DNA of 64,000 bases from assembly GCA_049997815.1 (NCBI GenBank), contig JBEKVQ010000003.1, forward strand, positions 85 to 64,084. The letters are read 5' to 3'. How positions within the stretch are numbered: position 1 is the first letter of the stretch; every line of letters begins with the position of its first letter. The position numbers were made by a program, and so were the translations under genes. The DNA comes from Minisyncoccia bacterium. Its GTDB lineage: Bacteria > Patescibacteriota > Minisyncoccia > UBA6257 > GWB1-50-10. Below, piece by piece: positions 1-64,000 of this stretch. The notes beneath the pieces were generated by a model. The model ran no database searches. It saw only the letters and a list, made by a program, of their open reading frames with translations, and was not told the DNA's origin.

Positions 1-40
1 TGGAAAAAAATTTACAAAAACGCCGGGCTATGCGCCCGGC

Positions 41-195
41 TTGGAAGTTTCGCTTTCAGTCGGGGCTTATCCCCTTTCGTCGTATTTATCGTATATCATA
101 CCCCCATTTTTGCCAGAAGAGCAAAAATTGACCAATACCACCAAAAGGTGGTATTTTCTGGTTAGCCATCAAACAACTGAATCATTTACCGATAT
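41..195 (+). repeat. copy 1 of a duplicated ~150-nt leader / structured 5'-UTR element (copy 2 at 1921-2047)
   Basis: About 90% identity to 1921-2047. Contains the hairpin TTTTGCC-AGAAG-GGCAAAA, a TTGACC -35-like hexamer, and a second hairpin ACCACC-AAAA-GGTGGT. Confidence 0.7.
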
Positions 196-221
196 CCGAC
201 TATTTCAGAGGAGAAATCACT

Positions 222-719
222 ATGGAAGACAATCGGATTGTAAATCGCGGCGACAACAAATTTCTGAGGATGAATGTAGGATACTCAGGAGACGGAGCTG
301 GGAACATACTCGAGGAAGAGAATGGGAAACGAACGCTCTTTCTCGACTATTGCGAATTCATTGCCGGCGTGTACTGGGTAATGCCGCACTGGAGCCCCAA
401 AGATGGAGAACCGCTGGTCAAGACCATTCGTGAAAAACTGAGCGCTGTTAGATTGATAACCTTCCCTCGCACAAATCCCGATGAGCACCACAAAAAACAG
501 ATCCCAATCACGCTTAACAAGCATGCCGTGCTTATCCATCATCCGCACTTCCTCGAGATTCTCGTGCCGGTGTCGCATTTCTCTCACCAGGTCTTCAAGA
601 TTTTGAATAACAAGACCGTGAAATCAATCGACCTTCGGGTAATGGTCTACGAATTCTCTCTGGCATTCGAGAAGCGGTGGAAATCACTTGTACTCAAGGA
701 ATTGAGGGACGCTGCCTAA
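222..719 (+). CDS. hypothetical protein, preceded by the duplicated ~150-nt leader element
   Basis: 165-aa ORF; an AGGAG-like RBS (gaggag) sits just upstream of the ATG at 222; the conserved leader copy at 41-195 lies immediately upstream. No recognisable motif. Confidence 0.35.
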   Translation: MEDNRIVNRGDNKFLRMNVGYSGDGAGNILEEENGKRTLFLDYCEFIAGVYWVMPHWSPKDGEPLVKTIREKLSAVRLITFPRTNPDEHHKKQIPITLNKHAVLIHHPHFLEILVPVSHFSHQVFKILNNKTVKSIDLRVMVYEFSLAFEKRWKSLVLKELRDAA

Positions 720-937
720 ACAACCGAATTCCATGCCGCATTTGAACCCTGACCACGCAAAAGTGATCAGGGCTCTTTTTATTTATAGTGAGTTTATCCA
801 ACTATTCCCCCGCCCTCATCCCAAAAACCGAAGGTCATGAGCAGCGCCGAATGATTGACGCATACCTCTATTCGGTGGTATTTTGCTTTCAGCTCAACAA
901 GAACCAAATATCACCCAAACAACCCAAGGAGGCACCG

Positions 938-1747
938 ATGAAAGACCTTCATGCAATTTCCGAAAAAACCGGAATATCCGAATTTCTGTTCAAAGACGCG
1001 CTCGGCATTCCTTCAGAAATCTGCTCTGCGGCGACGATTGAGGAGGCGCGAACCGCTTACGAACAATCCGCCAGTTCCAGCGAGATGGAAAGAGCAGCGC
1101 TAAAGAGATGGCTTGAGCTCTGCACGACCATTGAGGGGGTACAAGAGGTTTGTGGCGTCGTTCCAAGTGGAAGCGGTATAGAAGAAGAGGCGTTTGCAAA
1201 GCTGAACGTACTTTTCAGCGAAAAGATTGATAAAGCGCAAACCCCCGAGGAGATGGCAGATATCTTCAATGACATCTCCGACGACAGCCCAATGAAAAAA
1301 ATAGCTCTCGAAAGATGGAATTCGATTTCCATGGAACGGGCCAATGCCGCGATGAACATAGCAGAGGCCAAAGACGCCTGCGAAAATGCCCCCGAAAATA
1401 GCGAGGCGGAAAGAATCGCTTTATTCAGATGGATATCTCTTTGTACAACCGTCGACGAGATACAGGAGGCCTATGAAAAAACTGCCTGCAATACCGACGC
1501 AGAGAACGTAGCCATCGAAAAATGGGACGCAATATCATCCGAACAGATCGTGGCCGCATCAACCATCACCGAAGTGCGAGAGGTCTATCGCAAAACCTAC
1601 GATCACGGGAAGGCAGAAGATATCGCGCTTGAGAAATGGTTCTCCTTCTGTACAACCATTGGCGAACTTGTGGATATCTACGATCAATTACCAGGGGGCA
1701 GAGAGATAGGGAAAAAGATCCTTCTCAAAATATACGAGCTCTCCTGA
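938..1747 (+). CDS. hypothetical protein with about five tandem ~35-40-aa repeats
   Basis: The track ORF starts at 788, but the likely start is the ATG at 938, which has a strong AAGGAGG RBS. Repeats in the translation: ALKRWLELCTTIEGVQEV, ALERWNSISMERANAA, ALFRWISLCTTVDEIQEAY, AIEKWDAISSEQIVAASTITEVREVY and ALEKWFSFCTTIGELVDIY. Confidence 0.5.
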   Translation: MKDLHAISEKTGISEFLFKDALGIPSEICSAATIEEARTAYEQSASSSEMERAALKRWLELCTTIEGVQEVCGVVPSGSGIEEEAFAKLNVLFSEKIDKAQTPEEMADIFNDISDDSPMKKIALERWNSISMERANAAMNIAEAKDACENAPENSEAERIALFRWISLCTTVDEIQEAYEKTACNTDAENVAIEKWDAISSEQIVAASTITEVREVYRKTYDHGKAEDIALEKWFSFCTTIGELVDIYDQLPGGREIGKKILLKIYELS

Positions 1748-1785
1748 TTCTTGCAGGACGGAAGGTTATAACGAACATGAAGTAA

Positions 1786-1816
1786 AAGCCGCTGTATGTA
1801 ATAGGCGGCTTTTTTG
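1786..1816 (+). terminator. rho-independent terminator of the repeat-protein gene
   Basis: agccgc...gcggct stem followed by a TTTTTT run directly downstream of the stop at 1747. Confidence 0.6.
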
Positions 1817-1920
1817 TTTTCCCTTTCCCATTCCAAAACAAAAGCCCACCAGTTCTATATATAGAACTGGTGGTTTCTAGGCCAAAAACCAAAGGCGCTA
1901 TAGTTAACTATAGCGCCTGG

Positions 1921-2047
1921 AAGTTTCGCTTTCAGTCGGGGCTCATCCCCTTTCGTCGTATTTATCGTATATCATACCCCCATTTTTGCCAGAAGGGCAA
2001 AAATTGACCGATACCGCCTTTCGGTGGTATTTTTTGGTTAGTCATCA
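1921..2047 (+). repeat. copy 2 of the duplicated leader element, upstream of ORF 2101..2304
   Basis: Same element as 41-195. The second hairpin is ACCGCC-TTTC-GGTGGT, i.e. a changed loop and a G-U wobble that preserve pairing. Confidence 0.7.
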
Positions 2048-2100
2048 AACAACTGAGTTGCTCACTTTTTGATCTGGAACATCCCAGAGAGGAGACAAGC

Positions 2101-2304
2101 ATGCTCGACATTATTAACTTCCTAATCGCTCTCTTCGGTTTCCTATGGATCGTGTCATTTATCCTCGTGGCACTGTCCGGCATAGGTCTCTTGGGGCTAG
2201 CGTTATTCTCTTACATCACGGACGCGGATTTCAGGAAAATCATGAAACAAGTACCCGTCAATCTCCGTGACTTCTGCTTCCCCATTTCTCTTGGCCGAAC
2301 CTAA
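2101..2304 (+). CDS. small hydrophobic membrane protein
   Basis: 67-aa ORF that is mostly transmembrane (LIALFGFLWIVSFILVALSGIGLLGLALF); GAGAGGAG RBS; follows leader copy 2. Confidence 0.3.
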   Translation: MLDIINFLIALFGFLWIVSFILVALSGIGLLGLALFSYITDADFRKIMKQVPVNLRDFCFPISLGRT

Positions 2305-2915
2305 ATCAGTCTCAGTCTCATTCTCTCAAAGTCCCGTTCAAGGCAAAACCTTGCGGGCTTTTTTATTTCCCCGCCCCAAACCCCCACCGGTTCTAATATT
2401 AGGACCAGTGATTTCCCGAAAAAATTCAATTCCCCCATCTCCCGGAGCGTAATATTGACAAATAGCACATTTTTGTGCTATTTTGGTTTCATTAACATCG
2501 GTTAATTCCCACCACTGGGATTCAGTGGAAACCAGCACATTGAAAGGGTTAAAAATGCTGACGACGGCATTATATATCGCGGCTGCCATCCTTGTATTTG
2601 CGGCATTATTCCAAATCCGCCTAGTCCGCGCAAGAAAAGATTTCGCGAGGTACTTCACGTCTCTTCAAACCAGCACGGAAGAAGTGTTCGCGAAACTGCT
2701 TCGACTCCGTAAGCTGGCGGAAGACAGCGACCCGCGCTTCAGTCGGCCGGGAAAACCCGCAAGCAAGCCCTACCCCGGTTGGCTTGATATCGCCGAGACG
2801 AACTGGCACGAATATCACTGCGCCAAACGCGCAGCTGCCATTTGTTCGTTTTTGTGAATCGTGATAATTGATTCGTTTCAATCGATTTCACAATCTAGGG
2901 CTCAAGGAGGCCACT

Positions 2916-3245
2916 ATGAAAAAAGATAGATTCGAAATCATATGGTTGGTGTTCATTGTCCTCGTCTACCCGATCAGTTGCGTAAGATGGTATAAACAAT
3001 GCAAGGAAGAGAGGAACGCACGTGAAAAGGACTTCATTTTTTACGGCATCCTGGGGACAGTGGGAATCTCAGCGCTTATAGCTTCCTTCTTCCTTATACA
3101 TCTCATGGGGCGGAATTCCATGTTCATAGAATTTGCCGGAGGGATCCTTTATCTCTGGGGCCTCAAATTATTCGTCGATTTGGCCCTCAAGCTAAGAAAG
3201 AACAGCTCGGCTCATGGAAAGACCGAAACCACTATTTCTTCCTAA
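2916..3245 (+). CDS. membrane protein, hypothetical
   Basis: Track ORF 2868..3245. The internal ATG at 2916 is preceded by AAGGAGG. Two or three predicted TM helices. Confidence 0.3.
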   Translation: MKKDRFEIIWLVFIVLVYPISCVRWYKQCKEERNAREKDFIFYGILGTVGISALIASFFLIHLMGRNSMFIEFAGGILYLWGLKLFVDLALKLRKNSSAHGKTETTISS

Positions 3246-3260
3246 GGAGGTACTAAGAGT

Positions 3261-3476
3261 ATGAATATCCCAAGAGACAAAACATATCCGGCTGACAGCG
3301 TCCAATGCAACGAGTGTGGTGGGAATGGATGCAGAAAGTGCGACAACAAGGGTTGGCTGACCCCCCAAGACAACCCAGGGGGACGACGATGCGCGAACGA
3401 ATCTTGCAACAAACCGATTCCTCCGTCGCATGTTGCCGTCTATTGTTCTGACGAATGCGCACTGGCTGACGCTTAG
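3261..3476 (+). CDS. small cysteine-rich (zinc-ribbon-like) protein
   Basis: 71 aa with CNECGGNGCRKC ... CANESC ... YCSDEC; TAAGGAGG RBS; followed by a hairpin terminator at 3501-3534. Confidence 0.4.
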   Translation: MNIPRDKTYPADSVQCNECGGNGCRKCDNKGWLTPQDNPGGRRCANESCNKPIPPSHVAVYCSDECALADA

Positions 3477-3667
3477 GCAGCATAAATCTACAGCGGTTAA
3501 AAGAGACCACCGCTTAAACAAAAGGTCTCTTTTTATTTCCCCCGCCCGAATTCCAAAAAACCTTGCCTACCGAAGCTTCAGCGAAGGCGGGACCCCGGGG
3601 AGCAAAAAACAAAAACGGGAGATGAATTCTCCCGTTTTTGCTTCAAGATTGGGTTTCTAAATCAAAT

Positions 3668-4462
3668 CTAGAATCCGAACAGATGGCTGAAGAAGTTGCC
3701 GATGGAACCCAAGAAACCCATGCGAGGCTTCGGGGCATTATTCTCTCCGGAAGCAGCCGACGCCGGCGCGCTCCCCTGGTCAATGACGGACGAAGCGGTT
3801 ATGGACGTACCGTTCACCGTGCCCTGCACCACCAGATTATCTCCCACCGCCACGTTGGAAATTGTTGTGCTCGTGCCCATCTTTATGATTGAGGCGTTCG
3901 TGGCGTCAACCGTATAAACGACGTTGCTCTTGTTCGTTACGGTCAGAGTATTACCGTTTACGGCGCTCACGCTGCCACCAATCACGGGCTGGCCATTTCC
4001 CTGGATAATCGGATTTTTGGGAATATTCTCCGGCTTGCCGGATTTATCTCCCTGCATCATTCTTCCGATGCCATCGCGAATCATGGTCGCCGTTACGTTC
4101 GTGCCGTTCACCGTACCCTGCACCATAATGGCGTCGCCCACTACGATACTTGATACGGAAGAGGCCGCGCCGTTTTTCGTAACCTTGGCGTTTCCGGCAT
4201 CAACCGTGTAGGTCGTTGCCGCTCCCCCCTTCGGTCCGGTCTTTCCGGCAACCGAGAGAGTCGCGCCGTTAATGGCGGAAACCGTCCCGAAAACGCCGGG
4301 GGCTCTGCGCATTTGCCCTCCCATCCTGCCCATCCAAGCACCTTGCGGAGCCGGATTCTGGGTGGTTTGAGCGAAGGCCGGAGCGACTAGGGCGAAACTT
4401 GCAACAAGGCCCGCTATGACTATTAACGAAGAATATTTCTTCATAAATTGAAGTTTAATCAA
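3668..4462 (-). CDS. secreted protein with two DUF5666-like repeats
   Basis: N-terminal signal peptide (MKKYSSLIVIAGLVASFALVAPAFA). Two ~90-aa repeats, VSAINGATLSVAGKTG...VGDAIMVQGTVNGTNVTA and VSAVNGNTLTVTNKSN...VGDNLVVQGTVNGTSITA, resemble the DUF5666 pattern. Confidence 0.5.
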   Translation of the reverse strand: MIKLQFMKKYSSLIVIAGLVASFALVAPAFAQTTQNPAPQGAWMGRMGGQMRRAPGVFGTVSAINGATLSVAGKTGPKGGAATTYTVDAGNAKVTKNGAASSVSSIVVGDAIMVQGTVNGTNVTATMIRDGIGRMMQGDKSGKPENIPKNPIIQGNGQPVIGGSVSAVNGNTLTVTNKSNVVYTVDATNASIIKMGTSTTISNVAVGDNLVVQGTVNGTSITASSVIDQGSAPASAASGENNAPKPRMGFLGSIGNFFSHLFGF

Positions 4463-4600
4463 TGTATTTACGGATCAGCTCGACCAGGCCAATCTGTATA
4501 TACTACGGATTGGCCGACAATTTTGTTGCATCCCCTACTGGTAAATAACTCCCCCGCTCCCATTCCCAAAAACCACCAGTCCTACATATAGGACTGGTGG

Positions 4601-4966
4601 TTATATATCTTCTTGACCCTCCGTTTCTCCCGATTTTTTGGATTCTTTCTGGAGAAATTCAAGAAATTGCTCGAGCCGTTTCATGGCCATCTCGAGATCT
4701 GCGCCCGCTTCGGCTTCTTGCCCAACCGAAATCCATTCTTCCAATATTTCCGGGCTAAAGCTCTCGTAGTCGTACGAGTACAAAACTCCAATGCCCTCAT
4801 CGATTTTTTGCTTAAGCGCTTCTGTCGCTTCGGGCGACAATTCTTTCGGGTCTGCTTCAAGCCCAAAAGACAATCTCCTCTTTCGTGTTATTTCCGCGGC
4901 CTCTTCGGGGGTCGTGATTTTTTTCTCCGGCTGTTCGGGCGTTTCGCCCATTTGTTCGATAGGCAT
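4601..4966 (-). CDS. acidic hypothetical protein
   Basis: 121-aa Glu-rich ORF at the 3' end of the long minus-strand gene train; a perfect palindromic terminator at 4572-4601 abuts its stop. Confidence 0.4.
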   Translation of the reverse strand: MPIEQMGETPEQPEKKITTPEEAAEITRKRRLSFGLEADPKELSPEATEALKQKIDEGIGVLYSYDYESFSPEILEEWISVGQEAEAGADLEMAMKRLEQFLEFLQKESKKSGETEGQEDI

Positions 4967-4976
4967 AGTATTTAAA

Positions 4977-6740
4977 TTACACTACTTCGGCGTTATAGCA
5001 AGATTCGCAATATACTATTTCCTTCCTCTCCGGAGCGTAGGATGTCTCAAATTCGTTGGGGCAGTGGCCATCTCCATGCTGATGTTTGACCGTGTTCGCA
5101 TAAACTCCGTTCTCGTTTTTTGCGCCGGAACACTGGCATTTACGGTGCCAAAGCTTCCGGGGATTCCGAAGCTTGAATCTGTCCGTCCGGCGGCACGGGA
5201 AACATTTCGCCGGAACCGGAATGCCCAGTTTCCTGTATAACCCGATCTCGAGCGGCATAATCCGGAACGCGGTCGTGCACCCCGGATGATCGGCTTTTTC
5301 CTTGTCGGAAAGTTGGGACGCGCATCGAATCACTTCGCCCTCCATTGAATCGGCGGTATCCGCGATTTTTTGAGGGAGAGCTTCCTGCTCCATGGTGGGG
5401 ATATAGTTCCGGGAATCTTCCCCATCATGCCATTTATAGCCCCGGCGCAACGCCTCGTCCTTCGAGAGCGGGAAATAATCCTGCGCCATGGATTCGTTGT
5501 AGGCGAAGGGCGAAACGCTCGGCGGAAAATACTCGCCCCACTCGCCTGTTTTCCGCATATGCGCGATTATTCGTTCTTTCGTCTTTGTATATTCTTCTTT
5601 CGAATATTGTTTGTTCAAAATGCAATATTCCTTGGATTTAAGACCAAAACAACCGAAACAATTACGCACGCCGAAACACATATCGCAATAACAAGAATCG
5701 GTTATGGTGTTGAAACAGCTTCGCGCAACGATAGTTCGATTCGGGGCTTCAACGCCCTGAATCTCGTAGGACAACTCGCCAATAATGACCTCCGTACAAT
5801 CCCGGCAATCCCCCATTTGTTGCCAGGCGTCCTGCATATAAGCGGTATCTTTGTTATCGCGGCAGTTAAAAGCAACTTTCGCCCGCTGACTGTTTTCCAA
5901 GTAGTCCCCCGAGGAATTTTGAATCTGAACCCCGTGGTAATGCTTCACCGGAATACTCAATCTCAACTTCATAAGCTCTGACTGCATATCCTTGATGGCA
6001 TCACGAGACCATGGAAACTCTTTCAGCTTTCTTTCATAATCCTGCTTTTCGAGTTGCGTATTGAACCAGCAATATTGTTTTTTGCGCAAACCCACGCAAC
6101 CGAAGCAATTTATGCACCCCCGGCAATCATTGGAAAAATAGACCTCGACGCAATCGGAACAATCGTAAATCCAAACGCATTTCGAACATTTTTTCAGATT
6201 GATACATTCATAACAAAGCTCGCATTGCTCAATCATGTAGCAATCCGAACATAAGAAGCATTTAAATTGATTCCAGCTTCCGTACATGCACTTTTCATTC
6301 GAACCGCTCGTCACCAACATGTAGCAATCCTTATTGTCCTGGGATTGATTCGTGTATTCCGAGTTAACGCTCCTTGAGTTTACTAAGGCGAGATGCGGCA
6401 CCAAACGGCGAAGTTCTTCATATTGGTCGAAAAACGGCCGGTTAAAATCGAGGTCTCGCCCATATTCCATCGCATCCCAAGCATCCGACCTCCAATAATC
6501 CTGTTTGTAAACCGGGAAGGGCGCATCGGGACGGTAGATCGAGATGATGCTCTCTTGCGTGGCATCGCATTTCCGCTTGCAAAAGTTATACTCGTTCCTG
6601 TCCAAAAGCCGCCGAATATAACGGCAATCTGGACACAGGGTTGGCGCCGGGACGCCGATTTTTTCGTAAAACCCAAAATCGTCGGGCTCAATGACGAAGT
6701 TTTGCTTGCAATTACGGCAATTTTTTGTTTCCGAATTCAT
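4977..6740 (-). CDS. cysteine-rich multi-zinc-ribbon protein, paralog 1 of 5 (unknown family)
   Basis: 587 aa. N-terminus MNSETKNCRNCKQNFVIEPDDFGFYEKIGVPAPTLCPDCRYIRRL. Two core CxxCxxCFGCxGLxxKxYC...NKQYSKEEY motifs, then GEWGEYFP. A second FRIMPLEIGLYRKLGIPVPAKCFPCRR module, and the C-terminus CPNEFETSYAPERKEIVYCESCYNAEVV. Overlaps paralog 2 by 4 nt. Confidence 0.8.
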   Translation of the reverse strand: MNSETKNCRNCKQNFVIEPDDFGFYEKIGVPAPTLCPDCRYIRRLLDRNEYNFCKRKCDATQESIISIYRPDAPFPVYKQDYWRSDAWDAMEYGRDLDFNRPFFDQYEELRRLVPHLALVNSRSVNSEYTNQSQDNKDCYMLVTSGSNEKCMYGSWNQFKCFLCSDCYMIEQCELCYECINLKKCSKCVWIYDCSDCVEVYFSNDCRGCINCFGCVGLRKKQYCWFNTQLEKQDYERKLKEFPWSRDAIKDMQSELMKLRLSIPVKHYHGVQIQNSSGDYLENSQRAKVAFNCRDNKDTAYMQDAWQQMGDCRDCTEVIIGELSYEIQGVEAPNRTIVARSCFNTITDSCYCDMCFGVRNCFGCFGLKSKEYCILNKQYSKEEYTKTKERIIAHMRKTGEWGEYFPPSVSPFAYNESMAQDYFPLSKDEALRRGYKWHDGEDSRNYIPTMEQEALPQKIADTADSMEGEVIRCASQLSDKEKADHPGCTTAFRIMPLEIGLYRKLGIPVPAKCFPCRRTDRFKLRNPRKLWHRKCQCSGAKNENGVYANTVKHQHGDGHCPNEFETSYAPERKEIVYCESCYNAEVV

Positions 6741-8440
6741 ACTATCTCTGAATTATAACAGCTCTCGCAGTAGATGGGCCTCCGTTCTTTTTCGGTGAAA
6801 AATGTTTCAAATTCGTTCGGGCACCGCTTGTCGTGATTATGGCCGGATTTCGCACAATCACACCGCCGGTGCATAAAGTCGAAACCTCCCCGCATTTCCT
6901 CACGCTCACTTTGTCTGCAAAAGAAGCATCTGTCCGGTATCGGAACGTGCAGTTGTTTATACAAGGCAAGTTCGCCTGGAAGAACGTTATAATTGCGTCC
7001 GCAGGATAAGCAGGCCAAAATCTCGTTTATGAACGTATCCGGCACGTCGTCTATCGAATCGGGCACTTTTTCTTGCGACAGCGTTTGTTTGCCTCTTGTC
7101 TGTTGTATATTATCAAGCCAATTATACCCGCGGAAGAGAGCATCTTCGCGGCCAATTGGCCATTGGTCGAATGCGCGAGTTTCATTGAAACCGAACGGAG
7201 AAGAACTTATCGGAAAGAATTCGCCCCATTCTCCTCTACGCTTCATATCGGCGATTATCTTTTCGCGCAAATTGAAGTACTCTCCTTTTGGATATTTTTT
7301 GTTCAATATGGAGTACTCACCCTTTTTTAAGCCAACGCAACCTAGAACATTCGAGCAAGAATGACAGTCAGAACAATAAGAAGCGTTGTTGTTCTTCCAT
7401 GAATAAACCGTGGCCATGCTCAGGTACGATTGGTCCGGAGTAATGGATTCATAAGCGAGTTCCGTTTCTCCGGCTCCGGCACAGTCGTACGATTGTTTAA
7501 ACGTGATGCCGTTATGCACGTACTTCGAATCCTCGGAAAGAGATGCAAAATTGGCACTGTGAGTATTCTTCGATCTGATCATATCCGTCCCTGAACAATT
7601 GGAGCAATTGCGTAATTCGGCATACTTGCGGGGAATATCGCGAAGAAACATTTTAAATTCTTCTTTAGCCCGACTGTAGCCAGACCTGGCACGAAGATTA
7701 TATGAATCGAGGGTTTTCTTGAATTCCTCCTGGGTAAGTTGCTGATTCTTGAAATAAAAACGTTTATTCCTAAGCCCAGCGCACATAAAACAATCGGAAC
7801 AGCCGCGGCAGTCATAGCAAAAATTGCAATCCACGCAAGAAGATACCCAATAAACGCTTTTACATCGGGAATCCTGTTCGATCATCAGTCCATCGTAGAT
7901 ATATTCGCATTCCGAGTGAACACCGAGACAATCGCATAAATATTTCCCTGCGGCTAGGTAAGAGGAGCAGAAAACGTTTTCCAATCTCCACGCGACGAAT
8001 GTCATTGCGCAATTTTTCGAAAACGCAACATCCTGAGTGTACAAACAATTTACGCTCCCGATATCGTTATCATTAACGATGCCAAGTGCTGGCGTGGTCT
8101 GAAAAAGCGAAATGAATTGATCGATAAATGACCTAGAAGGATCATATTCTGCGCCACATTCATATGGATCCCAATTATCACCCCAAAAACATTTGGGACA
8201 ATAGGCCCTAATCTTAATCTTATGGCTGGGTGAGTAGATGGAGATGAATTTTTTCTTGCAGAGATCGCATTCGCGAGGATACAGATTGTAATCATTCCGC
8301 CAGGAAAGTCTTCTCATGCGCCGGCAGAGCGGACATAATTTCGGTGCCGGGACGCCGATTTTTTCGTAAAATCCGAAGTCGTCGGGTTCGATGACGAAAT
8401 CCTGTTTACAATTTTGGCAATTCCTGGTTTCGGAGTTCAT
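6737..8440 (-). CDS. cysteine-rich multi-zinc-ribbon protein, paralog 2
   Basis: 567 aa. Same N-terminal module (MNSETRNCQNCKQDFVIEPDDFGFYEKIGVPAPKLCPLCRR), the CxxCxxC...GLRNK core motifs, GEWGEFFP, a C-terminal YNVLPGELALYKQLHVPIPDRCFFCR module, and ...CPNEFETFFTEKERRPIYCESCYNSEIV. Confidence 0.8.
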   Translation of the reverse strand: MNSETRNCQNCKQDFVIEPDDFGFYEKIGVPAPKLCPLCRRMRRLSWRNDYNLYPRECDLCKKKFISIYSPSHKIKIRAYCPKCFWGDNWDPYECGAEYDPSRSFIDQFISLFQTTPALGIVNDNDIGSVNCLYTQDVAFSKNCAMTFVAWRLENVFCSSYLAAGKYLCDCLGVHSECEYIYDGLMIEQDSRCKSVYWVSSCVDCNFCYDCRGCSDCFMCAGLRNKRFYFKNQQLTQEEFKKTLDSYNLRARSGYSRAKEEFKMFLRDIPRKYAELRNCSNCSGTDMIRSKNTHSANFASLSEDSKYVHNGITFKQSYDCAGAGETELAYESITPDQSYLSMATVYSWKNNNASYCSDCHSCSNVLGCVGLKKGEYSILNKKYPKGEYFNLREKIIADMKRRGEWGEFFPISSSPFGFNETRAFDQWPIGREDALFRGYNWLDNIQQTRGKQTLSQEKVPDSIDDVPDTFINEILACLSCGRNYNVLPGELALYKQLHVPIPDRCFFCRQSEREEMRGGFDFMHRRCDCAKSGHNHDKRCPNEFETFFTEKERRPIYCESCYNSEIV

Positions 8441-8441
8441 A

Positions 8442-10145
8442 CTAGAATATTTCCTTTAGATAGCATTCCTTGCAATAAATAACAGACGCGTCCTCCTTTC
8501 GATAATTCGTCCGGAATAATTTGCCGCACCTATCGCAATTCCGCTCTATGAGCGTCATTTGCCAGGCCCAGCGCTTAACCTTTTCTCCTATGCGACAGAA
8601 AGGACAGCGTCTCGGAAGGGGAAAATTGTACTGTCTTAGAAACCCTAGTTCTTGCGGGGTGATCTTATATCCCCTTGGGCATGTCGTGCACCTAATAGAT
8701 TCATTCAGAATATCGTCCTTCGCGTCTCGGATATGATCCGGCAAATCAGTAGCCATTTTGGTTGTCACGTGCTCGCTCGGTGAGATATCAACCCAAGCAA
8801 GACCTTCCTTTAGCGCCTCCCCTTTCTCAAGCGGATAGAACATATACGCAAAAGTGTCGTTGTAATCATGCGGAGAAAGTTGCATCGGAAAAAATTCTCC
8901 ATATCTATATTCGCGCCCGGCTGCATCCTTATACGGCATCTCGTTCATCTGGGTGATAACCTTCTCCCGCATTTTATGGAATTCTTCCTTATCGTATTTT
9001 TTGTTGAGGATGTAATAACTCTTACTCCTTAAACCCGAACATCCCAGAAGGTAGGAACTTCCCATGCAGCTCTTGGAGTATTCAATATTGTGGCTATCGT
9101 GGATATCCTGGCTGAATTTCACGTCGGCAACTTTGTTGCCTACGGTAATCCCTTCGTAGATGCGCTCCGCGCCTTCTCCCCAATCGACGTAATCGTAGCT
9201 GTCTTTCACACTCGGGGTCTTGATAAGCATCAGATATTTGGAGTCCTCACAATAGCCGCATTCATAGCATTCTTTGCAGTTCTTGGAATAAAACACGTAA
9301 TTGCCGGTGCAATTTTCTACAAAATCCTGATAGTGGGGGTATGGAATGGAGTTTTTCCAAACTTCTTCCGATTTTGTTTTCATCTCCTGATAGGTTTTAT
9401 ATGAACCGAGATCAATGTTCTTGACGTTTCGTTCATATTCATCTTTCGTTAGCTGTTTATTGAAAAATACGTGCTTTTTGTTGTGTAAATTTGCCGACCC
9501 AAAACAACTTTGGGCGTTTCTTGAATCCTTGATGAAAAAACAATCGAGCGAATTATGAACATTGCCTCGAGAACCGTGTACTCGGTGATTCCGCCAGCTG
9601 TTCATGATGTCGTAGCATTGCTCGGACTCAAACGCAACGCTGCAATCGAGCATGGATTTGTTTTTAGTTATGTAAAACCCATACTGGCAATCCTCGTCGT
9701 AGTCGGAATAAAAAATGAGGTAGCAATTCTTGGAATGGTCGCAGTGATTAGTGTAGGGAGAAAGCTCCGTAACACTCTTCGTAACGGCAATCCCCCGAAT
9801 GGGGATCTTGTGAAGATGCTCGTTAAGCTGTTCAAAGAATGGCTTTCCGAAATCATAGTCGCGGGCATAATCCTCCGGGTCCCATTTATCACTCCACCAG
9901 CATTCGGTGCAATAGACCGTATACGGCGCATCCGGCCGGTACATGGAGATTTTTTCCTTGCCACACAGATCGCACTTGCGCTTATACAAGCGAAAACCCT
10001 TGAACCACGCCAGGCGCCTCTGAAGCCGGCACCGAGGGCACCATGTCGGCAGTGGAACGTCTATCTTCTTATAAAAATTAAAATCTTCCGGCTCTATGAC
10101 AAAATTTTGACGGCAATTTTGGCAATTCCTAGTTTCGGAGTTCAT
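8442..10145 (-). CDS. cysteine-rich multi-zinc-ribbon protein, paralog 3
   Basis: 567 aa. MNSETRNCQNCRQNFVIEPEDFNFYKKIDVPLPTWCPRCRLQRRL ... YGEFFP ... YKITPQELGFLRQYNFPLPRRCPFCR ... VIYCKECYLKEIF. Separated from paralog 2 by 1 nt. Confidence 0.8.
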   Translation of the reverse strand: MNSETRNCQNCRQNFVIEPEDFNFYKKIDVPLPTWCPRCRLQRRLAWFKGFRLYKRKCDLCGKEKISMYRPDAPYTVYCTECWWSDKWDPEDYARDYDFGKPFFEQLNEHLHKIPIRGIAVTKSVTELSPYTNHCDHSKNCYLIFYSDYDEDCQYGFYITKNKSMLDCSVAFESEQCYDIMNSWRNHRVHGSRGNVHNSLDCFFIKDSRNAQSCFGSANLHNKKHVFFNKQLTKDEYERNVKNIDLGSYKTYQEMKTKSEEVWKNSIPYPHYQDFVENCTGNYVFYSKNCKECYECGYCEDSKYLMLIKTPSVKDSYDYVDWGEGAERIYEGITVGNKVADVKFSQDIHDSHNIEYSKSCMGSSYLLGCSGLRSKSYYILNKKYDKEEFHKMREKVITQMNEMPYKDAAGREYRYGEFFPMQLSPHDYNDTFAYMFYPLEKGEALKEGLAWVDISPSEHVTTKMATDLPDHIRDAKDDILNESIRCTTCPRGYKITPQELGFLRQYNFPLPRRCPFCRIGEKVKRWAWQMTLIERNCDRCGKLFRTNYRKEDASVIYCKECYLKEIF

Positions 10146-10147
10146 TT

Positions 10148-10747
10148 TTATGATTTATTGAGTGTTATCAAGCCGTTCTCGCGGCTGGCCATGAAACCGA
10201 CGTATTTTTCCAAATCGGGCACCTTAACGCCCACATCTACAACCGGTTTAGAGAAGAATATCTTGGTCTTGAATCCAAGCGGAGTTATCTCTCCGGCAAA
10301 ACCTACCCCATCCAGATCGCCCGATAATATGAGCTTATTATGGCCTTTTACGGCAGAAAAGAGCGCTTTGGTGAGGATGGATTCGATATTCTTCACGAGA
10401 ACAACCCTGTCTTTAATGTCGGGAAGCGTTCGGAACGCTTTGAGGCAAAGTTCGGAATCCCCACTCTTCACTATTACGGTGCAAAAATCCGAGGCCTTTT
10501 CGATATCTTCCTCCCGCTCCAAATAGAAAACATCTTTCTCTTTTCCGGAACCGGAAATCTGCGTCATGAATTCTTCTCTTGCCATCGGGTAAGCCGTGAA
10601 GAAGAGGAGTTTTTTGCCGGCCAGAAACATCTGAACCGCGACGGTAACGGTGAAGAACGACGCCCCGGTCTTATGGGCGCCGTGGATCAAGAGCGGCAAG
10701 TCCGCCTCCGAAAAATGAAATTCCTTTTTATCCAAAAATATCTCCAT
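10148..10747 (-). CDS. hypothetical protein nested in the paralog array
   Basis: 199-aa ORF overlapping the GNAT gene by 1 nt, with a 2-nt gap to paralog 3. No confident motif (HGAHKTGAS is not a canonical P-loop). Confidence 0.45.
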   Translation of the reverse strand: MEIFLDKKEFHFSEADLPLLIHGAHKTGASFFTVTVAVQMFLAGKKLLFFTAYPMAREEFMTQISGSGKEKDVFYLEREEDIEKASDFCTVIVKSGDSELCLKAFRTLPDIKDRVVLVKNIESILTKALFSAVKGHNKLILSGDLDGVGFAGEITPLGFKTKIFFSKPVVDVGVKVPDLEKYVGFMASRENGLITLNKS

Positions 10748-11235
10748 TACAGTTCTTTTCTAAACACCCGCATCGGCTTCGAGCGGTCTTCCCCGGCATA
10801 AACCGTTCCCACATTCTTATATCCCATTTTCTCATAAAAACCGTACGAAGTATCGCGGTACCGCTCCGCGCTTCTTGCAAGAACCTCCGCATAACCTTCT
10901 TTTCTCGCTTCGTTTTCCAGAAAATCGACGAGCTTCTTCCCTATTCCCTTCCCTCGATATGCACCATCCACGTACAAAATTTTGAACTTTCCGGGCCGAC
11001 TTGTTTTCGCGAATGGCAGAACCTGAGGCAACGGGTCGCAAAGGCCGACAATCCCCACTGGCATGCCGGAATATCTCGCCACCCAATAGTGGGTGTTGAA
11101 CTCTATCTTTCTGGTAATTTCATCTTGAATGCGCTTTACGTATTTTTCAACCTCGGGATTGTCCGTCCACTGGGCCAGTATCTTCCTTATCTCTCCCAAA
11201 TCGCCTAGCTTCGGTTTGTCTATTATAATTTCCAT
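10747..11235 (-). CDS. GNAT family N-acetyltransferase
   Basis: 162 aa; acetyl-CoA-binding motif A (ILYVDGAYRGKGIGKKLVDFLENEARKEGY); typical GNAT length. Confidence 0.75.
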   Translation of the reverse strand: MEIIIDKPKLGDLGEIRKILAQWTDNPEVEKYVKRIQDEITRKIEFNTHYWVARYSGMPVGIVGLCDPLPQVLPFAKTSRPGKFKILYVDGAYRGKGIGKKLVDFLENEARKEGYAEVLARSAERYRDTSYGFYEKMGYKNVGTVYAGEDRSKPMRVFRKEL

Positions 11236-11238
11236 AAG

Positions 11239-12981
11239 TTAAACTACTTCGGCGTTATAGCAACTTTCGCAGTAAACGGATTCGTACTCCTTGGGGTCAA
11301 AGACCGAAACGATGGCCACGCCGCACTTTTTGCAATGACGAGCGTAGGTATGGATGAGGAAATCGTATATTTCTCTGAACCTCGCCAGGCGCTGGAGCGG
11401 GTGTATTCGGGGCAAAGGAAACGAATTCCTTCTATAGAAAGCGAGTTCGTAGGGAACGATTCGGAAGTAGCGGTTGTTCACATCGTCAAATACGGCTTTC
11501 TTCAGCATGGAGTCATCAACGTCCTTGATATCTTCCGGCAGATCGGCAGCGTTGATGATTTCCCCCTCCGGTTTCTCGGAGACCGCCGCCACGTCCCGGA
11601 CGTCGTAGCCGTACCGTTCGGCTTTTTCGTAATCGCAAAAATTGTTGTAGGCGGTCATAAAAGACAGTTTGTATGGGATAGGCATCAATTTAGGCGGAAA
11701 GAATTCTCCGTACTCACCATTTTTAAGCATTGCCATCTTCAAATCATCAACTGTCCGCCAATAATCTCCCTCCGAATACTGCTTGTTTAGAACGCAGAAT
11801 GATTTGTTCTGAAGTCCAATACAGCCGAAACAATCGTGGCAATTGCGGCAGAGGTCGCAATACTCCACGTCGCGGGCTTCACCCATCTGGACCGAGAATT
11901 TAACGTTATAATTGCCCGTAGTGCTGATGCTCGTGAATTCGTAGCAAAGCTCGCCGCCCCCGCCGCCGAAACCGTCATAGCTGTCCTTGTAATAACCCAG
12001 GCCGAACGAGTAGTTGACGTTCTCGGCATCAACAAGATAATTTCCGGCGTGGCAATTTTTGGAGTTCAAAATGAAGTCGCCGGAGCAATTCACCGATTTG
12101 AAGTTGTGGTCGGGCTTGCGAATAGCTTCTTTCTGCAATTCATCGAACTGGGCGAGGTATTTAAGGAATTCCAAGTAATTTCCCAAGTTTATCTTTTTCA
12201 GTTCGGCCTCGTATTCCTCTTTGGGAAGCGGCCGGTTCATGAAGTAGTACTTCTTGTGCCTTAAATTAGAAGACATAAAACAATGGTCGCAATCCCGACA
12301 ATCAAAGAGAAAGAAGGAATTAAGGCAATTGCGGCAATCCTCGCAGACGGCGCATTTATAGCAATCGTAGACCAGCTGGCTGTGATAACAGTCGGTCGCA
12401 TTCCAGGCGCTTTCGCAATCAACGCAGTCCTTGCTTGAATCGCAACAGTCAAAATAATAGAGATTCTCGCCGCTTAAGGTGCTGAAAGTAAAGTAGCAAT
12501 CCCTTAGATTAATGGAGGTGTTAGTGTAATCGCTCCCGATGTTCGTGGAATCAGTGATGAGATTCGGGCGCGGCACCGCTTTTTGCAATTTTCCGAATTG
12601 AGCGAAGAAAGAGTCGCCGGTCGGCGCGAATCCGTAATCGAGCGGGTTCCACTTGCCCGAAAACCAGAACTTGTGCTCAAAAATCTTGTAGGGCGTGTCG
12701 GGCGGGTAAGCGGCCACAATCGGCTTTTGGGAATGGGCCGAGGAAATCTTGAAAAGATTGTAGTTATTGAGATAAGCGCCCCGGCGCCGAAGACGCTCGG
12801 CGGGCGAAAGTGTCGGCAATGGCACGCCAATTCTCTTATAGAAACCAATGTCTTCCGGCTGGACATAAAACTTTTCGCCGGAAAAACGGCAAGTCCGCCA
12901 CTGGCCGCCGTTCTCGTTCAGTTTCAATTCTCGGTAGTAATCTTCCAGGACCTTATCGAAATTCGGCGTCTTTGAGTTCAT
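11239..12981 (-). CDS. cysteine-rich protein, paralog 4 (divergent; terminal zinc-ribbon cysteines lost)
   Basis: 580 aa. The N-terminal module is present but the Cys ligands are replaced (FYVQPEDIGFYKRIGVPLPTLSPAERLRRR); the C-terminal module is FRIVPYELAFYRRNSFPLPRIHPLQR. It keeps the core CRDCDHCF / CRNCHDCFGCIGLQNK motifs, YGEFFP, and the C-terminus YCESCYNAEVV. Confidence 0.75.
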   Translation of the reverse strand: MNSKTPNFDKVLEDYYRELKLNENGGQWRTCRFSGEKFYVQPEDIGFYKRIGVPLPTLSPAERLRRRGAYLNNYNLFKISSAHSQKPIVAAYPPDTPYKIFEHKFWFSGKWNPLDYGFAPTGDSFFAQFGKLQKAVPRPNLITDSTNIGSDYTNTSINLRDCYFTFSTLSGENLYYFDCCDSSKDCVDCESAWNATDCYHSQLVYDCYKCAVCEDCRNCLNSFFLFDCRDCDHCFMSSNLRHKKYYFMNRPLPKEEYEAELKKINLGNYLEFLKYLAQFDELQKEAIRKPDHNFKSVNCSGDFILNSKNCHAGNYLVDAENVNYSFGLGYYKDSYDGFGGGGGELCYEFTSISTTGNYNVKFSVQMGEARDVEYCDLCRNCHDCFGCIGLQNKSFCVLNKQYSEGDYWRTVDDLKMAMLKNGEYGEFFPPKLMPIPYKLSFMTAYNNFCDYEKAERYGYDVRDVAAVSEKPEGEIINAADLPEDIKDVDDSMLKKAVFDDVNNRYFRIVPYELAFYRRNSFPLPRIHPLQRLARFREIYDFLIHTYARHCKKCGVAIVSVFDPKEYESVYCESCYNAEVV

Positions 12982-14765
12982 ACTACCTCTTTGTTATAAC
13001 ACTGCTCGCAGTAGACGATATCTTTGCGGTCGGGCGAATAGCTGGACTCGAATTCATTCGGGCACTCCCCCGTTCCATGGGAATGCTTCGCCGTGTTTTG
13101 ATAGACGCCGTTTTCGGATTTTCGGCCGGCGCATTGGCATTTTCTTTTAAAAAGCTTGATGGGATTCCTTTGGGCGACCCTCATGGCATAGCGGCAATTC
13201 GGACAAAGACGCGGGAGCGGAAGGCGCATTGCCTGATAAAACTGGAGCTCCTGCGGCGTGAGGCGGAATGCCGTCGTGCAATGGTCGGCACACGTTCCGG
13301 CATGCGCGCAAGAAACGACCTTATTCTCGAAATCGGCGCTTGATGCCTCTTCCGTGATATCGTCGGGAAGCTTGTCGCAAGATATGTCCACTCCGTAGTT
13401 TCTCTTGCCGGCGCTCCTCCAGACGAATCCCTTGCTGATGGCATCCACCTCGCTTAACGGAAAGAAATCCTCCGCGACCGTATCGTTGTACGGATAAAGA
13501 GACAGCTCCGGCGGGAAAAATTCTCCGTACTTATACACCCGTTTCTTATCGTCGATATACGGCATCTCGTCCATGTGTTTAATGATCTTAGGCACCAAAT
13601 CCTCGTACTCTTCTTTGGAATATTGTTTGTTCAAAATGCAGTATTGTTTGTGATGCATTCCCACGCAGCCGAACATATGCGACGAGTTGTTCACGACGAA
13701 AGAGTACTGCACGTCGCTGCAATTCTGGAACGCCTCGAAGCAGAACTTTATCCGGGAAATGTGGTTTCCGCTCGCCGTGGCTTCATAAACGAGCTCGCTG
13801 TTAAGACCGTAGCGGAAATGGTCGTAGGAATCGCGGGCGCCCTTCGAATACAGACCCTGGCAGTACTTCAGATTTTCGCCGTCATTCACGTAGTAGCTCT
13901 CGCGGACGTTCTTGGAATTCGAGATGTATTCCCCGGTGCAGCGTTCGTTCTTTTGTCCGCGCACGTAGCGGACGGGGAATTTCAGCCAAAAATCGCGCAC
14001 CTTCTTCTTTATATCTTCAAGTGAAGAGTGCGAATTCAATCTGAATTTATTCAACTCCTCTTCATACTCCTCTTTCGAGTATGGCTTGTTAAAAATGTGG
14101 TATTTTTTGTTCCTTAGCCCGACACACCCAAAACAATTTTCACAGCCGATGCAGTCGCGGCAGAAATAGATATCGTATGAGCTCTCACAGTAAGACGAGA
14201 AGAAAGCCCGGAAGCATTTCTTGTTGAAAATGGATTCATAGGATACTTCGCTGTCCGTGATATACGAGCTGTCGAACAGCTGGCGGCTCTGGGTGGAATT
14301 GCCGGAGTACGCGCTGTCCTCGATAAAAGTGCAGCCGAAGATAAGATATGAATCCTTTATGTCACTTGCGTTGTTGCAGTAATCGCTGTTTACAAGATTA
14401 ACGACGAATCTGCTTGGAATGAGAGCGTTCTTTAATAATCTTTTGAATTGAAGGAAGAATGATTCCTCCCAATCATAATCCATCCCCGGAGCGTTCTGGT
14501 CCCAATTGTCCGAGAACCAGTAATCCTTATCAACGGCCTTGGCGCCGGAAAAACCATGCGTCCCCGAAAGAATCTCCTTGCCGCTTACGGCATCTTTGAT
14601 GTGATAGAGGTTTCGCTCGTTCCACCAGATCATCCTCCGCTGCAATCGGCAATCCGGGCACCAGGTGGGCGGCGGAACGTCTATCTTCTTGTAGAAATCG
14701 AAATCTTCCGCTTCGATTGTGAAGTTTTGCTTGCAGTTCTGACAGATTTTGGTTTCGGGGTTCAT
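12978..14765 (-). CDS. cysteine-rich multi-zinc-ribbon protein, paralog 5
   Basis: 595 aa. MNPETKICQNCKQNFTIEAEDFDFYKKIDVPPPTWCPDCRLQRR ... CRDCIGCENCFGCVGLRNKKY ... YGEFFP ... FRLTPQELQFYQAMRLPLPRLCPNCR ... CPNEFESSYSPDRKDIVYCEQCYNKEVV. Its C-terminal ~75 aa are nearly identical to paralog 1. Confidence 0.8.
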   Translation of the reverse strand: MNPETKICQNCKQNFTIEAEDFDFYKKIDVPPPTWCPDCRLQRRMIWWNERNLYHIKDAVSGKEILSGTHGFSGAKAVDKDYWFSDNWDQNAPGMDYDWEESFFLQFKRLLKNALIPSRFVVNLVNSDYCNNASDIKDSYLIFGCTFIEDSAYSGNSTQSRQLFDSSYITDSEVSYESIFNKKCFRAFFSSYCESSYDIYFCRDCIGCENCFGCVGLRNKKYHIFNKPYSKEEYEEELNKFRLNSHSSLEDIKKKVRDFWLKFPVRYVRGQKNERCTGEYISNSKNVRESYYVNDGENLKYCQGLYSKGARDSYDHFRYGLNSELVYEATASGNHISRIKFCFEAFQNCSDVQYSFVVNNSSHMFGCVGMHHKQYCILNKQYSKEEYEDLVPKIIKHMDEMPYIDDKKRVYKYGEFFPPELSLYPYNDTVAEDFFPLSEVDAISKGFVWRSAGKRNYGVDISCDKLPDDITEEASSADFENKVVSCAHAGTCADHCTTAFRLTPQELQFYQAMRLPLPRLCPNCRYAMRVAQRNPIKLFKRKCQCAGRKSENGVYQNTAKHSHGTGECPNEFESSYSPDRKDIVYCEQCYNKEVV

Positions 14766-14768
14766 AAA

Positions 14769-15410
14769 TTACAGCAATTTCTCTTGTTCCTTTCTCTCGC
14801 TTTCGCTCATTGCCGCAGGATTGCTTTTTAATTTCTCCCGCCTTTCGGCCAGGAATTCATCATACTTGCCGGGCAGAAGCTTTAATTTGTGGAAATCCTT
14901 CTCCAACTCCTTTAAAACCCCCGTGGAGCGGAGCGCGGCAGCGGGATGATATAAGGGAATGACCAGCCGCTCGCCCCACCAGAAGACCCGGCCGTGGTCG
15001 TTGGAAATCTTCGCATTCGGCAGGATGTAGTTCATTGAGTACCGGCCCAAGGGAACGATGATCTTCGGGTTCAATATTTCAATTTCTTCCGCTAGATACG
15101 GCCGATAGGCATCGAGCTCTTCCGGTAGGGGGTCGCGATTTCCCGGCGGTCGGCGCTTCACGATATTCGAGATATAAACGCTCTCGCGCTTCCAGCCGAC
15201 ATCATTAAGCAGTCTGTCCAAAAGTTTCCCGGCGCGCCCGACGAATGGCCATTGCAATTTATCTTCAAAAAAACCGGGGGCTTCCCCGACGAACATCACC
15301 TCGCTCTCCGCACTGCCCTCTCCGAAGACGAAATTGGACTCCTGAAGGGGAAGCGTCCTGTCGGCCGACATTCTTTCCTTCAATTTCAAAAGCGTATCGG
15401 ACTTGGACAT
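14769..15410 (-). CDS. uracil-DNA glycosylase, family 4 (UdgA-like)
   Basis: The track ORF extends to 15659, but the likely start is MSKSD at 15410. Family-4 motif FVGEAPG(FFED); C-terminal region matches UDG-4 (YISNIVKRRPPGNRDP...LGRYS...HPAA). Confidence 0.7.
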   Translation of the reverse strand: MSKSDTLLKLKERMSADRTLPLQESNFVFGEGSAESEVMFVGEAPGFFEDKLQWPFVGRAGKLLDRLLNDVGWKRESVYISNIVKRRPPGNRDPLPEELDAYRPYLAEEIEILNPKIIVPLGRYSMNYILPNAKISNDHGRVFWWGERLVIPLYHPAAALRSTGVLKELEKDFHKLKLLPGKYDEFLAERREKLKSNPAAMSESERKEQEKLL

Positions 15411-15412
15411 TT

Positions 15413-16744
15413 TTATGGGTTCAAAAGTCCTTTTATATAACTTAGGACATCCTCTCTCGGAACGGCCTCTTGCACCCGTTCCCTCATGTTCTTTATCTGA
15501 ACTATTCTTTTCTTCCTTTCTTCTTCTCCGATTATCAATACCACCGGATAGCTCTGTTTTACGGCGTAACTCAACTGGCCCTTCAGGTTCTTTTCTTGGC
15601 CGAGATAGATCTCCGTCGAAACGCCATCCCTCCGGAGATCGGACGCCAGCTTTTCGCAAACCTCCTCCGATTCCCTGTCGAAATTAAGGAGCAAAACCTG
15701 CGCCGGCGACTTGAAATCCGGCAGTAATCCGAATTTTTTGAGCGCCACGAAGAGCCGATCCACGCCCAGCGACGCCCCGGTCACGGGAATGCTCGCGGAA
15801 CTGAAACGGGATATCAAATCGTCGTAACGACCGCCGGCGAAAACGCTGCCCAACTCCGGATAATCCGTAAGCACCGCCTCAAAAACGGGTCCGGTGTAGT
15901 ATCCCAATCCGCGCGCGACCGATAGGTCTACCATCCAATTCTTATCGGGAACGCCGAGCGCTTTTACGTTATTCGCAAGCTCCCCCAGTTCCGAGATGCC
16001 CTCTTCGGCCGTCTTGGAAGCCTCAAATAAGGCAGATGCTTCTTTCAGGATTTTTTTGCTATCACCCTTCAGTTCAACGAATTTTTTAAGCGAGCCGACA
16101 GCATTCTTATCCAATCTCGTTTCTTTGACGAGTTCCGATTCAACGTCTTTCCATTTATTCTTGTCCAGCTTGTCCAGAATCCTTAGAACAGTTTCGGTCT
16201 TGCCCTTCGGGAAATCCGCATAACCGGAAAGCACATTCAATATTTTTCTATTGTTGACCTTAATGACGAATTTCTTGAAGCCCAGAGCAGACAGGGTTTC
16301 ATAAATCAAGGAAACGATTTCTGCATCCGCCATCGTTCCCGGCGCGCCTACGATATCGGCGTCAATTTGAAGAAATTCACGGAAGCGACCGGCCTGAGCG
16401 CGTTCTCCCCGCCAAGCATTACCGGCCTGATATCGTTTCCAGGGTTTTGGCAATTCATTTTGATAGGCCGCTATGACGCGCGCCAACGGGACTGTCAAAT
16501 CAAAACGCAGGGCAGTTTTTTCATCCTGACCGCTTAAATTCAACTTGAAAATTTGTTTTTTGAAGTTCGGGTCACCGCCCGTAAGGATCTCTTCCCGCTC
16601 CACGCCGGGCGTTTCGAGCGGCGCAAAACCGAACCGCTTGAAAACGGTCTTTATCGTCTCCACCATCCATTCCCGGGCCGCCGCGTCAGACGGCAGATAA
16701 TCCCTGAAACCGGAGGCCAAATTGGGCTCAATATAGTTCTTCAT
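15413..16744 (-). CDS. hisS: histidine--tRNA ligase
   Basis: 443 aa with GFRDYLP, the class II motifs, GGRYDDL and a C-terminal anticodon-binding domain. Confidence 0.85.
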   Translation of the reverse strand: MKNYIEPNLASGFRDYLPSDAAAREWMVETIKTVFKRFGFAPLETPGVEREEILTGGDPNFKKQIFKLNLSGQDEKTALRFDLTVPLARVIAAYQNELPKPWKRYQAGNAWRGERAQAGRFREFLQIDADIVGAPGTMADAEIVSLIYETLSALGFKKFVIKVNNRKILNVLSGYADFPKGKTETVLRILDKLDKNKWKDVESELVKETRLDKNAVGSLKKFVELKGDSKKILKEASALFEASKTAEEGISELGELANNVKALGVPDKNWMVDLSVARGLGYYTGPVFEAVLTDYPELGSVFAGGRYDDLISRFSSASIPVTGASLGVDRLFVALKKFGLLPDFKSPAQVLLLNFDRESEEVCEKLASDLRRDGVSTEIYLGQEKNLKGQLSYAVKQSYPVVLIIGEEERKKRIVQIKNMRERVQEAVPREDVLSYIKGLLNP

Positions 16745-17008
16745 ATTGGCTTTTTCATTTTATCAGCTTTTTCTCATAAAAACACCTTTAGCTCCGCCCA
16801 CGTTTCCTAGAGCACCGGACGTCGCGGTGCTCCGGCGGCACCGCACATCCTACGCTCTCGGCGAAAAATCCGCCCATGGGGCGGAACCAAGCTTTTTCGC
16901 CTCCGAGAGTTGCTTACGGAAACATGGGCGAAGCTATTATCCTAAACATTTCGGAAAATCGGCAAACCCCAGCCAATATTCATTCAATAGAATTTTCGCT
17001 GGGGTTAA

Positions 17009-18271
17009 TTACAAAACGAAAATCAGGCATGCCACGGCGGCCGCAAGCGTGAAGACGAAGGTAAGCCAGCCGAAAACGTTCGAGATGCCCGAATTCGTCC
17101 TACCCCGCATTATCTTCTTGTTGTTGGCCATGCGGATGATGAGATATACGAGAGGGGGCGTGATGAAAGTGTACAAAACCGCCGCATATATCAGGAGCTG
17201 AATGGGGTCAATATTCAAAAAATTCATCGCCGCACCCAGAAAGGTGGCAAAAATTATGACGAGATAAAAACCCTTGGCCTCGCGGAATGTCTTGTTTATC
17301 CCCTCTTTCCAATTGAAAACCTCGGCCAAAACATAACCCACGCTTCCGGCAAGGACCGGCACGGCCAGAAGCCCCGTACCAATGATTCCCAGTCCGAAGA
17401 TGAGGAAAGCAAAATTGCCCAAAAGCGGTTTCAGAACCAGGGAGGCTTCGTCAAAGTTCGAAGCCGCCGCGATACCGTAAATTCCGGCCACCTGGCCGGC
17501 AGCCGCAATGATAAACCAGGTAATGAACTGCGAGAAGAACATTCCGAGAAGCGTATCTTTTCTCAAGTGCTTTAACTCGTTCTTCGTCACCAGAAATTTT
17601 TTCAGGCGCTTTTCCTTTTTCTCCTCGTCGCGCTCTTCCACCTCCTCATCGGCCTGCCAGAAAAAAAGATAGGGCGATATGGTCGTGCCCAAAAACGCCG
17701 CAAAAAGCAGAACGTAATCCTTGGTGAAACTGATGGAAGGAATGATCGTTGACTTCAGCGCGCTGATCCAATCCACGTGAAGATACAGCGCCGTCGCCAC
17801 GTAAAACAGGAGCGAGAGCGTGAGCCATTTCAGGACGCCCGCGAACTTCGGATAGGAAAGAAAAATGGTGAAGAAGAGGATAAAAACCGAGATAGCCGGG
17901 AGCCAAAAGAACCTCGAAACGAGCGTAAACTTTTCGGCAATGACGCCGATAGCCGAGAGGTCGGCACCGATATTCACGGTAATGACGACGACGGAGACGA
18001 ACCCCACGGCATAAAGGATCCACTTGGCGTAGTGCTCTTTTATAACCTTGATAAGCCCCTTGTCGGTCACATAGCCTATCCGCCCGGACATCTCCTGAAT
18101 GGCGTACATGAGTGGCAAGCAGAAAAGCGTGAGCCAAAGCGTACGGAAACCGAATGAAAAGCCGGACTGGAGATAGGTCAGAATCCCCGAGGGATCGTCG
18201 TCGGAGGCGCCCGTGATAATTCCGGGCCCGGCGCTTTTACCAAGCGCCTTTATCTTTTCCCAAAGTACCAT
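17009..18271 (-). CDS. Nramp-family divalent metal transporter (MntH-like)
   Basis: 420-aa polytopic membrane protein with the GPGIITGASDDDPSG...LQSG Nramp signature near the N-terminus. Confidence 0.65.
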   Translation of the reverse strand: MVLWEKIKALGKSAGPGIITGASDDDPSGILTYLQSGFSFGFRTLWLTLFCLPLMYAIQEMSGRIGYVTDKGLIKVIKEHYAKWILYAVGFVSVVVITVNIGADLSAIGVIAEKFTLVSRFFWLPAISVFILFFTIFLSYPKFAGVLKWLTLSLLFYVATALYLHVDWISALKSTIIPSISFTKDYVLLFAAFLGTTISPYLFFWQADEEVEERDEEKKEKRLKKFLVTKNELKHLRKDTLLGMFFSQFITWFIIAAAGQVAGIYGIAAASNFDEASLVLKPLLGNFAFLIFGLGIIGTGLLAVPVLAGSVGYVLAEVFNWKEGINKTFREAKGFYLVIIFATFLGAAMNFLNIDPIQLLIYAAVLYTFITPPLVYLIIRMANNKKIMRGRTNSGISNVFGWLTFVFTLAAAVACLIFVL

Positions 18272-18329
18272 TCATTTAATTATGCCACAAACAAAAACGC
18301 CCCCTAAGGGGCGTTTTCTTAAACAAACC

Positions 18330-18548
18330 CTAATGAGCAACGGAGCAACACTTGCAATTGCCGCCCATGAGCTTAGTCAATCCGCCGATGATAACGAGGA
18401 TCGGCCAAATAATGCCTACCACGTCCGCCGTGAAGACATTTAGGGCGCCCAGCAAGAAAACGAGGCCGAAGACCGTAACGAGAACGGGCATCACCTTGTG
18501 ATGAGAGCAGGTGCACTTTCCGCCACCCATATTCATATTTCCTTCCAT
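18330..18548 (-). CDS. small cysteine-rich membrane protein
   Basis: 72 aa: GGGKCTCSHHK, one TM helix, and a C-terminal GGNCKCC; flanked by terminator hairpins. Confidence 0.3.
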   Translation of the reverse strand: MEGNMNMGGGKCTCSHHKVMPVLVTVFGLVFLLGALNVFTADVVGIIWPILVIIGGLTKLMGGNCKCCSVAH

Positions 18549-18603
18549 AAATTTGTAAAATCTAAAACCGACCTTTACCCTTAACTTAATTATAGCAAAA
18601 GCA

Positions 18604-19221
18604 TCAAAATCCCAGTTTTTCCCTCACGATTATCATAGTCGTCCTGCTGGGGACGTCTTTGTTTACGATGAGAATTTTATTGATGCTACTTTCCCGGCCG
18701 TAGGTCTTCTTCGCGCGCTCGTTTTCGAGCGGAAAGACGTATTCCTGAATGCGATCCATCCCCTCATTGAGGTCCTTCACGAACTTCTGGGCCCCAACCA
18801 CCCAAATCACGTTCCCCGCTCCATAGGCATAGGCCGGCAATTGGCTGCCAGTTGCCGAAACAGAGATAATTCTCCCGTCTTCCGTAACGGCATTAGCGCT
18901 CCCGACGGCCCAATCCGGCGCGGCTCCCATCATTTTCATTTTCTTTCCGTCGGTCTTGGCATCCATAGACATGAATTTTTTGCGGACGGAATCGTATCGG
19001 CCGGATTCCGTTATCTCTTTCACGGCGCCGATGGCTTCAAGCGTCATCGAGGTCATGTTCATCACTTCCGCCCCCGGAGGAATGAGTTCCAATAATTTCT
19101 TTTCCGCTTCAGCGGCATCCCGGACGATAAAAGTTTTTATTCCGTTATTTTCGAGCGCGAGAGCGACTTTATTCACAACCTCATCGCTCGGCAATACGCC
19201 GTATTTTTGATTTGGTTCCAT
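18604..19221 (-). CDS. LUD-domain (LutC/YkgG-like) protein
   Basis: 205 aa; overall resemblance to LUD/DUF162 proteins. Low-specificity call. Confidence 0.4.
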   Translation of the reverse strand: MEPNQKYGVLPSDEVVNKVALALENNGIKTFIVRDAAEAEKKLLELIPPGAEVMNMTSMTLEAIGAVKEITESGRYDSVRKKFMSMDAKTDGKKMKMMGAAPDWAVGSANAVTEDGRIISVSATGSQLPAYAYGAGNVIWVVGAQKFVKDLNEGMDRIQEYVFPLENERAKKTYGRESSINKILIVNKDVPSRTTMIIVREKLGF

Positions 19222-19229
19222 GTCTATAA

Positions 19230-20024
19230 CTATAGCGAAAAATCCAGTATTAAGGGAAGGTGGTCGGAGACCTCGACTTCCGGCAATTGAAACGAGCCGA
19301 CCTCAATATCCGGCGAGACGAACATATAATCCGAGATGCTATCCGGCACGGCTTCCCCTTTGTATCCTTCATAGTGGATCCGGCTACGCGTGGTTCTCAC
19401 ATTAAAATCCTTAATGAGATTTTTCATGGTGTGGCCCAGAACAGCGATGCTCTTTGTATCCGGATAAAGATTGAAATCGCCACAAAGAATTTTATGGCCG
19501 TCAACGCCATTAAGAAATTCTAAAATCTTTTTCGACTGCTCAAGGCGGGCCGCATTATCGTTCTTGGGCCAAGTTGCTATTCCATGGAAATCGCAGACGG
19601 TGAGGGATGCGCCTCCGACATCGAACGTCTTATATTGCAAGAGGCCAATTTTATGCGTCTCATCGCTTTTTATCTTGTAAAGGGAGCCATAAGCGAAAAA
19701 ACTTCCTTCTTCCTTAAGGCGAAGATTCTTTCTGTGGAAAATCGCGGTACCCAAAACGACTCCCGAAGCAGCCCCCCCGGTGAGCTTATCGAGAGAGACC
19801 ATCGGAGCAAAAGAACCGCTGAAATCCGGCAGTAATTCTTCCAACTCTCTCAGTAAAAAAAACCGAACACCAATTCCATCGTTATATACCTCTTCGGCCT
19901 TAAGCGCCTCTTGAAAGCAAAAGATGTCGGTCTCTGGTGACATATCTTCTATGAATTTTTTCAGAGCTTCAAACCTTTTTCCACACCAAATGTTCAGACA
20001 AATTAACTTCATTTGTGCCCCCAC
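19230..20024 (-). CDS. endonuclease/exonuclease/phosphatase (EEP) family protein
   Basis: 264 aa: LICLNIWCG N-terminus, FCFQEA, a C-terminal EVSDHLPLILDF catalytic motif. Confidence 0.75.
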   Translation of the reverse strand: MGAQMKLICLNIWCGKRFEALKKFIEDMSPETDIFCFQEALKAEEVYNDGIGVRFFLLRELEELLPDFSGSFAPMVSLDKLTGGAASGVVLGTAIFHRKNLRLKEEGSFFAYGSLYKIKSDETHKIGLLQYKTFDVGGASLTVCDFHGIATWPKNDNAARLEQSKKILEFLNGVDGHKILCGDFNLYPDTKSIAVLGHTMKNLIKDFNVRTTRSRIHYEGYKGEAVPDSISDYMFVSPDIEVGSFQLPEVEVSDHLPLILDFSL

Positions 20025-20097
20025 TAGGGATCGAACCTAGGACCCACTCCTTAAAAGGGAGGTGCTCTACCAACTGAGCTATGGGGGCAATTTATTT
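20025..20097 (-). tRNA. tRNA-Lys (anticodon UUU)
   Basis: Reverse complement: GCCCCCATAGCTCAGTTGGTAGAGCACCTCCCTTTTAAGGAGTGGGTCCTAGGTTCGATCCCTAGTGGGGGCA. Cloverleaf with anticodon loop CTTTTAA; CCA not encoded. Confidence 0.8.
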
Positions 20098-20098
20098 T

Positions 20099-20464
20099 TT
20101 AAGATTTGCGATCTTTCTGGATGATCTTCCAGTGATATATGAACAGCGGCGTTCCGATGATTATCATTGCGAGGGCATTTGAGGCGGTGCGCTCCCGGTC
20201 GCTCTCCCTTTGTTTTTCCTGGGCCGCCGCTTGGTCCGCGTTGTACTTCTCCTGGTCCACCGGGGTCATAACACTGCCTTTAACGTCGGCAGGCGCGACC
20301 AGAACGGGATAGGAGGGATACATTATCATTTGGTCGGCGTTCTTAAACACGAAGGCCTTCAACCCCAAGTCAACTAAGTTCACGAGTCCGATGACCACGA
20401 TCACCAACCCCACGAGCGAGAACAGATACAGATAGATTGTACGGATTAATTCCTTGCGTTCCAT
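20099..20464 (-). CDS. membrane protein, hypothetical
   Basis: 121 aa with N- and C-terminal TM helices. Confidence 0.35.
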   Translation of the reverse strand: MERKELIRTIYLYLFSLVGLVIVVIGLVNLVDLGLKAFVFKNADQMIMYPSYPVLVAPADVKGSVMTPVDQEKYNADQAAAQEKQRESDRERTASNALAMIIIGTPLFIYHWKIIQKDRKS

Positions 20465-20539
20465 GCATTATTAATATACACATAGACGCTTTAATTTTCA
20501 ACCTGATCCACCTTAACACAAGGTGTTATAATTAGATTA

Positions 20540-20899
20540 ATGAATAAGATCTGTAAGAAGCACGGGCTTACAAAACACTTTAAAAGAAACGATGGGTCTT
20601 GGCGTTGTAACAGGTGTGCTTCCCTATGGGTAGTGGATAGTCGGATACATAAGAAGGAAAAATTAGTAAAGATGTTTGGCGGTAAGTGCAGTAGGTGTGG
20701 ATATAATCGCTATATTGGTGCATTGGATTTTCACCATATTAACCCGGCAAATAAGTCTTTCTCTTTAAGCGTAAAGGGTCTCTGTTATGCCTGGGACACT
20801 ATACTTGCTGAGGCTAAGAAATGCATATTGTTGTGTAAAAACTGTCATATGGAGGTTGAAAAAGAATCGGCTATGATACATAATAAACGGGCACATTAA
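20540..20899 (+). CDS. HNH endonuclease (free-standing, possibly intron/homing-associated)
   Basis: 119 aa: CxxC ... CSRCGYN ... DFHHINPANKS ... CKNCH, i.e. an HNH zinc-finger nuclease pattern. Ends 10 nt before the intron-containing tRNA. Confidence 0.55.
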   Translation: MNKICKKHGLTKHFKRNDGSWRCNRCASLWVVDSRIHKKEKLVKMFGGKCSRCGYNRYIGALDFHHINPANKSFSLSVKGLCYAWDTILAEAKKCILLCKNCHMEVEKESAMIHNKRAH

Positions 20900-20908
20900 G
20901 AGATTGAT

Positions 20909-21181
20909 TCCTCGGTAGCTCAGTGGTAGAGCGGCTCCCTGTCAGAAGGCAGCTTTCCGCCGAGAGGCGGTTTGAAAAATTTCGGGATAACGGTGAAGGC
21001 TAAATCTTAAAAAGATATGCGAACACCGTGGGAACCCGCCAAGATTCTTAAATTTAGGCGGGGCACCGTAGAGACTAGATACCGAAACACCTTTAATATG
21101 GTGATGATATAGTCCACCCCTTCAGGAAACTTTAGGATACGTGTAAGGAGATGGTCGTAGGTTCGAATCCTACCCGAGGAG
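20909..21181 (+). tRNA. tRNA-Asn (GUU) interrupted by a ~200-nt group I intron in the anticodon loop
   Basis: 5' exon TCCTCGGTAGCTCAGTGGTAGAGCGGCTCCCTGT; 3' exon TAAGGAGATGGTCGTAGGTTCGAATCCTACCCGAGGAG. U1:A72 and the G73 discriminator are typical of tRNA-Asn. The intron carries the P7-region motif GTAGAGACTAGA and follows a U at the 5' splice site, with a G before the 3' exon. Confidence 0.7.
20943..21143 (+). ncRNA. group I intron (self-splicing ribozyme candidate) within tRNA-Asn
   Basis: Inserted after anticodon position 35. Contains CACCGTAGAGACTAGATACCG, resembling the conserved core of tRNA-embedded (Azoarcus-type) group I introns; the last intron nucleotide is G. Confidence 0.6.
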
Positions 21182-21203
21182 CATAGGGGGTAAAATTGCC
21201 CAA

Positions 21204-21638
21204 ATGCGCAAATTTACCACACTTGCGATTCTAACATCGTCCCAAACGGAAATGTTTAGAAATACATTTTTTAGAAAAAGAAATAGACTAGGGATTGGAA
21301 AAGAATCATACTCTACACCAGAAGCGCGTGAATTGGGGAGGTTACTAAAAAATTATGGCTGGAAGGTAGAGCTAGAAAAATGGGATGGGCATAAACATAT
21401 TGATATAGCAATTACAGAAGCGAAAGTTAATATCGAGGTTGACGGCAAACAGCATAATCTTAGTCCAAAACAAGCACTTGCAGATTTAGAGCGAACTTAC
21501 TACTCCTTCAAGAAGGGTTATGTAACTTTAAGAATTCCTAATGTTTTGGTTCGGGACGCCGCAACAATTGAAGATACAGCGCGGTTTATTGATAAATTCT
21601 TAAGAGAAAGCGATTGGCAGTTAGACCATTCAGGCTGA
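21204..21638 (+). CDS. DUF559-like (Vsr/PD-(D/E)xK-fold) endonuclease-domain protein
   Basis: 144 aa: TPEARELGRLLKNYGW...HIDIAI...KVNIEVDGKQHN...D..R...L...G..VLRI matches the DUF559 pattern. Confidence 0.5.
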   Translation: MRKFTTLAILTSSQTEMFRNTFFRKRNRLGIGKESYSTPEARELGRLLKNYGWKVELEKWDGHKHIDIAITEAKVNIEVDGKQHNLSPKQALADLERTYYSFKKGYVTLRIPNVLVRDAATIEDTARFIDKFLRESDWQLDHSG

Positions 21639-21644
21639 TGCTTA

Positions 21645-21986
21645 TTGGTGGTGTCAAACAGTTATGATTTGTATGTTAAAATGACATTGATGGGCAACGA
21701 CGTGCAAACAAAAGTTGTTGATGAAACTCCAAAGGTTTCGAGGGGGCAGCGATGGTTTGCTGGATATATTATCGCAGGCATCATTTGGTATTTGGGGCAG
21801 AGTTTCAATAGAACTTCATATGATGGAATTATTATTCTGGCGATCGCTATTCTTTGTGGTATATTTTACCATCGGCTTAAAGAAAAGATAAAAATCAAGC
21901 AGGAAGGTGTGAGAGTTGTGGTCACGTTTTTAGTTCTTGAAGTGATTGCTGGTGCATTAGTAGGATTTTTCACGGCGTTATTTTAA
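21645..21986 (+). CDS. membrane protein, hypothetical
   Basis: 113 aa, two or three TM helices; in the low-GC region. Confidence 0.3.
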   Translation: MVVSNSYDLYVKMTLMGNDVQTKVVDETPKVSRGQRWFAGYIIAGIIWYLGQSFNRTSYDGIIILAIAILCGIFYHRLKEKIKIKQEGVRVVVTFLVLEVIAGALVGFFTALF

Positions 21987-22160
21987 TTCATACCTGGTTC
22001 TAGACCTACCCACTCCGCAGACAAGGCATAACTATCGCACCAACCTCGTAAGCCGGGATTCTAGTGTAACCGAGGAATCCTATAAAAAGTACGGGTCTTA
22101 AGATGACGACGGCCTTCTAGACCTACTTGACATAATTGGCATATAGACTACCATAGAGTC

Positions 22161-22544
22161 ATGGCCAAAACAAAAGCGAAAATGACTCTTCCCAGCGGTA
22201 CCCAGGTTGTGATTGAAGGCACCCCTTCTGAGGTTGCTGCGATTGTACATCAGCTTGGCTTCAGATCTGAAAAGATTTCATCAAGTGAACGAGTGAATGT
22301 GCCCACTGGTCGGAAAACTGCAAAGGAAAAGAAAATAAGAACTTCCCCGACAGATTTAATTCTTTCTCTTGCGGACGGAGGATTTTTTAAGTCCCCCAAA
22401 GACCTTGCTTCCATAAAGGAGGGACTTGCAGAAATAGGTCATATCTATCCGATCCAAACCCTATCTTCCATAGTGTTCAAAATGGTTCGACGGCGATATT
22501 TACGCCGAGTTAAAGAGGACGGACGCTGGGTTTATATAAGATAA
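22161..22544 (+). CDS. hypothetical protein (low-GC island)
   Basis: 127-aa ORF in the AT-rich island; no recognisable motif. Confidence 0.35.
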   Translation: MAKTKAKMTLPSGTQVVIEGTPSEVAAIVHQLGFRSEKISSSERVNVPTGRKTAKEKKIRTSPTDLILSLADGGFFKSPKDLASIKEGLAEIGHIYPIQTLSSIVFKMVRRRYLRRVKEDGRWVYIR

Positions 22545-22549
22545 CTATT

Positions 22550-22765
22550 ATGAAAAAGAAGAAACAAAAAGCGAGCGTTGCAGAAAAAGTTATAAAAGTA
22601 CTCGACAAACAACCAAAGACTGCTCAGGAAATTAAAAAAGAATTAAAAGACAAGTTTGGGCATAACGAAAAACTTGACAATATCAGGGTTAATTTACTCT
22701 ATTTACTAAGGCGAGAGAAAATCAAGCGTAGAAAAGAAGAGAAGATATACAAATATTATATTTAG
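22550..22765 (+). CDS. small lysine-rich protein, possible DNA-binding
   Basis: 71 aa, very basic, 6 nt after the previous gene. Confidence 0.3.
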   Translation: MKKKKQKASVAEKVIKVLDKQPKTAQEIKKELKDKFGHNEKLDNIRVNLLYLLRREKIKRRKEEKIYKYYI

Positions 22766-22771
22766 CTTCTC

Positions 22772-23257
22772 ATGGATCAACAAAAAATAAATAAAAAGGT
22801 TATTACGCAACTTATCGATCATGAAAGGCGGATTCGTGCACTCGAAACTGACGCACGGTCCGCAGAGGAAAAAGGAGTTGAAAAGCAGACCAGAACCGAT
22901 GATTCGGACAATTTAATTTTGGCCATAGTCAATAAAATCGGTGAGTGCGATGAGAGCGAGGAAATACAGAACAAAGTTCTCGATCAAAGGAGTACAGAGG
23001 GGAAAATTTTGCTCTGCTTCTATATTTCGCATAAATATTTTAAAAACACTTGGTTGACAACGGGCGATATAGAAAAAATTACATCTGGTTTAGGGACTAA
23101 AATAGCTATAGGTAATGTTTCAAACAAAATAAAGGGAGAACTGAGACAATACCTTGAAAGTGGGGCAGTGAGAAAGCAAGGACAACCAACCCCATATCGC
23201 CTTAATCGTAAAGGGGTGAAAAGATTTGAGGAAATGCTCCGCGCTGAAAAAGATTAA
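22772..23257 (+). CDS. hypothetical protein (low-GC island)
   Basis: 161 aa; tightly spaced with its neighbours on the same strand. Confidence 0.35.
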   Translation: MDQQKINKKVITQLIDHERRIRALETDARSAEEKGVEKQTRTDDSDNLILAIVNKIGECDESEEIQNKVLDQRSTEGKILLCFYISHKYFKNTWLTTGDIEKITSGLGTKIAIGNVSNKIKGELRQYLESGAVRKQGQPTPYRLNRKGVKRFEEMLRAEKD

Positions 23258-23265
23258 CCCAAACC

Positions 23266-24015
23266 ATGCTGGAAACCATTAAACAGGAACTAAAAAAGAA
23301 GGTAAACGATGATGATCTCATCGATAATTTATTTTCTAGTTTTCAGAAAATTTCCGAAGAGTTTGTAGCGCAGAAACCAGTGGATCTCTTGCAGAACACC
23401 GGTTTATTCGTTGAGTCTGCTCTAAGGGTGGCGGAACATTTTGTCCTGGGCGTACATACTCCCCTCGGGAAGAAATTCAATATTGATACCTGCATTCAAA
23501 AATTAGAGGGGGCTTCTGGCTCCGACGGTTTAAAGATCCATACGGCGCGCTTAAGCCGAGCGATTTATGACTTTCGATCTCGGAAAAAGTCAGTGCATCT
23601 TAAAGCAATCGATCCACAAGCTATTGATGCAAGCTTGGTTTTTAATATCAGTAACTGGATTCTTATAGAAATTTTGAAAGAAAGTAATGTTGAAAATCCA
23701 GAGAATGCAATCAAAATCCTATTTACGAGAAAAATCCCCCTGGTTCAGAGTGTCGGGGGCATACTGCGCACAACAAATCCTGAACTATCTGGACCACAAA
23801 GAATTCTGCTTCTTCTTTATTCTGCCCCGGAGGGTTTAACCGAGGGTCAGCTATATGAAAGTACACGACAGAAAATTAGGGACAGCAATCATCTTAGGAC
23901 AAACCTTAGGAATATGGATGCCGCCGACCTTGTTCACAAGCTTCCAGATGGCCGATGGACTCTTTTCGGCCAAGGTTTCTCCGAAGCAGAAATGCTTATT
24001 CAAAAATTCAGCTAA
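23266..24015 (+). CDS. hypothetical protein (low-GC island)
   Basis: 249 aa; last gene of a four-gene same-strand cluster. Confidence 0.35.
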   Translation: MLETIKQELKKKVNDDDLIDNLFSSFQKISEEFVAQKPVDLLQNTGLFVESALRVAEHFVLGVHTPLGKKFNIDTCIQKLEGASGSDGLKIHTARLSRAIYDFRSRKKSVHLKAIDPQAIDASLVFNISNWILIEILKESNVENPENAIKILFTRKIPLVQSVGGILRTTNPELSGPQRILLLLYSAPEGLTEGQLYESTRQKIRDSNHLRTNLRNMDAADLVHKLPDGRWTLFGQGFSEAEMLIQKFS

Positions 24016-24570
24016 AGAGGCTGGAGTCGATTGGGTGTATGAGACCGAGACGCCCAAATAGGCCACCACAAGAAGTTTTAAGAAAGCTCTGTAACGCCTC
24101 ACATTAAAAAGTCCGAATTCTGGTACGCCACACTAGAGCAACAGATCAACCCTATCATCACCCCCGTTCTTTCTCTTCGCATCCCAGAGTGCCTGTCTCA
24201 CAAATAACCAGGCCAGCTGTTCTGCCGCCTTCTCAATCCGTTCTTCTTTAGTGAGTGATGGATACCATGGTATCCCCTCTTCCCGGAGCTTCTTCATTCT
24301 CCTTTCCCGTTCCTTTTTCCCTTGTGGCATGTTCGGTAACGTACCACTGTAGCGTACCGTAGGCCCATTCTACAAGTAAGGAGGGTAGGAATGCCGGAAA
24401 GAACAACTTAAGCCGCGAGCGATACCGGTTTCTCCCCAGAGAGTTCTTTAATCATCCTCACTTTTTCTCGCACGCTGGCCATATATGCTCTATCAAGCAA
24501 TAATATGGAAAGCGCTGGACTGGGGAGCAACGGTTTTTAGTTAGCATTACTTGGGGTATAATCTGACGAC

Positions 24571-24975
24571 ATGGATTACGAATTACTTGCCAACGTGGTG
24601 ATGGTCCTTCATGCTTTATTGATCGTTTCCATATTTTTGGGAATTCTTTTCAGCATTAAGATTCGTTGGTTTAGGCCCGTTGAATCCTTCGCGTTACTGA
24701 CGGCTATCGTCATCTGGTCCATATTCGGGGGATGCCCGCTAACCTTCGTCGAAAATTACTTGCGACTGCACACTTCTCATCCCATCCCTTTATCAACCAC
24801 CGGTTTTATACCCTACTACCTCTATAATTGGTTCGGTCTTCAGTTGTCCAACTCAGCATTTGTGCTTGGAACATACTTAATCGCATTACTATTCTTTTTT
24901 ATCGACTTGGAATGGCTCTCCTCTTTTTTGAAGCGGATATTTCTGAAAAAAACTGGCAGACATACTAGACCCTAA
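24571..24975 (+). CDS. membrane protein, hypothetical
   Basis: 134 aa with about four TM helices. Confidence 0.35.
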   Translation: MDYELLANVVMVLHALLIVSIFLGILFSIKIRWFRPVESFALLTAIVIWSIFGGCPLTFVENYLRLHTSHPIPLSTTGFIPYYLYNWFGLQLSNSAFVLGTYLIALLFFFIDLEWLSSFLKRIFLKKTGRHTRP

Positions 24976-25433
24976 GGAGAATTTGTTCACGGTCTAACTA
25001 AAACCGTTCCAACATCGTCCCACTCGGAGAGCAAATAAGCCCTGAAATTTTCCAGGGCTTACTGATTTTCGCTTTTACTATCCTTTTTCTTATCTTCTTC
25101 CTCCTTCTCCATTCTAGCTTTAAGAATATGCCTCGCAGCAAAGCCCTCGGGACCGCCATTTTCAATGTAATATATTTCTGCTTCTTTATCGGTCGGAGGG
25201 TGACCAAGTTTCTCTCCGGCAAACCATTTATTCTCCGGACTGTGCATTTCTTCTTTCTCTAGCTCCAGATATTCCCTTAGGGGAAGAGGTTTTTCTTTTG
25301 GTTCTTTTTCCATATTTAGACCTCCTCTACGGGATAGGACTTTATTGAGTATAACACTCTGGCGTTTTTATTCCCCTCCATTAAAAAGAAAATCCCCATC
25401 GAGTGATGGAGAATTTTCCGGATTGCACCTAGG

Positions 25434-25868
25434 TTAATTTCCCGAGGCCTCTAAAGACGAATTTGAGCCGTCTCCCGTACCGTCTGGCGCTTTGCACGCC
25501 ACTGCCACCGTCCTGTACTTGGACCAGGCAGCATCGCGAGCGGATTGCCACGCTTTGCGGGCTGACTTAACCGAAGAATTGAATGTTGACCACGCAGTCT
25601 TAACCGCCGTCCTTAACGCGCTGAGAGTCGTTAGACCGTACGCTTGTTGGAGGGCGGTAGCTCGTGCCGAATACGCCGCGTTAGACGCTCCGGTAAATGC
25701 AGTCATGGCCGTATCGATGGCTTGTTCGCGCGCATTCACTGCCGCTCCCACGCACGCAATTTTAGCGGCAACCGAAGAGGTCACGACGGCAGTAGTTTGC
25801 GCAATGGCTGGTGTTACTGCCGCCAACATGAGAAGAGCCGCTGAAACCGCAATTGTGTTCTTGAGCAT
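25434..25868 (-). CDS. secreted alanine-rich hypothetical protein
   Basis: Signal peptide MLKNTIAVSAALLMLAAVTPAIA, followed by an Ala-rich, helix-prone sequence. Confidence 0.4.
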   Translation of the reverse strand: MLKNTIAVSAALLMLAAVTPAIAQTTAVVTSSVAAKIACVGAAVNAREQAIDTAMTAFTGASNAAYSARATALQQAYGLTTLSALRTAVKTAWSTFNSSVKSARKAWQSARDAAWSKYRTVAVACKAPDGTGDGSNSSLEASGN

Positions 25869-25938
25869 GGTTTGTTTTTTTGGTTTGCTTTAATAACTCG
25901 ACCTTTCGGTAATTATAATAATTCTTTCGGGGCCGTGT

Positions 25939-26223
25939 CTAAACCCCGATTAAAATGTATATGGCGCACTTCCCTATTTCCGGAAGCATTCCTCCTTCTA
26001 TGCTCTCGTTTATTTTATCAACCGAGACCTTGCTGGTTGAACTGCTTTCGGAATGGAGATAACCGCCCTCAATGTAGGCCTGTTTATGCCCATCCGCGCC
26101 GTAGACGAAATCCCCATCAAAGTAGCCGAGTCTCTTGCCGTCGTGGGCGCGAATGTGATAACCGTCAATCCAGCCCACCCTCTGCCCCTCTCGCCATATA
26201 TCATGGCCGATTATTTTAAGCAT
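25939..26223 (-). CDS. small hypothetical protein with reiterated G[YW]xDG motifs
   Basis: 94 aa: GWIDGYHIRAHDGKRLGYFDGDFVYGADGHKQAYIEGGYL. Confidence 0.3.
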   Translation of the reverse strand: MLKIIGHDIWREGQRVGWIDGYHIRAHDGKRLGYFDGDFVYGADGHKQAYIEGGYLHSESSSTSKVSVDKINESIEGGMLPEIGKCAIYILIGV

Positions 26224-26448
26224 ATTTCCATTATACCAGAAACTCTTTTACCATTGTTTTATGAGCAGAAAAACACTTGTCTGGCTGGGGCTTTTCATCG
26301 GTTCTACGATCGGGAGCTTTATTCCGGAGCTTTGGGGCTCCGACGTTCTGTCTTTTTCTTCAATCATCCTTAGCGCCTTGGGCGGATTAGCCGGCATTTG
26401 GATTGGTTTCAAATTTGGCGAATAGACCATATATTTGATTTAAGCTAT

Positions 26449-27156
26449 TTAATACTTTTCCACCCTGAAACTGTTCTCCAGAAAAACGAACCTATCCTGT
26501 TTCAATACCCCGAGAATTTCCGGCACATCATCGTAGATATCCGGCAGTTTGAGGATCTTTTTCTCGTCTATCCATTCATTCTTACCGCCCACAAATCTTT
26601 CGGTAAGTTCCCCTTTCACCTCTTCTCCGCGAAAGATAAAGAAATACTTATCCTCCAAGAGATTCCCGTCCTTGTCGTGGTCCATTTTATGTTCGATTCC
26701 CGCAAAGAAAAGCTTGGCACTTAGACCAGTTTCTTCCTTCAATTCCCTCTCGGCCGTCTCTTTGGGTATCTCGCCCCACCTCAACTTTCCCGTGACGAAG
26801 CCGTGAAAACCGTAGTAGGGCTGTTTCAGACGCTCCTGAACCAGATACTGCGTCACTCCCTTTTCTTCCCTAGCGCAGCCGACAAGCACGCCCAATTTCG
26901 CCTGGCGTTCCAGAACAACCTTCCGGGTATCGGTATCGAAACGATTGATGAACTCCTTGCCCTTAGCGGTAAGCCGGTAAAGGTTGTTTTCGGTCTTCTC
27001 CACGAGCTCCAATTCCAAAAGCTTTTTAAGATGAAAGGTAAATTGGTCGCTCGAAATTCCATCCACATTCAACTCCGAGAATCTCGCCTCGGGAACATAT
27101 TGAAGGGTTCTCAAGATACTCGTTTGGATGGGATGGACCTCGGAATTTATACTCAT
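26449..27156 (-). CDS. NUDIX hydrolase with N-terminal winged-helix domain
   Basis: The N-terminal ~90 aa are wHTH-like. Nudix box GKLRWGEIPKETAERELKEETGL (Gx5Ex7REUxEExGU). Confidence 0.75.
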   Translation of the reverse strand: MSINSEVHPIQTSILRTLQYVPEARFSELNVDGISSDQFTFHLKKLLELELVEKTENNLYRLTAKGKEFINRFDTDTRKVVLERQAKLGVLVGCAREEKGVTQYLVQERLKQPYYGFHGFVTGKLRWGEIPKETAERELKEETGLSAKLFFAGIEHKMDHDKDGNLLEDKYFFIFRGEEVKGELTERFVGGKNEWIDEKKILKLPDIYDDVPEILGVLKQDRFVFLENSFRVEKY

Positions 27157-27272
27157 GCCTCAAGTTTATAGCCAAGCCCCAAAAAGTGTCTAGTGAAGTC
27201 CGCTTCACCGAAAAATTGCTTCAGTGGCCGCGCTTTCTGCCTTTTGCCTTTCCCATTTTCCGGATGTAGGAT

Positions 27273-28442
27273 TTGGACATGGAGCCACTCGCTTCCAAAA
27301 TCAGGCCAAAGAACCTCTCCGAATTCGTGGGACAGGAACATTTGGTCGGAATTGGAAAACCTTTGCGGATCGCGATAGAAAAAAAGCATCTTTTCTCTTT
27401 CATTCTTTGGGGGCCGCCCGGCTGCGGAAAAACGACGCTGGCCAAGATTTACGCCAAAAATTTGGACGCTCAATTGTACGAGCTTTCCGCCGTTTCGGCG
27501 GGAAAGGACGACGTGAAACGCATAGTGGATGAGGGCGCCGCCGAGGGCAAACTCTTCGAAAAAACGGAGAGCCGCCCGAAGGTCCTATTCCTGGACGAGA
27601 TCCACCGCTTTAACAAAGCCCAGCAGGACTTTCTTCTGCCGTACGTCGAGAAGGGAACGATAACGCTCATCGGCGCCACGACCGAAAATCCTTCGTTCGA
27701 GATAATCGCGCCGCTCCTTTCGCGCTGCCGCGTCTTCGTTCTGAACGAACTCTCCGAAAAAGAGATGAGAATCATCGTCCGCCGCACCAAGGTGAAAATG
27801 GAGAGCGAGGCGGAGGATTGGCTCGTGGCGATGGCGAACGGCGATGCCCGGCAAGCCATCACGATGATAGAGAATGCCCAAAAATTTTACGGCGAAGTGA
27901 CGCCGGAATCTTTGAAAGACACGCTCCAGTCGAAATTCCTGCGCTACGATAAGAAAGGTGAGGAACATTACAACACGATAAGTGCCTTCATTAAGAGCAT
28001 GCGGGCAAGCCAGCCCGATGCGGCGCTCTACTATCTGGCGCGGATGGTGGAATCCGGCGAGGACCCGAAATTCATTGCGCGGCGGATGGTGATATTTGCT
28101 TCGGAGGACGTTGGAATGGCGAATCCGACCGCACTTGTCGTCGCAAACGAGGTTTTCCGGGCAGTCGAGGAGATCGGCCTTCCCGAGTGCGGGATAAATC
28201 TCTCGCACGGCGTCGTATATCTCGCACTCGCCAAAAAAGACCGAAGCGCTTATAACGCCTACATAAAGGCCACGAAAGATGCGAAAGAACAGGGTAACCT
28301 GCCGATACCCCTCAAGATTCGGAATCCGGTCACGAAACTGATGAAGGAACTGGATTACGGAAAAGGGTACGAGAGATACACGAAAGACGACCTGCTTCCC
28401 GAAAAATTAAAAGGAAGGAAATATTACGAGCCCAAAGAATGA
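27273..28442 (+). CDS. rarA: replication-associated recombination protein A (AAA+ ATPase RarA/MgsA)
   Basis: 389 aa; Walker A GPPGCGKTTLA; Walker B LFLDEIHRF; C-terminal MgsA-type helical domain. Confidence 0.85.
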   Translation: MDMEPLASKIRPKNLSEFVGQEHLVGIGKPLRIAIEKKHLFSFILWGPPGCGKTTLAKIYAKNLDAQLYELSAVSAGKDDVKRIVDEGAAEGKLFEKTESRPKVLFLDEIHRFNKAQQDFLLPYVEKGTITLIGATTENPSFEIIAPLLSRCRVFVLNELSEKEMRIIVRRTKVKMESEAEDWLVAMANGDARQAITMIENAQKFYGEVTPESLKDTLQSKFLRYDKKGEEHYNTISAFIKSMRASQPDAALYYLARMVESGEDPKFIARRMVIFASEDVGMANPTALVVANEVFRAVEEIGLPECGINLSHGVVYLALAKKDRSAYNAYIKATKDAKEQGNLPIPLKIRNPVTKLMKELDYGKGYERYTKDDLLPEKLKGRKYYEPKE

Positions 28443-28448
28443 GAGGGA

Positions 28449-29432
28449 CTATCTTCGGGACCAATGGGAACGCGTATAGGCCTCAACTTCGCTGAATTTC
28501 AGGTCCGTGGTGATGTTTCCAGTCCTCACGTAGAAACGTTCACTGTCGTTCAGTTTCAAGTAAACCGGGCGCGAGCTCGGCGCGACCTGAACGACGCAGA
28601 CATCTAAACCTTCCATTTCATAGAACCACAGCTTCACGAGGTGCCGGAACTCCGGACCGATCATGGCGTTGAAAGTTTGGGTAAAGTGATTCTCTAAACC
28701 GTCGCCATCCTTGCGCTGAAGGGTTTCGTAATCGTCCCGGAGCCCCAGTGGTTTTTTGGAATCATCCATCCCTATAACCAAGTAGCCGCCCTTGGAATTC
28801 AGAAAGGCGGCAACGGTCTTCATAGCCGCTTTCTCAAGTTCCCGATTCAATTGATTCATCCGGCGGTCGAAACGGAGCGATGATTTGAATTCGAGCTGCT
28901 CATGCTCTTCCTGGGAAGCTAATTGGGAGATGTCCGGCTTCTCGACGAAACTCTGCATATTCGGGTCTATATTCTTCTCGATTATTCTGAGATAACCCTG
29001 CGGGCGCGATATGGTAGCCAAGACGATGGAACTGTAATGGCGGCTTTCGAGATGAATGGAACCATAGTGAAGCGACTTCCCGACCGGCCCCGAAGAGAAC
29101 GTTACGGTCATGGATTTTTCGAGCGGAAAATTCTTCTTCCTTTTCCAAAACACTCCCCGCGAATGGGACACCATTCCCGGGCGTATTTCGTAAAGCTCGT
29201 AGTACCAGCTGAAGAAAGCGTAGATGGTTATCAAGAGCTGGGCGCCGGACAAGAAAAACAACTTAGCCGTATCGTAAGAAATAAAGTCCGAGAGAAAGAG
29301 CTGATTGTAAAATTCGGACTTGTAACTGCCGTGGCCCGTTACGAGAAAATACAAGAGAAAGGCGAGAACTTCTATAAAGATGAAATTCCTGATGAGTACT
29401 ATCGGACTGCGCCTAATGGTAGCCGTATTCAT
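28449..29432 (-). CDS. membrane protein with a bPH_2-like domain and a C-terminal AlbA_2 (Schlafen-like) domain
   Basis: 327 aa. N-terminal TM helices, then a bacterial-PH-like segment, then FKSSLRFD...KTVAAFLNSKGGYLVIGMDDSKKPLG, which matches the AlbA_2 pattern. Confidence 0.5.
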   Translation of the reverse strand: MNTATIRRSPIVLIRNFIFIEVLAFLLYFLVTGHGSYKSEFYNQLFLSDFISYDTAKLFFLSGAQLLITIYAFFSWYYELYEIRPGMVSHSRGVFWKRKKNFPLEKSMTVTFSSGPVGKSLHYGSIHLESRHYSSIVLATISRPQGYLRIIEKNIDPNMQSFVEKPDISQLASQEEHEQLEFKSSLRFDRRMNQLNRELEKAAMKTVAAFLNSKGGYLVIGMDDSKKPLGLRDDYETLQRKDGDGLENHFTQTFNAMIGPEFRHLVKLWFYEMEGLDVCVVQVAPSSRPVYLKLNDSERFYVRTGNITTDLKFSEVEAYTRSHWSRR

Positions 29433-29590
29433 GGGAGGGGGTGTACTTAAATGCTAAACTCCCCTATTTATAAGGGCAAGCCCGCCGGGAACCGGCGGTT
29501 GCCGTTATTGACATATGATGGCCGGTCTGCTACTCTGAAAACCGGATAAATTAGAGATGTGGTCGGGTTTCTAAAAATCAAAACGCAACA

Positions 29591-29788
29591 ATGAACGGAA
29601 AAATCAAAACCTTAACGGATCGGGGATTCGGTTTCATCGCTCGCGAAGGCGAAGCGAAGGACCTTTTCTTCCATTCCAAGGACTTGAACGGCGTGACATT
29701 CGACGAGCTCAAGGTTGGCGATGAAGTCACCTTTGAGGTCGTGCAGGGCGAAAAGGGCCCGAGCGCCAAGAACGTCAGCCGAGTCTAA
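29591..29788 (+). CDS. cspA: cold-shock protein
   Basis: 65 aa; MNGKIKTLTDRGFGFIAREGEAKDLFFH with RNP1/RNP2 motifs. Confidence 0.9.
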   Translation: MNGKIKTLTDRGFGFIAREGEAKDLFFHSKDLNGVTFDELKVGDEVTFEVVQGEKGPSAKNVSRV

Positions 29789-29855
29789 AAAGGTAAAGAA
29801 AACCGTCGCCCAAAAGGCGACGGTTTTCTTTTTCCGGCAACAGCAAACCATCCAT

Positions 29856-31073
29856 CTAAAATACAAACTCGCCGCCCTCGTAAATCAACTTCTCACGCCC
29901 GTTCTTTAGATGGGCCACGACTCTTCTTGGGGAGGTGGAAACGATATCTTGATGCACCGACGAATCGTTGAAGCCGAGTCTATCCCAATCGCGCTTCTTC
30001 AATTTATTCGGGTCACCGGCATAACATCCGTGAAAAGACCTACCGATAGCGATATGAGTATTCCCGTTCGGACCGCCCAAGTTTTCATCATAAAGCGTTT
30101 CGGCCATGAATTTATTGATGTTGGAAAAACGCCGGTCGGTGAGTGAAAACTCCCCTACTTTATTCCCGCCGGGAATTTTTGTTTTTTGGAGAAGGAGCGC
30201 ACGGTTTTTCTTGGCTCTGACCTCAGTGACAACACCCCTTCTGAATTTCAAACTTACGCCACTTATGATTTGGCCATCGGCATAGACCGGATTATTGAAT
30301 CGTATCCAGCCCTCCGTACCCCGCCAATCGGGCGACGTGAATATCTCGAAGCTCGGTATGTTCCGGCCTCCTCCGCCATCCCACAGCCTTTTCCTGCCAA
30401 GAGACATCCATAGATCGGCATCCGGTCCACTTACGTGCAGTTTTTCTATTTTCAACCCATTGATGCGCTTCACGTAGGCGCGGACCTTCTTGTCCACACC
30501 TCTCCATTTTTCTATCGGATGGGAGTTGTCCAAAAAGCAGGCTCTCACGATCTGGCCCCAGTATTCCTTTTCGCTTAGGCCAGCCTCCTTGGCCATCGCT
30601 TGGGTACCGTAGAGAGCTAACGTCCAATCGAATTTACCCCGGTTCTCTTTTTCGTCCCGCCAATCCCGGAACGGTTTCATCGCCTCGCCTCTCCGCATTA
30701 TCTTCTTGGGGTCGATCCCTTTGAGCGCCTCCATATCCGTTTCGCTCAAAATGAAGAGGTATTGATCGACCTGATCAATCAGCCCGCGAAGGTATTTACC
30801 CGGGAAAAAATCTATCTGGTGTTGTTTCGCATTCACGTAAAAGTCGCGCGGTATGTTGAACTCACGGTCTTCATTCGGAAGATACTGCGAAATGGAGTGA
30901 CCACCCGCTTTCGTAACGGCGTTCAATATCTCTGCGTAAAGCGGCTTAGCATATTCGTAAGCGACAACGTAGACCACATCGCCTTTTTTCATGCCTCGGC
31001 CGTTCCTGAACGCGAAGTTCACGAGAACGTCGGCATATTTTTTAAGAACATTTTGATTTGGTCTGTAGTGCAT
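29856..31073 (-). CDS. aminopeptidase, M29 family (AmpS/aminopeptidase T-like)
   Basis: 405 aa, M29-like N-terminus (LKKYADVLVNFAFRNGRGMKKGDVVYVVA), typical M29 length. Confidence 0.65.
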   Translation of the reverse strand: MHYRPNQNVLKKYADVLVNFAFRNGRGMKKGDVVYVVAYEYAKPLYAEILNAVTKAGGHSISQYLPNEDREFNIPRDFYVNAKQHQIDFFPGKYLRGLIDQVDQYLFILSETDMEALKGIDPKKIMRRGEAMKPFRDWRDEKENRGKFDWTLALYGTQAMAKEAGLSEKEYWGQIVRACFLDNSHPIEKWRGVDKKVRAYVKRINGLKIEKLHVSGPDADLWMSLGRKRLWDGGGGRNIPSFEIFTSPDWRGTEGWIRFNNPVYADGQIISGVSLKFRRGVVTEVRAKKNRALLLQKTKIPGGNKVGEFSLTDRRFSNINKFMAETLYDENLGGPNGNTHIAIGRSFHGCYAGDPNKLKKRDWDRLGFNDSSVHQDIVSTSPRRVVAHLKNGREKLIYEGGEFVF

Positions 31074-31116
31074 TCTGATATCTTATCACAACCGCCGTAA
31101 GCGACGGTCTGGACCG

Positions 31117-33006
31117 TTAGAGCTTCAAATGAAGATTGAAGAGCCGGAGTGAGTTTATGAGCGGTAGGAAATCCGTGACGAAGTTGTAGGCCGCCGAACC
31201 ATTCGGACCGATGATTCTCGCAAAAACGAGAATTAGACCCAGAGCATTAACAACGCCCCAAATCCAGAAATCCTGCCGAGCCACCCTCCGCGTGTAAAGG
31301 CCCAACTCCATCGTTTCGGGAATTTCCCGGAGATCGTCCCTCATTAGAGCGATATCGGCCGCTTCGATCGCGGCATCGGAACCTATCGCCCCCATCGCTA
31401 TGCCCACGTCCGCAAGCGCTAGTGATGCCGCGTCGTTCACACCGTCCCCCACCATCGCCACCTTAGAATCGGGGCTCAGATACCTTTTCACGTACTCAAT
31501 CTTATTCTCCGGAAGAAGGTTCGCGTGGAAGTGCGTTATCCCCGCCTCGCTGGCGATTCGTTTCGCCACCTTTTCATTGTCGCCCGTGAGCATGACCACC
31601 TTTTCTACGCCGAATTTCTTCATCTTTTCGATGATTTCTTTGACGTGGGGGCGAATCTCATCAGCACAGTTCAGAATACCCACCAGTTTCCCTTCATAGC
31701 CGACAAGCGTTACAGAGTAACCTTCATCTTGCATCCGAGTTATATCTTCCCTTTCTTTAGGAGTGATTTTGATTCCCGACTCCTCCAAAAATTTCACCTT
31801 GCCGGAATATATAGTTTTGCCCTTATAAACGGAAGCAATTCCCTTACCCGGCTTTTCTTCGAAATCGAGCGGTTTTTCGAATTTTATTTTTTTATCCTTA
31901 ACGTAATCCGCAATCGCCCTGGCCACCGGATGATCCGAGAAGAACTCCGTCATGCCGGCAAAGGCCAGGAGTTCGTTCTCCGAATAGCCGTTGTAAATCA
32001 AGAAGCCCTCTACCTTCATTTTCCCCCGCGTAATGGTACCGGTCTTGTCCATAATGAAGGTTTTCACTTTAGTAAGACCCTCGAGATAATTTCCTCCCTT
32101 GATAATCACTCCTCGCCGCGCCGCATAACCCACGGCCGCGAGAAAGGCCATCGGGATCGCGATTGCGATGTCGTCGGCGCAGGCGACGAGAAGTAGGGAC
32201 AGAAGCAAATTCATATCCTGAAAAACAATATAGATGACGAGAGACGCCGCCAAAGTTAAAACTATGTACCAAGCAGCGAACTTATCGGCGGTGGTCCGGA
32301 TCGAGGCCTTTTCATTTTGGGAACTCTCGACCAGAGAGATGATCTTTTCGAGCGTGGTATTCTCGCCAACCTTGTCCGCTCTTATCGTGAGCGAACCGGA
32401 AACGGCCAAGGTGGAACTGAAAACCTTATCGCCTTTCGATTTCCCCACGGGAACCGATTCGCCGGTCAAAGACGACTGGTCTATGCTCGCTTCTCCTTCT
32501 AAAACGCTCCCGTCCACCGGAATACGCTCGCCGGACTCCACCACGACCATGTCCCCGACCCTGACTTCGCGAACGGATATGTCCAATATCTTCCCCTCGC
32601 GCTTCACTTTCACCTTATCCGGCCGAAGTTTCAGCAAACTTTTTATGGCTGCTTTGGCTTTCGCCTCCGTATAATCGCCGAAGATTCTCGCGGAAGTGAG
32701 CATTAAATTGATGAATACGGCCGAGGCCCATTCCCCGGTCAGGAGCGAGGCGATAAGCGCGATTGAGGCCAAGAGGTCCACCGATATCCTCTTTTCTTTA
32801 ATGGACCTGAAGGCGCTCAATAATACGGGCAGGGTACCGATTATGGAAACGGCGGCTAGTAGGACATTTCCTAACCCGGATGGAACCAACCGGCTGTAAA
32901 AAACTACGAGAAGGGCACCCAATAGGATAAGAAGAAGCTTATCCCAATTCAGAAACTTCGAATTTCCCATTTGCTTCATTCTACCATTAAAAAATGGCAT
33001 CGCCAC
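31117..33006 (-). CDS. P-type cation-transporting ATPase
   Basis: 629 aa with DKTGTIT phosphorylation motif, GDGVNDAASLALADVGIAMG hinge, TGD...; no N-terminal HMA domain and no CPC motif. Confidence 0.85.
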   Translation of the reverse strand: MAMPFFNGRMKQMGNSKFLNWDKLLLILLGALLVVFYSRLVPSGLGNVLLAAVSIIGTLPVLLSAFRSIKEKRISVDLLASIALIASLLTGEWASAVFINLMLTSARIFGDYTEAKAKAAIKSLLKLRPDKVKVKREGKILDISVREVRVGDMVVVESGERIPVDGSVLEGEASIDQSSLTGESVPVGKSKGDKVFSSTLAVSGSLTIRADKVGENTTLEKIISLVESSQNEKASIRTTADKFAAWYIVLTLAASLVIYIVFQDMNLLLSLLLVACADDIAIAIPMAFLAAVGYAARRGVIIKGGNYLEGLTKVKTFIMDKTGTITRGKMKVEGFLIYNGYSENELLAFAGMTEFFSDHPVARAIADYVKDKKIKFEKPLDFEEKPGKGIASVYKGKTIYSGKVKFLEESGIKITPKEREDITRMQDEGYSVTLVGYEGKLVGILNCADEIRPHVKEIIEKMKKFGVEKVVMLTGDNEKVAKRIASEAGITHFHANLLPENKIEYVKRYLSPDSKVAMVGDGVNDAASLALADVGIAMGAIGSDAAIEAADIALMRDDLREIPETMELGLYTRRVARQDFWIWGVVNALGLILVFARIIGPNGSAAYNFVTDFLPLINSLRLFNLHLKL

Positions 33007-33045
33007 TCTGTGGAGTGACGAGGCAAAAGAAATTTATCTTAACCT

Positions 33046-35823
33046 TTAGGAGCAGCCGCCGGATGAATCCCCGCACTGGAGGCAAGTCATGCAGGTGCCG
33101 GTGCGCACCATCATACCGCCGCATTTCCGGCAAACCGTTTCGCCCGGTACCGAGTTTACGTTATTTTTATGGGTCGAGCCGCCGTTATCGTTTTCCGTTT
33201 TAACCGCCGCCGCTACCGTTACTCTTACCGATTCCTTAGAACCGTCCGTCGAATGGTCCGCAATCGCATGGCGTTCCATTCCGAACTCGGCTAGTTCGGC
33301 GTCGGAGAGGAAAGCCAAGGCCAAATACCGAAAGATGTAGTCGATGATGCTCGTCGCTATCCGAATATCGGGGTTCTCGGTGAAGCCCGCCGGTTCGAAA
33401 CGGCTGTAGACGAATTTGTGGGCCAGGGCCTTCAAGGGCACGCCGTACTGAAGCGCCATAGATACCGAGATCGCGAAGGCATCGAGAAGCCCGGAAAGGG
33501 TGCTCCCCTGTTTCGCCATCCGGATGAAGATCTCCGCCGGCATTCCATCCCCGTAGATGCTGTAAGTGAGATAACCGTCGTGGCCGGCAATCGAGAACTT
33601 GTGGGTCTTCGAAACGCGGGTAGCCGGCAATCTTTTCCGGATAACTTCCCCGACAGTTTTTATTTCTTTACCGCCCTTCGACTTGGTCGCCGAGGTGCTA
33701 AGGGGTTGAGTGGCCTTGGAACCGTCGCGATAAACCGCGAAGGCCTTGATGCCGCTCTTCCAAGCCATCACATAGGCCTCTTCGATCTCTTCTTTCGATA
33801 TCTCACTCGACATATTGAAGGTTTTAGAGATTGCGCCGGACATGAAGGGCTGGACGGCCGCCACCATTTTCACGTGGCCGCGCCAGGAAATGGTGCGCGT
33901 TCCCTTCACCGGCTTTACGGCGCAATCAAATATCGGCAAGTGCTCGCTTTTGAAACCGGGCGCACCTTCCACCATGCCGTTCTCAAAAATATAATCCACT
34001 ATCTTTTTCGCGTCCGCGCCGGAATAGCCGAGCTTCAGAAGCGCGTTCTCCGCCCCTGCATTCACGATCTTCATCCAGCCGCCGCCGACGAGCTGTTTCA
34101 TTTTGACGAGCGAAAACTCCGGTTCAATACCCGTCGTATCAAAATCCATCATAAAGGAGATCGTACCGGTGGGAGCGATGACCGTTACCTGCGAATTCCG
34201 GAAGCCGAATTCACTTCCGAGAGCCAAAGCCTCGTCCCAAATCCTGACCGCCTCCAGCCCCAGTTTCTTATCGTCCAGATATTCCCTTCTTATCTTCTTG
34301 GATTCCAGACCGTGATTCTTTATGACGTTGAGCATAGGTTCGCGATTTATGGCATAACCCTCGAAGGGCCTCATCCGCTCAGCAATCTCGGCTGAATAAC
34401 GGTAGGCTTCGCCGGACATGAGCGAAGCGATGGCTCCGCCCCAGGCGCAGGCCTCATCGGAATCGTAGGGGATACCCTTAGTCATCAAAAGCTCGCCCAG
34501 ATTGCCGAACCCTAGGCCCAGTTCTCTGAACTTGCGCGCGTTTTCGCCAATCTTCTCGGTCGGATAACTGGAACCGCTGACGATTATCTCCTGGGCCAAG
34601 ATAAAAACATCCACCGCATGTTTGAACTCACTCACCGCAAAAGTCCCGTCTTCGCGCAGGAACTTCATAAGATTGATGGACGCCAAGTTGCAGGCCGAAT
34701 CGTCCAGGTGCATGTACTCCGAGCAGGGATTCGAGGCGTTGATCCGGCCGGAATTCGGACAGGTATGCCACTTGTTTATAATTGTATCGAACTGAACGCC
34801 CGGATCTCCGCACTCCCAGGCCGCTTTCGCGATCTCGGAGAGCAGTTCCCGCGCTTTGTAAACCTTCGCGGTCTTGCCGCCCGTGATGAATTTCGTTTCC
34901 CAATCACCGTCGCGCTCCACCGCTTCCATGAATTCATCCGTAAGCCGGACGGAATTATTGGCATTCTGGTACTGAATGGAATTCCAGGCGTCGTTGTTCA
35001 GGTCGGCCATGTTATAGCCGGCATCAATCAAGGCCCGCACCTTATTTTCTTCTTCCGCCTTGGAACGGATGAAATCCATCACATCGGGATGGTCAATGTT
35101 CAAAACCACCATCTTCGCCGCGCGCCGCGTCGCACCGCCGGACTTTATCATTCCCGCCACCGAATCCGCGCCGCGCATAAATGAAACAGGACCGGAAGCA
35201 TAACCGCCGTGCGAGAGATGTTCGGTCTTGGAACGTAAGGTGGAGAGATTCACGCCCGCGCCGGAACCATGCTTGAAAATCATTCCTTCGGTTTTTATCC
35301 AATCCAGAATGTCACGCATGTCATCCCGGACGGAAAGAATGAAACAGGCCGAACATTGAGGGTGCTCTTTCGCTCCGACATTGAACCACACCGGAGAATT
35401 GAACGAGCCCTTCTGATGCAAGATGATGTGCACGAGCTCGTCCTCGAATATCTGTGCTTGATTCGCCGTCGCAAAATAGCCGAACCTTTCTCCCCACTCA
35501 CGGATCGTGTGAGCGACCCGCGTTATCATTTGCTTCAAGCTCGTCTCGCGTTCGGGCGAACCGAGTTTACCACGAAAATATTTAGAGACGGTGATGTTCA
35601 CCGCATTTTGGGACCAGAAGTCGGGAAACTCCGTTTCCTTCTGTTCGAAGATTATCTTCCCCGCTCCGCCCACGACCGCATCGCACTTGACCCACTCCAC
35701 TTCGCTCAAGGGACTCACGCCGGTCTTCGTGAACAATCTCTTTATCGGCAGAGAAATTTTTTCTTTACCCTCCTTCCGAAATTTTGAGACGCTCGTTTTG
35801 GAAATTGTTTTTTTTGCACTCAT
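33046..35823 (-). CDS. nrdJ: ribonucleotide reductase, class II (adenosylcobalamin-dependent, NrdJ-like) with C-terminal zinc ribbon
   Basis: The track ORF extends to 35982, but the likely start is MSAKK at 35823. About 925 aa of RNR catalytic core (ASINLMKF, NPCSEY active-site region), a C-terminal CRKCGG...CMTCLQCG zinc ribbon, and no NrdB-type small subunit nearby. Confidence 0.75.
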   Translation of the reverse strand: MSAKKTISKTSVSKFRKEGKEKISLPIKRLFTKTGVSPLSEVEWVKCDAVVGGAGKIIFEQKETEFPDFWSQNAVNITVSKYFRGKLGSPERETSLKQMITRVAHTIREWGERFGYFATANQAQIFEDELVHIILHQKGSFNSPVWFNVGAKEHPQCSACFILSVRDDMRDILDWIKTEGMIFKHGSGAGVNLSTLRSKTEHLSHGGYASGPVSFMRGADSVAGMIKSGGATRRAAKMVVLNIDHPDVMDFIRSKAEEENKVRALIDAGYNMADLNNDAWNSIQYQNANNSVRLTDEFMEAVERDGDWETKFITGGKTAKVYKARELLSEIAKAAWECGDPGVQFDTIINKWHTCPNSGRINASNPCSEYMHLDDSACNLASINLMKFLREDGTFAVSEFKHAVDVFILAQEIIVSGSSYPTEKIGENARKFRELGLGFGNLGELLMTKGIPYDSDEACAWGGAIASLMSGEAYRYSAEIAERMRPFEGYAINREPMLNVIKNHGLESKKIRREYLDDKKLGLEAVRIWDEALALGSEFGFRNSQVTVIAPTGTISFMMDFDTTGIEPEFSLVKMKQLVGGGWMKIVNAGAENALLKLGYSGADAKKIVDYIFENGMVEGAPGFKSEHLPIFDCAVKPVKGTRTISWRGHVKMVAAVQPFMSGAISKTFNMSSEISKEEIEEAYVMAWKSGIKAFAVYRDGSKATQPLSTSATKSKGGKEIKTVGEVIRKRLPATRVSKTHKFSIAGHDGYLTYSIYGDGMPAEIFIRMAKQGSTLSGLLDAFAISVSMALQYGVPLKALAHKFVYSRFEPAGFTENPDIRIATSIIDYIFRYLALAFLSDAELAEFGMERHAIADHSTDGSKESVRVTVAAAVKTENDNGGSTHKNNVNSVPGETVCRKCGGMMVRTGTCMTCLQCGDSSGGCS

Positions 35824-36076
35824 TTTTTTGAACCTGTTCGACTGGCTATTTAGACGTGAACTAATTCTAAGGCGGCGGGGCAAACATGCAACGGTGGATA
35901 ACTCGCTAAAAAACAAAAAAACCGGACTTTTGTCCACCCCTCGCCCTTCGGAAATCACAAATCCATGGAAATCCCATGTCATACAATTCCGGCTTACCTA
36001 AGTCAACAAAAATCCCCGCATTATTGCGAGGAAATGTGTAACGTTACATTATTCCCAAAGGGTGATAGGTTGACAT

Positions 36077-37294
36077 TTATTTCTTTTTCTTTCTTAGAAA
36101 CGTCGGAATCTCCCAGGGCTCGTTCTTATCAAGCTTTGGCGGGTTGAATTTGGATCCCCTTTCTTTCTCTTCGACGCCTTCCTCCGCCCTTTCTTGCTTC
36201 TCCTCTTGACTTAATCCGGTCTTCGTATCTTTCTTAGCCGATTCACTCGTTACGAAGAGCGAGGGCATCATGGAACGCTGGGGGAAAACCCCGTTAAAAC
36301 CCGTCGCTATCACCGTCACCTTCAGGGCCTTGTCCTTTAATCCGCGATCGTGATAGGCGCCGAAGATGACGCGGGCGTTGGCATCCAAATTAGCCGAGAT
36401 GGCCTTCGCGATCTCGTTTATCTCTGACATTTTCAGATCTTTCGTGCCGGCGATACTGAAAACGATCCCCTTCGCTCCGTCCAAAGACACTTCGAGAAGC
36501 GGCGAGTTGATTGCCGAGTTCACCGCTTTTATGCTCCGATCCTGACCCGAGGCCGTCCCGATACCGATTAGGGTCGTTCCGGCATCTTTCAAAACGGTTT
36601 TCACGTCCGCAAAATCAACATTGATGATTCCCGGCATGTTCACGAGTTCGGTGATCGCCTGCACCGCCTGCTTCAAAACGTCATCGATGAAAGAGAAGGC
36701 CTTCAAAATCGGCGTATCCTTGTCAATCAGAGAAAAAATTCTGTCGTTCGGAATGATAACGAGGGCATCAACTTTTTCTTTGAGCCGGCTTAATCCTTCC
36801 TGCGCGATACTCATGCGCTGCGCGCCCTCAAAAGCAAATGGCTTCGTAACGACCGCAACCGTAAGAATTCCTTTTTCCTTCGCGATCTCCGCGATGACCG
36901 CGGAACCGGAGGTTCCCGTACCGCCACCCATGCCCGCGGTGATGAAAACAATATCCGCTCCTTCAAGCGCCTCGCCAATCTCGGAACGATTTTCTTCCGC
37001 CGCCTGCTTTCCGATCTCGGGATTCATGCCCGCACCTAAACCCCGCGTAAGCGCCTTTCCGATGTAAATCTTTTTATGGGCTACCGTATAATCCAAATCC
37101 TGGGCATCGGTATTCACCGCAATGAACTCGACGCCCCGCGGTCGTTCGCCCGCCATCATGCGCGATACCGCGTTCCCGCCGCCGCCGCCAATGCCCACAA
37201 CCTTAATGCGCGTGAGTCCCTTTCTAGAATCACCCGATTTTTTTGTTTTGGAAACCGCCGGTCTCTTATTCGTTTTTCTCTTTTTCTTACTCAT
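36077..37294 (-). CDS. ftsZ: cell division protein FtsZ
   Basis: GIGGGGGNAV tubulin signature; NTDAQ; 405 aa. Confidence 0.95.
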   Translation of the reverse strand: MSKKKRKTNKRPAVSKTKKSGDSRKGLTRIKVVGIGGGGGNAVSRMMAGERPRGVEFIAVNTDAQDLDYTVAHKKIYIGKALTRGLGAGMNPEIGKQAAEENRSEIGEALEGADIVFITAGMGGGTGTSGSAVIAEIAKEKGILTVAVVTKPFAFEGAQRMSIAQEGLSRLKEKVDALVIIPNDRIFSLIDKDTPILKAFSFIDDVLKQAVQAITELVNMPGIINVDFADVKTVLKDAGTTLIGIGTASGQDRSIKAVNSAINSPLLEVSLDGAKGIVFSIAGTKDLKMSEINEIAKAISANLDANARVIFGAYHDRGLKDKALKVTVIATGFNGVFPQRSMMPSLFVTSESAKKDTKTGLSQEEKQERAEEGVEEKERGSKFNPPKLDKNEPWEIPTFLRKKKK

Positions 37295-37330
37295 ATTTTC
37301 GATATGGATAAATTGTAACCAAAATAGAAA

Positions 37331-38548
37331 TTAAGGCAATAAATTCCGGAAGAAATTCTTGACCGCCTGGCCGCCCGAAACGGGCTCGCTTCCCTCCAAC
37401 TGGCCCGAAATAACCAAGCCGGTCGCCACCGCGAACTCCGGATCATCCATCATCTCCCGATGAGCGGGATTCAGGACGTCAAAACCGCTCAAGTTCGGGA
37501 AGCCCGTCTGAACCGGCAATTTCAATTCCTGCTTTATCAAATCGGTCATGCCCGCCAGTTTTACTCCCCCGCCCGTCGCGACGACACCAGCCGGCAATTG
37601 AAAGTCCTTCCCCAAAACCTTTAATTCATCTTTGATGAGTCCCAAAATTTCAGCAATCCTAATCTCGATTATCTCGGCCAAGAAGTGCCTGGATATCTCA
37701 CCCTCGCTCTTGCCGTCCACTTCCTTGAGATTAATCATCTCCCGGCGGTTAATGTCCTTCGCCAGGGCGCAACCATAAGATGTCTTCAGCTTCTCCGCCA
37801 TTTCGATGGACGTTTTGAGCCCGATTGCGATGTCGTTAGTGACGTAACTCGAGCCCACCGGCAAACTGCGTACGTGAAGCACTTTGCTCTCTTCATAAAC
37901 GGCCATGCTCGTCGTACCCGCTCCGAAATCGATGAGGAGAACTCCCAATTCTTTCTGTTTCTTAGAAATTACCGAGCGCGCGGCGGCCAGCGGATTGAAA
38001 ATCACCCCGGCAACGCCGACATTCAATCGCTCCAACGTTTTTAGGACGAGATTTACTTGGGGGGCGAAACCCTCCACGATGAGCGTCACCACCTCGAGCC
38101 GGCTGCCATTCATGCCCAGCGGATCCGAAATGTCGCCCACGTCATCCACGAAAAATTCCCTGACGATGTTGTGGAGCACCATTGAATTCGGCATCATTTT
38201 CACCGCCCGCGAGGCCTGGATCACCCGGTCTACGTCCTCCGTTTGGATCTCACGGTCACCCCGCGCAACCGCCGCCACCCCCCTCGATGCCCTCGCTTTC
38301 ACCTGCTCGCTCTGAACGCTTATAAAAACATTCTGGACGGATTTTTTGGATATCTTTTTTAGGTCGGCAACGAGCACGTGGAGTGACTGCGTCGCTTCTT
38401 CCACATCAACCAGAACGCCGCGTCGGAAACCGCTCATCGGCTGCTTGAAAACAGAGATAACGGAAAGAATTCCGTCTTTTTTCACTTCCGCAACGACGCC
38501 TTTTACCTGCGACGTGCCGATATCCAGTCCGGTAATGATGTTAGACAT
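37331..38548 (-). CDS. ftsA: cell division protein FtsA
   Basis: LDIGTSQVKGVVAEV actin-like ATPase N-terminus; 405 aa; directly upstream of ftsZ. Confidence 0.9.
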   Translation of the reverse strand: MSNIITGLDIGTSQVKGVVAEVKKDGILSVISVFKQPMSGFRRGVLVDVEEATQSLHVLVADLKKISKKSVQNVFISVQSEQVKARASRGVAAVARGDREIQTEDVDRVIQASRAVKMMPNSMVLHNIVREFFVDDVGDISDPLGMNGSRLEVVTLIVEGFAPQVNLVLKTLERLNVGVAGVIFNPLAAARSVISKKQKELGVLLIDFGAGTTSMAVYEESKVLHVRSLPVGSSYVTNDIAIGLKTSIEMAEKLKTSYGCALAKDINRREMINLKEVDGKSEGEISRHFLAEIIEIRIAEILGLIKDELKVLGKDFQLPAGVVATGGGVKLAGMTDLIKQELKLPVQTGFPNLSGFDVLNPAHREMMDDPEFAVATGLVISGQLEGSEPVSGGQAVKNFFRNLLP

Positions 38549-38981
38549 AGGTCGGTCGAATTTTTAGTTCTTTGCACAATCGTTCCTCCAGCCTTTCCAT
38601 CTTCATCCTATCACGCTTCCTCTTGTGTGTATATCTCAAAAGGTGCAAAAAACCATGGACGAAGAGGAATTTCGGATCATCTCCCCGAGCATTCGCGCAA
38701 TCCGGCGCCAAAAAAATTTCACCCAAATAACGGGTGTTTCTCTTCAGGTCCGGCCGGACCGAGCCCGTTTCGGCTTCAAAACTCAGGATGTTTGCCACCT
38801 GATTCTTCCCTCGGAATTTACGATTCAGAGCTTTCATTTCGGAGTCGGATATCAGGTGAACCTCCAAGCCGATGTTGTTCTTCTTTAGGAGCCCAGGCAA
38901 CTTCCGACCGATACTTTTAATACCGCTCGCATCTCGTTTATATTTGCCGCGAGAAATGAAAACCGATATAGAATTCGCCAT
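38541..38981 (-). CDS. ybeY: rRNA maturation RNase YbeY
   Basis: 146 aa with HGFLHLLRYTH (HxxxHxxxxxH) metal-binding motif. Confidence 0.75.
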   Translation of the reverse strand: MANSISVFISRGKYKRDASGIKSIGRKLPGLLKKNNIGLEVHLISDSEMKALNRKFRGKNQVANILSFEAETGSVRPDLKRNTRYLGEIFLAPDCANARGDDPKFLFVHGFLHLLRYTHKRKRDRMKMERLEERLCKELKIRPTYV

Positions 38982-38990
38982 ATTGAACCG

Positions 38991-39452
38991 CTAAACCAAT
39001 TTCTCCTTAATGAGTTTGGTCACCAGGGCAGGGTCGGCAACGCCCTTTAGTTTTTTCATCGCTTCCCCCATGACCCTGCCGAAGTCCTTTGCGCCGGCGG
39101 GCTTTGTCATCCGTATGGTTTCATCCACGATCTTTAGAACCGCGGCGGCATCAAGCTGAGCCGGCAAATAACCTTCGAGGATCCTCAGCTCGCCGGCTTC
39201 TTTCTCCGCCAGTTCCGGACGCCCGCCCTTCACGTAAATTTCCATGGCCTCCTTCCTTTTTTTGGCCTCTTTCCCCAAAATATCCAAAAGTTCTTCGTCG
39301 CTCAGCTCGGGATTTTCTCCCTTGCCTTTCTTTTCAATCTCCCGATTGTGAGCGCTCGCCAAAAAAAGGCGCAGAGTACCGACCTTAACGTCATTTCTTT
39401 GCTTAAGGGCCTGGATCAGTTCGCTGTTTATTCGTTCTTTGAGTCCCGCCAT
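38991..39452 (-). CDS. GatB/YqeY domain protein
   Basis: 153 aa: INSELIQALKQRNDVKVGTLRLFLASAHN ... EGYLPAQLD, the typical YqeY pattern. Confidence 0.8.
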   Translation of the reverse strand: MAGLKERINSELIQALKQRNDVKVGTLRLFLASAHNREIEKKGKGENPELSDEELLDILGKEAKKRKEAMEIYVKGGRPELAEKEAGELRILEGYLPAQLDAAAVLKIVDETIRMTKPAGAKDFGRVMGEAMKKLKGVADPALVTKLIKEKLV

Positions 39453-39461
39453 TTTTTAAAT

Positions 39462-39677
39462 CTAACGATAGCCGTATTTTTTGAGCCGGGAAATTTCCGC
39501 CTTCTTGTTCTGGCGATAAAGCGCGCTCAAGCGGCGTTTCCTTTTGTTTTCCGGGCGGGTGTGAGCACGGCGCTTTTTGACCTCTTTCAAGACCCCGCTC
39601 TGCTGGATCCGCTTCGAAAAGCGGTAAAGAAAAGAGCCGACGTTCTCATTCTTCCTTCTTTTGACTTCCATTGGCAT
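39462..39677 (-). CDS. rpsU: 30S ribosomal protein S21
   Basis: 71 aa, basic, MPMEVKRRKNENVGSFLYRFSKRIQQSGVLKEVKKRRAHTRPENKRKRR. Confidence 0.85.
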   Translation of the reverse strand: MPMEVKRRKNENVGSFLYRFSKRIQQSGVLKEVKKRRAHTRPENKRKRRLSALYRQNKKAEISRLKKYGYR

Positions 39678-39720
39678 AATTTTTAATTTGTTTTTTAGGA
39701 TTCTATTGTAATTCGACCGT

Positions 39721-40131
39721 TTAGCTCGCTTTCAGTATTTTTTCTTTGATCGATTCAAGGTCTTCTTTCGGGGGATTCTCCACCAGCGACTGAACGGCAC
39801 TGCCGCCGTCGTTCTGCCATCGCGGAATGATATGAATGTGCAGATGTTCAATCACCTGGCCAGCCGTTTTACCGTGATTGATGCCAATCGTGAATCCGTC
39901 CGGACTCAGGGATTTTTTCAACCTGGCGGTCATATCTTTGACCGCTCCAAACAGAGGGCCCGCCAATTTCGCATCCAAATCCAAAATATTTTCGACATGA
40001 ACCTTGGGAATTATGACCGTATGGCCCGGCGCCCGAGCGCCAACATCCAAAAAGCCAAGTGTATCCTCGTCCTCATAGACGATATAAGCCGGGGCTTTTC
40101 TCGATGCTATGTTACAGAACAAACAATCCAT
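39721..40131 (-). CDS. HIT family hydrolase
   Basis: Start taken at the internal ATG (MDCLFCNI...). Histidine triad EHLHIHIIPR; N-terminal CxxC typical of HIT. Confidence 0.8.
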   Translation of the reverse strand: MDCLFCNIASRKAPAYIVYEDEDTLGFLDVGARAPGHTVIIPKVHVENILDLDAKLAGPLFGAVKDMTARLKKSLSPDGFTIGINHGKTAGQVIEHLHIHIIPRWQNDGGSAVQSLVENPPKEDLESIKEKILKAS

Positions 40132-40135
40132 AAAT

Positions 40136-41440
40136 TTAATGAAGCCGTTTTTTAACTTCTTCAACCAATTTTTCCGTAAGGACCGTTTCCTGAACACCCG
40201 AGACCATATCCCGAATCATCACCGTCCCTTCAAAAACTTCCTTCTGACCCAATAAAAGCGCCAGGGTGATATTCATCCGCTCCGCAATCTTGAGCTGAGC
40301 CTTTAGGGTTTTCTTGCCGACCACCTCGACGACTGCAACGCCGCTCGAGCGCAACTGATTCATCAATTTCAAAGCCGACTTCTTGGCCTGGTCACCGATC
40401 ACAACGAAGAAAACCTTGGGTTTGGACTTGGCGTGCGGCACGATTTCCTGCCGCTTCATCGCTTCTATCACTCTCTCGATCCCCAAAGCGCCACCCACCG
40501 AGGGCGTCACCCGCCCGCCCAGAGCCTCCGCCAGATAGTCGTAGCGACTGCCCGTTGCGACCGGTAATTCAAAAGGCGGAGCGAAAATTTCGAAGACCGT
40601 CCGATTCATGAAATTATCCGTCGGAAGGAGATACGGGTTCGGTTCGTAAGCTATACCATTGTCCTCCACTAATTCTAAAACAGCCTTAAGGTGATTATTA
40701 CAACTTTGGCAGAGATAATCAAGAATAATCGGCGCTTTCTCTTTCACCGGGCGACACTTTTCTTCCGGGCACGCCGCAAGGAGCATGGGGTTCCCATCCA
40801 GGTTCTTCACGCAATTCCTGCATATTTCATCTTTATGGTTACGGTAATAATTCCGGAGCTTCTGCGCGAAGCCCGGCCGGCAAACCCGGCAACCTGCGGT
40901 ACCTATCTTCAAGACCAGGTTCTTCAACTTCAGCGCCTTCAAAAAATCGATTATCGCGAGGATAACCTCGCCATCGTAGATAGAATCAGCCTCGCCAATC
41001 ACTTCGAACCCCCAAACGCGGAACTGCCGGTTGAATCCGGGCTTTATCTTTATTTGCCGCAAAAAGGAACCGGTGTGATACACCTTGAGCGGAGAGGCAA
41101 AATAAGCCAAACGATGCTCGAGATAACTTCTCAGAATCGGGACATATGAATTGAAACGCAAGGCCAATCTTCCTCCCTCCCGGTTTTTTATGACATAAAG
41201 CTGCTTTCCAAAATCTTCTTTGAGCGAGCCTGCGGCCGACTCGAAGAGTTCGGCCTGTTCCAGAAGCGGAGTTTCCATAAAATAAAAATCGTGAAGCTCG
41301 CTCACCATCTGGCCGGTCTGCCAGATCACTTTTCGCCACTCCTGGTCCTTCGGCAATATTTCACTCACGCCGTTCGGCCGCTCAAAAAGCGTTTCCCGCG
41401 GAATCTTCACATTCTTCCTCACTTTGGATTTGTTCGCCAT
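40136..41440 (-). CDS. histidyl-tRNA synthetase paralog with cysteine-rich insertion
   Basis: 434 aa with GGRLALRFN (motif 2 region), SRYDYLAEALGGR (motif 3), a C-terminal anticodon-binding-like domain, and a Cys-rich insert (CRVCRP...CRNC...CPEEKC...CQSC). This is a second HisRS-like gene in the window. Confidence 0.65.
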   Translation of the reverse strand: MANKSKVRKNVKIPRETLFERPNGVSEILPKDQEWRKVIWQTGQMVSELHDFYFMETPLLEQAELFESAAGSLKEDFGKQLYVIKNREGGRLALRFNSYVPILRSYLEHRLAYFASPLKVYHTGSFLRQIKIKPGFNRQFRVWGFEVIGEADSIYDGEVILAIIDFLKALKLKNLVLKIGTAGCRVCRPGFAQKLRNYYRNHKDEICRNCVKNLDGNPMLLAACPEEKCRPVKEKAPIILDYLCQSCNNHLKAVLELVEDNGIAYEPNPYLLPTDNFMNRTVFEIFAPPFELPVATGSRYDYLAEALGGRVTPSVGGALGIERVIEAMKRQEIVPHAKSKPKVFFVVIGDQAKKSALKLMNQLRSSGVAVVEVVGKKTLKAQLKIAERMNITLALLLGQKEVFEGTVMIRDMVSGVQETVLTEKLVEEVKKRLH

Positions 41441-41442
41441 CT

Positions 41443-41982
41443 TTAATAAGCGGGGGGGGTGAAGGCCATTGCCTCACTCACCGGCCAGAGCCGGAAACGC
41501 ACAACTCCAACCAAATCGTCTTTGGGAAGCGGACCCCAACTCCGGGAATCAAAACTAAAGTTCCGATTGTCGCCCATCACAAAGTATTCGTCGGGGCCAA
41601 GTTTTTTCGTGAAATCGGCCACATCCATTTTTTGAAGGATGTATGGCTCGCGCAAAATCTGCGGCGAACCGCCGCTCATAATCTCGACCTGGCCATTATT
41701 TACTTCCACCGTTTCACCCGGCAGGCCGATAATGCGCTTAATGAAATAGGAACTGGGGTCCTTAGGATATTTGAAAACAACCACCTCACCACGCTCGGGA
41801 TTTCGAAAATGATAGGTTAACTCGTCAACCAGGAGATAGTTCCCGTTCGAGAAGCCCGGTTCCATGCTGGAACCGCTTACCAAAAAGGGCTGGGCAATGA
41901 AGGAGCGCACGATGAAGACCGCCGCGACGGCAATGATTATCGTCTCAACGACCTCAAAAACGGACCAAAGGAACTTTTTCAT
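41443..41982 (-). CDS. lepB: signal peptidase I
   Basis: 179 aa with VSGSSMEP (catalytic Ser), RIIGLPGE, GDNRNFSFDSR. Confidence 0.85.
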   Translation of the reverse strand: MKKFLWSVFEVVETIIIAVAAVFIVRSFIAQPFLVSGSSMEPGFSNGNYLLVDELTYHFRNPERGEVVVFKYPKDPSSYFIKRIIGLPGETVEVNNGQVEIMSGGSPQILREPYILQKMDVADFTKKLGPDEYFVMGDNRNFSFDSRSWGPLPKDDLVGVVRFRLWPVSEAMAFTPPAY

Positions 41983-42010
41983 ATATAATATAGTTGTATA
42001 TTAGAGAATA

Positions 42011-42592
42011 ATGACGAAAAATTCAAATTCCACGGCCAGCCGAAAGGAAAAAGAAAAAATCAGCCCAGTACGGGAGTTCGATCCTAGCCGGATAAAAATT
42101 GTGGCTGGGCTCGGGAACCCCGGAGCGACTTACCGCGCCACCTATCACAATGTCGGCTTTGCAGCCCTGGACCGAATCCTCAAGGAGAATGCCGAGAGAT
42201 GGAAAGAGGCAAAGAATTTTTTCTACATAAAATCCGGCAATTTCGTATTCCTGAAACCGAACGTTTTCATGAACGATTCCGGCGAGGCGCTCAAGGAGGC
42301 TCTCCGCTACTTCAAATCCAAGCCGGAGAATATGCTCTTGATCCATGACGACTCCGACTTAGAGATCGGCAAGTATAAGATCGAGTTCGGCCGAGGCGCC
42401 GCCGGCCACAAAGGCATCGCTTCCGCCATTAACCGGCTGAAAACGAAAGACTTCTGGCGGGCACGAATCGGCGTAAGGAGCGGGCGAGGTAAGGCCGGCG
42501 ACTTCATTCTAAAAAACATGAATCGAGAGGACGAAAAAATCCTAAGCTCGACTTTCGAGGACGTCGGGCGGATTCTCTTTCCTAATGGTTGA
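42011..42592 (+). CDS. pth: peptidyl-tRNA hydrolase
   Basis: KIVAGLGNPGATYRATYHNVGF N-terminal signature; 193 aa. Confidence 0.9.
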   Translation: MTKNSNSTASRKEKEKISPVREFDPSRIKIVAGLGNPGATYRATYHNVGFAALDRILKENAERWKEAKNFFYIKSGNFVFLKPNVFMNDSGEALKEALRYFKSKPENMLLIHDDSDLEIGKYKIEFGRGAAGHKGIASAINRLKTKDFWRARIGVRSGRGKAGDFILKNMNREDEKILSSTFEDVGRILFPNG

Positions 42593-44120
42593 CCTTGAAC
42601 TGCAGAGAGAGACTGAATGAGGCGGTGCCGTTGGTGCCAATGGAAATCTGAGTGATCGGCAAATTGACGTTCGTGAATTCCGAATCGGAAGCCAGGGCAT
42701 TTTTGAAATCAAAAGCGGTGTCATAGCTATCTGCCGTACCATAGAGATCAATCGGCGAACTGATCGAAGAAATGCCCAAGCTCTTTATCTTCACATTATT
42801 CGAATCGGCCACTTTCCCCAGATGGCTCAGCAACTCATACCAAGGCGAGGCGGTTCCCCGGACGCTTCGGATGGTTGACACCAGGCCATTGAACTCCGTC
42901 ATCTTCGCACTTAAATCCGAAAGCTCTTTTTGACTGCCGGAATAAGAAAAAGCGGCTAATTGATTCTCCAGTCCTCTCGATTGACTTATTAAGAAGCTGT
43001 CCGCAAAAATGAAGCTTATCATCAACACCAGAAAAATCCCGGCCGTGACGTCACGCCACAGGGATATAAAACCGAAAATCTGTTCTTCATAAATGGCCCT
43101 CGTCAGGCTCTCTCCACCCAGATTTATCGCTTCAAAATCACCTTCCTCCGATTCCTTTCTGCCTCTCATTGCAGCTCCCAGCGCGGTGTAAAATGCTGGG
43201 GTGGCATCATTCAGGACCAGAGGCACGGCTTTAATGTTGAAGTTTTTCTCCAAAAGTCCTATCACCTCGGATTCAAAACCCGGTGCGATAACGATGGTCC
43301 CGTCGGGCGCTTCGTTGAAACGGCTCATGGAAAAATCCATAACTCTCTTAACCTCATCGATAACCACCCCATCGAAAGCCTCGCGGGAGATCGTTCGTGC
43401 ATCTCCCTGAATCGAGCGCCACGAATGGAAATAATTAAAATAGAGGCGTCCCTCTCTTAAAATGAAAATATCCAAACCGTCGCTCGATATTTGAAATACC
43501 AGAGTTGACCGCTGATTCAGCTTTACCGAACGGCGAATCAGCCTCGTAAGCGAAAGGGCCGGAAACTCGAAAGCAATGGGGGTAAAATGAGCCTGGGTTA
43601 TCAAATCTTTCAATTGGTTGACCGTATTCCTGTCAGCGAAAGCGCCAAGCAGATCGTAACGATCCGGCGTCTCTCTTATTATTTGAGCGCTCATATTCGC
43701 ATCGGCCACCGGCATGGGCGATATCATTTGGAGATTCAGGGTAACCGTTTCCTTCATCCTCTCCTCCCCAACATTCGGAATATTGAAACTCTGCGTGTAA
43801 ACGGAACCGGGCGGCAAGACGAGCGTTACTTTCTGTATCCGCTCCGGATCATCGGGCGCGACAAGTTTGTGCAATCTATTCAATGATTCCAGAAGTTGAT
43901 TCGGTTCCTGAAGCTTATTATCCTTAAAAATCCCCGGCGGCAGGCGCAAGGACACCATTTTCGGCTTATCAAACTCCATGAAAACGTACTTCAGTGCGGA
44001 CTCGTTTATTTCCAAGCCGTCAAACTTGGGGCGAGAACTCAATTTTTCAAGAAGAAATTTAATTTTTCCGAGAATATTATTCATAGAATCAATATCTAAT
44101 TTATTGCAAGGATTGGTCAA
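42582..44120 (-). CDS. PilM-like (actin-fold) protein fused to a PilN-like TM/periplasmic segment
   Basis: 512 aa. The N-terminal ~330 aa have PilM-like spacing; a single TM helix (IFLVLMISFIFADSFLI) follows, then a C-terminal extracytoplasmic region. Weak call. Confidence 0.35.
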   Translation of the reverse strand: MTNPCNKLDIDSMNNILGKIKFLLEKLSSRPKFDGLEINESALKYVFMEFDKPKMVSLRLPPGIFKDNKLQEPNQLLESLNRLHKLVAPDDPERIQKVTLVLPPGSVYTQSFNIPNVGEERMKETVTLNLQMISPMPVADANMSAQIIRETPDRYDLLGAFADRNTVNQLKDLITQAHFTPIAFEFPALSLTRLIRRSVKLNQRSTLVFQISSDGLDIFILREGRLYFNYFHSWRSIQGDARTISREAFDGVVIDEVKRVMDFSMSRFNEAPDGTIVIAPGFESEVIGLLEKNFNIKAVPLVLNDATPAFYTALGAAMRGRKESEEGDFEAINLGGESLTRAIYEEQIFGFISLWRDVTAGIFLVLMISFIFADSFLISQSRGLENQLAAFSYSGSQKELSDLSAKMTEFNGLVSTIRSVRGTASPWYELLSHLGKVADSNNVKIKSLGISSISSPIDLYGTADSYDTAFDFKNALASDSEFTNVNLPITQISIGTNGTASFSLSLQFKVNH

Positions 44121-44544
44121 CCACCGACTGAAGCTGGATTTGTCCCGTGGTTTGGTTCACGACCGCGGTTGCCACTATATTTTTCTCCCTTGTACCCGCC
44201 ATGCCCAAAGAGGTAATGGTGTAAACGTAAACGCCAGCGCTATCATTTAAGGTTCGGGAGACGCCTATGGTGTCACTGTCGCTGCCGACCGTAAGCCCGT
44301 AATTTTGAGTAGAGGCGCCAAAATCCCGATTGCGGGATATCTTCACCAGGGCATCCGAAACGCCTGAGTAAGCGGCGCTCGCCGCCCGGGACTGCAAACG
44401 TTCTCCCAAGCCGGAACTGCTAAGAAAGTATGTTACGAAAGAACCGGCGATCACGACCTCAATGATAACGCCGCTCACTAAAAGAATGAATGAAAGTGCG
44501 ACTTGGCCGTTCCGAGAAGTCATGCTCAATAATAATGATACCAA
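44101..44544 (-). CDS. membrane-anchored protein, possible pseudopilin/pilus-assembly component
   Basis: 147 aa with an N-terminal hydrophobic helix after RNGQ; no canonical Glu5, so the pilin call is weak. Confidence 0.3.
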   Translation of the reverse strand: MVSLLLSMTSRNGQVALSFILLVSGVIIEVVIAGSFVTYFLSSSGLGERLQSRAASAAYSGVSDALVKISRNRDFGASTQNYGLTVGSDSDTIGVSRTLNDSAGVYVYTITSLGMAGTREKNIVATAVVNQTTGQIQLQSVVDQSLQ

Positions 44545-44593
44545 AATCCCCCGGCTTTGAAAGCCGAGGGATTCTTACGACAGAGAGCGGGGA

Positions 44594-45058
44594 TTATTTT
44601 GTGTTCGAACCGGATGAACCGCCGTTAGATTTGGGCGCGGGCTCATTTGAGGGGTTCGTTCCCGAGGGCTGGGACGGCTGCGGGCTTGCCTGGGAAGGCG
44701 CCAGTTCCGGATTAGATTCGATCAAGCGCACCAGTTGACTATCGTTCCTCAGCTTGGAATACCACACCACCTCTTCCCGATTTATTTTAATGAAGTCCTC
44801 CGGACCCCAGAAAACATTCGAGAACTTCTGGACATTCACTGGATTCTGCTGATTCTGGGAATTCACCTGCAAAAGATAAACATGGCTTAAACCAAACGAA
44901 GGAAAACGGCTCAGTTGGCCGAAGTAAAGATCGCCGGTCTTCAGATAAACCGCATAGTAGGAGGGGGTTCCTCCCCACATCTTCCAGGCGACTATCCCGA
45001 CCAAGGCAACAAGGAGAACAATGATAACGACCAAAAGTATTTTATTGATGTTTCGCAT
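44594..45058 (-). CDS. membrane-anchored hypothetical protein
   Basis: 154 aa; N-terminal TM helix and a Pro/Ser-rich C-terminus. Confidence 0.35.
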   Translation of the reverse strand: MRNINKILLVVIIVLLVALVGIVAWKMWGGTPSYYAVYLKTGDLYFGQLSRFPSFGLSHVYLLQVNSQNQQNPVNVQKFSNVFWGPEDFIKINREEVVWYSKLRNDSQLVRLIESNPELAPSQASPQPSQPSGTNPSNEPAPKSNGGSSGSNTK

Positions 45059-45245
45059 AGAACGAATTGGATTTTAAGAACAAAAACGTAAATTTCAGAG
45101 CGACCTTTTGTACAAGATTCATTATAACATAAGGAGCGAGGTTCCATCGCCATCCATCGATGTTTCCGCCCCAAGGAACGCGCGGGATTTACGAGCCAAT
45201 GAACGCGCCGATAAGAAAATGCGATTATTTGATATAATTTAAGGG

Positions 45246-46220
45246 ATGAAGGCAATCAAGATAATTTTCTGGATAGCGGTAATCGGGGTAATCATCATCG
45301 CCCTCTTAATGACACTAAGGTCTTCGCCCGCGAGAGCCATCGGTACCAATATTAATTCATCTGTCTCCAGTTCGGCGGCTTGGAGCGACGCAAGCAAGTG
45401 GTGGGATTTTTACGCCCCAGGGAACGTTTTGGTCCAAGGAACAAGACTTCAGGGATATGCCAGCTCTTCCTTGGGAGATATATCGCTAGACTGCGCCACA
45501 ACCAGGATCGGAAATGTCTGCGGTACGTCCAACTACGGGGTCTGCAATGGGCCCGGACCCCATAACGCCGACGGAACCTGCCCGAACGGGGATGCGAGCG
45601 GGAATCTCACGGGTTGGGGATGGAATGATATCGTCGGATGGATAAGTTTCAATTGCGACCAGAGTTCCCAGGGCGGAACCAATAATTGTGCCAGCTCTCC
45701 TTATAAGGTAAGTATCGTTCAGAACACCGGCGATTTCAGCGGCTGGGCCTGGAATGATTTGGATGGATGGATCAGCTTCAACTGCGCCAACCACGGCGGT
45801 TGCGGAACGAGTAATTACAATGTAAATACGCTGTGGCGGGCCACAAGTACGGCGGGATATCTTGTGTCCTCTGTTTTTGATACTCTGGACACGAGCGGGG
45901 CGACCATGAGCAGTCTAATTTGGGAAGGAAATTCTCCGGCGGGCACCTGCGTCGGTTTCCAAATTGCGACCTCGAGTGCCCCGGGCGGCCCATGGAATTA
46001 TGTGGGACCTTCCGGCGACAACAACACATATTACGGTGCGCCGTGCTCGCAGAATATAACCGGCGGTATGGGTTGCGCTCCCCTCGATACGCCCGTCTGC
46101 GTAAATGCGAGCCAACTCAACAATGCCCGATACTTCCGCTATAAAGCCCAACTCCAAAGTAATCTGGTTCAAACCCTTTCTCCAAGGGTGGATGATGTAA
46201 TTTTAAATTTCAGCCAATGA
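45246..46220 (+). CDS. secreted protein with GW-rich repeats
   Basis: Signal/anchor MKAIKIIFWIAVIGVIIIALLM; repeats GWGWNDIVGWISFNCD and GWAWNDLDGWISFNCA; many Cys/Gly. Confidence 0.45.
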   Translation: MKAIKIIFWIAVIGVIIIALLMTLRSSPARAIGTNINSSVSSSAAWSDASKWWDFYAPGNVLVQGTRLQGYASSSLGDISLDCATTRIGNVCGTSNYGVCNGPGPHNADGTCPNGDASGNLTGWGWNDIVGWISFNCDQSSQGGTNNCASSPYKVSIVQNTGDFSGWAWNDLDGWISFNCANHGGCGTSNYNVNTLWRATSTAGYLVSSVFDTLDTSGATMSSLIWEGNSPAGTCVGFQIATSSAPGGPWNYVGPSGDNNTYYGAPCSQNITGGMGCAPLDTPVCVNASQLNNARYFRYKAQLQSNLVQTLSPRVDDVILNFSQ

Positions 46221-47125
46221 TAAAAAAGACGAAGATAAACAGAATAACCTGGTTCCAACTCCAAAGCCCGAAGGAAAGGGATGTAAAAGAGCTTGAGGGC
46301 CTTTTTGAAATTCATCCGATAATTCAGGAGGAAATCTATCGCCCGTCCGACCGAAGCAAGGTGGAAAATTACGGTGATTACGTATTCGCGGTGTACCATC
46401 TGCCAATCTACAACGAAAAAGAAAGGACCTCTAGGCGGGCCGAGTTGGACTTTATCGCCACCAAAGACACGGTTATCACCGTGAGTTATGAGAAGATCGA
46501 TCCGCTCGCGGAGTTCGCGAGAGAGGTTGGAAAAAATGTCGGGCTCAAAAACAATATCCAAAACCCAGCCCAGCTCATTTACTACGTACTCCAGGAAGTG
46601 AATGTCTTCTCGTTGCGCCAGTTGCGTCACGTGGAAAAGAAAGTGAACGTGGTCGGCGCAAAGATATTCAAACAGCCCGACCAAAAACTCCTTGAGGAGA
46701 TATCCTATATCAAGCGGGATCTGCTGGACTTCGGAATCATCGCCGCCGCCCAAAAAACCACATTGGAATCGCTGCTCCGCGTCGGCACCAGTTTCTGGGG
46801 CAAGGAAGTGGAGATTTATCTCTCCGACCTGCTCGGCGACTTTCTGAAGGTCCACTATCTTTTGGAGAACCTCCGGGCCACGATAGTTTCTTACAGCGAA
46901 ACGGTCTCACAGATATTCCAGTTCCATACCTCGAATATCGTCCGGCGCTTTTCCATCCTGGGATTCCTGAGCTTCCCTCTTCTTCTTTACGCAACCATTA
47001 CTCTCCAACCGCAGATCGCGCCGACCTTGTTTGCCGACCCGCGGGAATTCTGGCTCATCTTCATCCTTATAATCGCAATCCTCATCGGACTGCTGATAAT
47101 TTTCAGGAAGAAGGGCTGGTTTTAG
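46217..47125 (+). CDS. CorA-like divalent cation transporter (divergent, no GMN motif)
   Basis: 302 aa: a soluble N-terminal domain plus two C-terminal TM helices, resembling the CorA/ZntB topology; overlaps the previous gene by 4 nt. Confidence 0.4.
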   Translation: MIKKTKINRITWFQLQSPKERDVKELEGLFEIHPIIQEEIYRPSDRSKVENYGDYVFAVYHLPIYNEKERTSRRAELDFIATKDTVITVSYEKIDPLAEFAREVGKNVGLKNNIQNPAQLIYYVLQEVNVFSLRQLRHVEKKVNVVGAKIFKQPDQKLLEEISYIKRDLLDFGIIAAAQKTTLESLLRVGTSFWGKEVEIYLSDLLGDFLKVHYLLENLRATIVSYSETVSQIFQFHTSNIVRRFSILGFLSFPLLLYATITLQPQIAPTLFADPREFWLIFILIIAILIGLLIIFRKKGWF

Positions 47126-47311
47126 GGGCTCGGAACCATTCTCTTCAAAAACACGCTATCAAATTTCCCAGCGTGGAATTTGCGCTTGCTCTCGGCCTCA
47201 CTCTCCCGCTTTCGCTCAAACCTTGCCTGTTCGGCCTGCGAGACGGTTTTTGAAGAGGCTGGTTACTCATTTTTGTTTGATTGAAATACTACAAACCTAT
47301 AAAATGACAAC

Positions 47312-48748
47312 ATGCGGATCTGGAACACTCTTTCCGGAAAGAAAGAGGAACTCATAAAACCCGAGGGACGGTCGCTCCATTTGTTTGTCTGCGGACCGAC
47401 CGTCTACGATTACTCCCACATCGGGCACGCCCGAACCTACATCGCTTACGACGCTTTCGTTCGCTACGTTCGGGAAAAGAATTGGGAGGTATTCTATCTT
47501 CAGAACATCACCGACGTTGACGATAAGATAATTAACCGCGCCAAATCCGAGAATAAAAAACCCGGAACGGTGGCCAAATTTTTCACTCAGGCTCACTTAG
47601 ACGACATGCGCGCCTTGGGAATCGACACCGTCGACAAATACGCGCCCGCCAGTCATTTTATTCCCCAAATCGTAAAGCAGGTGGAAACGCTCAAGAAAAA
47701 GGGGTTCGCTTATGAAATACCGGGCGACGGAATCTATTACGACATCACGAAATTCCAGGACTACGGAAAACTTTCGCATCGCACCACTCTTCAAGCCGAG
47801 GATGCAGTTTCCCGCATCGATGAGAGCGTAAAAAAACGCAATAAGGGGGACTTCGTCTTATGGAAATTCCCCAAGACCCCGATAGCGGAAAAATTGTTCA
47901 GTTCTCTGCGCCGATTCACCCATACTAGGGATGGCGAACCGGCCTGGAAAACTCCGCTCGGTTGGGGGCGTCCCGGCTGGCATATCGAGGACACGGCGAT
48001 TACCGAATCGTTCTTCGGGCCCCAGTACGACATTCACGGAGGAGCCGTCGAACTAAAATTCCCCCACCATGAAGCCGAAATCGCCCAGCAGGAAGCGGCC
48101 TCCGGCATAAGCCCACTCGTAAAGGTATGGATGCACACCGGGCTTCTAACGATAAACGGCCAAAAAATGTCGAAAAGCCTGAAAAATTTCATTTCTATCC
48201 GCGACGCGCTAGAAAAACATTCACCGGCCGTATTAAGGTGGTTCTTCCTGAACCATCACTATCGCATGCCGATGAATTATTCGCCCGAGGATATCGGACA
48301 AACGAAAGCTGTATATAATAAAACGAGAATCTTTCTCGATAAGATGGATTTTGTTTCGAAAGGGAGCGAAGGGAAAAAACTGGGCATGGATAAATTCATT
48401 TTGGAGAGCCGAAAAAAATTCGAGGGGGCGCTCGAGGACGATTTTAACACACCGCTCGCCATATCCGTCCTTCTGGGCACAATGGGAGAATTCCAAGAGA
48501 GGATCTGGAGCATGGAGCCAAGCGAGGCGCGGGAGATGGAGAAACACCTCGCGGATTCATTTAAAACCTTAGGTATCGACATAAAAACTGAGGAAGTGCC
48601 CCAGAACGTGAAGAAACTGGCCATCGAACGGGAGTTATCCCGTACTAATAAACAGTTTGTCCAATCCGACGCCTTGAGGGAGAAAATCCGCGTGCTAGGA
48701 TATGGTATAGAAGACACGCCTCACGGCCCCTTCGTTTACAAGGAATAA
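47312..48748 (+). CDS. cysS: cysteine--tRNA ligase
   Basis: HIGHARTY (HIGH motif), KMSKS, the CGPTVYD zinc ligand; 478 aa. Confidence 0.95.
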   Translation: MRIWNTLSGKKEELIKPEGRSLHLFVCGPTVYDYSHIGHARTYIAYDAFVRYVREKNWEVFYLQNITDVDDKIINRAKSENKKPGTVAKFFTQAHLDDMRALGIDTVDKYAPASHFIPQIVKQVETLKKKGFAYEIPGDGIYYDITKFQDYGKLSHRTTLQAEDAVSRIDESVKKRNKGDFVLWKFPKTPIAEKLFSSLRRFTHTRDGEPAWKTPLGWGRPGWHIEDTAITESFFGPQYDIHGGAVELKFPHHEAEIAQQEAASGISPLVKVWMHTGLLTINGQKMSKSLKNFISIRDALEKHSPAVLRWFFLNHHYRMPMNYSPEDIGQTKAVYNKTRIFLDKMDFVSKGSEGKKLGMDKFILESRKKFEGALEDDFNTPLAISVLLGTMGEFQERIWSMEPSEAREMEKHLADSFKTLGIDIKTEEVPQNVKKLAIERELSRTNKQFVQSDALREKIRVLGYGIEDTPHGPFVYKE

Positions 48749-48752
48749 AAAA

Positions 48753-50126
48753 ATGCCCCCGGAAAAGAAAACAAAAAAAGCGTCGGAACTGAAACTGCCG
48801 CCGCAGGATCTGGAATCCGAGCGCTCGGTTCTGGGCGCACTCATGTTGGATAAGAATGCCGTCATTCAGGTGGCGGATTTTCTGGCGCCAACCGATTTCT
48901 ACGAAACCAAGAACCAGAGAATATACCAGGTGATAATGGAACTCTTCACGGGCGGCGAACCCGTGGATATCCTTACCGTCTCACACATCTTGAAGGAAAA
49001 GAAGGAATTGAACTCGGTGGGTGGCGTAGATTATCTGACCGAGCTCGTTTCCGCCACGCCCACCTCGGCCCACGTGGCTCACTACGCCAACATCGTAAAG
49101 GAACAGCGGGTGCGCCGGGACCTCATCCAAGCCGCCTCCGAGATAAACGAGAAGACGTTCGACGAACGTAATTTCGAGGAACTCTTGGAATCGGTTGAAC
49201 AAAGGATTTTCAGCATATCCCAGCGCTCCCGGCCGCAAAAATTCGTCCAGTTGAAAGACGAGCTTCCCGGGGCATACGAGCGATTGGAAAAACTTCATCG
49301 CGGGGAAAAAGGCGCGCTTCGCGGCGTTGCAACCCACTTCCACGCCCTGGATGATAAGCTCTCGGGGCTCCAGGCATCGGACCTCATCATCGTGGGTGCC
49401 CGACCCTCTTACGGAAAAACGTCCCTAGTGCTCGATATTGCGCGCCAAGCCGCCACCCTGGGCAAGAAATCCATCGGAATATTCTCGATAGAAATGTCCC
49501 GAGAACAGGTAATCGACCGCCTCATCTCCGGCCAGGCCCAAATCCCGCTCTGGCGCCTCCGCACCGGCCGCCTGAACGACGAGATGGAGTTTGCCCTGGT
49601 TCAGCAGGCCCTGGACGAACTTTCTAAATCCAAAATTTTCATCGACGACACGGCCTCCCCCACCCTGCTCCAGATGCGTTCGATGGCCCGCCGGCTCCAA
49701 CTTGAGCATGGCGTAGATCTTTTGATAATCGACTATCTCCAGCTCATCCAGCCGCGGACGGGAAGCGATAACATGGTCCAGCAGGTCACGGAGATCTCGC
49801 GCGGTTTGAAGGCGCTCGCCCGGGAATTGAACGTGCCGGTCCTAGCCGTCTCCCAACTTTCCCGAGCTGTCGACCAAAGAGAATCGAAGATTCCACGCCT
49901 TTCGGACCTGCGCGAATCGGGAAGTTTGGAACAGGATGCCGACGTCGTACTATTCATTTACCGGAAGGATAGAGATCGATTGGATGCGCCCGAGAACGAA
50001 AAGAACATCACTGAAATAATCATCGCTAAACACCGGAACGGGCCTGTGGGCAGCGTGAAATTGATGTTCGACCCGGAGAATGTCGGCTTCAAGAATTTGG
50101 ATACTCAGCACGTCCCCGAAGAATGA
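48753..50126 (+). CDS. dnaB: replicative DNA helicase
   Basis: 457 aa with a DnaB N-terminal domain, Walker A GARPSYGKTS, and the RecA-like C-terminal motifs. Confidence 0.9.
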   Translation: MPPEKKTKKASELKLPPQDLESERSVLGALMLDKNAVIQVADFLAPTDFYETKNQRIYQVIMELFTGGEPVDILTVSHILKEKKELNSVGGVDYLTELVSATPTSAHVAHYANIVKEQRVRRDLIQAASEINEKTFDERNFEELLESVEQRIFSISQRSRPQKFVQLKDELPGAYERLEKLHRGEKGALRGVATHFHALDDKLSGLQASDLIIVGARPSYGKTSLVLDIARQAATLGKKSIGIFSIEMSREQVIDRLISGQAQIPLWRLRTGRLNDEMEFALVQQALDELSKSKIFIDDTASPTLLQMRSMARRLQLEHGVDLLIIDYLQLIQPRTGSDNMVQQVTEISRGLKALARELNVPVLAVSQLSRAVDQRESKIPRLSDLRESGSLEQDADVVLFIYRKDRDRLDAPENEKNITEIIIAKHRNGPVGSVKLMFDPENVGFKNLDTQHVPEE

Positions 50127-50719
50127 TCCCTAAACCCATCAAAAGGTTCATCGACGCTTTTTCCCAGTTGCCCGCCTTGGGTCCGCGTCAAGCTACCCGG
50201 CTGGCTTTTTATCTCTCGTCGCTCCCGAAAGCGACATTGGATGAATTGGAAAAATCGCTCAAAGAACTTAAAAACCTTGAGAAATGCGAGCGGTGTTTTT
50301 TTCTCAAGGAGACCGGCTCCAAATTCTGCCAGATTTGTTCCGACCCAAAGCGCGACGCCGGAGTCGTCGCCATAGTAGAGAAAGAAACCGACCTGATCTC
50401 GCTCGAGAGGGCCGGCAACTACAGCGGCCAATATTTCATCTTGGGAAAACTGGCCGATAAGGGGACACTTGAAACCGCCCAAAAACTGAGATTGGAGAAC
50501 CTGAAATCAAGGATAAAAAGCGAAGGCGGCAAGCTCAAAGAGCTTATTATCGCCCTGAATCCGACCGCACTCGGCGACTTCACCGCCGACCTGATAAAGA
50601 GGGATTTCAAGGATTTGGCCGAAAAAATCAGCCGCTTGAGCCGCGGTCTTCCCACCGGGGGAGAAGTGGAATTCGCCGACGAAGCAACTCTTTCAAGCGC
50701 CTTGGAGAGAAGATACTGA
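50123..50719 (+). CDS. recR: recombination protein RecR
   Basis: LPALGPRQATRLAFYL HhH; C4 zinc finger CERCFFLKETGSKFCQIC; Toprim domain. Overlaps dnaB by 4 nt. Confidence 0.9.
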   Translation: MIPKPIKRFIDAFSQLPALGPRQATRLAFYLSSLPKATLDELEKSLKELKNLEKCERCFFLKETGSKFCQICSDPKRDAGVVAIVEKETDLISLERAGNYSGQYFILGKLADKGTLETAQKLRLENLKSRIKSEGGKLKELIIALNPTALGDFTADLIKRDFKDLAEKISRLSRGLPTGGEVEFADEATLSSALERRY

Positions 50720-50748
50720 AAATGAAGCCCGGCACTGCCGGGCTTCAT

Positions 50749-51069
50749 TTATTTTATGGATTTTATCCTTACTTCGGTCTTGGACTGGCGGTGGCCCTTG
50801 AATTTGCGATATCTGGTTTTGGAGTGATAGCGGAAGACGATCTTCTTGTCTTCCCGCGCCTGTTTCAAAACCTCCGCCTCAACATGGGCGCCTTTAACGT
50901 GAGGTGTGCCCACCTCAACCTTGTCTCCCTCCATTTTCAGGAGAACCTCGCTGAATTTAAGGGCTTGACCCGGTTCACCGGAAAGTTTTTCTATACTCAA
51001 CTTGTCACCGATTCCGACCTTATATTGCTTCCCGCCGGTCGAGATGACGGCAAAATTATCCTTAGGCAT
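50749..51069 (-). CDS. rplU: 50S ribosomal protein L21
   Basis: Start taken at the internal ATG (MPKDNFAVISTGGKQYKV...). Confidence 0.8.
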   Translation of the reverse strand: MPKDNFAVISTGGKQYKVGIGDKLSIEKLSGEPGQALKFSEVLLKMEGDKVEVGTPHVKGAHVEAEVLKQAREDKKIVFRYHSKTRYRKFKGHRQSKTEVRIKSIK

Positions 51070-51169
51070 AACCCAGTAAAGATAACAGAAGCCGAATTTA
51101 TTTTCAACCCCAAACGAAAATCCCGCCGGTTCATGTGGGCGGGATAATCGTTTCTCCAATTAATAGAGA

Positions 51170-51859
51170 TTAGTGTTCAGTGTGCTCCCGAAGCTTGCTG
51201 ATAAGATATTCCGCGTAACTCCTGCCGCCCAAACCGAAGGCTAAGCCGAAGGCTAAAGCGAGCATTGCAATCAATCCCGTTATCAGCGCATTCACGACCG
51301 CTACCGCCACACTCAATTGCGAGAGGGCCGCGAGAAGTCCAAAGATCACTACTGCCCACCACGTCAAAGACGCGAGGAAACCGGCGCCGTGAAGATGAGC
51401 GCTTTTTACAGAGGCGCGCACCGTTCCGCGCAGGAAATGTGCAATCATGAAGGCGGCGAGCATAATAAGGATCGCCACGATCACGTTAGGCACGTACAGA
51501 AGTACACTTCTGAGGAAATCGGAAAGCGAGTAGAAACCCAGAATATCGGTAGCCGCCAATAAGAAGACGACGACCAGGAACCAGTAGACCAATTTGCGGA
51601 AGAATTTTCCGCTGTTGATTTTCAAATTGGCCCTGTCAAAGTACTCCTGGAGCCCGACATTAACGAGCAACTTATCCAACTTAATGAAGTTGATGAGTTT
51701 TTCGACGAGCGCTCCTATTCCGGACGCCACAATCAACCCGATAAGAAGGATTATCAAGGCGCCGACTATCTCCGCTAGAGTGCCGATGAAGCCAATCCAC
51801 AGGTTCTGCAAGGAATTTACCACCACCGAAGCCCAATCTTGAATAAACATAATTTGCAT
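51170..51859 (-). CDS. membrane protein with repeated TM-helix motifs
   Basis: 229 aa, 5-6 TM helices, loosely resembling the TM_helix repeats of mechanosensitive-channel-associated proteins. Confidence 0.35.
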   Translation of the reverse strand: MQIMFIQDWASVVVNSLQNLWIGFIGTLAEIVGALIILLIGLIVASGIGALVEKLINFIKLDKLLVNVGLQEYFDRANLKINSGKFFRKLVYWFLVVVFLLAATDILGFYSLSDFLRSVLLYVPNVIVAILIMLAAFMIAHFLRGTVRASVKSAHLHGAGFLASLTWWAVVIFGLLAALSQLSVAVAVVNALITGLIAMLALAFGLAFGLGGRSYAEYLISKLREHTEH

Positions 51860-52028
51860 CCCGTAAATTACTCGACCTTTATTATTAACGTGACTTTATT
51901 ATAGCAAAAACGGATTAAAACTGAAAGAATCGGGCTGGGGGGAAGCGAACGTCGCTCGCTTACGCTCGCTCTTTAAAAACCCTCGGTTTCTAAACGCTTC
52001 GACCCCGGCGTCGGAGCTATTTCCGACA

Positions 52029-52052
52029 CCCCTGCCTGTCGGCAGGCAGGGG
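52029..52052. repeat. GC-rich perfect hairpin CCCCTGCCTG-TCGG-CAGGCAGGGG (copy 1; related copy at 62523-62542)
   Basis: 10-bp perfect stem. The motif extends to ~47 nt of ~80% identity with 62521-62567 (...GGGGAAA...CGTT.TCCCGACCCC). Confidence 0.6.
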
Positions 52053-52099
52053 AAACCAAACGTTCTCCCGACCCCACACTCCAGTTTGCTTCCCTGGAC

Positions 52100-52450
52100 A
52101 CAAATTAAAACTGCCCAGCGTTATGTCGGGTAGTTTTAGTTTGTGGACCCTAGTAGACGACGTTAGAACTTTCTTCAAGGACAAACCCCTGGAGGACCTT
52201 CAGAAGTTCCTTCGTGCTCATGGTTTTCCGGAGGTTCGTGACGAGGAGGATAAAGAATCACCCGAAGGACATCGGCGAGCCGCGTGAACTGCTTCCGGGC
52301 CTCCTCCCGACTGATCTCTTCCCCGAATTCTTGCTTATAGAGCTCGATGTACCTATCGAGCGTCTTGTCACTAAGCTCCATAGTACCGCATGGTAACGTA
52401 CCGGTACAGGAAAGGAAGGTGGGAGAAAATGCCCTTCGAGGTAACTATTT
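52100..52450. repeat. direct repeat A (~330 bp, carries 68-aa gene A), left boundary of the defence cassette
   Basis: Aligns with 56085-56400 (repeat B) over its full length, and with 62630-62760 (repeat C) at both ends. Shared end motifs are CTAGT.CAGGATGTTCGAACTTTCTTCAAGG and CCGCATGGTA.CGTACCGGTAC.AGAAAGGAAGGTGGG. Confidence 0.7.
52175..52381 (-). CDS. 68-aa hypothetical protein, copy A (paralog at 56130-56336)
   Basis: MELSDKTLDRYIELYKQEFGEEISREEARKQFTRLADVLRVILYPPRHE...; its start codon lies 27 nt downstream, on the minus strand, of the GTACCGGTAC palindrome. Confidence 0.45.
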   Translation of the reverse strand: MELSDKTLDRYIELYKQEFGEEISREEARKQFTRLADVLRVILYPPRHEPPENHEHEGTSEGPPGVCP

Positions 52451-53567
52451 AGGCGATGGCTTCGCTTCTCGAAAACAAGATGTTCGCGTCAAACTCCATG
52501 CTTCCCTTGTGAGATTCATCAACCTCTCTGATGGTCTTGTATCCCAGGTAGTGTGTCACTTCATTCATCCTCAGTGCGACACCAGAAAATGACGGCCGCT
52601 TGAGTTCCTCGAATACCTTCCTCTTTTTGTCCTCCGGGGCCACGATAAACAAGGGGTAATTCGAATTCGGATTCTCGGCCCGCAGATCGGCCAAGCGAAG
52701 GATGCCAGAGTACACGGATGTGGTATTCTCGATTTCGAAGGCGGACTTGATTGAGTATGGTCCGAACTTCCAGACTACATCGATGTTTTTGATTGTCGGT
52801 GGAACATCCACCGTCTCGTGAAATTCAGGCAATACGAAATCTCTGAAGATATGCCCATCAAACTGTTTTCCTTGATCGTTCCGGGGCACCCAGATATCTA
52901 GGCGCGCCAGCTTGCCGAGCCGTATTAACCGCCACTGCATTTCGGTATGCTCGGTCGGAGCTCTTTCGATTTGGTCGTTGATATGCGCATGTTCAATTTC
53001 CCTTCTTTCAACAACCCGCATAAGTGGCTCTCCCTTCTCCAGGGTTTTCAAAACACCCAAGAGGTCGCCATAGTGACGAGCGAAGTCTACCACCGCATTC
53101 TCATTGATCATTGAAAAACCACGCGGAGCATAGGTCTCAGAGTAACCGAAGTAAGGATTGAGCTTGCTGAGCGGTACACTCACCTGCTCCTCATTCACAA
53201 TGAAATACATGAGTTCCCAGGTTTCTCCTTCCGGCGTCTCACGCCAGAAGTGTTTGGCGAGATCTTTACTTCTCACCTTCGCTGCTACTTCACCAACAAA
53301 TCGGATCCGGCTACGGTTGTAAATAAGTACAATATCGCCCGACTCCATCCTGTTCCACCGAGTCTCATTGAGAGGCCCGGGCACAGCGCCCCAAACAATG
53401 AAGGGTGAATCATGATAGATTTCCTCTAGATTCTTAATCTCTGAGACTGGAAGAAACTGGCGCACCTCATTCAGGTGTCGTTTGTGCTGGATTGTATCCT
53501 CAAAGTGTCGTTCTGCGGCGGTGTTTCCACCAGCGACAACAATGAAAACCTTTCGGACTCTATCCAT
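52449..53567 (-). CDS. putative modification-dependent restriction endonuclease (EVE/PUA-like N-domain fused to PD-(D/E)xK-like nuclease)
   Basis: Start taken at the internal ATG (MDRVRKVF). The N-terminal part (SPFIVWGAVPG...GDIVLIYNRSRIRFVGEVAAKV) resembles PUA-like/EVE modified-base readers. The C-terminal part (ARLDIWV...SIKSAFEIENTT) resembles a PD-(D/E)xK core. Overlaps the Mrr-like gene. Confidence 0.45.
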   Translation of the reverse strand: MDRVRKVFIVVAGGNTAAERHFEDTIQHKRHLNEVRQFLPVSEIKNLEEIYHDSPFIVWGAVPGPLNETRWNRMESGDIVLIYNRSRIRFVGEVAAKVRSKDLAKHFWRETPEGETWELMYFIVNEEQVSVPLSKLNPYFGYSETYAPRGFSMINENAVVDFARHYGDLLGVLKTLEKGEPLMRVVERREIEHAHINDQIERAPTEHTEMQWRLIRLGKLARLDIWVPRNDQGKQFDGHIFRDFVLPEFHETVDVPPTIKNIDVVWKFGPYSIKSAFEIENTTSVYSGILRLADLRAENPNSNYPLFIVAPEDKKRKVFEELKRPSFSGVALRMNEVTHYLGYKTIREVDESHKGSMEFDANILFSRSEAIA

Positions 53568-53572
53568 AGTTG

Positions 53573-54442
53573 CTATCCCCAGCTCTCGCCGAGGTATTTC
53601 AGGAGCATCCCACACAGTTCGTCTTTCGAAATCAAATCGGTATTGTTGGCCTGCGCCAAGGCGTGGGCTTCCGGCGTGAAAGTCATTGAGGTTGTGATAA
53701 CCATCGTCTTGCTACAATCATAGAATTTCATAGCTCCGACCACCTGCTGAACAGCCTCGTTGCCGACAGACCAGTCACGATAGCATTTAGCTTGAATGAG
53801 GATTCGCTCCCCTTCTCTGTTCGCGATCAAATCTCCTCCTTGGTCGCCGGAACGACCGATGTGCTCAACTTTGTAGCCCATCGCTTCAAAGAGCCGGTAC
53901 AGCAATTTCTCAAAATCGGTTCCGGACAGATACGCGAACCTCTGTGGCTCTTTCTTTATACTCTCCCGGGTGAGACTCTCCTCCTTCCCTTGAACATAAT
54001 ATTGAAGCAGGTCAAAAACGTCCCTATCGTCCGAGGTGACGCCGGCCTCTCCCAATATCTTCTTCAGGTCGTTTATTCTGTCCCAGTCAAAGTAGTGGTT
54101 CCGCACGTGATACCTGTCGGCGCTGGCTTTCTCCAGACCCCAGCGGCTGATGAAGTTCTTAAGATAATCCTCCCTTCCTGATTTCTTTAGATTTTCGAGC
54201 ACCCATTCGAAATGTCTCCCTGCTTTCTGGCGCCTGGCTATTTTCAAGAAGATGACTAAGGCCGCAATCACGACGATCGCTACCACCATATAAATCATGA
54301 TGCGCCAAAATCCTGCACGGTCTGTGAACCACAATCCGAAAAGATAGAGAAAACCAATCACAAGGATGAGCGTGAGGAGACGTTCGACGATATCCTCTAA
54401 AGAATCGCTTTTTCTGTAGTATCTCCGATGACGTTTAGCCAT
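53573..54442 (-). CDS. membrane-anchored Mrr-type restriction endonuclease domain protein
   Basis: Two N-terminal TM helices. C-terminal Mrr_cat pattern FEKLLYRLFEAMGYKVEHIGRSGDQGGDLIANREGERILIQAKCYRD...QQVVGAMKFYDCSKTMVITTSMTFTPEA. Confidence 0.65.
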   Translation of the reverse strand: MAKRHRRYYRKSDSLEDIVERLLTLILVIGFLYLFGLWFTDRAGFWRIMIYMVVAIVVIAALVIFLKIARRQKAGRHFEWVLENLKKSGREDYLKNFISRWGLEKASADRYHVRNHYFDWDRINDLKKILGEAGVTSDDRDVFDLLQYYVQGKEESLTRESIKKEPQRFAYLSGTDFEKLLYRLFEAMGYKVEHIGRSGDQGGDLIANREGERILIQAKCYRDWSVGNEAVQQVVGAMKFYDCSKTMVITTSMTFTPEAHALAQANNTDLISKDELCGMLLKYLGESWG

Positions 54443-54545
54443 GATTTGATTTTAGCACCTTTGTTGAGAATTGCCCTCGAAAGAGAATGCACAGAGGGAG
54501 TGGGGAAAGTTGCTTAGACGGCGCTCCACCTAATTTGAGTGTCCA

Positions 54546-55067
54546 CTATTGAATATCTCTCATCAATCGAGGTAATTCACTCGGAAAGGATTTGGCACGA
54601 TCGGATAAAAAGTAGATCTGTTTGTAATATTTTATTACCCGGTCCCGCATCTCTTTGTCACACGTCAATATTTTCGCATTTAGACTTAGTCCCTCTGTCG
54701 CAATATAGAAATCTGCACCCTTGAGTTGACTTATTCTCAGCCTTGAAAAGCTCTTGTGCTTTTCGATTAACTTCTTAGTCGTTAGCTTCTTCTCCTCGAA
54801 ATAATGAATTGTCTCTAAAAACGAATTTAGGATTTTGTAGCATTTGCTGAAAGCGATTCTCTGTCTCCGCAAAGCAGACAAGGTCTCCATATAAACCAGA
54901 ATTGGGATATAGAACGCTGGTCGGTATGGTAATATTGCCCCTAGCGATGATTCAACAGAAACATGATTTCTGTCCTTACTATTCAGTTTTGCTAGCAACC
55001 AAGAGGAATCTGGAACAACCCTGAGTTCTTCTTTCTTCTTTTTAATCTTTTTCTTCGTGTTAGCCAT
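54546..55067 (-). CDS. PIN-domain nuclease
   Basis: 173 aa with the four acidic residues in PIN order (VVPDSS, YMETLS, GADFYIA, TCDKEM); overlaps the ClpP-like gene by 8 nt. Confidence 0.5.
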   Translation of the reverse strand: MANTKKKIKKKKEELRVVPDSSWLLAKLNSKDRNHVSVESSLGAILPYRPAFYIPILVYMETLSALRRQRIAFSKCYKILNSFLETIHYFEEKKLTTKKLIEKHKSFSRLRISQLKGADFYIATEGLSLNAKILTCDKEMRDRVIKYYKQIYFLSDRAKSFPSELPRLMRDIQ

Positions 55068-55638
55068 TACCTATGCTGATTATATCGGCGCCAGCTGGAA
55101 TGTTTGGCTCTACTATGTCAGAAATAAACTTCTTGTCCCTTGCCTGCTCGGCATTCAGTATCACACCCCCATCAATCATCAAACTCTCAACTTCTTTAAA
55201 GGCCATCCCTGAGTAAGTACTTATGGCTTTTGCTATGTTTTCTTTTGACCTTACAGATCCCTCATAAAATTCTTTTAGTTGCGATTCAACATAGTTTGCG
55301 GACTGCAACATCGTTGCGATGCCGTGGAACATAAATGAGGCGTCTCTGCTTCCGATTCTCTCTTTGCCGCTCGCGAAGATTGCAGTCGCGACTGAATCAA
55401 CCTGTCCTATGTTGTGCATAATCGTTTTCATAGGGAGAGCGTTGATGTAAGCCGCCAGGTTTAATCCCTCAAAAACATTGCCACCACCCGAAGAAATAAG
55501 AAAGTAAAGTTCCTCATACTTCTCGTTTATGCATGTGGTAATTACCTGCCTTAACTTAGCTGACTGTGCAGTTTGAACATCAGCGGTGAAAACAATGTAT
55601 TTGATCTTCGCCATATATTTTTTACCTGCAAAAATCAT
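55060..55638 (-). CDS. ClpP-like (S14/crotonase-fold) serine peptidase
   Basis: 192 aa. LYFLISSGGGNVFEGLNLAAYINALPMKTIMHNIGQVDSVATAIFASG parallels the ClpP segment IYLYINSPGGSV..GLAIYDTMQ...GQAASMG. Confidence 0.5.
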   Translation of the reverse strand: MIFAGKKYMAKIKYIVFTADVQTAQSAKLRQVITTCINEKYEELYFLISSGGGNVFEGLNLAAYINALPMKTIMHNIGQVDSVATAIFASGKERIGSRDASFMFHGIATMLQSANYVESQLKEFYEGSVRSKENIAKAISTYSGMAFKEVESLMIDGGVILNAEQARDKKFISDIVEPNIPAGADIISIGNG

Positions 55639-55667
55639 ACAACAAAAACGCCTCTCCAGTAAGGGGG

Positions 55668-55946
55668 TTAGATTACCTCCTCTTGGATGGCCTTTGATAA
55701 ATCAGCGAATAGGACTTCGATCGGGGTTTGATAAAGGGCCGAGAGGCGGATGATGCTCACAAGATTCGGCAATGCGTCTCCATTTTCCCAGTGAGAGATC
55801 CATGTCTTATCTTTGAAACCAAGAGCTCTGGCAACCTGCAGTTGGGTCAGCCCTCTCTCCTTCCGATATCGCTTGAGAGCGTTCGGGATCTTCTTATAGC
55901 GGTCGTACTCCATGATTGGATGGTAGCCAGGGAATCTCCTTGCCAT
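55668..55946 (-). CDS. XRE-family helix-turn-helix transcriptional regulator
   Basis: 92 aa; LKRYRKERGLTQLQVARALGFKDKTWISHWENG is a classic Cro/C1-type HTH. Confidence 0.75.
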   Translation of the reverse strand: MARRFPGYHPIMEYDRYKKIPNALKRYRKERGLTQLQVARALGFKDKTWISHWENGDALPNLVSIIRLSALYQTPIEVLFADLSKAIQEEVI

Positions 55947-56084
55947 AAGGAGGGTAAAATTGCCACAAAGGGAAACTTTTTACAGTAGTTGGGGATAGTT
56001 ACCGCGGGGATCCCTAGACCACAAGAGGTTCGATTCTCCTTGGGTCGGCAAAATCAAGAACCCTCATGTTCTCAGGGTTGTGGG

Positions 56085-56400
56085 AGTACTCAACGTTGTG
56101 GAGGCTAGTCCAGGATGTTCGAACTTTCTTCAAGGACAAGCCTCTGAAGGATCTCCAGAAGTTCCTTCGTGCTCATGGTCTTCCGGAGATTCGTGACGAT
56201 GAGGATACAGAATCACCTGAAGAACATCGGCGAGTCGCGTGATCTGCTTCCGGGCCTCATCCCTACTTATCTCCTCCTTGAACTCCTCTTTGTAGAGCCT
56301 GATGTATTCATCAAGCTTCTCGTCGCTCAGCTCCATAGTACCGCATGGTAGCGTACCGGTACCAGAAAGGAAGGTGGGGAAAATTGCCCTTAGGGGGAAG
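56085..56400. repeat. direct repeat B (carries 68-aa gene B)
   Basis: See repeat A; about 80% nucleotide identity. Confidence 0.7.
56130..56336 (-). CDS. 68-aa hypothetical protein, copy B
   Basis: MELSDEKLDEYIRLYKEEFKEEISRDEARKQITRLADVLQVILYPHRHE..., about 80% identical to copy A; the same GTACCGGTAC palindrome lies upstream. Confidence 0.45.
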   Translation of the reverse strand: MELSDEKLDEYIRLYKEEFKEEISRDEARKQITRLADVLQVILYPHRHESPEDHEHEGTSGDPSEACP

Positions 56401-56454
56401 CTAACCCATCTACGCTCTTGAAGGAGCTTATGTTTAAGGTATAGTTTTCATGCG

Positions 56455-57081
56455 ATGAGTAAAGAAGAATACGAGAAATTACTTAAAGAAGTTGACACAC
56501 GACTTGCTGAAATTGTGGACGAAATGTCCGCGGCAATTGGAACCCTTAAAAATGATGAGCGTTTTGTCAGAACAAGACTGCTCATAGCGTTTTCGTTTTC
56601 GGAAATAGTCTGCAATCTATACAACGCATACTTCAATCTCGGCCTAGCCAACCGTCAACTAATGGAAAAATGGTTCAAAGAATATTGTTTAACAGACAAA
56701 AACCCTACCTACAAAAAACACCATTACTTGGGAATGGTGGACGAGGCGTTTATGTATAAATTTAGGTGTGCAATCGTTCATACTTTCGGTCTGCCTGAGC
56801 CGGAAAACGGAGTTTCAATCACCGTACCGAATGGTATAGAAACTAGCGAGGTAATAAAGAAAATGGACGAAGGGTTTTCAAAACGCGGTCACAAGGTAGC
56901 TTTTATATCCGCTGATAGCTTGACCCAACTTTTCATAGACGGATTTACTCTTATGCATCCAGAGGTATTTAAGAAAGTCGAGGTGGCTACCCAGCCTGAT
57001 TTCGACGGACTAGAAAGAATCTCCAAGGAGTTTGAGAGACGTGGCGCGAGAGGCGTCCCACTCGATGGCCGTTCGGCCTAA
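56455..57081 (+). CDS. hypothetical protein
   Basis: 208-aa ORF divergent from 68-aa copy B; no recognisable motif. Confidence 0.4.
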   Translation: MSKEEYEKLLKEVDTRLAEIVDEMSAAIGTLKNDERFVRTRLLIAFSFSEIVCNLYNAYFNLGLANRQLMEKWFKEYCLTDKNPTYKKHHYLGMVDEAFMYKFRCAIVHTFGLPEPENGVSITVPNGIETSEVIKKMDEGFSKRGHKVAFISADSLTQLFIDGFTLMHPEVFKKVEVATQPDFDGLERISKEFERRGARGVPLDGRSA

Positions 57082-57500
57082 AGGAGTGAAAGTCCAAATA
57101 GCACTACACCTATAACGAGAGTTACATACAAAATTTCTGGCCACCAGTCGGCCTCAAAATCTTTTCCTTCAGAACGACTACTCCAATCTAACGATGGGAG
57201 GTCTTTTATCTTTTGAGTAATAGCAGCTATGTCGTCTCGCAGTAGAAAAAGATGGCGACCGAGGCTAACGAGAGCGGTAGAAGCTAAGAGCAAAAACGAT
57301 AGTAAAGCCAAGTGTTCGTTCTTGATAAGTTCACTCCTAACAGCAAGAGACACACCGACGACAGCGAAACTAATAGAACTGATTGTAGTTAGGGATTGAT
57401 ATCTAAGAAGTATAAGTTGATATAAGACGTCAATCTTTTTCCCAAGGGAAAATTTTTTTGCCCCGTTTATATTATCCAAACTATCGTCAAGGTTTTTCAT
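57078..57500 (-). CDS. membrane protein, hypothetical
   Basis: 140 aa with about three TM helices. Confidence 0.35.
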   Translation of the reverse strand: MKNLDDSLDNINGAKKFSLGKKIDVLYQLILLRYQSLTTISSISFAVVGVSLAVRSELIKNEHLALLSFLLLASTALVSLGRHLFLLRDDIAAITQKIKDLPSLDWSSRSEGKDFEADWWPEILYVTLVIGVVLFGLSLL

Positions 57501-57515
57501 TCAAAAAATCTTTCG

Positions 57516-58382
57516 CTAAAGAAATACAGAAATTGCGACATGCCACATTCCTCTTTGGATACCGTTCGTCCCCATCGTCCAGATACTGTAATCAACAACA
57601 CACCATCTCAACATATGAAGCTGCTGCCATTCCACGAGTGCCTTTTTTAGTTTCTGTGCCGTTTCTTTATTCATATTTTTTTCAGAGAGCAAATCAATGA
57701 AGAAGGTAATTATTGCTGATTGTGCCAGTTTTAAATCATCGAGAAAACCGACCTGTTTATTACCAGTTGAGTCATATTCAAAATCGTGTGTCCCATCCTC
57801 AATCTTCTTTAGTATTTCCCATATAGCGACCCCGCTTATTTCATTTTTTGTGAGTGAATCTACGGTTCCTCGAATAAAGTTATCGTAATTGTTTGAGATG
57901 CTTCCAAGGAGGTAATCATATCGTTCTTCAAATTCTTCAAATTTCGTGTGGATTTCTTTTTCGGGGAACTGAATCGGGGTTTTCTCTAAATGTTCACTTA
58001 TGATTTTCTCCCTATCTTTTATAGCAAGATTCAATGAATTAACTATTTCAATTTCATCATTTTTAGTGATAGTTTTCTTGTCTAAATCGTTTGGGTCAGG
58101 TTCGTATTTAGAGATGAAATTATCCATCATGCAATCTCCGACCGTAATTTGTCGCCTCTGATTTCGAGTGCCTACATATACACTGAAAACACGCCCTACG
58201 TTAATATCTTGCTTCATTAGATACCAAAAACTCCTTTCGTTTCTGATACTATCGATAATGTTTTGGACTCTCTCTCGCCAGATTCTATCAAAAAGACCAC
58301 GAGCAATAAAACGGGCGAGAATAAAAATTAGGATAAGAATAATTATGTCCATGATTTTTGATTGTACAACAAAAACGCCCAT
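57516..58382 (-). CDS. membrane-anchored hypothetical protein
   Basis: 288 aa: N-terminal TM helix and an acidic helical body; followed by a terminator hairpin at 58368-58400. Confidence 0.4.
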   Translation of the reverse strand: MGVFVVQSKIMDIIILILIFILARFIARGLFDRIWRERVQNIIDSIRNERSFWYLMKQDINVGRVFSVYVGTRNQRRQITVGDCMMDNFISKYEPDPNDLDKKTITKNDEIEIVNSLNLAIKDREKIISEHLEKTPIQFPEKEIHTKFEEFEERYDYLLGSISNNYDNFIRGTVDSLTKNEISGVAIWEILKKIEDGTHDFEYDSTGNKQVGFLDDLKLAQSAIITFFIDLLSEKNMNKETAQKLKKALVEWQQLHMLRWCVVDYSIWTMGTNGIQRGMWHVAISVFL

Positions 58383-58410
58383 CTAGTAATGTGGGCGTTT
58401 TAGCCTGGCA

Positions 58411-58530
58411 GTTCCTAAAGGTTCGATTTCCCTTAGGGTGGATTGACGAAAAATAAAAATCCCACTGTTATAGTGGTGATTTTTATTTCTCTACCTACAG
58501 ATTCGAGATGTAGCGTATATGAACATCTTG
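58411..58530. repeat. conserved ~120-bp tRNA-downstream element, copy 1 (copy 2 at 63810-63923)
   Basis: Near-identical to 63810-63923: GGTTCGATTTC.C.TAG.GTG.ATTGACGAAAAATAAAAATCCCACTGTT.TAGTGGTGATTTTTATTTCT.TACCTAC.GATTCGAGATGTAGCGTATATGAACATCT. Includes a T-loop-like start and a bidirectional terminator hairpin. Confidence 0.65.
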
Positions 58531-58601
58531 TGGACCTGGGGGGAATCGAACCCCCGCCTCAGCAATGCGAATGCCGTGTAATGCCACTTTACTACAGGCC
58601 C
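58531..58601 (-). tRNA. tRNA-Ala (anticodon CGC)
   Basis: Reverse complement GGGCCTGTAGTAAAGTGGCATTACACGGCATTCGCATTGCTGAGGCGGGGGTTCGATTCCCCCCAGGTCCA; G3-U70 pair; anticodon loop TTCGCAT. Confidence 0.75.
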
Positions 58602-58610
58602 ATTTGATAT

Positions 58611-59285
58611 TTAAACTTTCAAAATCCTGGCGATTTCCTTGGATTTCCTAACAATCACCTCATTCCCCTCCTTCAACTCGATACTTTCCAGTTGGTTATC
58701 AGCATACACAAGAGCCGGGCCGCGCGCAATTTTTATCCTTATCTCCGAATTTTCACTCAATACCAAATGGTCCGACTGCTCGGTGCTGTTATTGAACGCC
58801 ACGCCGATGCCCACCTCAAAAAAGCTGTCTGTGATCGAGCGATAATATCCTGTTGAGCCGAGTGGCGTTGCAATCACCACACCGTCCCCTATAATCTCAC
58901 CCCCAACCTGGCGACCGTTTATAAGGATCTCGTAGCGGATGGCGTGCCGCGGGTCGCCGTTATGGACAACGATATCGTTCAATCCGCGCAATTTTTTTCC
59001 TTTGGCGCTTGATTCCAATTTCGTCAGCTCTTCAATTTTATACCGGCCGGATTTTACTCTGGTTAGAATCTCATCGTTCGGCAAGTCGGCACATAGTTTA
59101 CAGATGCGACTTCCCTTCAGAACCAGTTTCGGAATACCCGGATATTCAAACTCGGCGTGCATCAGCGTACCGTCACCTCCGTAACTTACAACAACGTCGG
59201 GATTGCTCGCGACGATCTCAAAACCCAACTTCCCAAGAAGCTCGCCGATGCCTTCGGTTTCCTTTCCGAAAATAAGGGCTTTCAT
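58611..59285 (-). CDS. nadK: NAD kinase
   Basis: 224 aa with GGDGT motif (VVVSYGGDGTLMHA). Confidence 0.85.
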   Translation of the reverse strand: MKALIFGKETEGIGELLGKLGFEIVASNPDVVVSYGGDGTLMHAEFEYPGIPKLVLKGSRICKLCADLPNDEILTRVKSGRYKIEELTKLESSAKGKKLRGLNDIVVHNGDPRHAIRYEILINGRQVGGEIIGDGVVIATPLGSTGYYRSITDSFFEVGIGVAFNNSTEQSDHLVLSENSEIRIKIARGPALVYADNQLESIELKEGNEVIVRKSKEIARILKV

Positions 59286-59359
59286 TTGGTCGGGGCGCCG
59301 AGAATCGAACTCGGTCTACACGCACCCGAAGCGTGCGTACTACCGGCATACTCCGCCCC
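59286..59359 (-). tRNA. tRNA-Pro (anticodon CGG), CCA encoded
   Basis: Reverse complement CGGGGCGGAGTATGCCGGTAGTACGCACGCTTCGGGTGCGTGTAGACCGAGTTCGATTCTCGGCGCCCCGACCA; anticodon loop TTCGGGT. Confidence 0.8.
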
Positions 59360-59413
59360 GATGGTGTTTATAGATTACCGCAAACCACAGCGGGGGTAAA
59401 TCCCCCATCCTGC

Positions 59414-59842
59414 CTATTGCTTACCGGCACTCTTCTTCCGTTGGTGCATTTTTTTGGACTTCTGCGTTAGGGCAAAAATCGAGAGCACCATAATATAATC
59501 TGCGATGGCTTCGGAAGAAACCTTGTGGCTGCCATTCATGATAGCGGAGAGGATTATAAGACCGAAGATTACAACAGTCCAAGCGATCACGAAAATCTCG
59601 CCAGGGTGGCGACTTTCGTGAATATCGTACCAGCGGTCGAATTCCTTAGTCCCGACGTAAAGCCCTAGAATACCAACGTAAATCACGCTCGCGGGAGCGA
59701 TCAAAAAATCGAACCGATTGTCCATGAAAAAATTCATTATCAGGAAAGCTATGAACATCACGGTCCAGAAATTGGTCAGCACCCGCCAGATCTTTTCGTC
59801 CCTGAAAGAAAATAAATCTTTCATAAAGACATTATGACACAT
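59414..59842 (-). CDS. membrane protein, hypothetical
   Basis: 142 aa with four TM helices. Confidence 0.4.
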   Translation of the reverse strand: MCHNVFMKDLFSFRDEKIWRVLTNFWTVMFIAFLIMNFFMDNRFDFLIAPASVIYVGILGLYVGTKEFDRWYDIHESRHPGEIFVIAWTVVIFGLIILSAIMNGSHKVSSEAIADYIMVLSIFALTQKSKKMHQRKKSAGKQ

Positions 59843-59941
59843 AATACTTTTTCTTTCACCCCGTTAAAAATCTCGCCCGCGCGCAAGCGCGCCCCGCGAG
59901 GGGCCTGGGGGCGGGCTATTTCTGACGGGGTCAATTTCTTC

Positions 59942-61405
59942 TTACTTAACGAAGTATTTCTTTTTCATGCTCTCCTCCGCATCTGATTCAAATTCCTCCT
60001 TGGTCTCCCTCGCCTTCTCGGCCAATTCCCCCAAAACCTTATCTGAAAGCCCGCCCAAATCTTTCACCCGCTTTTCGAGATAAAATCTCTCGTTCTTTTT
60101 CGGGTCATCCAGCACTTCTTCTAAAAGGACTCCAAGAATTTTTCCGATTTTCGGCCCCGGCTTCAACTTCAGAATATCCATCACGTCCTCGCCGCGCACC
60201 TTGAGCATTTTCGGATGAATCGGGTCGTGCTTCACCTTTTCTATCATGAAAAGCAGATGGCGAAGCTTATAGGGGAAGGCTTTCGGCACGTTGGAACCGA
60301 TGCGGTCCGCTTCGCGAACTTTCATTATATCGTCAACGTACTCCAGTCCCACCCGCGCAAGGAAACGCCGTACCCCCGCCGGGCTCACCTCGCCGACGCT
60401 GTAATAAAACATATGGTAGCGAATGAGGCGAATAACCCGTTCAGCGACCTCCTTTGAAAACCGGAGACGGTCAAGAATTTTGACCACCATCCGCGCGCCA
60501 GCCACCTCGTGACCATGAAAAGTTGAATCGGGTCCTTCTCCGCGTTTCGCCCGCGGCTTCCCGATATCGTGGAAAAGGGAGGCTAGACGGACCTCGAGAG
60601 AATAATTTTTCTCCGCCGCGTAATTCAAGGCCCGGACGTTATGGTCGAAAACCGTGTAGATGTGATGCCTATTTTGAGTGCAACCGATGCCCTCCCGCAA
60701 TTCGGGGACGACGTATTTCAGAAGTCCCGTATCCTCGAGAAGGATTATTCCCTCCGCCGCCCGCGGCGCCATGATTATCTTCATGAATTCGTCCCGAATG
60801 CGCTCTTTGGCGATAACTTCAAGCAATCCCGCTCGGTCTTTTATCGCCTCAAGCGTGGGGTGGTCTATCTCAAATCCCAATTCCACCGCAAATCGCACGG
60901 CGCGCATCAGCCGGAGTGCGTCTTCTTTGAAGCGCTTCCCGGGCTCCCCCACCGTCCGGATAATTTTCGTCTTCAGATCCACTTGGCCACCATAAGGGTC
61001 GATTATCTCTTTTTTCTTTTGGCCAAGGTCGAGCGCGAGGGCATTCACCGTGAAATCCCGGCGGGCCAGGTCGTCTTCTATCGTCTTCGCGAACTTCACA
61101 CTGTCGGGATGGCGCTTGTCGCTATATCTCCCCTCCAGACGGAATGTGGTTATCTCGACTATTTTCAGCTTCTCATCCTTGGAATCGGTTTTCACGCCCA
61201 CCGTCCCGAACTCGTTTTCGTAAACGCTCTCGGGGAAAATCTTTTGGATATCCGCCGGCTTTGCGTCCGTCGCGATGTCCCAGTCCTTCGGCTCCCGCTT
61301 CAGAAAGAGGTCACGCACGCAGCCGCCCACCAAATATGCTTGATGGCTATTTTCGAGAAGTGCTTTGGCGATTTGTTTTATCTCTTTCGGTACCTTGAGT
61401 TCCAT
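59942..61405 (-). CDS. cca: CCA-adding tRNA nucleotidyltransferase with HD domain
   Basis: 487 aa; GGCVRDLFL polymerase-beta-type NTase motif; HD phosphohydrolase domain (HDIGK). Confidence 0.9.
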   Translation of the reverse strand: MELKVPKEIKQIAKALLENSHQAYLVGGCVRDLFLKREPKDWDIATDAKPADIQKIFPESVYENEFGTVGVKTDSKDEKLKIVEITTFRLEGRYSDKRHPDSVKFAKTIEDDLARRDFTVNALALDLGQKKKEIIDPYGGQVDLKTKIIRTVGEPGKRFKEDALRLMRAVRFAVELGFEIDHPTLEAIKDRAGLLEVIAKERIRDEFMKIIMAPRAAEGIILLEDTGLLKYVVPELREGIGCTQNRHHIYTVFDHNVRALNYAAEKNYSLEVRLASLFHDIGKPRAKRGEGPDSTFHGHEVAGARMVVKILDRLRFSKEVAERVIRLIRYHMFYYSVGEVSPAGVRRFLARVGLEYVDDIMKVREADRIGSNVPKAFPYKLRHLLFMIEKVKHDPIHPKMLKVRGEDVMDILKLKPGPKIGKILGVLLEEVLDDPKKNERFYLEKRVKDLGGLSDKVLGELAEKARETKEEFESDAEESMKKKYFVK

Positions 61406-61464
61406 ATTCCTATTCTATCGTCATTTTGAAAATAACGAAAATAGTTCTAGAATCAGATGGAAAT

Positions 61465-61541
61465 GCCCCTGTAGCTCAATTGGATAGAGCGCTTGGCTTC
61501 GAACCAAGAGGTTGTGGGTTCAATTCCTGCCGGGGGCACCA
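61465..61541 (+). tRNA. tRNA-Arg (anticodon UCG), CCA encoded
   Basis: GCCCCTGTAGCTCAATTGGATAGAGCGCTTGGCTTCGAACCAAGAGGTTGTGGGTTCAATTCCTGCCGGGGGCACCA; anticodon loop CTTCGAA. Confidence 0.8.
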
Positions 61542-62407
61542 TGCATACTATTGGCGTTCTCTGCGCACTCGGCGCCCTCGCTTCATGGGGGGTGGGGGAT
61601 TTTTTGATACAGCGGAGCGCGCGCAAATTCGGCGACACCATAGCGCTTTTCTACATCACGGCTTTCGGCGCCGTCATCCTTTTACCGTTCATATGGAATG
61701 AGATCATCGCAACCGTTTCGAACGCCTACTCACTTTCCATTCTCCTCATTACAAGCGGCGTTATCCTTTTTGCCGCGCTTTTCGATTTTGAGGCGCTCCG
61801 CGTCGGGAAGATTTCCGTAATTGAGCCCGTTTATGCGTTCGAGGTATTAATTACAACTATGCTCGCTTCATTCATCATCCGGGAAGAGCCTAGTTTAATT
61901 CAATTCATTCTTATTGCGGGACTACTCGCCGGCATCTTCCTCGTCTCAACGAGGTCGTTTCACCACCTGAAATTACTCCATCTTGAGAGAGGGGTGCCGC
62001 AAGCCATACTTGCAACCGCAGGCATGGGATTCGTGAACTTCCTGTTCGGCGTGGGCGCGCGCGAGACGAACCCGATAATGATAAACTGGTTCACGAACCT
62101 GTTCCTTGCTGTCGTCATGCTCGGCTACATTCTCTTCCGCTCAAAGTGGAAGGAGATGGTTGAGGATTGGAAAAAGAACAAGGAACTCATCACGAGCGTG
62201 AGCTTTTTCGACAACCTCGCCTGGGTTTTCTACGCCTACGGCACCACCTACATTCCCATCGCCATCACGACCACCATCAGCGAGGGATACATCGCGTTCG
62301 CGGCGGCATTAGGGCTAGTGTTCAATAAAGAAAAACTTCAGTCCCACCAGTATTTCGGAATGGTGCTGGCGATAGGGAGCGTCATCATCCTTTCGGCGAT
62401 AACATAA
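61541..62407 (+). CDS. EamA/DMT-family transporter
   Basis: Start taken at the ATG overlapping the tRNA CCA end (MHTIGVL...); ten TM helices in an EamA-like duplicated arrangement; terminator hairpin at 62411-62440. Confidence 0.55.
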   Translation: MHTIGVLCALGALASWGVGDFLIQRSARKFGDTIALFYITAFGAVILLPFIWNEIIATVSNAYSLSILLITSGVILFAALFDFEALRVGKISVIEPVYAFEVLITTMLASFIIREEPSLIQFILIAGLLAGIFLVSTRSFHHLKLLHLERGVPQAILATAGMGFVNFLFGVGARETNPIMINWFTNLFLAVVMLGYILFRSKWKEMVEDWKKNKELITSVSFFDNLAWVFYAYGTTYIPIAITTTISEGYIAFAAALGLVFNKEKLQSHQYFGMVLAIGSVIILSAIT

Positions 62408-62629
62408 AAACAAAAAAACCGGGCGGATCCGGTTTTTTCGTTATTGTGCCCCCAGAGGAATCGAACGTCGCTTCGCTCCCTGACACCTTGCGGTTTCAGT
62501 GCTTCCACCACGCCTGCCTGCCGGCAGGCAGGGGAAAACTCCCGTTTTCCCGACCCCTTTCCCGTTCGAATCCTGAATACAAAAATAAAAACAACCAAGG
62601 TAAACTCGGTTGTTTTTATTTTGTGCACT

Positions 62630-62760
62630 CTAGTACAGGATGTTCGAACTTTTTTTAGGGAGAAGGCCCAGGGAGAGAACCTCGAACTCATCTGTCATGC
62701 TGCTTAGTATAGAGGATGGGATTCCGCAGGGGAAGGTGGGAGAAAATGACGGAAAGGACA
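62630..62760. repeat. repeat C: internally deleted solo copy of repeats A/B (no 68-aa gene)
   Basis: Keeps the left end CTAGTACAGGATGTTCGAACTTTTTTTAGGG and the right end CCGCAGGGGAAGGTGGGAGAAAATG, but lacks the ~200 bp in between. Confidence 0.55.
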
Positions 62761-62858
62761 AAAAAATAAATGGGTTCACAGAAATGTGAACCCATTGTTT
62801 CTCAATGATATTTTACAGATTACTGAATGAACTGTCTGTATGCCTCAGACCCACGCAG

Positions 62859-63620
62859 TCAGTAAGGACAAACGATGTGAAGCGGCGCTTGGCCGAGTTC
62901 TTCAACGTAACTAAGGGATTCCTCGGAAAATGGGACAATAAGATCAGCTATTATTTTCAGATCGTTCTCATCTGATTGTTCCAAGTTGGCGATAAGGAAT
63001 CTATTATGCGACTTGAACAAGAAATAGGTAAAACCGGGATGTGGCCGAAGTTTGTGACGATACTTCTTCGCAAAATTTATTATCTGATGTTGGGTAAAGC
63101 AAAGTTCGTCCAGATTCGGGTTTATTGACCTTAAAATCTGCTCAATCGTACCAGCTTTCACTTGTTCACAAACGATAACCGGCCTCTCTCCCGTCGGTTT
63201 ACCAGGTTCGTTGGCACCCAGCTCAGGATCTTCCAGTGTTCCGACATGAGGAGGATCAAAGAAGAATCGAGGACTAACGGAAGCAAATAGTTTGTCCATA
63301 TGGTCCATATTTGCGAACGTTTGCGAACCATCGACACCGTCGATTACCATTTTACCCTCTTTCCAAAGAGGTTTCGCATATTCATTGGATTTAGGATTTG
63401 GTGGTCCTAACTTGGGCGCGTAATTCACCATATCGGAAAGCATTATTGACACCAAATTGGTGATACCTTGACCGTTATTCTTCACGGCATTAATAACGCT
63501 TTCTGGTGAGAGATTGGTTTTTTCAACCGCGTCCGGTATTGCTTTGACGAACACAGACTGGATCTGCGCTACTTGCTGGTGTGTCCATTCTTCTTTTCGG
63601 GGTGTTCCATGATTTTTCAT
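62859..63620 (-). CDS. hypothetical protein
   Basis: 253-aa ORF; no recognisable motif. Confidence 0.4.
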   Translation of the reverse strand: MKNHGTPRKEEWTHQQVAQIQSVFVKAIPDAVEKTNLSPESVINAVKNNGQGITNLVSIMLSDMVNYAPKLGPPNPKSNEYAKPLWKEGKMVIDGVDGSQTFANMDHMDKLFASVSPRFFFDPPHVGTLEDPELGANEPGKPTGERPVIVCEQVKAGTIEQILRSINPNLDELCFTQHQIINFAKKYRHKLRPHPGFTYFLFKSHNRFLIANLEQSDENDLKIIADLIVPFSEESLSYVEELGQAPLHIVCPY

Positions 63621-63923
63621 GGGGGTTCCCTTTCATTTCTAGTTAGTGATGGGTTTTGAGTTTGTTAAGATGCTATTCCTGATTTTCAGGAACGCTGCGA
63701 TTTTACCACATCGTAAATTGTATGTCAATAATGGTGATCTAAACCTGTAGGCGCTTATCACACAACAAGAATATCCACTTAGTAAGGTGGTCGTTTTAAC
63801 CTGGAAGTTACCGAAGGTTCGATTTCTCCTAGAGTGTATTGACGAAAAATAAAAATCCCACTGTTGTAGTGGTGATTTTTATTTCTATACCTACGGATTC
63901 GAGATGTAGCGTATATGAACATC

Positions 63924-63999
63924 TGGTGCCCCCAGTAGGATTCGAACCTACGACCTTCTCCTTAAGAGGGAGCAGCTCTACCAACTGAGCTATAGGGGC
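63924..63999 (-). tRNA. tRNA-Lys (anticodon CUU), CCA encoded
   Basis: Reverse complement GCCCCTATAGCTCAGTTGGTAGAGCTGCTCCCTCTTAAGGAGAAGGTCGTAGGTTCGAATCCTACTGGGGGCACCA; its body is nearly identical to the 3' half of the intron-containing tRNA-Asn. Confidence 0.75.
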
Positions 64000-64000
64000 T

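Follow-up and report, generated by a model that had tools for sequence, protein, structure and literature searches.

An array of five anciently diverged zinc-finger and β-solenoid paralogs in a Minisyncoccia genome, from an undescribed family whose genes adjoin VirD4-like ATPases in other genomes

Results

Five paralogs and two embedded genes lie in one minus-strand gene train

The locus, part of a 64-kb stretch of Minisyncoccia DNA (the window), holds five intact, anciently diverged paralogs of one undescribed protein family, here called F. In the direction of transcription, the features are as follows.

15413-16744, minus strand: histidyl-tRNA synthetase (hisS); upstream in the same gene train, housekeeping context
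About 14769-15416, minus strand: UDG-family gene (udg); upstream in the same gene train, housekeeping context
12978-14765, minus strand: paralog A, 595 aa (ABSF47_01575), complete ORF
11239-12981, minus strand: paralog B, 580 aa (ABSF47_01570), complete ORF
10747-11235, minus strand: GNAT N-acetyltransferase, 162 aa, inside the array between B and C
10148-10747, minus strand: p199, 199 aa (ABSF47_01560), between the GNAT gene and C
8442-10145, minus strand: paralog C, 567 aa (ABSF47_01555), complete ORF
6737-8440, minus strand: paralog D, 567 aa (ABSF47_01550), complete ORF
4977-6740, minus strand: paralog E, 587 aa (ABSF47_01545), complete ORF, structure modelled
4601-4966, minus strand: acidic 121-aa gene (pI 4.3), the final gene of the train
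4571-4602, no strand: palindromic hairpin with a perfect 14-bp stem, at the 3′ end of the 121-aa gene

A preliminary description of this DNA presented the five genes as consecutive. All five are indeed intact minus-strand ORFs of 567-595 aa, but the GNAT and p199 genes, which that description overlooked, separate B from C; p199 is the most informative clue at the locus. Packing is as close as first reported: neighbouring genes overlap by 1-4 nt or stand 1-3 nt apart, with 10 nt ahead of the 121-aa gene. The placement of hisS and udg upstream and the acidic gene downstream also holds. The GNAT gene begins 3 nt downstream of B, and a GNAT::B-like fusion protein (P0249) occurs as a single case elsewhere. 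Since the ORFs are intact and under purifying selection, the paralogs are not pseudogenising duplicates. The acidic 121-aa gene matches no family and never adjoins F genes in 80 family-seeded loci, so its presence is probably incidental. By consensus match only, the transcription unit may end at the hairpin.

Core housekeeping genes surround the array, and the window includes an Nramp metal transporter gene 2 kb upstream. The array extends past the window: the same genome has at least two further F genes, and probably three, at 5-8 kb to the left of position 1. Two other assemblies overlap window positions 1-3834 (3.8 kb, outside the array) together with 8-10 kb leftward and are 100% identical there, so the neighbouring left-hand array shows no strain-level variation.

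Zinc fingers enclose two β-solenoids

The F protein has a pair of treble-clef zinc fingers at either end. Between the pairs lie a Cys-ladder β-solenoid and then a second solenoid, with a helical hairpin between the solenoids and a GEWGEFFP/YNE linker between solenoid 2 and finger 3. Each finger pair combines a type-1 treble clef with a CxxC-x17-CxxC finger. The common architecture and motifs quoted in the preliminary description are found in all five paralogs, including two occurrences of the core motif per protein. The halves form an (inverted) internal duplication, the N-terminal module returning near the C terminus (E 1e-8 to 1e-14) as had been noticed. The “dozens” of cysteines amount to 29-42 in each of A-E, and none of them has a signal peptide, as reported, or a transmembrane segment (maximum 19-residue hydropathy ≤1.1). 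F proteins are soluble, with a charge near neutral.

The structure model of E has a pTM of 0.83, with confident fingers and linkers and lower scores in the solenoids (pLDDT 55-64). Its parts are listed below.

6471-6740, minus strand: E residues 1-90, finger 1 (zf_Tbcl type, C8/C11/C36/C39) and finger 2 (CxxC-x17-CxxC type)
6057-6368, minus strand: E residues 125-228, β-solenoid 1, ~12-residue coils with Cys in strict period-3 register
5607-5948, minus strand: E residues 265-378, β-solenoid 2, a duplicate of solenoid 1
5466-5546, minus strand: E residues 399-425, the family-wide GEWGE[FY]FP...SPF.YNE..A.D.FP stretch
4980-5330, minus strand: E residues 471-587, finger 3 (zf_Tbcl type) and finger 4 (CxxC-x17-CxxC type)

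Solenoid 1 closes with the cap motif C..C..CFGC.GLR.K.Y..N, and solenoid 2 with CFGC.GL..K.YCILNKQY. Gly402, Pro406, Tyr414, and Asn415 are at least 96% conserved in the family. Finger 3 is strongly basic, its net charge averaging +5.6 over the family, and finger 4, which has plain CxxC-x17-CxxC spacing in B and C, contains an insertion rich in Cys and His in A, D, and E.

Of 347 family members, 94-98% have kept fingers 1 and 4 intact. All four fingers are intact in C, whose finger 2 is spaced C58-x2-C61-x17-C79-x2-C82, and in D. Paralog A keeps four ligands in each of fingers 1, 3, and 4 and none in finger 2, which is degenerate in E and likewise in the orthologs of E. Paralog B, the fourth in the preliminary numbering, was correctly said to have lost the Cys ligands of both ribbon modules (type-1 fingers 1 and 3); its finger 2 lacks them as well, while finger 4 is intact. 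B also bears an N-terminal extension of 23 aa. Its subtype is rare yet conserved, and an ortholog in locus L047 is 47% identical to it.

The F family is widespread in Patescibacteria and spanned by no database family

The family comprises 2,243 clusters at 50% identity (E ≤ 1e-30), with more than 6,699 matches, every named one annotated as a hypothetical protein. It is confined to Patescibacteria, where the named records belong to the Parcubacteria/Paceibacteria (Minisyncoccia) group, and is near-universal, vertically conserved, multi-copy, and in a core-genome location; it is absent from viral contigs. Whether tandem arrays are common had been left as a check: at least two copies occur in 55 of 80 loci, and runs reach nine.

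As first surmised, the family is unnamed, and none in Pfam, NCBIfam, PADLOC, or the PDB spans an F protein. The best PDB profile match is to a LIM domain at E 0.03, and Foldseek against the PDB returns nothing at E ≤ 1. The terminal modules, originally called zinc-ribbon-like, are zinc-finger-like, with treble-clef matches to zf_Tbcl and zf_Tbcl_2 that are sub-threshold. Against zf_Tbcl (PF13451; gathering cut-off 24 bits), A scores 18.3 and D 20.3 bits; B (21.3, 17.7) and C (14.7, 13.5 bits) fall below the zf_Tbcl_2 (PF23477)/TIGR04272 cut-offs of 27 bits (Pfam) and 36 bits (TIGR). The zf_Tbcl profile reaches E < 0.01 in only 5 of 44 F members, and its CxxC...CxxC pattern, defined by two CxxC pairs spaced by about 24 residues, is 94-97% conserved in F proteins. 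Judged by sequence, the type-1 module is a divergent relative of zf_Tbcl rather than a scored member. F fingers share CxxC spacing and flanking motifs with zf_Tbcl and zf_Tbcl_2/TIGR04272, but their matches are weak (14-21 bits against cut-offs of 24-27), and they account for just 15-20% of a far larger protein, at its termini. Small Methanosarcina CxxC-x17-CxxC proteins bind zinc by ICP-MS (PMC12704099).

The solenoids resemble narrow Cys-ladder β-solenoids (insect antifreeze proteins) and curli CsgA in their ~12-residue coils and cysteines at fixed inward positions. Identity is only 3-9%, however, and F solenoids are capped by the family-specific CFGC.GL..K.Y..N motif and flanked by zinc fingers. 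F proteins lack a secretion signal and so do not qualify as secreted ice-binding/antifreeze β-solenoids, which combine such a signal with a flat Thr-rich ice-binding face; nor do they qualify as left-handed β-helix hexapeptide transferases, which are defined by a hexapeptide repeat profile and an acyltransferase active site. The solenoid cysteines are poorly conserved, with most replaced in A and C, and look structural rather than metal-storing.

The paralogs predate the genera

Orthologs from other genera are 60-75% identical, whereas the array paralogs share 29-42%. The best matches of E are 59-72% identical over the full length, and the best match has a median identity of 57% when sought in other genomes, against 44% inside the same locus. 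On such sequence comparisons, the paralogs are older than the genera. The “strongly diverged cores” of the preliminary description hold between paralogs (29-33% identity, against 65% in the N-terminal 50 residues) but not among 39 orthologs of E, in which cores are 70-72% and termini 69-73% identical; solenoid surfaces are likewise conserved among orthologs. Synonymous sites are saturated. The C termini of paralogs 1 and 5, once thought nearly identical, share 67% protein, 62% nucleotide, and 41% third-codon-position identity over the last 75 aa. These nucleotide and third-position values show purifying selection on the protein, not recent gene conversion, and third-position identity at background gives no signal of recombination or conversion.

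F genes adjoin paired VirD4-like ATPases in other genomes

Among 80 F-seeded species-representative loci, 27 have soluble VirD4/TrwB/HerA-like ATPases adjacent to or interleaved with F genes on the same strand; the other two thirds have no ATPase within 10 kb. Reciprocally, F genes are present at 48 of 80 ATPase-seeded metagenome loci (25 of the 29 that span at least 15 kb). Binomial p values are 2.5e-12 and 5e-10 under generous random-placement nulls; these values overstate independence because the loci are phylogenetically related. The ATPases are paired, one long (ATPl) and one short (ATPs), and linkage to F holds in two synteny backgrounds: dnaK-ATPl-F-ATPs-dnaJ and secF-sigma/HARE-u453-u174-ATPs-F..ATPl. 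The F gene right after ATPl is a positional orthogroup, with its best cross-locus match in the same position in 14 of 23 cases; none of the five window paralogs falls in this “core” orthogroup. All six long ATPases tested match zf_Tbcl_2 above the Pfam gathering score (42-54 bits; E 1e-11 to 1e-14), the finger type of F fingers 2 and 4.

The flanking ATPases match Pfam TrwB_AAD_bind, T4SS-DNA_transf, and TraG-D_C, as well as the TrwB structure 1e9r by sequence, and so resemble type IV coupling proteins (VirD4/TrwB/TraD; Legionella DotL). Coupling proteins act with dedicated substrate-recognition partners, such as the DotM/DotN/IcmSW adaptors of DotL, and DotN is a zinc protein. F proteins are unrelated in sequence or fold to every known coupling-protein adaptor and relaxase. 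Unlike coupling proteins, the ATPases form a long/short pair and have no hydrophobic segment (median of the maximum 19-residue hydropathy about 1.1), and neither VirB4 nor a relaxase is among the recurrent neighbours of the loci examined; p199 likewise lacks the N-terminal anchor and the virB4/relaxase linkage. Each CPR genome carries about two VirD4-type homologs, hardly any of which lie close to virB4 (148 of 5,713), and CPR type IV secretion clusters lack relaxases (bioRxiv 10.1101/2025.01.22.634366). The new finding is that, in other genomes, a pair of soluble VirD4/TrwB-like ATPases flanks F arrays or is interleaved with them. Neither the window nor the 10 kb to its left contains an active VirD4-like ATPase; for this array, the ATPase link rests on p199 and on other genomes.

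p199 is a predicted pseudo-ATPase

p199 is a stand-alone P-loop core of the FtsK-HerA superfamily with the RecA-like fold of HerA/VirB4/FtsK/TrwB. In place of the catalytic Walker A (GxxxxGK[ST]) it has G-x4-G-A-S, the lysine being replaced by Ala, Gly, or Ser in 22 of 22 relatives, and the Walker B position (hhhhDE) reads V-K-N. Given these losses, p199 is predicted to be a pseudo-ATPase. It resembles degenerate EccC ATPase domains (matches 4n1a and 4nh0); profile comparison with the active ATPases by hhalign is not significant (probability 1%), and kinship with them is by fold only.

The locus recalls the EccC/EssC ATPases of type VII secretion in its degenerate ATPase domain, as F loci in other genomes do in their arrays beside an ATPase. 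Type VII substrate genes stand in tandem arrays adjoining EccC/EssC. F loci, however, have no WXG/LXG-like substrates or type VII membrane components, and F proteins differ from such substrates as zinc-finger/solenoid proteins of about 580 aa conserved across genera. In contrast to HerA complexes (HerA-NurA; HerA-Sir2/DUF4297 defence), the F locus has no nuclease or Sir2 partner, and p199 is a bare, inactive core without HerA accessory domains.

Discussion

We tentatively propose, giving it somewhat less than an even chance, that F proteins are partners (adaptors or loaders) of FtsK-HerA/VirD4-class hexameric translocases. Stated more loosely, our best guess, still unproven, is that they bear specificity and partner FtsK-HerA-type translocases, as either adaptors or cargo. 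The four zinc fingers, of which one is strongly basic, would act as shared putative docking or nucleic-acid-binding modules, and the two rigid solenoids, of moderate model confidence, would give each paralog specificity for a different macromolecular ligand. As the solenoids vary between paralogs and are conserved among orthologs, the array may represent several adaptors or loaders, each of fixed specificity, whose ligands could be DNA or RNA that the orphan soluble T4CP-like ATPases of these bacteria handle. p199 could be an inactive subunit or decoy of the ATPase ring, and active ATPases, absent from the window, would act from elsewhere in the genome. Separately, a proteostasis-related role could instead be read from the dnaK/dnaJ setting seen in one clade.

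It is rather unlikely that F proteins are cargo, exported without a Sec signal by VirD4/EccC-like ATPases to form extracellular Cys-ladder fibres or adhesins of the episymbiont on its host. The tandem arrays beside FtsK/VirD4-class ATPases do recall substrate arrays beside EssC/EccC, p199 resembles degenerate EccC domains, which bind substrate signal peptides, u453 and u174 (with N-terminal transmembrane segments) and SecF lie directly upstream of ATPs in one synteny type, and CPR type IV secretion clusters are missing relaxases. Both ATPases are soluble, however; the four zinc fingers, being well conserved, suggest residence in the reducing cytoplasm; cross-genus identity of 60-75% and conserved solenoid surfaces are unlike host-facing effectors or adhesins; the C terminus is modelled as a folded zinc finger rather than as a disordered secretion signal; and the same finger type in the long ATPase suggests a shared intracellular ligand.

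We likewise consider it improbable that F proteins are independent of the ATPases, with linkage reflecting inherited synteny, and serve as redox or metal buffers or as Hsp33/DnaJ-like holdase co-chaperones. The cysteine content, F genes between dnaK and dnaJ in one large clade, CutA1 (divalent-ion tolerance) genes recurring beside arrays (22 loci), the nearby Nramp gene, and the absence of an active ATPase near most F arrays, including the window's, are consistent with such roles. Roles of this kind sit less well with the poorly conserved, structural-looking solenoid cysteines, with ATPase linkage kept in two unrelated synteny types, with a finger domain common to ATPase and F, or with a dead ATPase core inside the array, which is hard to put down to chance.

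An anti-phage defence system that, like HerA-Sir2 or HerA-DUF4297, relies on a HerA-like ATPase is very improbable: p199 has a weak PADLOC Hhe match (E 0.006) but no catalytic lysine, none of A-E matches a PADLOC model, no nuclease, Sir2, or other effector domain was found, and the near-universal, vertically kept, multi-copy core-genome family is unlike patchy defence islands. The polymorphic, diversifying system first suggested, whether for surface (antigenic) variation, toxin/immunity or programmable targeting, is scarcely credible, since tandem genes and termini that outconserve cores between paralogs are set against orthologs closer than paralogs, ortholog cores as conserved as termini, paralogs older than the genera, saturated synonymous sites with third-position identity at background, no toxin, immunity, or PADLOC match for A-E, no family members on viral contigs, a housekeeping-core location, and a left-hand neighbouring array identical across overlapping assemblies.

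The clustering of F genes with ATPases in other genomes gives a first clue to both an undescribed family and the orphan conjugation-type (VirD4-like) ATPases.

Five cysteine-rich paralogs share a compact gene train

A mechanical ORF listing gives five complete minus-strand ORFs (A to E) that encode proteins of 567–595 aa with 29–42 cysteines each, so the large cysteine-rich paralogs named in the preliminary description are real. Every motif quoted for them there was found in A–E, which are 29–42% identical to one another in whole-length alignments. They had also been called consecutive, which needs amending: a GNAT acetyltransferase gene and a gene for a 199-aa protein (p199) interrupt the array between B and C. 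The proposal that hisS, udg, the array and an acidic 121-aa gene form a single minus-strand train agrees with the tight packing of these genes, which are separated by overlaps of 1–4 nt or gaps of 1–10 nt.

Genes of the train (window coordinates)
15413–16744, minus: hisS, first gene of the train
about 14769–15416: UDG-family gene, on the hisS side of the array
12978–14765, minus: paralog A, 595 aa, complete ORF
11239–12981, minus: paralog B, 580 aa, complete ORF
10747–11235: GNAT acetyltransferase gene, between B and C (Pfam E 3e-14)
10148–10747: p199, 199 aa, between B and C
8442–10145, minus: paralog C, 567 aa, complete ORF
6737–8440, minus: paralog D, 567 aa, complete ORF
4977–6740, minus: paralog E, 587 aa, complete ORF
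4601–4966: acidic 121-aa gene, end of the train

NCBI annotates the train (ABSF47_01540–01575) as hypothetical proteins of a Minisyncoccia MAG, the GNAT gene excepted. The JGI gene caller gives shortened products for C and D (500 and 349 aa). The DNA under the JGI records is 100% identical to window 6737–10145 and both ORFs are full length there; a frameshift was therefore rejected, and the short products are a gene-calling artifact. Such calls mean that database clusters of the family contain truncated entries. A promoter and terminator scan returned nothing exceeding shuffled controls. A perfect palindromic hairpin with a 14-bp stem lies at 4571–4602, at the 3′ end of the acidic 121-aa gene, and is possibly a bidirectional terminator closing the train.

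Zinc fingers flank two predicted solenoids

A–E belong to a family, here called F, of soluble proteins that combine multiple zinc fingers with two solenoids. None of A–E contains a hydrophobic stretch that could serve as a signal peptide or membrane helix, in line with the earlier statement that signal peptides are absent. When the first 260 residues of each protein were compared with its remainder by BLAST, the N-terminal ~85 residues matched the C-terminal ~85 (E 1e-8 to 1e-14) and residues ~115–240 matched ~265–395 (E 1e-4 to 1e-11); on sequence grounds, the two halves are an internal duplication. An AlphaFold2 model of E (44 sequences, pTM 0.83, mean pLDDT 76) begins with two small zinc-finger modules and a helical linker. 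A helical hairpin separates two similar long coil regions at residues 125–225 and 265–365, both with sparse regular DSSP structure (pLDDT 55–64 for the first). Next, a confident helical/linker region containing GEWGEFFP...YNE precedes two further zinc-finger modules. Across 347 family members, the cysteines of solenoid 1 fall in a strict period-3 register and hydrophobic positions recur every ~12 residues, which fits a narrow solenoid with an inward-facing Cys/Ser ladder.

The four fingers are of two types. Fingers 1 and 3 (type 1) have the pattern C..C-x24-CP.CR and match Pfam zf_Tbcl below threshold, and fingers 2 and 4 (type 2) have the pattern CxxC-x17-CxxC and match zf_Tbcl_2/TIGR04272, also below threshold. 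Zinc binding has been demonstrated for CxxC-x17-CxxC domain proteins (PMC12704099). Full ligand sets are present in finger 1 of 327, finger 2 of 165, finger 3 of 277 and finger 4 of 340 of the 347 members, and finger 3 is strongly basic (mean net charge +5.6). In B, fingers 1, 2 and 3 are without their ligands, which bears out the reported loss of cysteine ligands from both of its ribbon-like modules (fingers 1 and 3). The same ligands are missing from a 47% identical ortholog (locus L047) and from one more protein, marking B as an old, rare subtype rather than a product of decay.

Family F is large, chromosomal and unnamed

Scans of all array proteins against Pfam, NCBIfam, PHROGs and PADLOC found no covering family, and the ends previously likened to zinc ribbons gave sub-threshold treble-clef matches; the family is unnamed, as had been suspected. 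One PHROG of unknown function, phrog_15341, matches solenoid 1 (E 2e-5). In sequence-profile searches of the PDB, neither the whole family nor finger 1 by itself had a significant match, and Foldseek against the PDB gave no match. Matches to LIM, bL32 and C2H2 PDB profiles (E 0.03 or worse) were rejected as noise. Literature searches on treble clefs in Patescibacteria, PF13451, cysteine-rich and β-helix proteins, and zinc-finger paralogs turned up no account of the family.

With E as the query, a word-indexed search yielded more than 6,699 matches. The best 120 are full length and 59–72% identical, come from Staskawicz-, Kaiser-, Nomura- and other Parcubacteria-type MAGs, and, where named, are all hypothetical proteins. 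An exhaustive profile search across 1.84 billion cluster representatives recovered 2,243 clusters at E ≤ 1e-30, rising to 5,287 at E ≤ 1e-3, with nearly all of the best 150 clusters at 530–610 aa. At least 559 stretches carry the family in a scan of one genome per GTDB species, and 55 of 80 sequences (79 fetched loci and the window) hold two or more copies, in tandem runs of up to nine. A single partial match among 2.9 million viral contigs indicates that the family is not phage-borne. The window belongs to the core chromosome, with genes for class II ribonucleotide reductase, ftsZ, ftsA, cysS, dnaB, a CCA-adding enzyme and tRNAs. Two or three further copies lie 5–8 kb to its left in the same genome (loci L161 and L162; window position 1 is L161 position 9780), separated from the array by RNase T-like and UvrD helicase genes. 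Together with A–E, they bring this genome to at least 7–8 copies within about 30 kb.

Further F genes of the same genome
L161 1465–3252, minus: complete, 595 aa
L161 3249–5000, minus: complete, 583 aa
L162 1–1460, minus: runs off the end

F genes are linked to VirD4-like ATPases

In other genomes, F genes are linked to ATPases of the FtsK-HerA/VirD4 class, one of which shares a finger with them. When non-family ORFs were clustered across 80 F-seeded loci, a single strongly recurrent same-strand neighbor emerged, a soluble P-loop protein present in 27 of the 80. It matches Pfam T4SS-DNA_transf, TrwB_AAD_bind, DUF87 and TraG-D_C, NCBIfam TraD/VirD4-like/CedD models and TrwB (1e9r), and has two forms, a short one of ~480–520 aa (ATPs) and a long one of ~600–780 aa (ATPl), neither with a membrane segment. 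In the reciprocal metagenome scan, seeded with the short ATPase, 48 of 80 loci contained F genes, as did 25 of the 29 loci of at least 15 kb. The counts correspond to P values of 2.5e-12 and 5e-10 under generous random-placement nulls, values qualified by the phylogenetic relatedness of the loci. The usual layout in ATPase-seeded loci is ATPl, one to six F copies, ATPs and more F.

Module of ATPl, multiple F genes and ATPs
L081–L160 and L006–L080; examples L094 128–9375 and L042 2854–9979

The F gene right behind ATPl finds its best cross-locus match in the same position in 14 of 23 cases and, by this measure, behaves as a positional orthogroup. A C-terminal zf_Tbcl_2 finger scores above the Pfam threshold in all six long ATPases tested and is of the same type as fingers 2 and 4 of family F. 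A 2025 preprint (bioRxiv 10.1101/2025.01.22.634366) counted 5,713 VirD4-type homologs in 2,918 CPR genomes, about two each, with just 148 near virB4, and raised possible exaptation, leaving their role open; it does not mention F neighbors. Our literature search likewise found no account of F linkage to orphan coupling-protein homologs.

On protein anatomy and gene context, we tentatively take F proteins to be partners of FtsK-HerA/VirD4-class ring translocases. The linkage is kept in two genomic backgrounds. In one clade, the module is inserted between dnaK and dnaJ (dnaK-ATPl-F-ATPs-dnaJ), and in another the order is secF-sigma/HARE-u453-u174-ATPs-F...ATPl, where SecF, a sigma70-r4/HARE-HTH protein and the unannotated u453 and u174, both with N-terminal transmembrane segments, lie upstream. 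The dnaK/dnaJ and CutA1 context favors reading F proteins as ATPase-independent zinc/thiol or chaperone-related proteins, which we consider unlikely beside a linkage kept in both backgrounds. That they are exported cargo or fibers of a type IV or type VII-like route seems similarly improbable. The nearest known systems are type IV coupling proteins with their adaptors, and EccC/EssC with degenerate ATPase domains and substrate arrays; others are HerA complexes, CxxC-x17-CxxC zinc proteins, and Cys-ladder antifreeze or curli solenoids. By every membership criterion that could be applied, F proteins fall outside these systems; agreement is confined to finger spacing and the p199 fold.

The window array embeds a predicted pseudo-ATPase

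HMM and tblastn searches found no active VirD4-like ATPase in the 64-kb window, the adjoining 10 kb on the left has none either, and none of the five window paralogs falls in the ATPl-adjacent orthogroup. With its relatives, p199 makes up a small family of 22 clusters, all from Patescibacteria. Its structure model (pLDDT 96) predicts a stand-alone, catalytically dead FtsK-HerA core, a pseudo-ATPase whose Walker A position reads G-x4-G-[AGS]-S in 22 of 22 relatives and whose Walker B position reads VKN. An hhalign comparison with the active ATPases aligned the P-loops without significance (probability 1%), and the relation is settled by the predicted structure rather than by this alignment. Relatives of p199 recur inside or beside F arrays or ATPs at four loci (L075, L008, L067 and L125). 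With p199, the window array also includes a protein from the ATPase superfamily found alongside F genes elsewhere.

The GNAT gene is probably a chance neighbor. None of the 80 F-seeded loci contains a homolog of it, and the L047 ortholog of B is preceded by an unrelated 105-aa ORF, leaving the association to one 731-aa protein (P0249) in which a GNAT domain is fused to the N-terminus of a B-like F protein whose type-1 fingers are degenerate. As a single case, P0249 could be a gene-calling or assembly fusion. It echoes the position of the window's GNAT gene, directly downstream of B.

The array is ancient rather than variable

The paralogs are old, and each keeps its own conserved solenoids. 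Among 201 family members, the best identity is higher in another genome than in the same locus (medians of 57% and 44%). Against its four window paralogs, E is 65% identical over the first 50 residues and 29–33% over the solenoids; against 39 orthologs, the values are 73% and 70–72%, and only the helical hairpin (37%) and the linker before finger 3 (43%) are loose. These region-wise identities take the place of classical dN/dS because third codon positions are saturated between paralogs (31–46% identity). The preliminary description had read conserved termini and diverged cores as a polymorphic or variable system. The termini are indeed conserved, but the cores are diverged only between paralogs, not between orthologs. 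Cores that are paralog-specific yet conserved are a signature of old functional specialization, not of diversifying selection. The ~75-residue C-termini of A and E, described as nearly identical, are 67% identical in protein, 62% in DNA and 41% at third codon positions, a likeness that reflects conservation by selection rather than recent conversion. At a 50% identity cutoff, single-linkage clustering failed to separate the family into clean orthogroups.

The array has no toxin, immunity, nuclease or PADLOC match, and a defense system is very unlikely. With orthologs closer than locus-mates, conserved solenoids and no conversion, a variable system is barely tenable. The array is not hypervariable; it represents a core family of Parcubacteria-type Patescibacteria that is ancient, much duplicated and hitherto undescribed.

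Other features of the window

A 142-bp direct repeat (39–180 and 1915–2056, 92% identical) is intergenic in both copies, with flanking ORFs at 222–719 and 788–1747. Inside it are a promoter-like TTGACC-N17-TATTTT stretch and a hairpin, and the repeat is possibly a regulatory region that was duplicated. A borderline group I intron match (Rfam RF00028, plus strand, 20929–21136; 50.8 bits, gathering score 50) falls between two ORFs for small proteins, outside tRNA and rRNA genes. Two minus-strand histidyl-tRNA-synthetase-like genes share this one 64-kb stretch of a reduced genome, at 15413–16744 and 40136–41440 (Pfam tRNA-synt_His, E 4e-53 and 4e-24); the latter may be HisZ-like or a divergent paralog. 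At 28449–29432 (minus), one protein joins a bacterial PH domain to a Schlafen/AlbA_2 domain, adjoining an MgsA-type AAA+ ATPase gene (27273–28442). This is possibly a nucleic-acid-sensing or defense-type gene amid an otherwise housekeeping region.

Discussion

We rate family F and its gene module as categorically new in kind, with function read from anatomy and gene context only. A tiny Patescibacteria genome nevertheless devotes at least 7–8 genes, roughly 14 kb, to one database-unnamed family. This investment, with strong purifying selection on each paralog, argues for an important lineage-specific function. If F proteins are partners of ring translocases, their zinc fingers would be common docking or nucleic-acid-binding modules, their solenoids specificity surfaces, and an array a set of fixed-specificity adaptors. 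The linkage gives F proteins and orphan soluble VirD4-like ATPases each a testable partner, and interaction experiments could start from the CxxC-x17-CxxC finger that they share and from the embedded pseudo-ATPase. Should the link be real, the FtsK-HerA motor class would gain a new use, and Cys-ladder β-solenoids capped by zinc fingers would stand as a new protein architecture.

A more ambitious and rather doubtful extension is that F, ATPl, ATPs and p199 form an unrecognized, Patescibacteria-wide cytoplasmic machine in which adaptors deliver substrates to an exapted conjugation-type motor. Five to ten or more zinc-finger/β-solenoid adaptors of fixed specificity would bring distinct nucleic-acid or protein substrates. 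If true, such a machine would be a core part of macromolecule acquisition or processing in these ultra-small episymbionts, and would supply the role long sought for the orphan type IV coupling proteins of CPR bacteria.

Follow-up and report, generated by a model that had tools for sequence, protein, structure and literature searches.

A group I intron in the tRNA-Asn gene of a CPR bacterium and the free-standing HNH endonuclease gene beside it: a candidate case of collaborative homing

The 64-kb stretch of DNA analysed here, referred to as the window, contains a tRNA-Asn gene interrupted within its anticodon and closely flanked by two genes of nuclease type, one on each side. Two questions are raised by this arrangement: whether the interruption is a true group I intron in a tRNA gene still able to function, and whether one or both of the neighbouring genes belong with the intron to a mobile unit, as proposed in the first-pass annotation. 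The sequence features listed in that annotation were all found, none of them displaced by more than 1-2 nt; all coordinates given below refer to the forward (+) strand of the window.

The interrupted tRNA-Asn gene and its intron

The 5' exon (20909..20942) covers tRNA positions 1-35 and ends with C32 U33 G34 U35 (...CTGT). The 3' exon (21144..21181, TAAGGAG...) extends from U36 to the discriminator G73, and the CCA is unencoded. The anticodon GUU is split after U35, between U35 and U36, and the joined exons are recognized by ARAGORN as a tRNA-Asn(gtt) of 73 nt with a canonical cloverleaf, which confirms the initial assignment. The interrupted gene was not detected by ARAGORN with default settings or by the Rfam tRNA model, and was also missed by the metagenome gene caller; it was recovered when introns were allowed in ARAGORN. 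A tRNA-Thr(UGU) call, related to the tendency of ARAGORN in intron mode to place the intron 2 nt off, was rejected on the basis of the P1 pairing and its covariation (see below), of the discriminator G, and of the 88-93% identity between the 5' exon and uninterrupted tRNA-Asn(GTT) genes of relatives.

Homologous interrupted genes were collected by searching for the exons with ARAGORN -i and anchored regular expressions. In a set of 157 such genes, all seven acceptor pairs are intact in 149, across 36 different stems, compensatory changes are present, and the discriminator is a G in 152. Neither a second tRNA-Asn nor a second group I intron was found in the 64-kb window by ARAGORN and Rfam, so that the contiguous copy regarded at first as a possible sign of a pseudogene does not occur there. 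A promoter-like site (TTGAAA-17-CATAAT, 20856..20884), located by consensus scan only, lies 24 nt upstream of the tRNA, within the 3' end of the preceding HNH ORF, and is a candidate for the tRNA promoter. Taken from its sequence, the locus is a functional-looking tRNA-Asn(GUU) gene, apparently the working one of a Paceibacteria-type CPR bacterium.

The intron (20943..21143) is 201 nt long, contains no ORF and ends with a G. It is matched by the Rfam model RF00028 (Intron_gpI) at positions 20929-21136 (+), with a score of 50.8 bits against a gathering score of 50 and an E-value of 6e-10 for the whole window, or 3.7e-12 in a local search; the motif GTAGAGACTAGA is located at 21068-21079. The expected helices could be assigned as P1 (20939-20943/20948-20952, with U20942.G20949 at the 5' splice site), P2 (20957-61/20966-70), P3 (20980-85/21082-87), P4 (20990-95/21024-29), P5 (20999-21000/21019-20), P5a (21004-07/21013-16), P6 (21030-31/21066-67), P6a (21035-40/21057-62), P7 (21073-77/21110-14), P8 (21088-91/21100-03) and P9 (21119-25/21130-36), followed by the omega-G at the last intron nucleotide, 21143. 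All of them pair, with the exception of two mismatches in P9.

Covariation was evaluated on 43 homologous introns, aligned with MAFFT without reference to structure. Paired cells amount to 82.5%, compared with 35-43% when the partners were slid, and double changes are seen at 36 of the 52 base pairs; these values were attained in none of 500 shuffles. Covariation is found in P1, P2, P4, P6 and P8, while P7 is invariant. By helix, paired cells are 97.6% for P4, 100% for P6 and P7, 82.7% for P8, and 61.5% for P3, whose register on the MAFFT alignment is shifted by a subfamily insertion. The conserved core helices P3 to P8 are present, and with them the P3/P7 pseudoknot. At the splice site the pair is UG in 42/42 distinct sequences, and the pair adjoining it covaries (CG 27, GC 8, AU 3); a terminal G precedes TAA in all 59 introns of the genome set. 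Further related introns reach the Rfam threshold at 16/18 and 14/20 loci, and homologous introns score up to 101.6 bits. The interruption of the tRNA-Asn gene is a genuine group I intron, by structure and by conservation, and both the Infernal search and the P1-P9 folding suggested as checks in the first-pass annotation bear this out.

Splicing would proceed in the following way. The CUGU of the anticodon loop would pair with the intron guide GCAG to form P1, placing the U.G at the splice site; an exogenous G would attack the 5' splice site; docking of the terminal G 21143 would then lead to exon ligation and to a normal tRNA-Asn. A likeness to the Azoarcus-type (IC3)/Anabaena core is suggested by the J6/7-P7 sequence GUAGAGACUAGA and by the motifs of P4-P6. 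As in known tRNA group I introns, a small, ORF-less ribozyme of about 200 nt sits in the anticodon loop, P1 uses nucleotides of the anticodon loop, the exons are kept together by the anticodon stem, and the genes are missed by standard tRNA finders (PMC8450103, PMC8172020). The present intron differs from them in its host gene, tRNA-Asn(GUU), in its insertion between positions 35 and 36, in its CPR/Patescibacteria host and in the associated HNH gene. In the searchable literature we found no account of a group I intron in tRNA-Asn; Lui et al. (2021) go no further than noting that group I introns occur in some CPR tRNAs.

The HNH gene and its association with the intron

The gene upstream of the tRNA (20540..20899), absent from the source record annotation, encodes a predicted free-standing HNH endonuclease of 119 aa, and its ORF stops 9 nt before the tRNA. 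The N-terminal part of the protein is a Zn ribbon (C5, H8, C23, C26), after which comes a CxxC...DFHH...CxNCH core of the predicted beta-beta-alpha-metal type. It matches the PHROG HNH families with E-values from 7.5e-24 to 3e-12. Nothing significant was obtained from Pfam and NCBIfam searches, where AI2M-like_HNH (PF21368, E 0.015) and PF01844 (E 0.11) stay below threshold, and a sequence search of the PDB returned only a marginal match to the L31 zinc ribbon. In an alignment of 22 diverse sequences, 46 columns are invariant, including C50, C53, D63, H65, H66, C99, N101, C102 and H103; the catalytic His, the Asn/His ligands of the metal and the CxxC zinc ligands on either side are thereby all conserved. 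The AF2 model has a pLDDT of 92.3, and its top Foldseek matches in the PDB, although weak (E 0.1-1, TM 0.3-0.4), are HNH nucleases: Cap5, Gme HNH, T4 endonuclease VII and the HNH domain of Cas9.

Just 5' of the start codon, a palindrome combined with an extended -10 box (TTAACAC-AAG-GTGTTATAAT, 20513..20532) forms a putative promoter/operator. The motif AACAC-N3-5-GTGTTATAAT or TATACT is found in 39 of 47 long-form HNH genes, and in most of these 39 it ends 6-7 nt before the ATG, whichever the orientation relative to the tRNA. Since the -10 box of the window ends 7 nt before the ATG, the HNH mRNA is probably leaderless. The best reading of these features is that of a free-standing homing-endonuclease cassette, equipped with its own conserved palindrome/-10 promoter.

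By means of the HNH protein alone, 80 genome loci were collected. An interrupted tRNA-Asn lies within about 125 nt of the HNH homologue in 58 of them: it is located divergently upstream of the HNH gene in 35 loci, directly downstream, as in the window, in 8, and in 15 the HNH ORF is found inside the intron. The intron-encoded proteins are of a shorter form and are located in the P1 loop, where the 3' end of their ORF overlaps the guide ACGCAGC and P2. Free-standing HNH genes adjoining an ORF-less intron occur in the window, in 43 genome loci and in 15 metagenome loci. Members of the family lie inside or beside the intron or its target gene and are patchily distributed, a context proper to homing endonucleases. 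An evolutionary tie between the HNH gene and the intron is supported. GC content is low, 0.39-0.41, across the HNH gene, the intron and the gene downstream of the tRNA, versus 0.47-0.52 in the flanks.

Collaborative homing and competing explanations

Because HNH homologues lie within the intron or next to it in 58 of the 80 loci, collaborative homing of the intron and the HNH gene, as put forward in the first-pass annotation, is a reasonable model. We consider it fairly probable that the locus combines a functional intron-bearing tRNA-Asn with a free-standing HNH cassette acting in this way, in trans. The HNH protein would share descent with the family encoded in the intron P1 loop of other CPR lineages and found beside tRNA-Asn in phage arrays. 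It would nick or cut tRNA-Asn genes devoid of the intron, and recombinational repair from a chromosome carrying both HNH gene and intron would co-convert the two elements; in such a chromosome the HNH site would be split by the intron, and hence protected. Besides the association itself, the model can draw on the phage relatives near tRNA genes, on signs of cassette autonomy (the conserved promoter/palindrome, an occupied/empty pair of loci and the low GC of the stretch) and, as a hint of protection, on D-arm changes in intron-less alleles, the figures for which are given above and below.

Another possibility is that the HNH gene homes alone ("intron-less homing"), landing on tRNA-Asn or on its 5' flank, and that the intron is old and independently inherited, with no cooperation between the two. 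Several distributions agree with it. In 7 of the 80 genome loci, all from CPR, the HNH gene adjoins an intron-less tRNA-Asn. Among 80 phage homologues, 64 are located within 400 nt of tRNA genes, in tRNA arrays, and the best four flank tRNA-Asn; distant homologues in Acidobacteriota lie between tRNA-Gly and tRNA-Cys or beside tRNA-Pro. Starting from independently sampled ORF-less introns, only 15 of 102 are accompanied by the HNH gene, and 72 (about 70%) have no nuclease gene upstream. In addition, two loci (L024 and L104), 94% identical over tRNA and intron, differ by the presence or absence of a cassette of roughly 300 nt and form an occupied/empty pair; this coming and going of the HNH gene on an intron-bearing allele, which shows that the cassette is gained or lost independently, is not predicted by strict collaborative homing. 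The expectation that nucleases would be present only together with the intron is contradicted by these data, both for the intron-less tRNA-Asn genes of CPR and phages and for the many introns without a nuclease gene.

Homing of the HNH gene alone is nevertheless rather unlikely. In the 15 loci where the family resides inside the same intron, its coding sequence is interlocked with the guide and P2, which ties the HNH lineage to the intron insertion site. Moreover, the intron accompanies the HNH gene in 58 of the 65 CPR loci where a tRNA-Asn can be identified. Changes in the D-arm are also enriched in the intron-less alleles coexisting with an HNH gene, being found in 4/7 of them against 2/59 intron-bearing alleles (Fisher p = 0.0007). 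Among these intron-less alleles, three (L008, L014, L017) lie beside an intact HNH gene and have no obvious target-site change, and in a fourth (L013) the exon-junction sequence is identical to that of the window; the junction is unaltered in all four, which counts indirectly against collaborative homing, and either the target is elsewhere or the enzyme is tolerated. On the whole, the linkage between HNH gene and intron is beyond chance, but not obligate.

For a selfish gene the HNH protein is unusually well conserved, its identity being 54-79% between members of many candidate families (Adler-, Kaiser-, Nomura-, Campbell-, Jorgensen- and Wolfebacteria), and a host-beneficial role is therefore possible. 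The gene might have been domesticated, wholly or in part, and vertically inherited, as a maturase, a palindrome-binding regulator or a maintenance nuclease of the tRNA locus, and kept near tRNA-Asn by selection. The invariant columns, the conservation of the promoter and palindrome, and the absence of convincing degraded HNH remnants upstream of the HNH-less introns are in line with such a role, and homing endonucleases can take on maturase functions (review, PMC3984707). Domestication is improbable, however, given the patchiness of the gene among closely related introns, including an empty site, the evident ability of most introns of the family to manage without it, the invariance of the catalytic HNH residues, the existence of phage relatives and the low GC of the locus. 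To our knowledge, HNH maturases are not an established class, and this also counts against it.

The gene downstream of the tRNA (21204..21638) encodes a DUF559 protein (Vsr-like, PD-(D/E)xK-type; Pfam PF04480, 24.2 bits versus a cut-off of 20.6). Its first ATG is 22 nt past the tRNA, the start in the JGI annotation being later, at 21252. Homologues, labelled "very-short-patch-repair endonuclease" or DUF559 in the source records, are found with 55-88% identity in CPR bacteria and DPANN archaea. No DUF559 homologue was found at any of the 80 genome and 120 metagenome loci with tRNA-Asn or the intron, and the eleven loci which carry one, representing about five distinct contexts, have no tRNA nearby. 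Being absent from about 200 tRNA-Asn loci and present elsewhere in unrelated contexts, the DUF559 gene is a passenger, an unrelated neighbour that was probably acquired horizontally.

The 3' flank of tRNA-Asn is a general integration hot spot, which explains its variable cargo; 12 of 91 ORFs found downstream of tRNA-Asn are serine recombinases. A search downstream for att-like copies of the tRNA 3' end, the expected mark of an integrated island, found none with up to 3 mismatches, and a 12-nt direct repeat (21998 and 22115) does not exceed chance expectation. At other loci the 3' flank hosts further nuclease genes (a GIY-YIG gene in L003, a distant HNH gene in L089), and on the 5' side a GIY-YIG gene and a further conserved family of 228 aa have each taken up the flank independently.

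The proposal of the first-pass annotation that the HNH gene, the DUF559 gene and the intron make up a single mobility module, in which DUF559 would be an additional enzyme for homing or nicking, could draw on the nuclease fold of the DUF559 family, on its closeness to the tRNA within the same low-GC stretch, on the nuclease genes seen 3' of tRNA-Asn in L003 and L089, and on its high identity between CPR and DPANN, suggestive of horizontal mobility. Its absence from the other tRNA-Asn loci, the tRNA-free contexts of its homologues and the integration hot spot make this proposal very improbable. Finally, it is hardly credible that the split tRNA gene is a pseudogene in decay or that the Rfam match is a borderline false positive: the score exceeds the threshold by just 0.8 bits and the search for another tRNA-Asn, which found none, covered the 64-kb window, but the near-complete pairing of the intron helices, the strong covariation across homologues, the perfect tRNA-Asn formed by the exons and the compensatory changes in homologous genes all argue against it.

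Relation to known systems and significance

Collaborative homing has been described for F-CphI and the psbA intron of cyanophage S-PM2, and for MobE and the I-TevIII-defective nrdB intron of phage T4 (PMC6083498, PMC2790892, PMC3984707). In both systems, as in the window, a free-standing endonuclease gene lies immediately beside a gene whose group I intron is ORF-less or ORF-defective, and the proposed logic would be the same here: cleavage of alleles devoid of the intron by the nuclease, and protection of the intron-bearing allele by the intron itself. The window locus differs in being a tRNA gene in a cellular chromosome rather than a phage protein gene, and in belonging to an HNH family whose members also occur within the intron and next to intron-less alleles, which makes several stages visible at once. 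I-Ssp6803I, tied to the tRNA-fMet intron of Synechocystis, is likewise a homing endonuclease associated with an anticodon-loop group I intron of a tRNA (cited in PMC3984707); it belongs to a non-HNH enzyme family and is intron-encoded, whereas the HNH gene of the window is free-standing. SegB of phage T4 is a free-standing homing endonuclease located among tRNA genes, whose region it helps to be inherited (PMC2330249); the likeness extends to the phage relatives of the window HNH located in tRNA arrays, but SegB is a GIY-YIG enzyme and no intron is involved.

The tRNA-Asn described here is the sole recognisable one at a locus which, like roughly 200 related loci, is overlooked by standard tRNA finders, and CPR genomes may for this reason be scored as lacking tRNA-Asn. 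The collaborative homing model is directly testable, since it calls for short and easily made substrates: a tRNA gene of 73 bp, an enzyme of 119 aa and a ribozyme of 201 nt. The small, conserved HNH protein, with a defined and conserved target region, could also serve as a compact site-specific nickase or nuclease.

The entry of homing endonuclease genes into introns is an old question, and we know of experimental support for the route from only two phage systems. In the HNH/intron family, natural intermediates can be found by the dozen in the chromosomes of cells. A free-standing HNH gene beside an intron-less tRNA-Asn, as in phages and some CPR, may represent one stage of the postulated merger of an HNH gene and an ORF-less intron into a mobile intron; a free-standing HNH gene that adjoins an ORF-less intron and has a palindrome and an apparently leaderless promoter of its own, as in the window, may represent another; and an HNH gene in the P1 loop, its reading frame fused to the ribozyme guide sequence, a further one. 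The locus is probably a natural example of a selfish nuclease-intron partnership in a CPR/Patescibacteria bacterium of tiny genome. We tentatively suggest that every stage of this merger may be preserved, side by side in living lineages, at the tRNA-Asn locus of CPR, and that an essential, single tRNA gene may be a recurrent arena for nucleases and introns in cellular genomes too.

The interrupted tRNA-Asn gene

The two halves of a tRNA-Asn gene lie on the forward strand of the window at 20909-20942 (ending in CCCTGT) and, directly 3' of an intervening sequence of 201 nt (20943-21143, ending in ACGTG), at 21144-21181 (starting with TAAGGAG). The 5' half begins 9 nt past an ORF of 119 codons encoding the HNH protein (20540-20899, +), and a DUF559 ORF of 144 codons (21204-21638, +) begins 22 nt past the 3' half. 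Once joined, the exons form a canonical 73-nt tRNA-Asn(gtt) according to ARAGORN; the interrupted gene is detected in the window neither by default ARAGORN nor by the Rfam tRNA model. The Rfam Intron_gpI model matches 20929-21136 with 50.8 bits, against a threshold of 50 (E 6e-10 for the whole window); at further loci, in 16 of 18 and in 14 of 20 cases, related introns reach this threshold too.

Homologous interrupted genes, 58 from genomes and 99 from metagenomes, were compared. CTGT terminates every 5' exon, and a G followed by TAA opens every 3' exon. A P1-P9 model was drawn from the window sequence, and its pairing was counted in 43 ORF-less introns that MAFFT had aligned without regard to structure. 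In this alignment 82.5% of the cells are paired, versus 35-43% after the partners have been shifted by 1-3 columns; both sides changed in 36 of the 52 model pairs, and none of 500 shuffles reached the observed values. P2 is 99% paired, with covariation in all five pairs, while P4, P6, P7 and P8 are paired in 97.6%, 100%, 100% and 82.7% of the cells; P3 falls to 61.5%, but only through an insertion in a subfamily, which puts the MAFFT columns out of register. P1 has the form CUGU(N)/(N)GCAG; its U.G at the splice site never varies, and the adjacent pair covaries (CG 27, GC 8, AU 3). The group I intron proposed after position 35 of tRNA-Asn(GUU) by the first-pass annotation is thus borne out by the Rfam match, by covariation and by the joined exons.

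Since GT/GTG is repeated at both junctions, a placement 2 nt upstream is possible, giving tRNA-Thr(UGU), and is often picked by ARAGORN. This placement was rejected, since the invariant U.G and the covariation of its neighbor put the splice site after U35, so that the anticodon, GU|U, is that of Asn. All seven acceptor pairs are kept in 149 of 157 interrupted genes, by means of 36 different stem sequences; anticodon stems are of 55 different kinds, and the discriminator is G in 152 of the 157. Judged from these patterns, the exons are under selection for function. Both a pseudogene and a false-positive Rfam match were set aside on the basis of covariation and compensatory exon changes. One of the loci collected for comparison (designated by L-numbers), L124, is a metagenome contig with two interrupted copies that face opposite ways and are separated by about 3 kb, at 7438-7476 (+) and 10610-10649 (-), both lacking the HNH gene.

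The window sequence is identical to contig Ga0427963_0000070 of JGI metagenome 3300038451, where 18252-24638 of the window corresponds to L201. Both the HNH ORF and the interrupted tRNA are absent from the gene calls of this source record; this type of locus is systematically under-annotated.

The HNH lineage and its link to the intron

The 119-aa protein has no Pfam match above threshold. It is matched by PHROG HNH families (E 7.5e-24), and its alignment displays an invariant core, CxxC...D-F-H-H...C-x-N-C-H, together with an N-terminal C/H zinc ribbon; the best PDB matches of its AF2 model (pLDDT 92.3) are HNH nucleases, but weak. Homologues 54-79% identical are found across many Parcubacteria/Paceibacteria groups.

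A search of GTDB genomes using the HNH protein alone produced 80 loci. In 35 of them the HNH start is preceded, at about 60-125 nt, by a divergent interrupted tRNA-Asn, and in 8 the interrupted gene directly follows HNH in the same orientation, which is the arrangement of the window; L001 and L003 additionally keep tRNA-Lys/DUF5671 synteny with the window. The homologue is located inside the intron in 15 loci (Berkel-, Doudna-, Komeilibacteria and others), and in 7 an uninterrupted tRNA-Asn occupies either of the two flanking positions. The other 15 include about ten distant homologues from other phyla, some adjoining tRNA-Gly/Cys or tRNA-Pro, and five in which a contig end lies near the gene or tRNA-Asn was not found within reach (L019). 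The supposed tie between HNH gene and intron is therefore supported by the loci where homologues adjoin or sit within the interrupted gene (35, 8 and 15 of 80); the expectation that the nucleases occur only with the intron fails at the 7 uninterrupted genes.

The intron-encoded form is shorter (104-120 aa) and lacks the N-terminal zinc ribbon. Its ORF begins 10-49 nt (119 nt once) past the 5' splice site, filling the P1 loop, and terminates in or beyond the internal guide sequence and P2, often with the stop codon in P2; the guide ACGCAGC is embedded in the codons for ...AGITQLP.... In Woesebacteria-type loci the short form is free-standing upstream, with an ordinary TTGACA promoter. Among 47 long-form genes, 39 carry a palindrome and an extended -10 box, TTAACAC-N3-5-GTGTTATAAT (or TATACT), ending 6-7 nt ahead of the ATG in 32 of the 39; the signal, at 20513-20532 in the window, is independent of orientation to the tRNA and has the look of a portable promoter/operator from which a leaderless HNH mRNA would be made.

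Of 80 phage contigs with homologues (35-51% identity), 64 have tRNA genes no more than 400 nt away from the homologue, and the four best homologues, zinc ribbon included, flank intron-less tRNA-Asn in tRNA arrays. Distant homologues (40-54% core identity) are wedged among tRNA genes, without introns, in Acidobacteriota (Pyrinomonadaceae) MAGs, either between tRNA-Gly and tRNA-Cys (L067, L070) or by tRNA-Pro (L073, L076, L078, L079), so that the tRNA association of the family reaches past phages and the CPR (Patescibacteria). The family is thus a tRNA-gene-associated HNH lineage, and its CPR branch is tied to the intron site of tRNA-Asn.

A protein-independent sample was obtained by scanning metagenome contigs for the exon-P1 junction pattern: 120 loci gave 121 matches, 99 of which are complete interrupted genes with introns of 177-342 nt. 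Upstream of the tRNA, in the 102 introns with at least 450 nt available, HNH is found in 15, GIY-YIG in 6, a conserved 228-aa family in 9 and none of these in 72; no HNH remnants were detected upstream of the HNH-less introns of this sample. The association is not obligate. L024 (with HNH) and L104 (without) are 93.7% identical over tRNA plus intron, with a conserved upstream block, and differ by about 300 nt holding the HNH cassette, thus forming an occupied/empty pair. The block, about 125 nt long (-531 to -406 from the tRNA start in L024, -236 to -111 in L104), has two perfect 9-bp stems, GCGTGGGTG/CACCCACGC and TTTGAGAAT/ATTCTCAAA. Nothing in Rfam matches it at E <= 0.01, and the block is possibly a structured RNA not yet described.

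As to possible protection by the intron against the nuclease, the anticodon loop of intron-less alleles beside HNH reads as in the spliced exons of the window (e.g. CTCCCTGTTAAGGAG in L013). D-arm changes occur in 4 of 7 of them versus 2 of 59 intron-bearing alleles (Fisher p = 0.0007), which fits a candidate recognition site that spans the D arm through the anticodon loop; the alleles of L008, L014 and L017 show no obvious change.

The best-supported reading is that of a predicted self-splicing intron in a functional tRNA-Asn gene, accompanied by a free-standing HNH homing-endonuclease cassette. By analogy with F-CphI/psbA and MobE/I-TevIII, for which collaborative or trans homing has been described (PMC6083498, PMC2790892, PMC3984707), cassette and intron would most likely spread in the same way. 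HNH may instead home independently of the intron, as favored by the L024/L104 pair and by its intron-less tRNA-Asn partners, or may have been domesticated, as its high conservation would suggest.

Other genes at the tRNA-Asn flanks

The DUF559 product passes the Pfam threshold (24.2 vs 20.6 bits) and belongs to a family common to CPR bacteria and DPANN archaea (55-88% identity). The first-pass annotation had suggested it as part of a mobility module; no homologue was found at the 80 genome and 120 metagenome loci, and in five further contexts its neighbors are restriction-modification, defense, glycosyltransferase or housekeeping genes, and tRNAs are lacking in the vicinity. Large serine recombinases are convergent downstream of tRNA-Asn in 12 of the 91 loci having a downstream ORF, so that integrative elements of CPR genomes seem to use the tRNA-Asn 3' end for attachment. 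These recombinases (L005, L048, L058, L064, L074, L097, L138, L147, L162, L166, L170, L176; also L293, L297) combine Resolvase, Recombinase and Zn ribbon domains; in L133 a recombinase gene follows the intron, and the 3' exon was not found. The 3' flank is a general insertion hot spot and, given its absence from other tRNA-Asn loci, DUF559 is treated as a passenger. Nucleases can land downstream of the tRNA, as do a GIY-YIG in L003 and a distant HNH in L089; a slight chance remains that DUF559 is involved. The L089 gene (880-1350, -), separated by about 75 nt from the 3' side of an interrupted tRNA-Asn, encodes 214 aa comprising a distant HNH core (41% identity) plus a C-terminal extension, and is the only member of the HNH family seen 3' of the tRNA.

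Small GIY-YIG domain genes (PF01541, E 1e-12 to 1e-17) recur at interrupted tRNA-Asn, upstream in L068, L110, L122, L131, L136, L139, L143 and L148, apparently within the intron in L115 and downstream in L003 (4906-5238); they are a second nuclease family at this site. A conserved CPR family of about 228 aa, with an N-terminal HTH and the motif FIAGxALYxGDG, is encoded directly upstream on the same strand (L091, L108, L112, L157, L158, L161, L163, L182, L193; L293, L295-L300). In a search with this protein alone, all seven further copies with sufficient downstream sequence (3 protein clusters) are followed, about 20-45 nt on, by an interrupted tRNA; their upstream neighbors differ (rpoD, peptidase, holin-like). 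A LAGLIDADG-like fold is possible for the protein (Foldseek: I-DmoI E 0.12 vs OmpA-like E 1e-3).

In the window, GC content is 0.39-0.41 across HNH, intron and DUF559 and mostly 0.37-0.45 on to about 24000, with flanks of 0.47-0.52. The low-GC stretch, 20500-24000, also holds four same-strand ORFs (22161-22544, 22550-22765, 22772-23257, 23266-24015) that have no Pfam match and are missing from the syntenic loci L001 and L003; the stretch is possibly a small island, without a recognizable integrase. An exact 12-nt direct repeat, TTCTAGACCTAC, at 21998-22009 and 22115-22126, surrounds 105 nt of intergenic sequence and is probably due to chance, since about 0.5 such pairs are expected in 4.2 kb.

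Relation to known systems

In bacteria, the tRNA genes documented to contain group I introns are those for Leu, fMet, Ile and Arg, and at least one tRNA intron carries the gene of an endonuclease, I-Ssp6803I (PMC3984707, PMC8450103); introns of this group in some CPR tRNAs have been remarked in passing (PMC8172020). A full-text literature search, incomplete in coverage so that an earlier description is possible, found neither a group I intron in tRNA-Asn nor the HNH association described. The single elements, intron and HNH, are of known kinds, and their combination is new: at a cellular tRNA gene, one nuclease lineage occurs within the intron, next to it and next to intron-less alleles, and further gene families share the same tRNA-Asn flank with it.

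Follow-up and report, generated by a model that had tools for sequence, protein, structure and literature searches.

The window, a 64,000-nucleotide stretch of a Minisyncoccia contig, contains five co-directional genes between positions 52449 and 55946, all present as open reading frames on the minus strand. From upstream to downstream, they encode an XRE-family HTH protein, an N-terminally truncated ClpP-like peptidase, a PIN-domain RNase, an Mrr_cat nuclease with two transmembrane helices and a PUA-superfamily reader fused to a PD-(D/E)xK nuclease, in line with the domains predicted in the initial annotation. The genes are spaced by 53, −8, 103 and 5 nt. The 8-nt overlap between the ClpP-like and PIN genes (ATGGCTAA), reported before, is borne out by the coordinates. 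An overlap had also been claimed for the last two genes, but homologues of the reader-nuclease (about 368–384 amino acids long among the matches listed) align from M17; the gene therefore most likely spans 52449–53567, leaving a 5-nt gap to the Mrr_cat gene. No terminator was predicted in the intergenic gaps of the cluster, and neither a promoter-like nor a terminator-like site in the 103-nt gap between the PIN and Mrr_cat genes; together with the tight co-directional spacing, this makes co-transcription and functional cross-talk possible. No operon evidence ties PIN to Mrr_cat across that gap, and the proposal of a single operon is not supported. The GC3 is 0.47 for the ClpP-like gene and 0.44 for the PIN gene, versus 0.57–0.61 for their neighbours.

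The cluster is part of a small, 6,378-bp mobile island (52150–58527), which is present in some strains of the Minisyncoccia (Patescibacteria) population and absent from others. Six metagenome contigs (L182–L187), with both flanks 99.7–100% identical to the window, lack it; they match the window up to 52149 and then from 58528, with a 9-nt repeat common to both edges. The empty-site alignments place the left copy of this repeat, TTGTGGACC, at 52141–52149, as an att core or target duplication, and the right copy at 58528–58536, where it overlaps the 3' end of the target, a tRNA-Ala(CGC) gene (58530–58601, minus strand; ARAGORN, Rfam 64 bits). The GC content is 0.446 in the island and 0.483 in the window. 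The empty sites and the target repeat show directly that the island is swappable, as had been supposed. Genomic islands and integrative mobilisable elements that target tRNA genes share the insertion at a tRNA 3' end, the short direct repeats, the occupied and empty sites in different strains, the tandem array and the defence-type cargo. This island differs from them in its att identity of only 9 bp, in the T-arm-like hairpin near the right end and the 68-aa gene at the left end of its elements, and in that no integrase or other recombinase was recognised on it. The lack of a recognised integrase counts against this picture.

The island consists of two tandem elements, E1 (52150–56095), with the five-gene cargo, and E2 (56105–58527), with three ORFans (56455–57081, plus strand; 57078–57500 and 57516–58382, minus strand). 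At their junction lies a degenerate att core, TTGTGGAGG (56096–56104), after which the left end seen at 52150 (CTAGT...) begins again. A direct repeat of 300 nt, 84% identical between 52141–52440 and 56096–56395, had been thought to bracket the cassette; the repeat is real, but it represents the left-end module common to E1 and E2 rather than brackets around the whole island. Each module encodes a 68-aa protein on the minus strand, rep68a (52175–52381) in E1 and rep68b (56130–56336) in E2, 75% identical to each other. Their family comprises 41 representative clusters of 45–130 amino acids plus one outlier of 576, and none of the ten members scanned had a Pfam match. The right end of E1 contains a T-arm-like hairpin (56020–56054, plus strand; core GGTTCGATTC), an inverted match to the T-arms of tRNA-Ala and tRNA-Pro, which aligns with the right ends of E2 and E3. 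The tRNA-like cores of the initial annotation, called as tRNA by neither ARAGORN nor Rfam, are these hairpins at the right end of each element, together with the true att core in the tRNA-Ala gene.

The last gene (52449–53567, minus strand) encodes a 372-residue protein, with a reader in residues 1–180 and a nuclease domain in residues 195–372 (start approximate). Best Foldseek matches of the reader are 6p0f and 6p0g (E = 1.7e-7, TM 0.67), followed by EVE, YTH, ASCH and VcaM4I structures, and a profile match to 6p0f has an E-value of 0.016. The domain is thus closest to the amino-terminal domain of Thermococcus gammatolerans McrB and YTH/EVE-like in class, in keeping with its assignment as a PUA-like domain resembling modified-base readers. 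In T. gammatolerans McrB, the reader is joined to a GTPase motor, and the nuclease, McrC, is a separate protein that the motor recruits; here the reader and the nuclease are fused directly, without an NTPase. A 6p0f-type domain also heads an McrB-like AAA ATPase in an Archaeoglobus provirus, where a PD-(D/E)XK gene adjoins. The nuclease domain is annotated as Pfam NmeDI_C (precomputed annotation) and has a FokI/BspD6I-like fold; PADLOC REase_II is matched with an E-value of 3.8e-8 over positions 177–322 of 351, the model having the same length as R.NmeDI. R.NmeDI, a type II enzyme of Neisseria meningitidis, recognises RCCGGY, acts as a tetramer that cleaves 12/7 nt away on each side of its site, and its gene overlaps that of the cognate methyltransferase (PMC2095814). 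The two proteins have the C-terminal catalytic domain in common; in the present one, the N-terminal half is a modified-base reader and there is no methyltransferase.

Relatives of this protein from Patescibacteria, Omnitrophota and other metagenome sources are about 66–74% identical to it, and their 281 neighbouring proteins fall into 177 clusters; such identity across sources with hypervariable neighbours marks a single gene that works by itself. Among 123 neighbours, HNH, SAD_SRA, Cas1 and HTH_17 recur, and no methyltransferase family is among the 25 most recurrent families. Sequence and model comparisons thus support the protein as a candidate solitary, single-gene type IV restriction enzyme, modification-dependent as was proposed at the outset. 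Like VcaM4I and TspA15I (EVE-HNH), the MspJI-type enzymes (SRA-like plus PD-(D/E)xK) and the YTH-like PD(D/E)XK fusions, it has an N-terminal reader and a C-terminal nuclease in one gene without an adjacent methyltransferase, and its homologues lie amid type IV genes (HNH, SAD_SRA). It differs from the VcaM4I/TspA15I type in having an NmeDI_C/FokI-like PD-(D/E)xK nuclease instead of HNH. YTH-like domains fused to PD(D/E)XK nucleases are already on record (Bell et al. 2020; PMC7641849); our literature searches found no characterised member of this YTH-NmeDI_C family. By analogy with R.NmeDI and the PUA-nuclease fusions, the YTH/EVE-like domain would capture a modified base of incoming DNA, be it m5C, hm5C, m6A or another, by flipping it out, and the NmeDI_C/FokI-like domain would oligomerise and then cut at a distance.

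The neighbouring protein (53573–54442, minus strand) contains an Mrr_cat domain (Pfam E = 1.5e-29) with a D-x14-QxK motif at residues 200–219, preceded by two hydrophobic 19-mers at about residues 17–41 and 42–72. Its PADLOC matches are the ZorD nuclease domain (1.3e-17), PDC-S02 (7e-13) and mREase_IV (3e-9). The earlier label "Mrr-type" holds for the catalytic domain, shared with E. coli Mrr and the single-gene candidates mREase_IV and PDC-S02, but not for the Mrr_N winged-helix DNA-binding domain, which is missing. Its place is taken by the transmembrane pair and by a roughly 100-residue linker that is not conserved in plasmid-borne relatives. The protein is probably a further nuclease in its own right, anchored in the membrane, and may act as a type IV-like or abortive-infection effector.

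Homologues of the ClpP-like peptidase begin at MAK..., so its gene should be read as 55060–55614 (minus strand, 184 amino acids) and not as 55060–55638 as listed. The protein matches CLP_protease (E = 1.5e-12), and Ser74 and His97 are invariant in the family alignment. Alignments to E. coli ClpP chains begin at residues 26–27 (41 in a longer construct), indicating that some 20 N-terminal residues, those of the axial loops, are without an equivalent here. Among solved structures, PpClpP1 of Pseudomonas plecoglossicida (9uxt; profile E = 4.9e-19) is closest, a far better match than canonical ClpP. PpClpP1 forms a wide-pored tetradecamer and does not bind ClpX (PMC12900304). The two proteins are alike in length (183 and 184 residues), truncated N-terminus and catalytic residues (S73/H96 and S74/H97), and both lack the canonical catalytic Asp. 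They differ in context: PpClpP1 has a housekeeping role together with canonical ClpP2 and ClpX (PMC12900304), whereas the present gene overlaps a PIN gene on a mobile island, with no partner ClpP or unfoldase nearby. Elsewhere, the homologues come last in small operons, behind partners of conflict type: a MORC/MzaB-like GHKL ATPase, a PDC-M28B-like NTPase with an MqsA-type HTH ahead of it, and an OLD/GajA-like ATPase. Some adjoin grpE/dnaK, and the family may therefore also have a proteostasis role unrelated to defence.

The PIN-domain RNase (54546–55067, minus strand; Pfam PIN E = 2e-6) has acidic residues D20, E61, D119 and D137, all conserved in an alignment of nine family members. Its homologues, including the closest at 69% identity, lie beside restriction-modification genes, toxin-antitoxin genes or a HAD hydrolase. 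The relatives have an N-terminal extension of about 40 residues that looks like a coiled-coil by eye. The XRE-family protein (55668–55946, minus strand; 92 amino acids, Pfam HTH_3 E = 4.8e-12) has sub-threshold NCBIfam matches to RstR, HipB, MqsA-type and Y4mF-type regulators or antitoxins. VapBC-type type II toxin-antitoxin modules offer a parallel: the PIN protein has the four acidic residues, its start codon overlaps the gene before it, and the same run of genes includes one for an XRE-type DNA-binding protein. Here, however, the antitoxin position is held by a 184-aa peptidase instead of a small antitoxin, the XRE gene is two genes upstream, and the PIN protein is 173 residues long with a Lys-rich N-terminus.

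Conservation of the gene order was tested by tblastn (E ≤ 1e-3) from three components, the ClpP-like, reader-nuclease and PIN proteins, a threshold at which the search would overlook more distant analogues, for example a different HTH or PIN. In 87 loci with ClpP-like homologues there was no relative of the PIN, HTH, Mrr or reader-nuclease proteins; in 86 loci with reader-nuclease homologues, no Mrr, PIN, ClpP or HTH; and none of the six PIN homologue loci had the ClpP-like gene or any other of the five alongside. Even the closest ClpP-like homologue (81% identity) has another upstream partner and no PIN. The ClpP-like/PIN pair thus occurs only in this genome among those examined, and its function can only be inferred.

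Three other readings must be weighed. That all five genes work together in a single defence system, the HTH protein as regulator beside one protease, one RNase and two DNases, is suggested by their common orientation, tight spacing, location on one mobile element and lack of predicted terminators in the gaps. None of the three components tested keeps another as neighbour elsewhere, however; composition is heterogeneous within the cluster and the reader-nuclease appears self-sufficient, so that the five-gene cassette first envisaged is already disfavoured and very improbable. Even less credit can be given to the ClpP-like gene being a remnant prophage head-maturation protease in degraded phage DNA. 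Its best PHROG matches are indeed head-maturation proteases (phrog_94 at 8e-17) and NCBIfam Clp_rel_HeadMat is matched at 2.6e-9, but with 37 bits against a cut-off of 120. No island ORF matches a structural PHROG, tblastn against 50,697 phage records gave no ClpP-like match at E ≤ 1e-8, the solved structure nearest to it is that of a cellular ClpP paralogue, and the homologues lie beside grpE/dnaK or NTPases, with capsid and portal genes absent from the recurrent neighbour families. We looked for the head-maturation module that the initial annotation had raised as an alternative and found no structural genes near and no phage match at that threshold, which effectively refutes this origin.

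More serious, although still unlikely, is a true three-component toxin system of HTH, ClpP-like and PIN proteins in which the protease gates the toxin, the other two genes being independent neighbours. The XRE protein would be the antitoxin or repressor; on a phage cue, the ClpP-like barrel would degrade it, or an inhibitor of PIN, and the freed PIN would degrade RNA, leading to abortive infection. The overlap of the ClpP-like stop and PIN start codons suggests translational coupling, but is weak evidence in the compact genomes of Patescibacteria, where overlapping genes are common. The low GC3 common to these two genes, the catalytic residues kept in both proteins, the sub-threshold resemblance of the XRE protein to HipB, MqsA and Y4mF-type antitoxins and the conflict-type partners of other ClpP-like homologues also argue for such a system. 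Against it, the pairing recurs in no other genome examined, HTHs are rare among the neighbours in ClpP-like operons (HTH_3 and HTH_31 in 2/104 each), only about one tenth of the 104 neighbours match defence models, and five of the 104 are GrpE. PADLOC has no model for the trio and gave no match, in agreement with the earlier remark that it corresponds to no named system.

The five genes are thus probably the cargo of E1, a mosaic of independently circulating defence-type modules and not one five-component machine, and E1 and E2 together make up a 6.4-kb island at tRNA-Ala. In this mosaic, the PIN RNase, the XRE protein and the truncated peptidase of the ClpP1 type form a local, genome-specific arrangement. 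It is most likely a module of the toxin type, with PIN as the toxic RNase and the XRE protein as its repressor or neutralising partner. The peptidase, presumably self-compartmentalising, unfoldase-independent and translationally coupled to PIN, might control the level of PIN or of the XRE protein. Overall, the locus is a defence-island mosaic of the ordinary sort, apart from one sub-module without explanation; among the five genes, the one to which a role can be assigned with confidence is the modified-DNA-cutting enzyme, which is of a kind already known.

The region from 52449 to 55946 contains five co-directional open reading frames on the minus strand (ORF listing), as the initial annotation had described. 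Two proteins with 100% identity (P0001 and P0218) mark the organism as a Minisyncoccia (Patescibacteria) MAG. The five frames encode an XRE-type helix-turn-helix (HTH) regulator (55668-55946; Pfam HTH_3, E 4.8e-12), a ClpP-like peptidase (55060-55638 as listed; CLP_protease, E 1.5e-12), a PIN protein (54546-55067; PIN, E 2e-6), an Mrr-like nuclease (53573-54442; Mrr_cat, E 1.5e-29) and, in a 388-residue frame as listed (52449-53615) with no significant Pfam match, a protein that we call YTH-nuclease. Homologues shorten two of these genes: the ClpP-like protein starts with MAK at 55614 and has 184 amino acids, and YTH-nuclease starts at Met17 (53567) and has 372. The latter start lies 5 nt from the Mrr-like gene; the overlap proposed for these two genes is therefore replaced by a short spacing. 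The stop codon of the ClpP-like gene and the start codon of the PIN gene do overlap, by 8 nt (ATGGCTAA), exactly as first read. A promoter and terminator scan returned fewer promoter-like sites than in shuffled sequence and no informative internal signals. GC3 is 0.47 in the ClpP-like gene and 0.44 in the PIN gene, compared with 0.59, 0.61 and 0.57 in the HTH, Mrr-like and YTH-nuclease genes and 0.56-0.68 in the host genes measured; the low value common to the two hints at a joint arrival and, the genes being short, is only suggestive. Two copies of a 30-nt direct repeat (TACAACAAAAACGCC...AGTAA.G.GG, 83% identical) are found, one immediately ahead of the ClpP-like start (55638-55667) and one immediately ahead of the start of a 288-aa ORF in the neighbouring element E2 (58365-58394); they may be a common regulatory or ribosome-binding region, or chance.

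The N-terminal domain of YTH-nuclease has the PUA-superfamily fold (EVE/YTH/SRA/ASCH), and an endonuclease domain of the PD-(D/E)xK type is fused to it. In the full-length AF2 model the N-domain (residues 1-180) is confident, with pLDDT 76-90; the C-domain, unusable at pLDDT 30-45, was remodelled alone with AF2 from 120 sequences. Foldseek against the PDB places the N-terminal domain of Thermococcus gammatolerans McrB first (6p0f/6p0g; E 1.7e-7, target TM 0.67, 20% identity), followed by EVE proteins (2p5d, 1wmm), many YTH domains, ASCH and the EVE-HNH enzyme VcaM4I; a sequence profile also reaches 6p0f (E 0.016). An N-domain relative found by tblastn in an Archaeoglobus provirus heads a McrB-like AAA ATPase, with a PD-(D/E)XK gene adjoining. 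The family numbers more than 650 homologous clusters; the 120 homologues listed are 368-449 aa long, share 66-74% identity with the window protein, come from sources that include Patescibacteria and Omnitrophota, and all carry the precomputed Pfam domain PF27126, NmeDI_C. The call of an EVE-like domain joined to a PD-(D/E)xK nuclease was thus correct.

R.NmeDI itself is a tetramer that cuts 12/7 nt either side of RCCGGY; the gene of its cognate methyltransferase overlaps its own (PMC2095814). YTH-nuclease differs in that a modified-base reader replaces the sequence-recognition half and that there is no methyltransferase: no methyltransferase family is matched by the ten island ORFs (Pfam), nor does one appear in the top 25 when the Pfam families of 123 genes flanking 83 YTH-nuclease loci are ranked by recurrence, a ranking that a single methyltransferase among the lower-ranked families could escape. 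Recurrent among these 123 neighbours are HNH (5), SAD_SRA (2), Cas1 (3) and excisionase-type HTH_17 (5) genes, and the 281 neighbours at 86 other loci fall into 177 clusters with no conserved partner. Fusions of a YTH-like domain to a PD(D/E)XK nuclease or to a McrB GTPase have been described (Bell et al. 2020, PMC7641849), and the logic of a PUA domain plus a nuclease has been established experimentally (Lutz et al. 2019, PMC6765204); the literature searched holds no characterised member of the present family. YTH-nuclease stands alone as a type IV restriction enzyme with predicted modification dependence; its architecture is of a known kind, and it would cut modified foreign DNA at a distance.

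The Mrr-like protein was initially described as Mrr-type, which holds for its catalytic domain: the D...(Q/E)xK signature of Mrr_cat is present as DQGGDLIANREGERILIQAK (D-x14-QxK, residues 200-219). It does not hold for the N-terminus, where the Mrr_N winged-helix DNA-binding domain finds no match and two strongly hydrophobic helices (about residues 17-41 and 42-72) occur instead. The protein would be a separate, membrane-tethered nuclease module. A conserved pairing of Mrr and YTH-nuclease was considered and rejected, the Mrr gene being found only in a contig of the same strain (L093). Both the type IV candidate and the Mrr_cat protein are newly found members of already known kinds.

The ClpP-like protein has the ClpP fold, its profile matching more than 100 PDB ClpP chains, and the catalytic Ser74 and His97 are the same in all 23 family sequences compared. 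In HMM alignments the position of the ClpP catalytic aspartate falls on Gly149/150, and the adjacent Asp148 varies in the family (D, E, T, S, N). Alignments to Escherichia coli ClpP begin at chain residues 26-27 (41 in a longer construct); the 184-aa protein lacks the N-terminal axial loops to which the AAA+ unfoldase docks, and no ClpX/ClpA partner lies on the island, among whose ORFs Pfam finds no AAA+ gene. Among PDB matches 9uxt stands well ahead (E 4.9e-19; most canonical ClpPs reach about 1e-9). It is PpClpP1 of Pseudomonas plecoglossicida, a divergent, N-terminally truncated ClpP with a Ser-His-Pro triad that forms a tetradecamer with a dilated pore and has low peptidase activity and no ClpX binding (PMC12900304). 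We infer that the window protein is likewise a self-compartmentalised barrel without docking of a ClpX-type unfoldase.

Operon partners of ClpP-like genes are heterogeneous across the homologue loci, and many loci have none. At the closest homologue (81% identity) the gene ahead encodes an unrelated 204-aa transmembrane protein, and there is no PIN gene. In other Patescibacteria (L001-L004, L015, L019) the ClpP-like gene comes 11-41 nt after a gene whose product, a MORC-like GHKL ATPase (531-557 aa), matches PADLOC MzaB; this two-gene arrangement recurs, and no characterisation of it was found in the literature searched. Elsewhere the partner is a ParA/TPR NTPase (PDC-M28B match, 3e-35) with an MqsA-type HTH ahead, an OLD/GajA-like ATPase, HsdR or a P63C protein. 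A conserved partner was sought and rejected: one small transmembrane-protein family occurs in only 6 of about 88 loci, and the rest are mutually unrelated. PADLOC models (E <= 1e-5) match only about one in ten of 104 operon neighbours, and nothing relevant on ClpP-like proteins in anti-phage systems was found in the literature searched. GrpE is the partner five times, with DnaK close by; homologues lie directly downstream of grpE, with dnaK close, at L016, L036-L038 and L049-L051, loci of several Patescibacteria and Bdellovibrionales MAGs. Such a context points to a role in proteostasis for some of the family. On a related Patescibacteria contig (L010, 1710-4172), DnaX (DNA polymerase III gamma/tau) contains an intein with a LAGLIDADG domain.

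Only nine clusters of PIN homologues were found. The acidic active-site residues Glu61, Asp119 and Asp137 are invariant in the nine family members, and Asp20 is kept in eight, the ninth having Glu. Most relatives have an N-terminal extension of about 40 residues, coiled-coil-looking by eye, which the window protein lacks. The overlapping upstream gene encodes the 184-aa peptidase, not a small antitoxin as in VapBC; among the relatives only L008/L009 has a small ORF (74 aa) 8 nt upstream. The relatives adjoin restriction-modification systems, toxin-antitoxin genes, a GIY-YIG gene or a HAD hydrolase, and none of the six PIN loci examined has a ClpP-like gene beside the PIN homologue; the overlap of the ClpP-like and PIN genes is thus peculiar to this genome.

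The five genes had been described as a single cassette. By tblastn, the other four genes are adjacent to the homologue in none of 87 ClpP-like loci and none of 86 other YTH-nuclease loci, and the six PIN loci agree; a conserved five-gene system is rejected on this co-occurrence, making a single five-gene defence system very unlikely. The cluster is probably a mosaic, which would consist of three independent modules: the type IV enzyme, the membrane-tethered Mrr_cat nuclease and the string of XRE, ClpP1-like and PIN genes. A ClpP-like gene could also mark a prophage remnant with a head-maturation protease, and such a module with structural genes nearby was what the initial annotation had named as its counter-case. 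The NCBIfam model Clp_rel_HeadMat gives 37 bits where its cut-off is 120, no structural PHROG is matched nearby, and tblastn with the ClpP-like protein finds nothing at E <= 1e-8 in 50,697 phage records, nor any match in 72,556 plasmids; this origin is extremely improbable.

As for the string itself, we infer that it would most likely be a toxin-type module. That the three genes are no named system, as first thought, agrees with PADLOC-DB v2: there is no full match, the PIN protein and the peptidase have no match at all, and only domain-level matches occur (REase_II, mREase_IV, PDC-S02, the ZorD nuclease domain; the HTH to RmrA). The overlap of the ClpP-like and PIN genes would fit a true protease-gated toxin system within the mosaic, which is unlikely in view of PIN relatives that stand apart from any ClpP-like gene. 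A broader proposal, somewhat more doubtful still, is that the N-truncated ClpP1-like family, whose members have about 184 aa and a Ser-His active site but lack the loops for docking an unfoldase, might be an undescribed, recurrent accessory of prokaryotic conflict systems. Its interchangeable partners would be MORC/MzaB-like GHKL ATPases, PDC-M28B-like STAND/ParA NTPases, OLD/GajA-like ATPases and small membrane proteins; here it would form a PIN-coupled, XRE-regulated, protease-gated toxin module, that is, a toxin-antitoxin-protease module with PIN translationally coupled to the peptidase.

The cluster lies on a mobile island. The exact 229-aa MS-channel protein encoded beside the cluster is found on ten public contigs, six of which (L182-L187) match the window with 99.7-100% identity up to 52149 and from 58528 and lack all that lies in between. 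The empty site reads ...GGTAGTTTTAGT-TTGTGGACC-TGGGGGGAATCGAACC..., the occupied left junction ...TTGTGGACC-CTAGTAGACG... and the occupied right junction ...GAACATC-TTGTGGACC-TGGGG.... From these junctions the insert measures 6,378 bp, 52150-58527. The 9-bp direct repeat TTGTGGACC flanks it and overlaps the 3' end of tRNA-Ala(CGC) (58530-58601, minus strand), so that tRNA 3' end, direct repeats and empty site are all in place, as in tRNA targeting. The proposed swappable island is thus shown more sharply than had been suggested. In the left flank, a 141-aa ORF without a Pfam match (50722-51147, plus strand; region 50722-51159) is gene-called on some public contigs, on which ribosomal protein L21 (50749-51159, minus strand) is missed; on others L21 is called correctly.

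The direct repeats seen initially are real, 300 nt long and 84% identical (52141-52440 and 56096-56395); their role is to mark the left ends of two tandem elements. The first copy starts exactly at the left junction, and the second opens with a core, TTGTGGAGG (56096-56104), that is degenerate and leads into the same CTAGT... end. Two elements therefore make up the island: E1 (52150-56095), with a 68-aa gene (rep68a, 52175-52381, minus strand) and the five genes, and E2 (56105-58527), with rep68b (56130-56336, minus strand) and three ORFans. The 68-aa protein is the sole gene product common to both. Its family comprises 41 representative clusters, mostly of small proteins (45-130 aa), and none of ten scanned members has a Pfam match; a truncated integrase was considered and rejected, the homologues being small and Pfam-less, with one 576-aa outlier aligned over 21 residues. 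As none of the ten island ORFs matches an integrase or recombinase (Pfam, NCBIfam, PHROG), the island would be mobilised in trans.

A related element, E3, lies at tRNA-Lys(CTT) (63924-63999, minus strand; observed span 62447-63999). Its right end is at 63794-63923, its left end (about 62621-62672) matches those of E1 and E2 with the 68-aa ORF deleted, and its cargo is a 253-aa ORF (62859-63620, minus strand) without a Pfam match. A T-arm-like hairpin is common to the right ends of E1, E2 and E3, and the last 130 nt or so of E2 and E3 are about 90% identical. The supposed tRNA-like cores are these hairpins and not tRNAs: no tRNA was found at the repeats, nor any other RNA of Rfam, and folding of the putative piece at 55975-56060 gave nothing tRNA-like (z -0.1), with generic hairpins only elsewhere. 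Distal to both tRNA integration sites, 51934-52149 and 62447-62628 share a related segment of about 130 nt (73% identity) with a GC hairpin, CCCCTGCCTG(Y)CGGCAGGCAGGGG; ahead of the segment is a degenerate piece that looks like the 3' end of a tRNA. Since the empty-site contigs have the copy at 51934-52149 too, this copy is older than the island, and an earlier integration may have left it as a scar.

Patescibacteria (CPR) have tiny genomes and an episymbiotic lifestyle, and to our knowledge their defence islands and the mobility of these are poorly documented. The YTH-nuclease family lends itself readily to biochemical characterisation and perhaps to use in epigenetic tools; NmeDI-type domains cut at a fixed distance from their recognition site. 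The coupling of ClpP-like and PIN genes is the only feature without precedent, and comes from a single genome. The locus is a clean, sequence-resolved CPR example of a 6.4-kb island at tRNA-Ala with no recognisable integrase, of which related metagenomes contain both the occupied and the empty allele. While tRNA-targeted defence islands are well known, a tandem, integrase-less one from a CPR bacterium, with both alleles resolved, makes a useful case.
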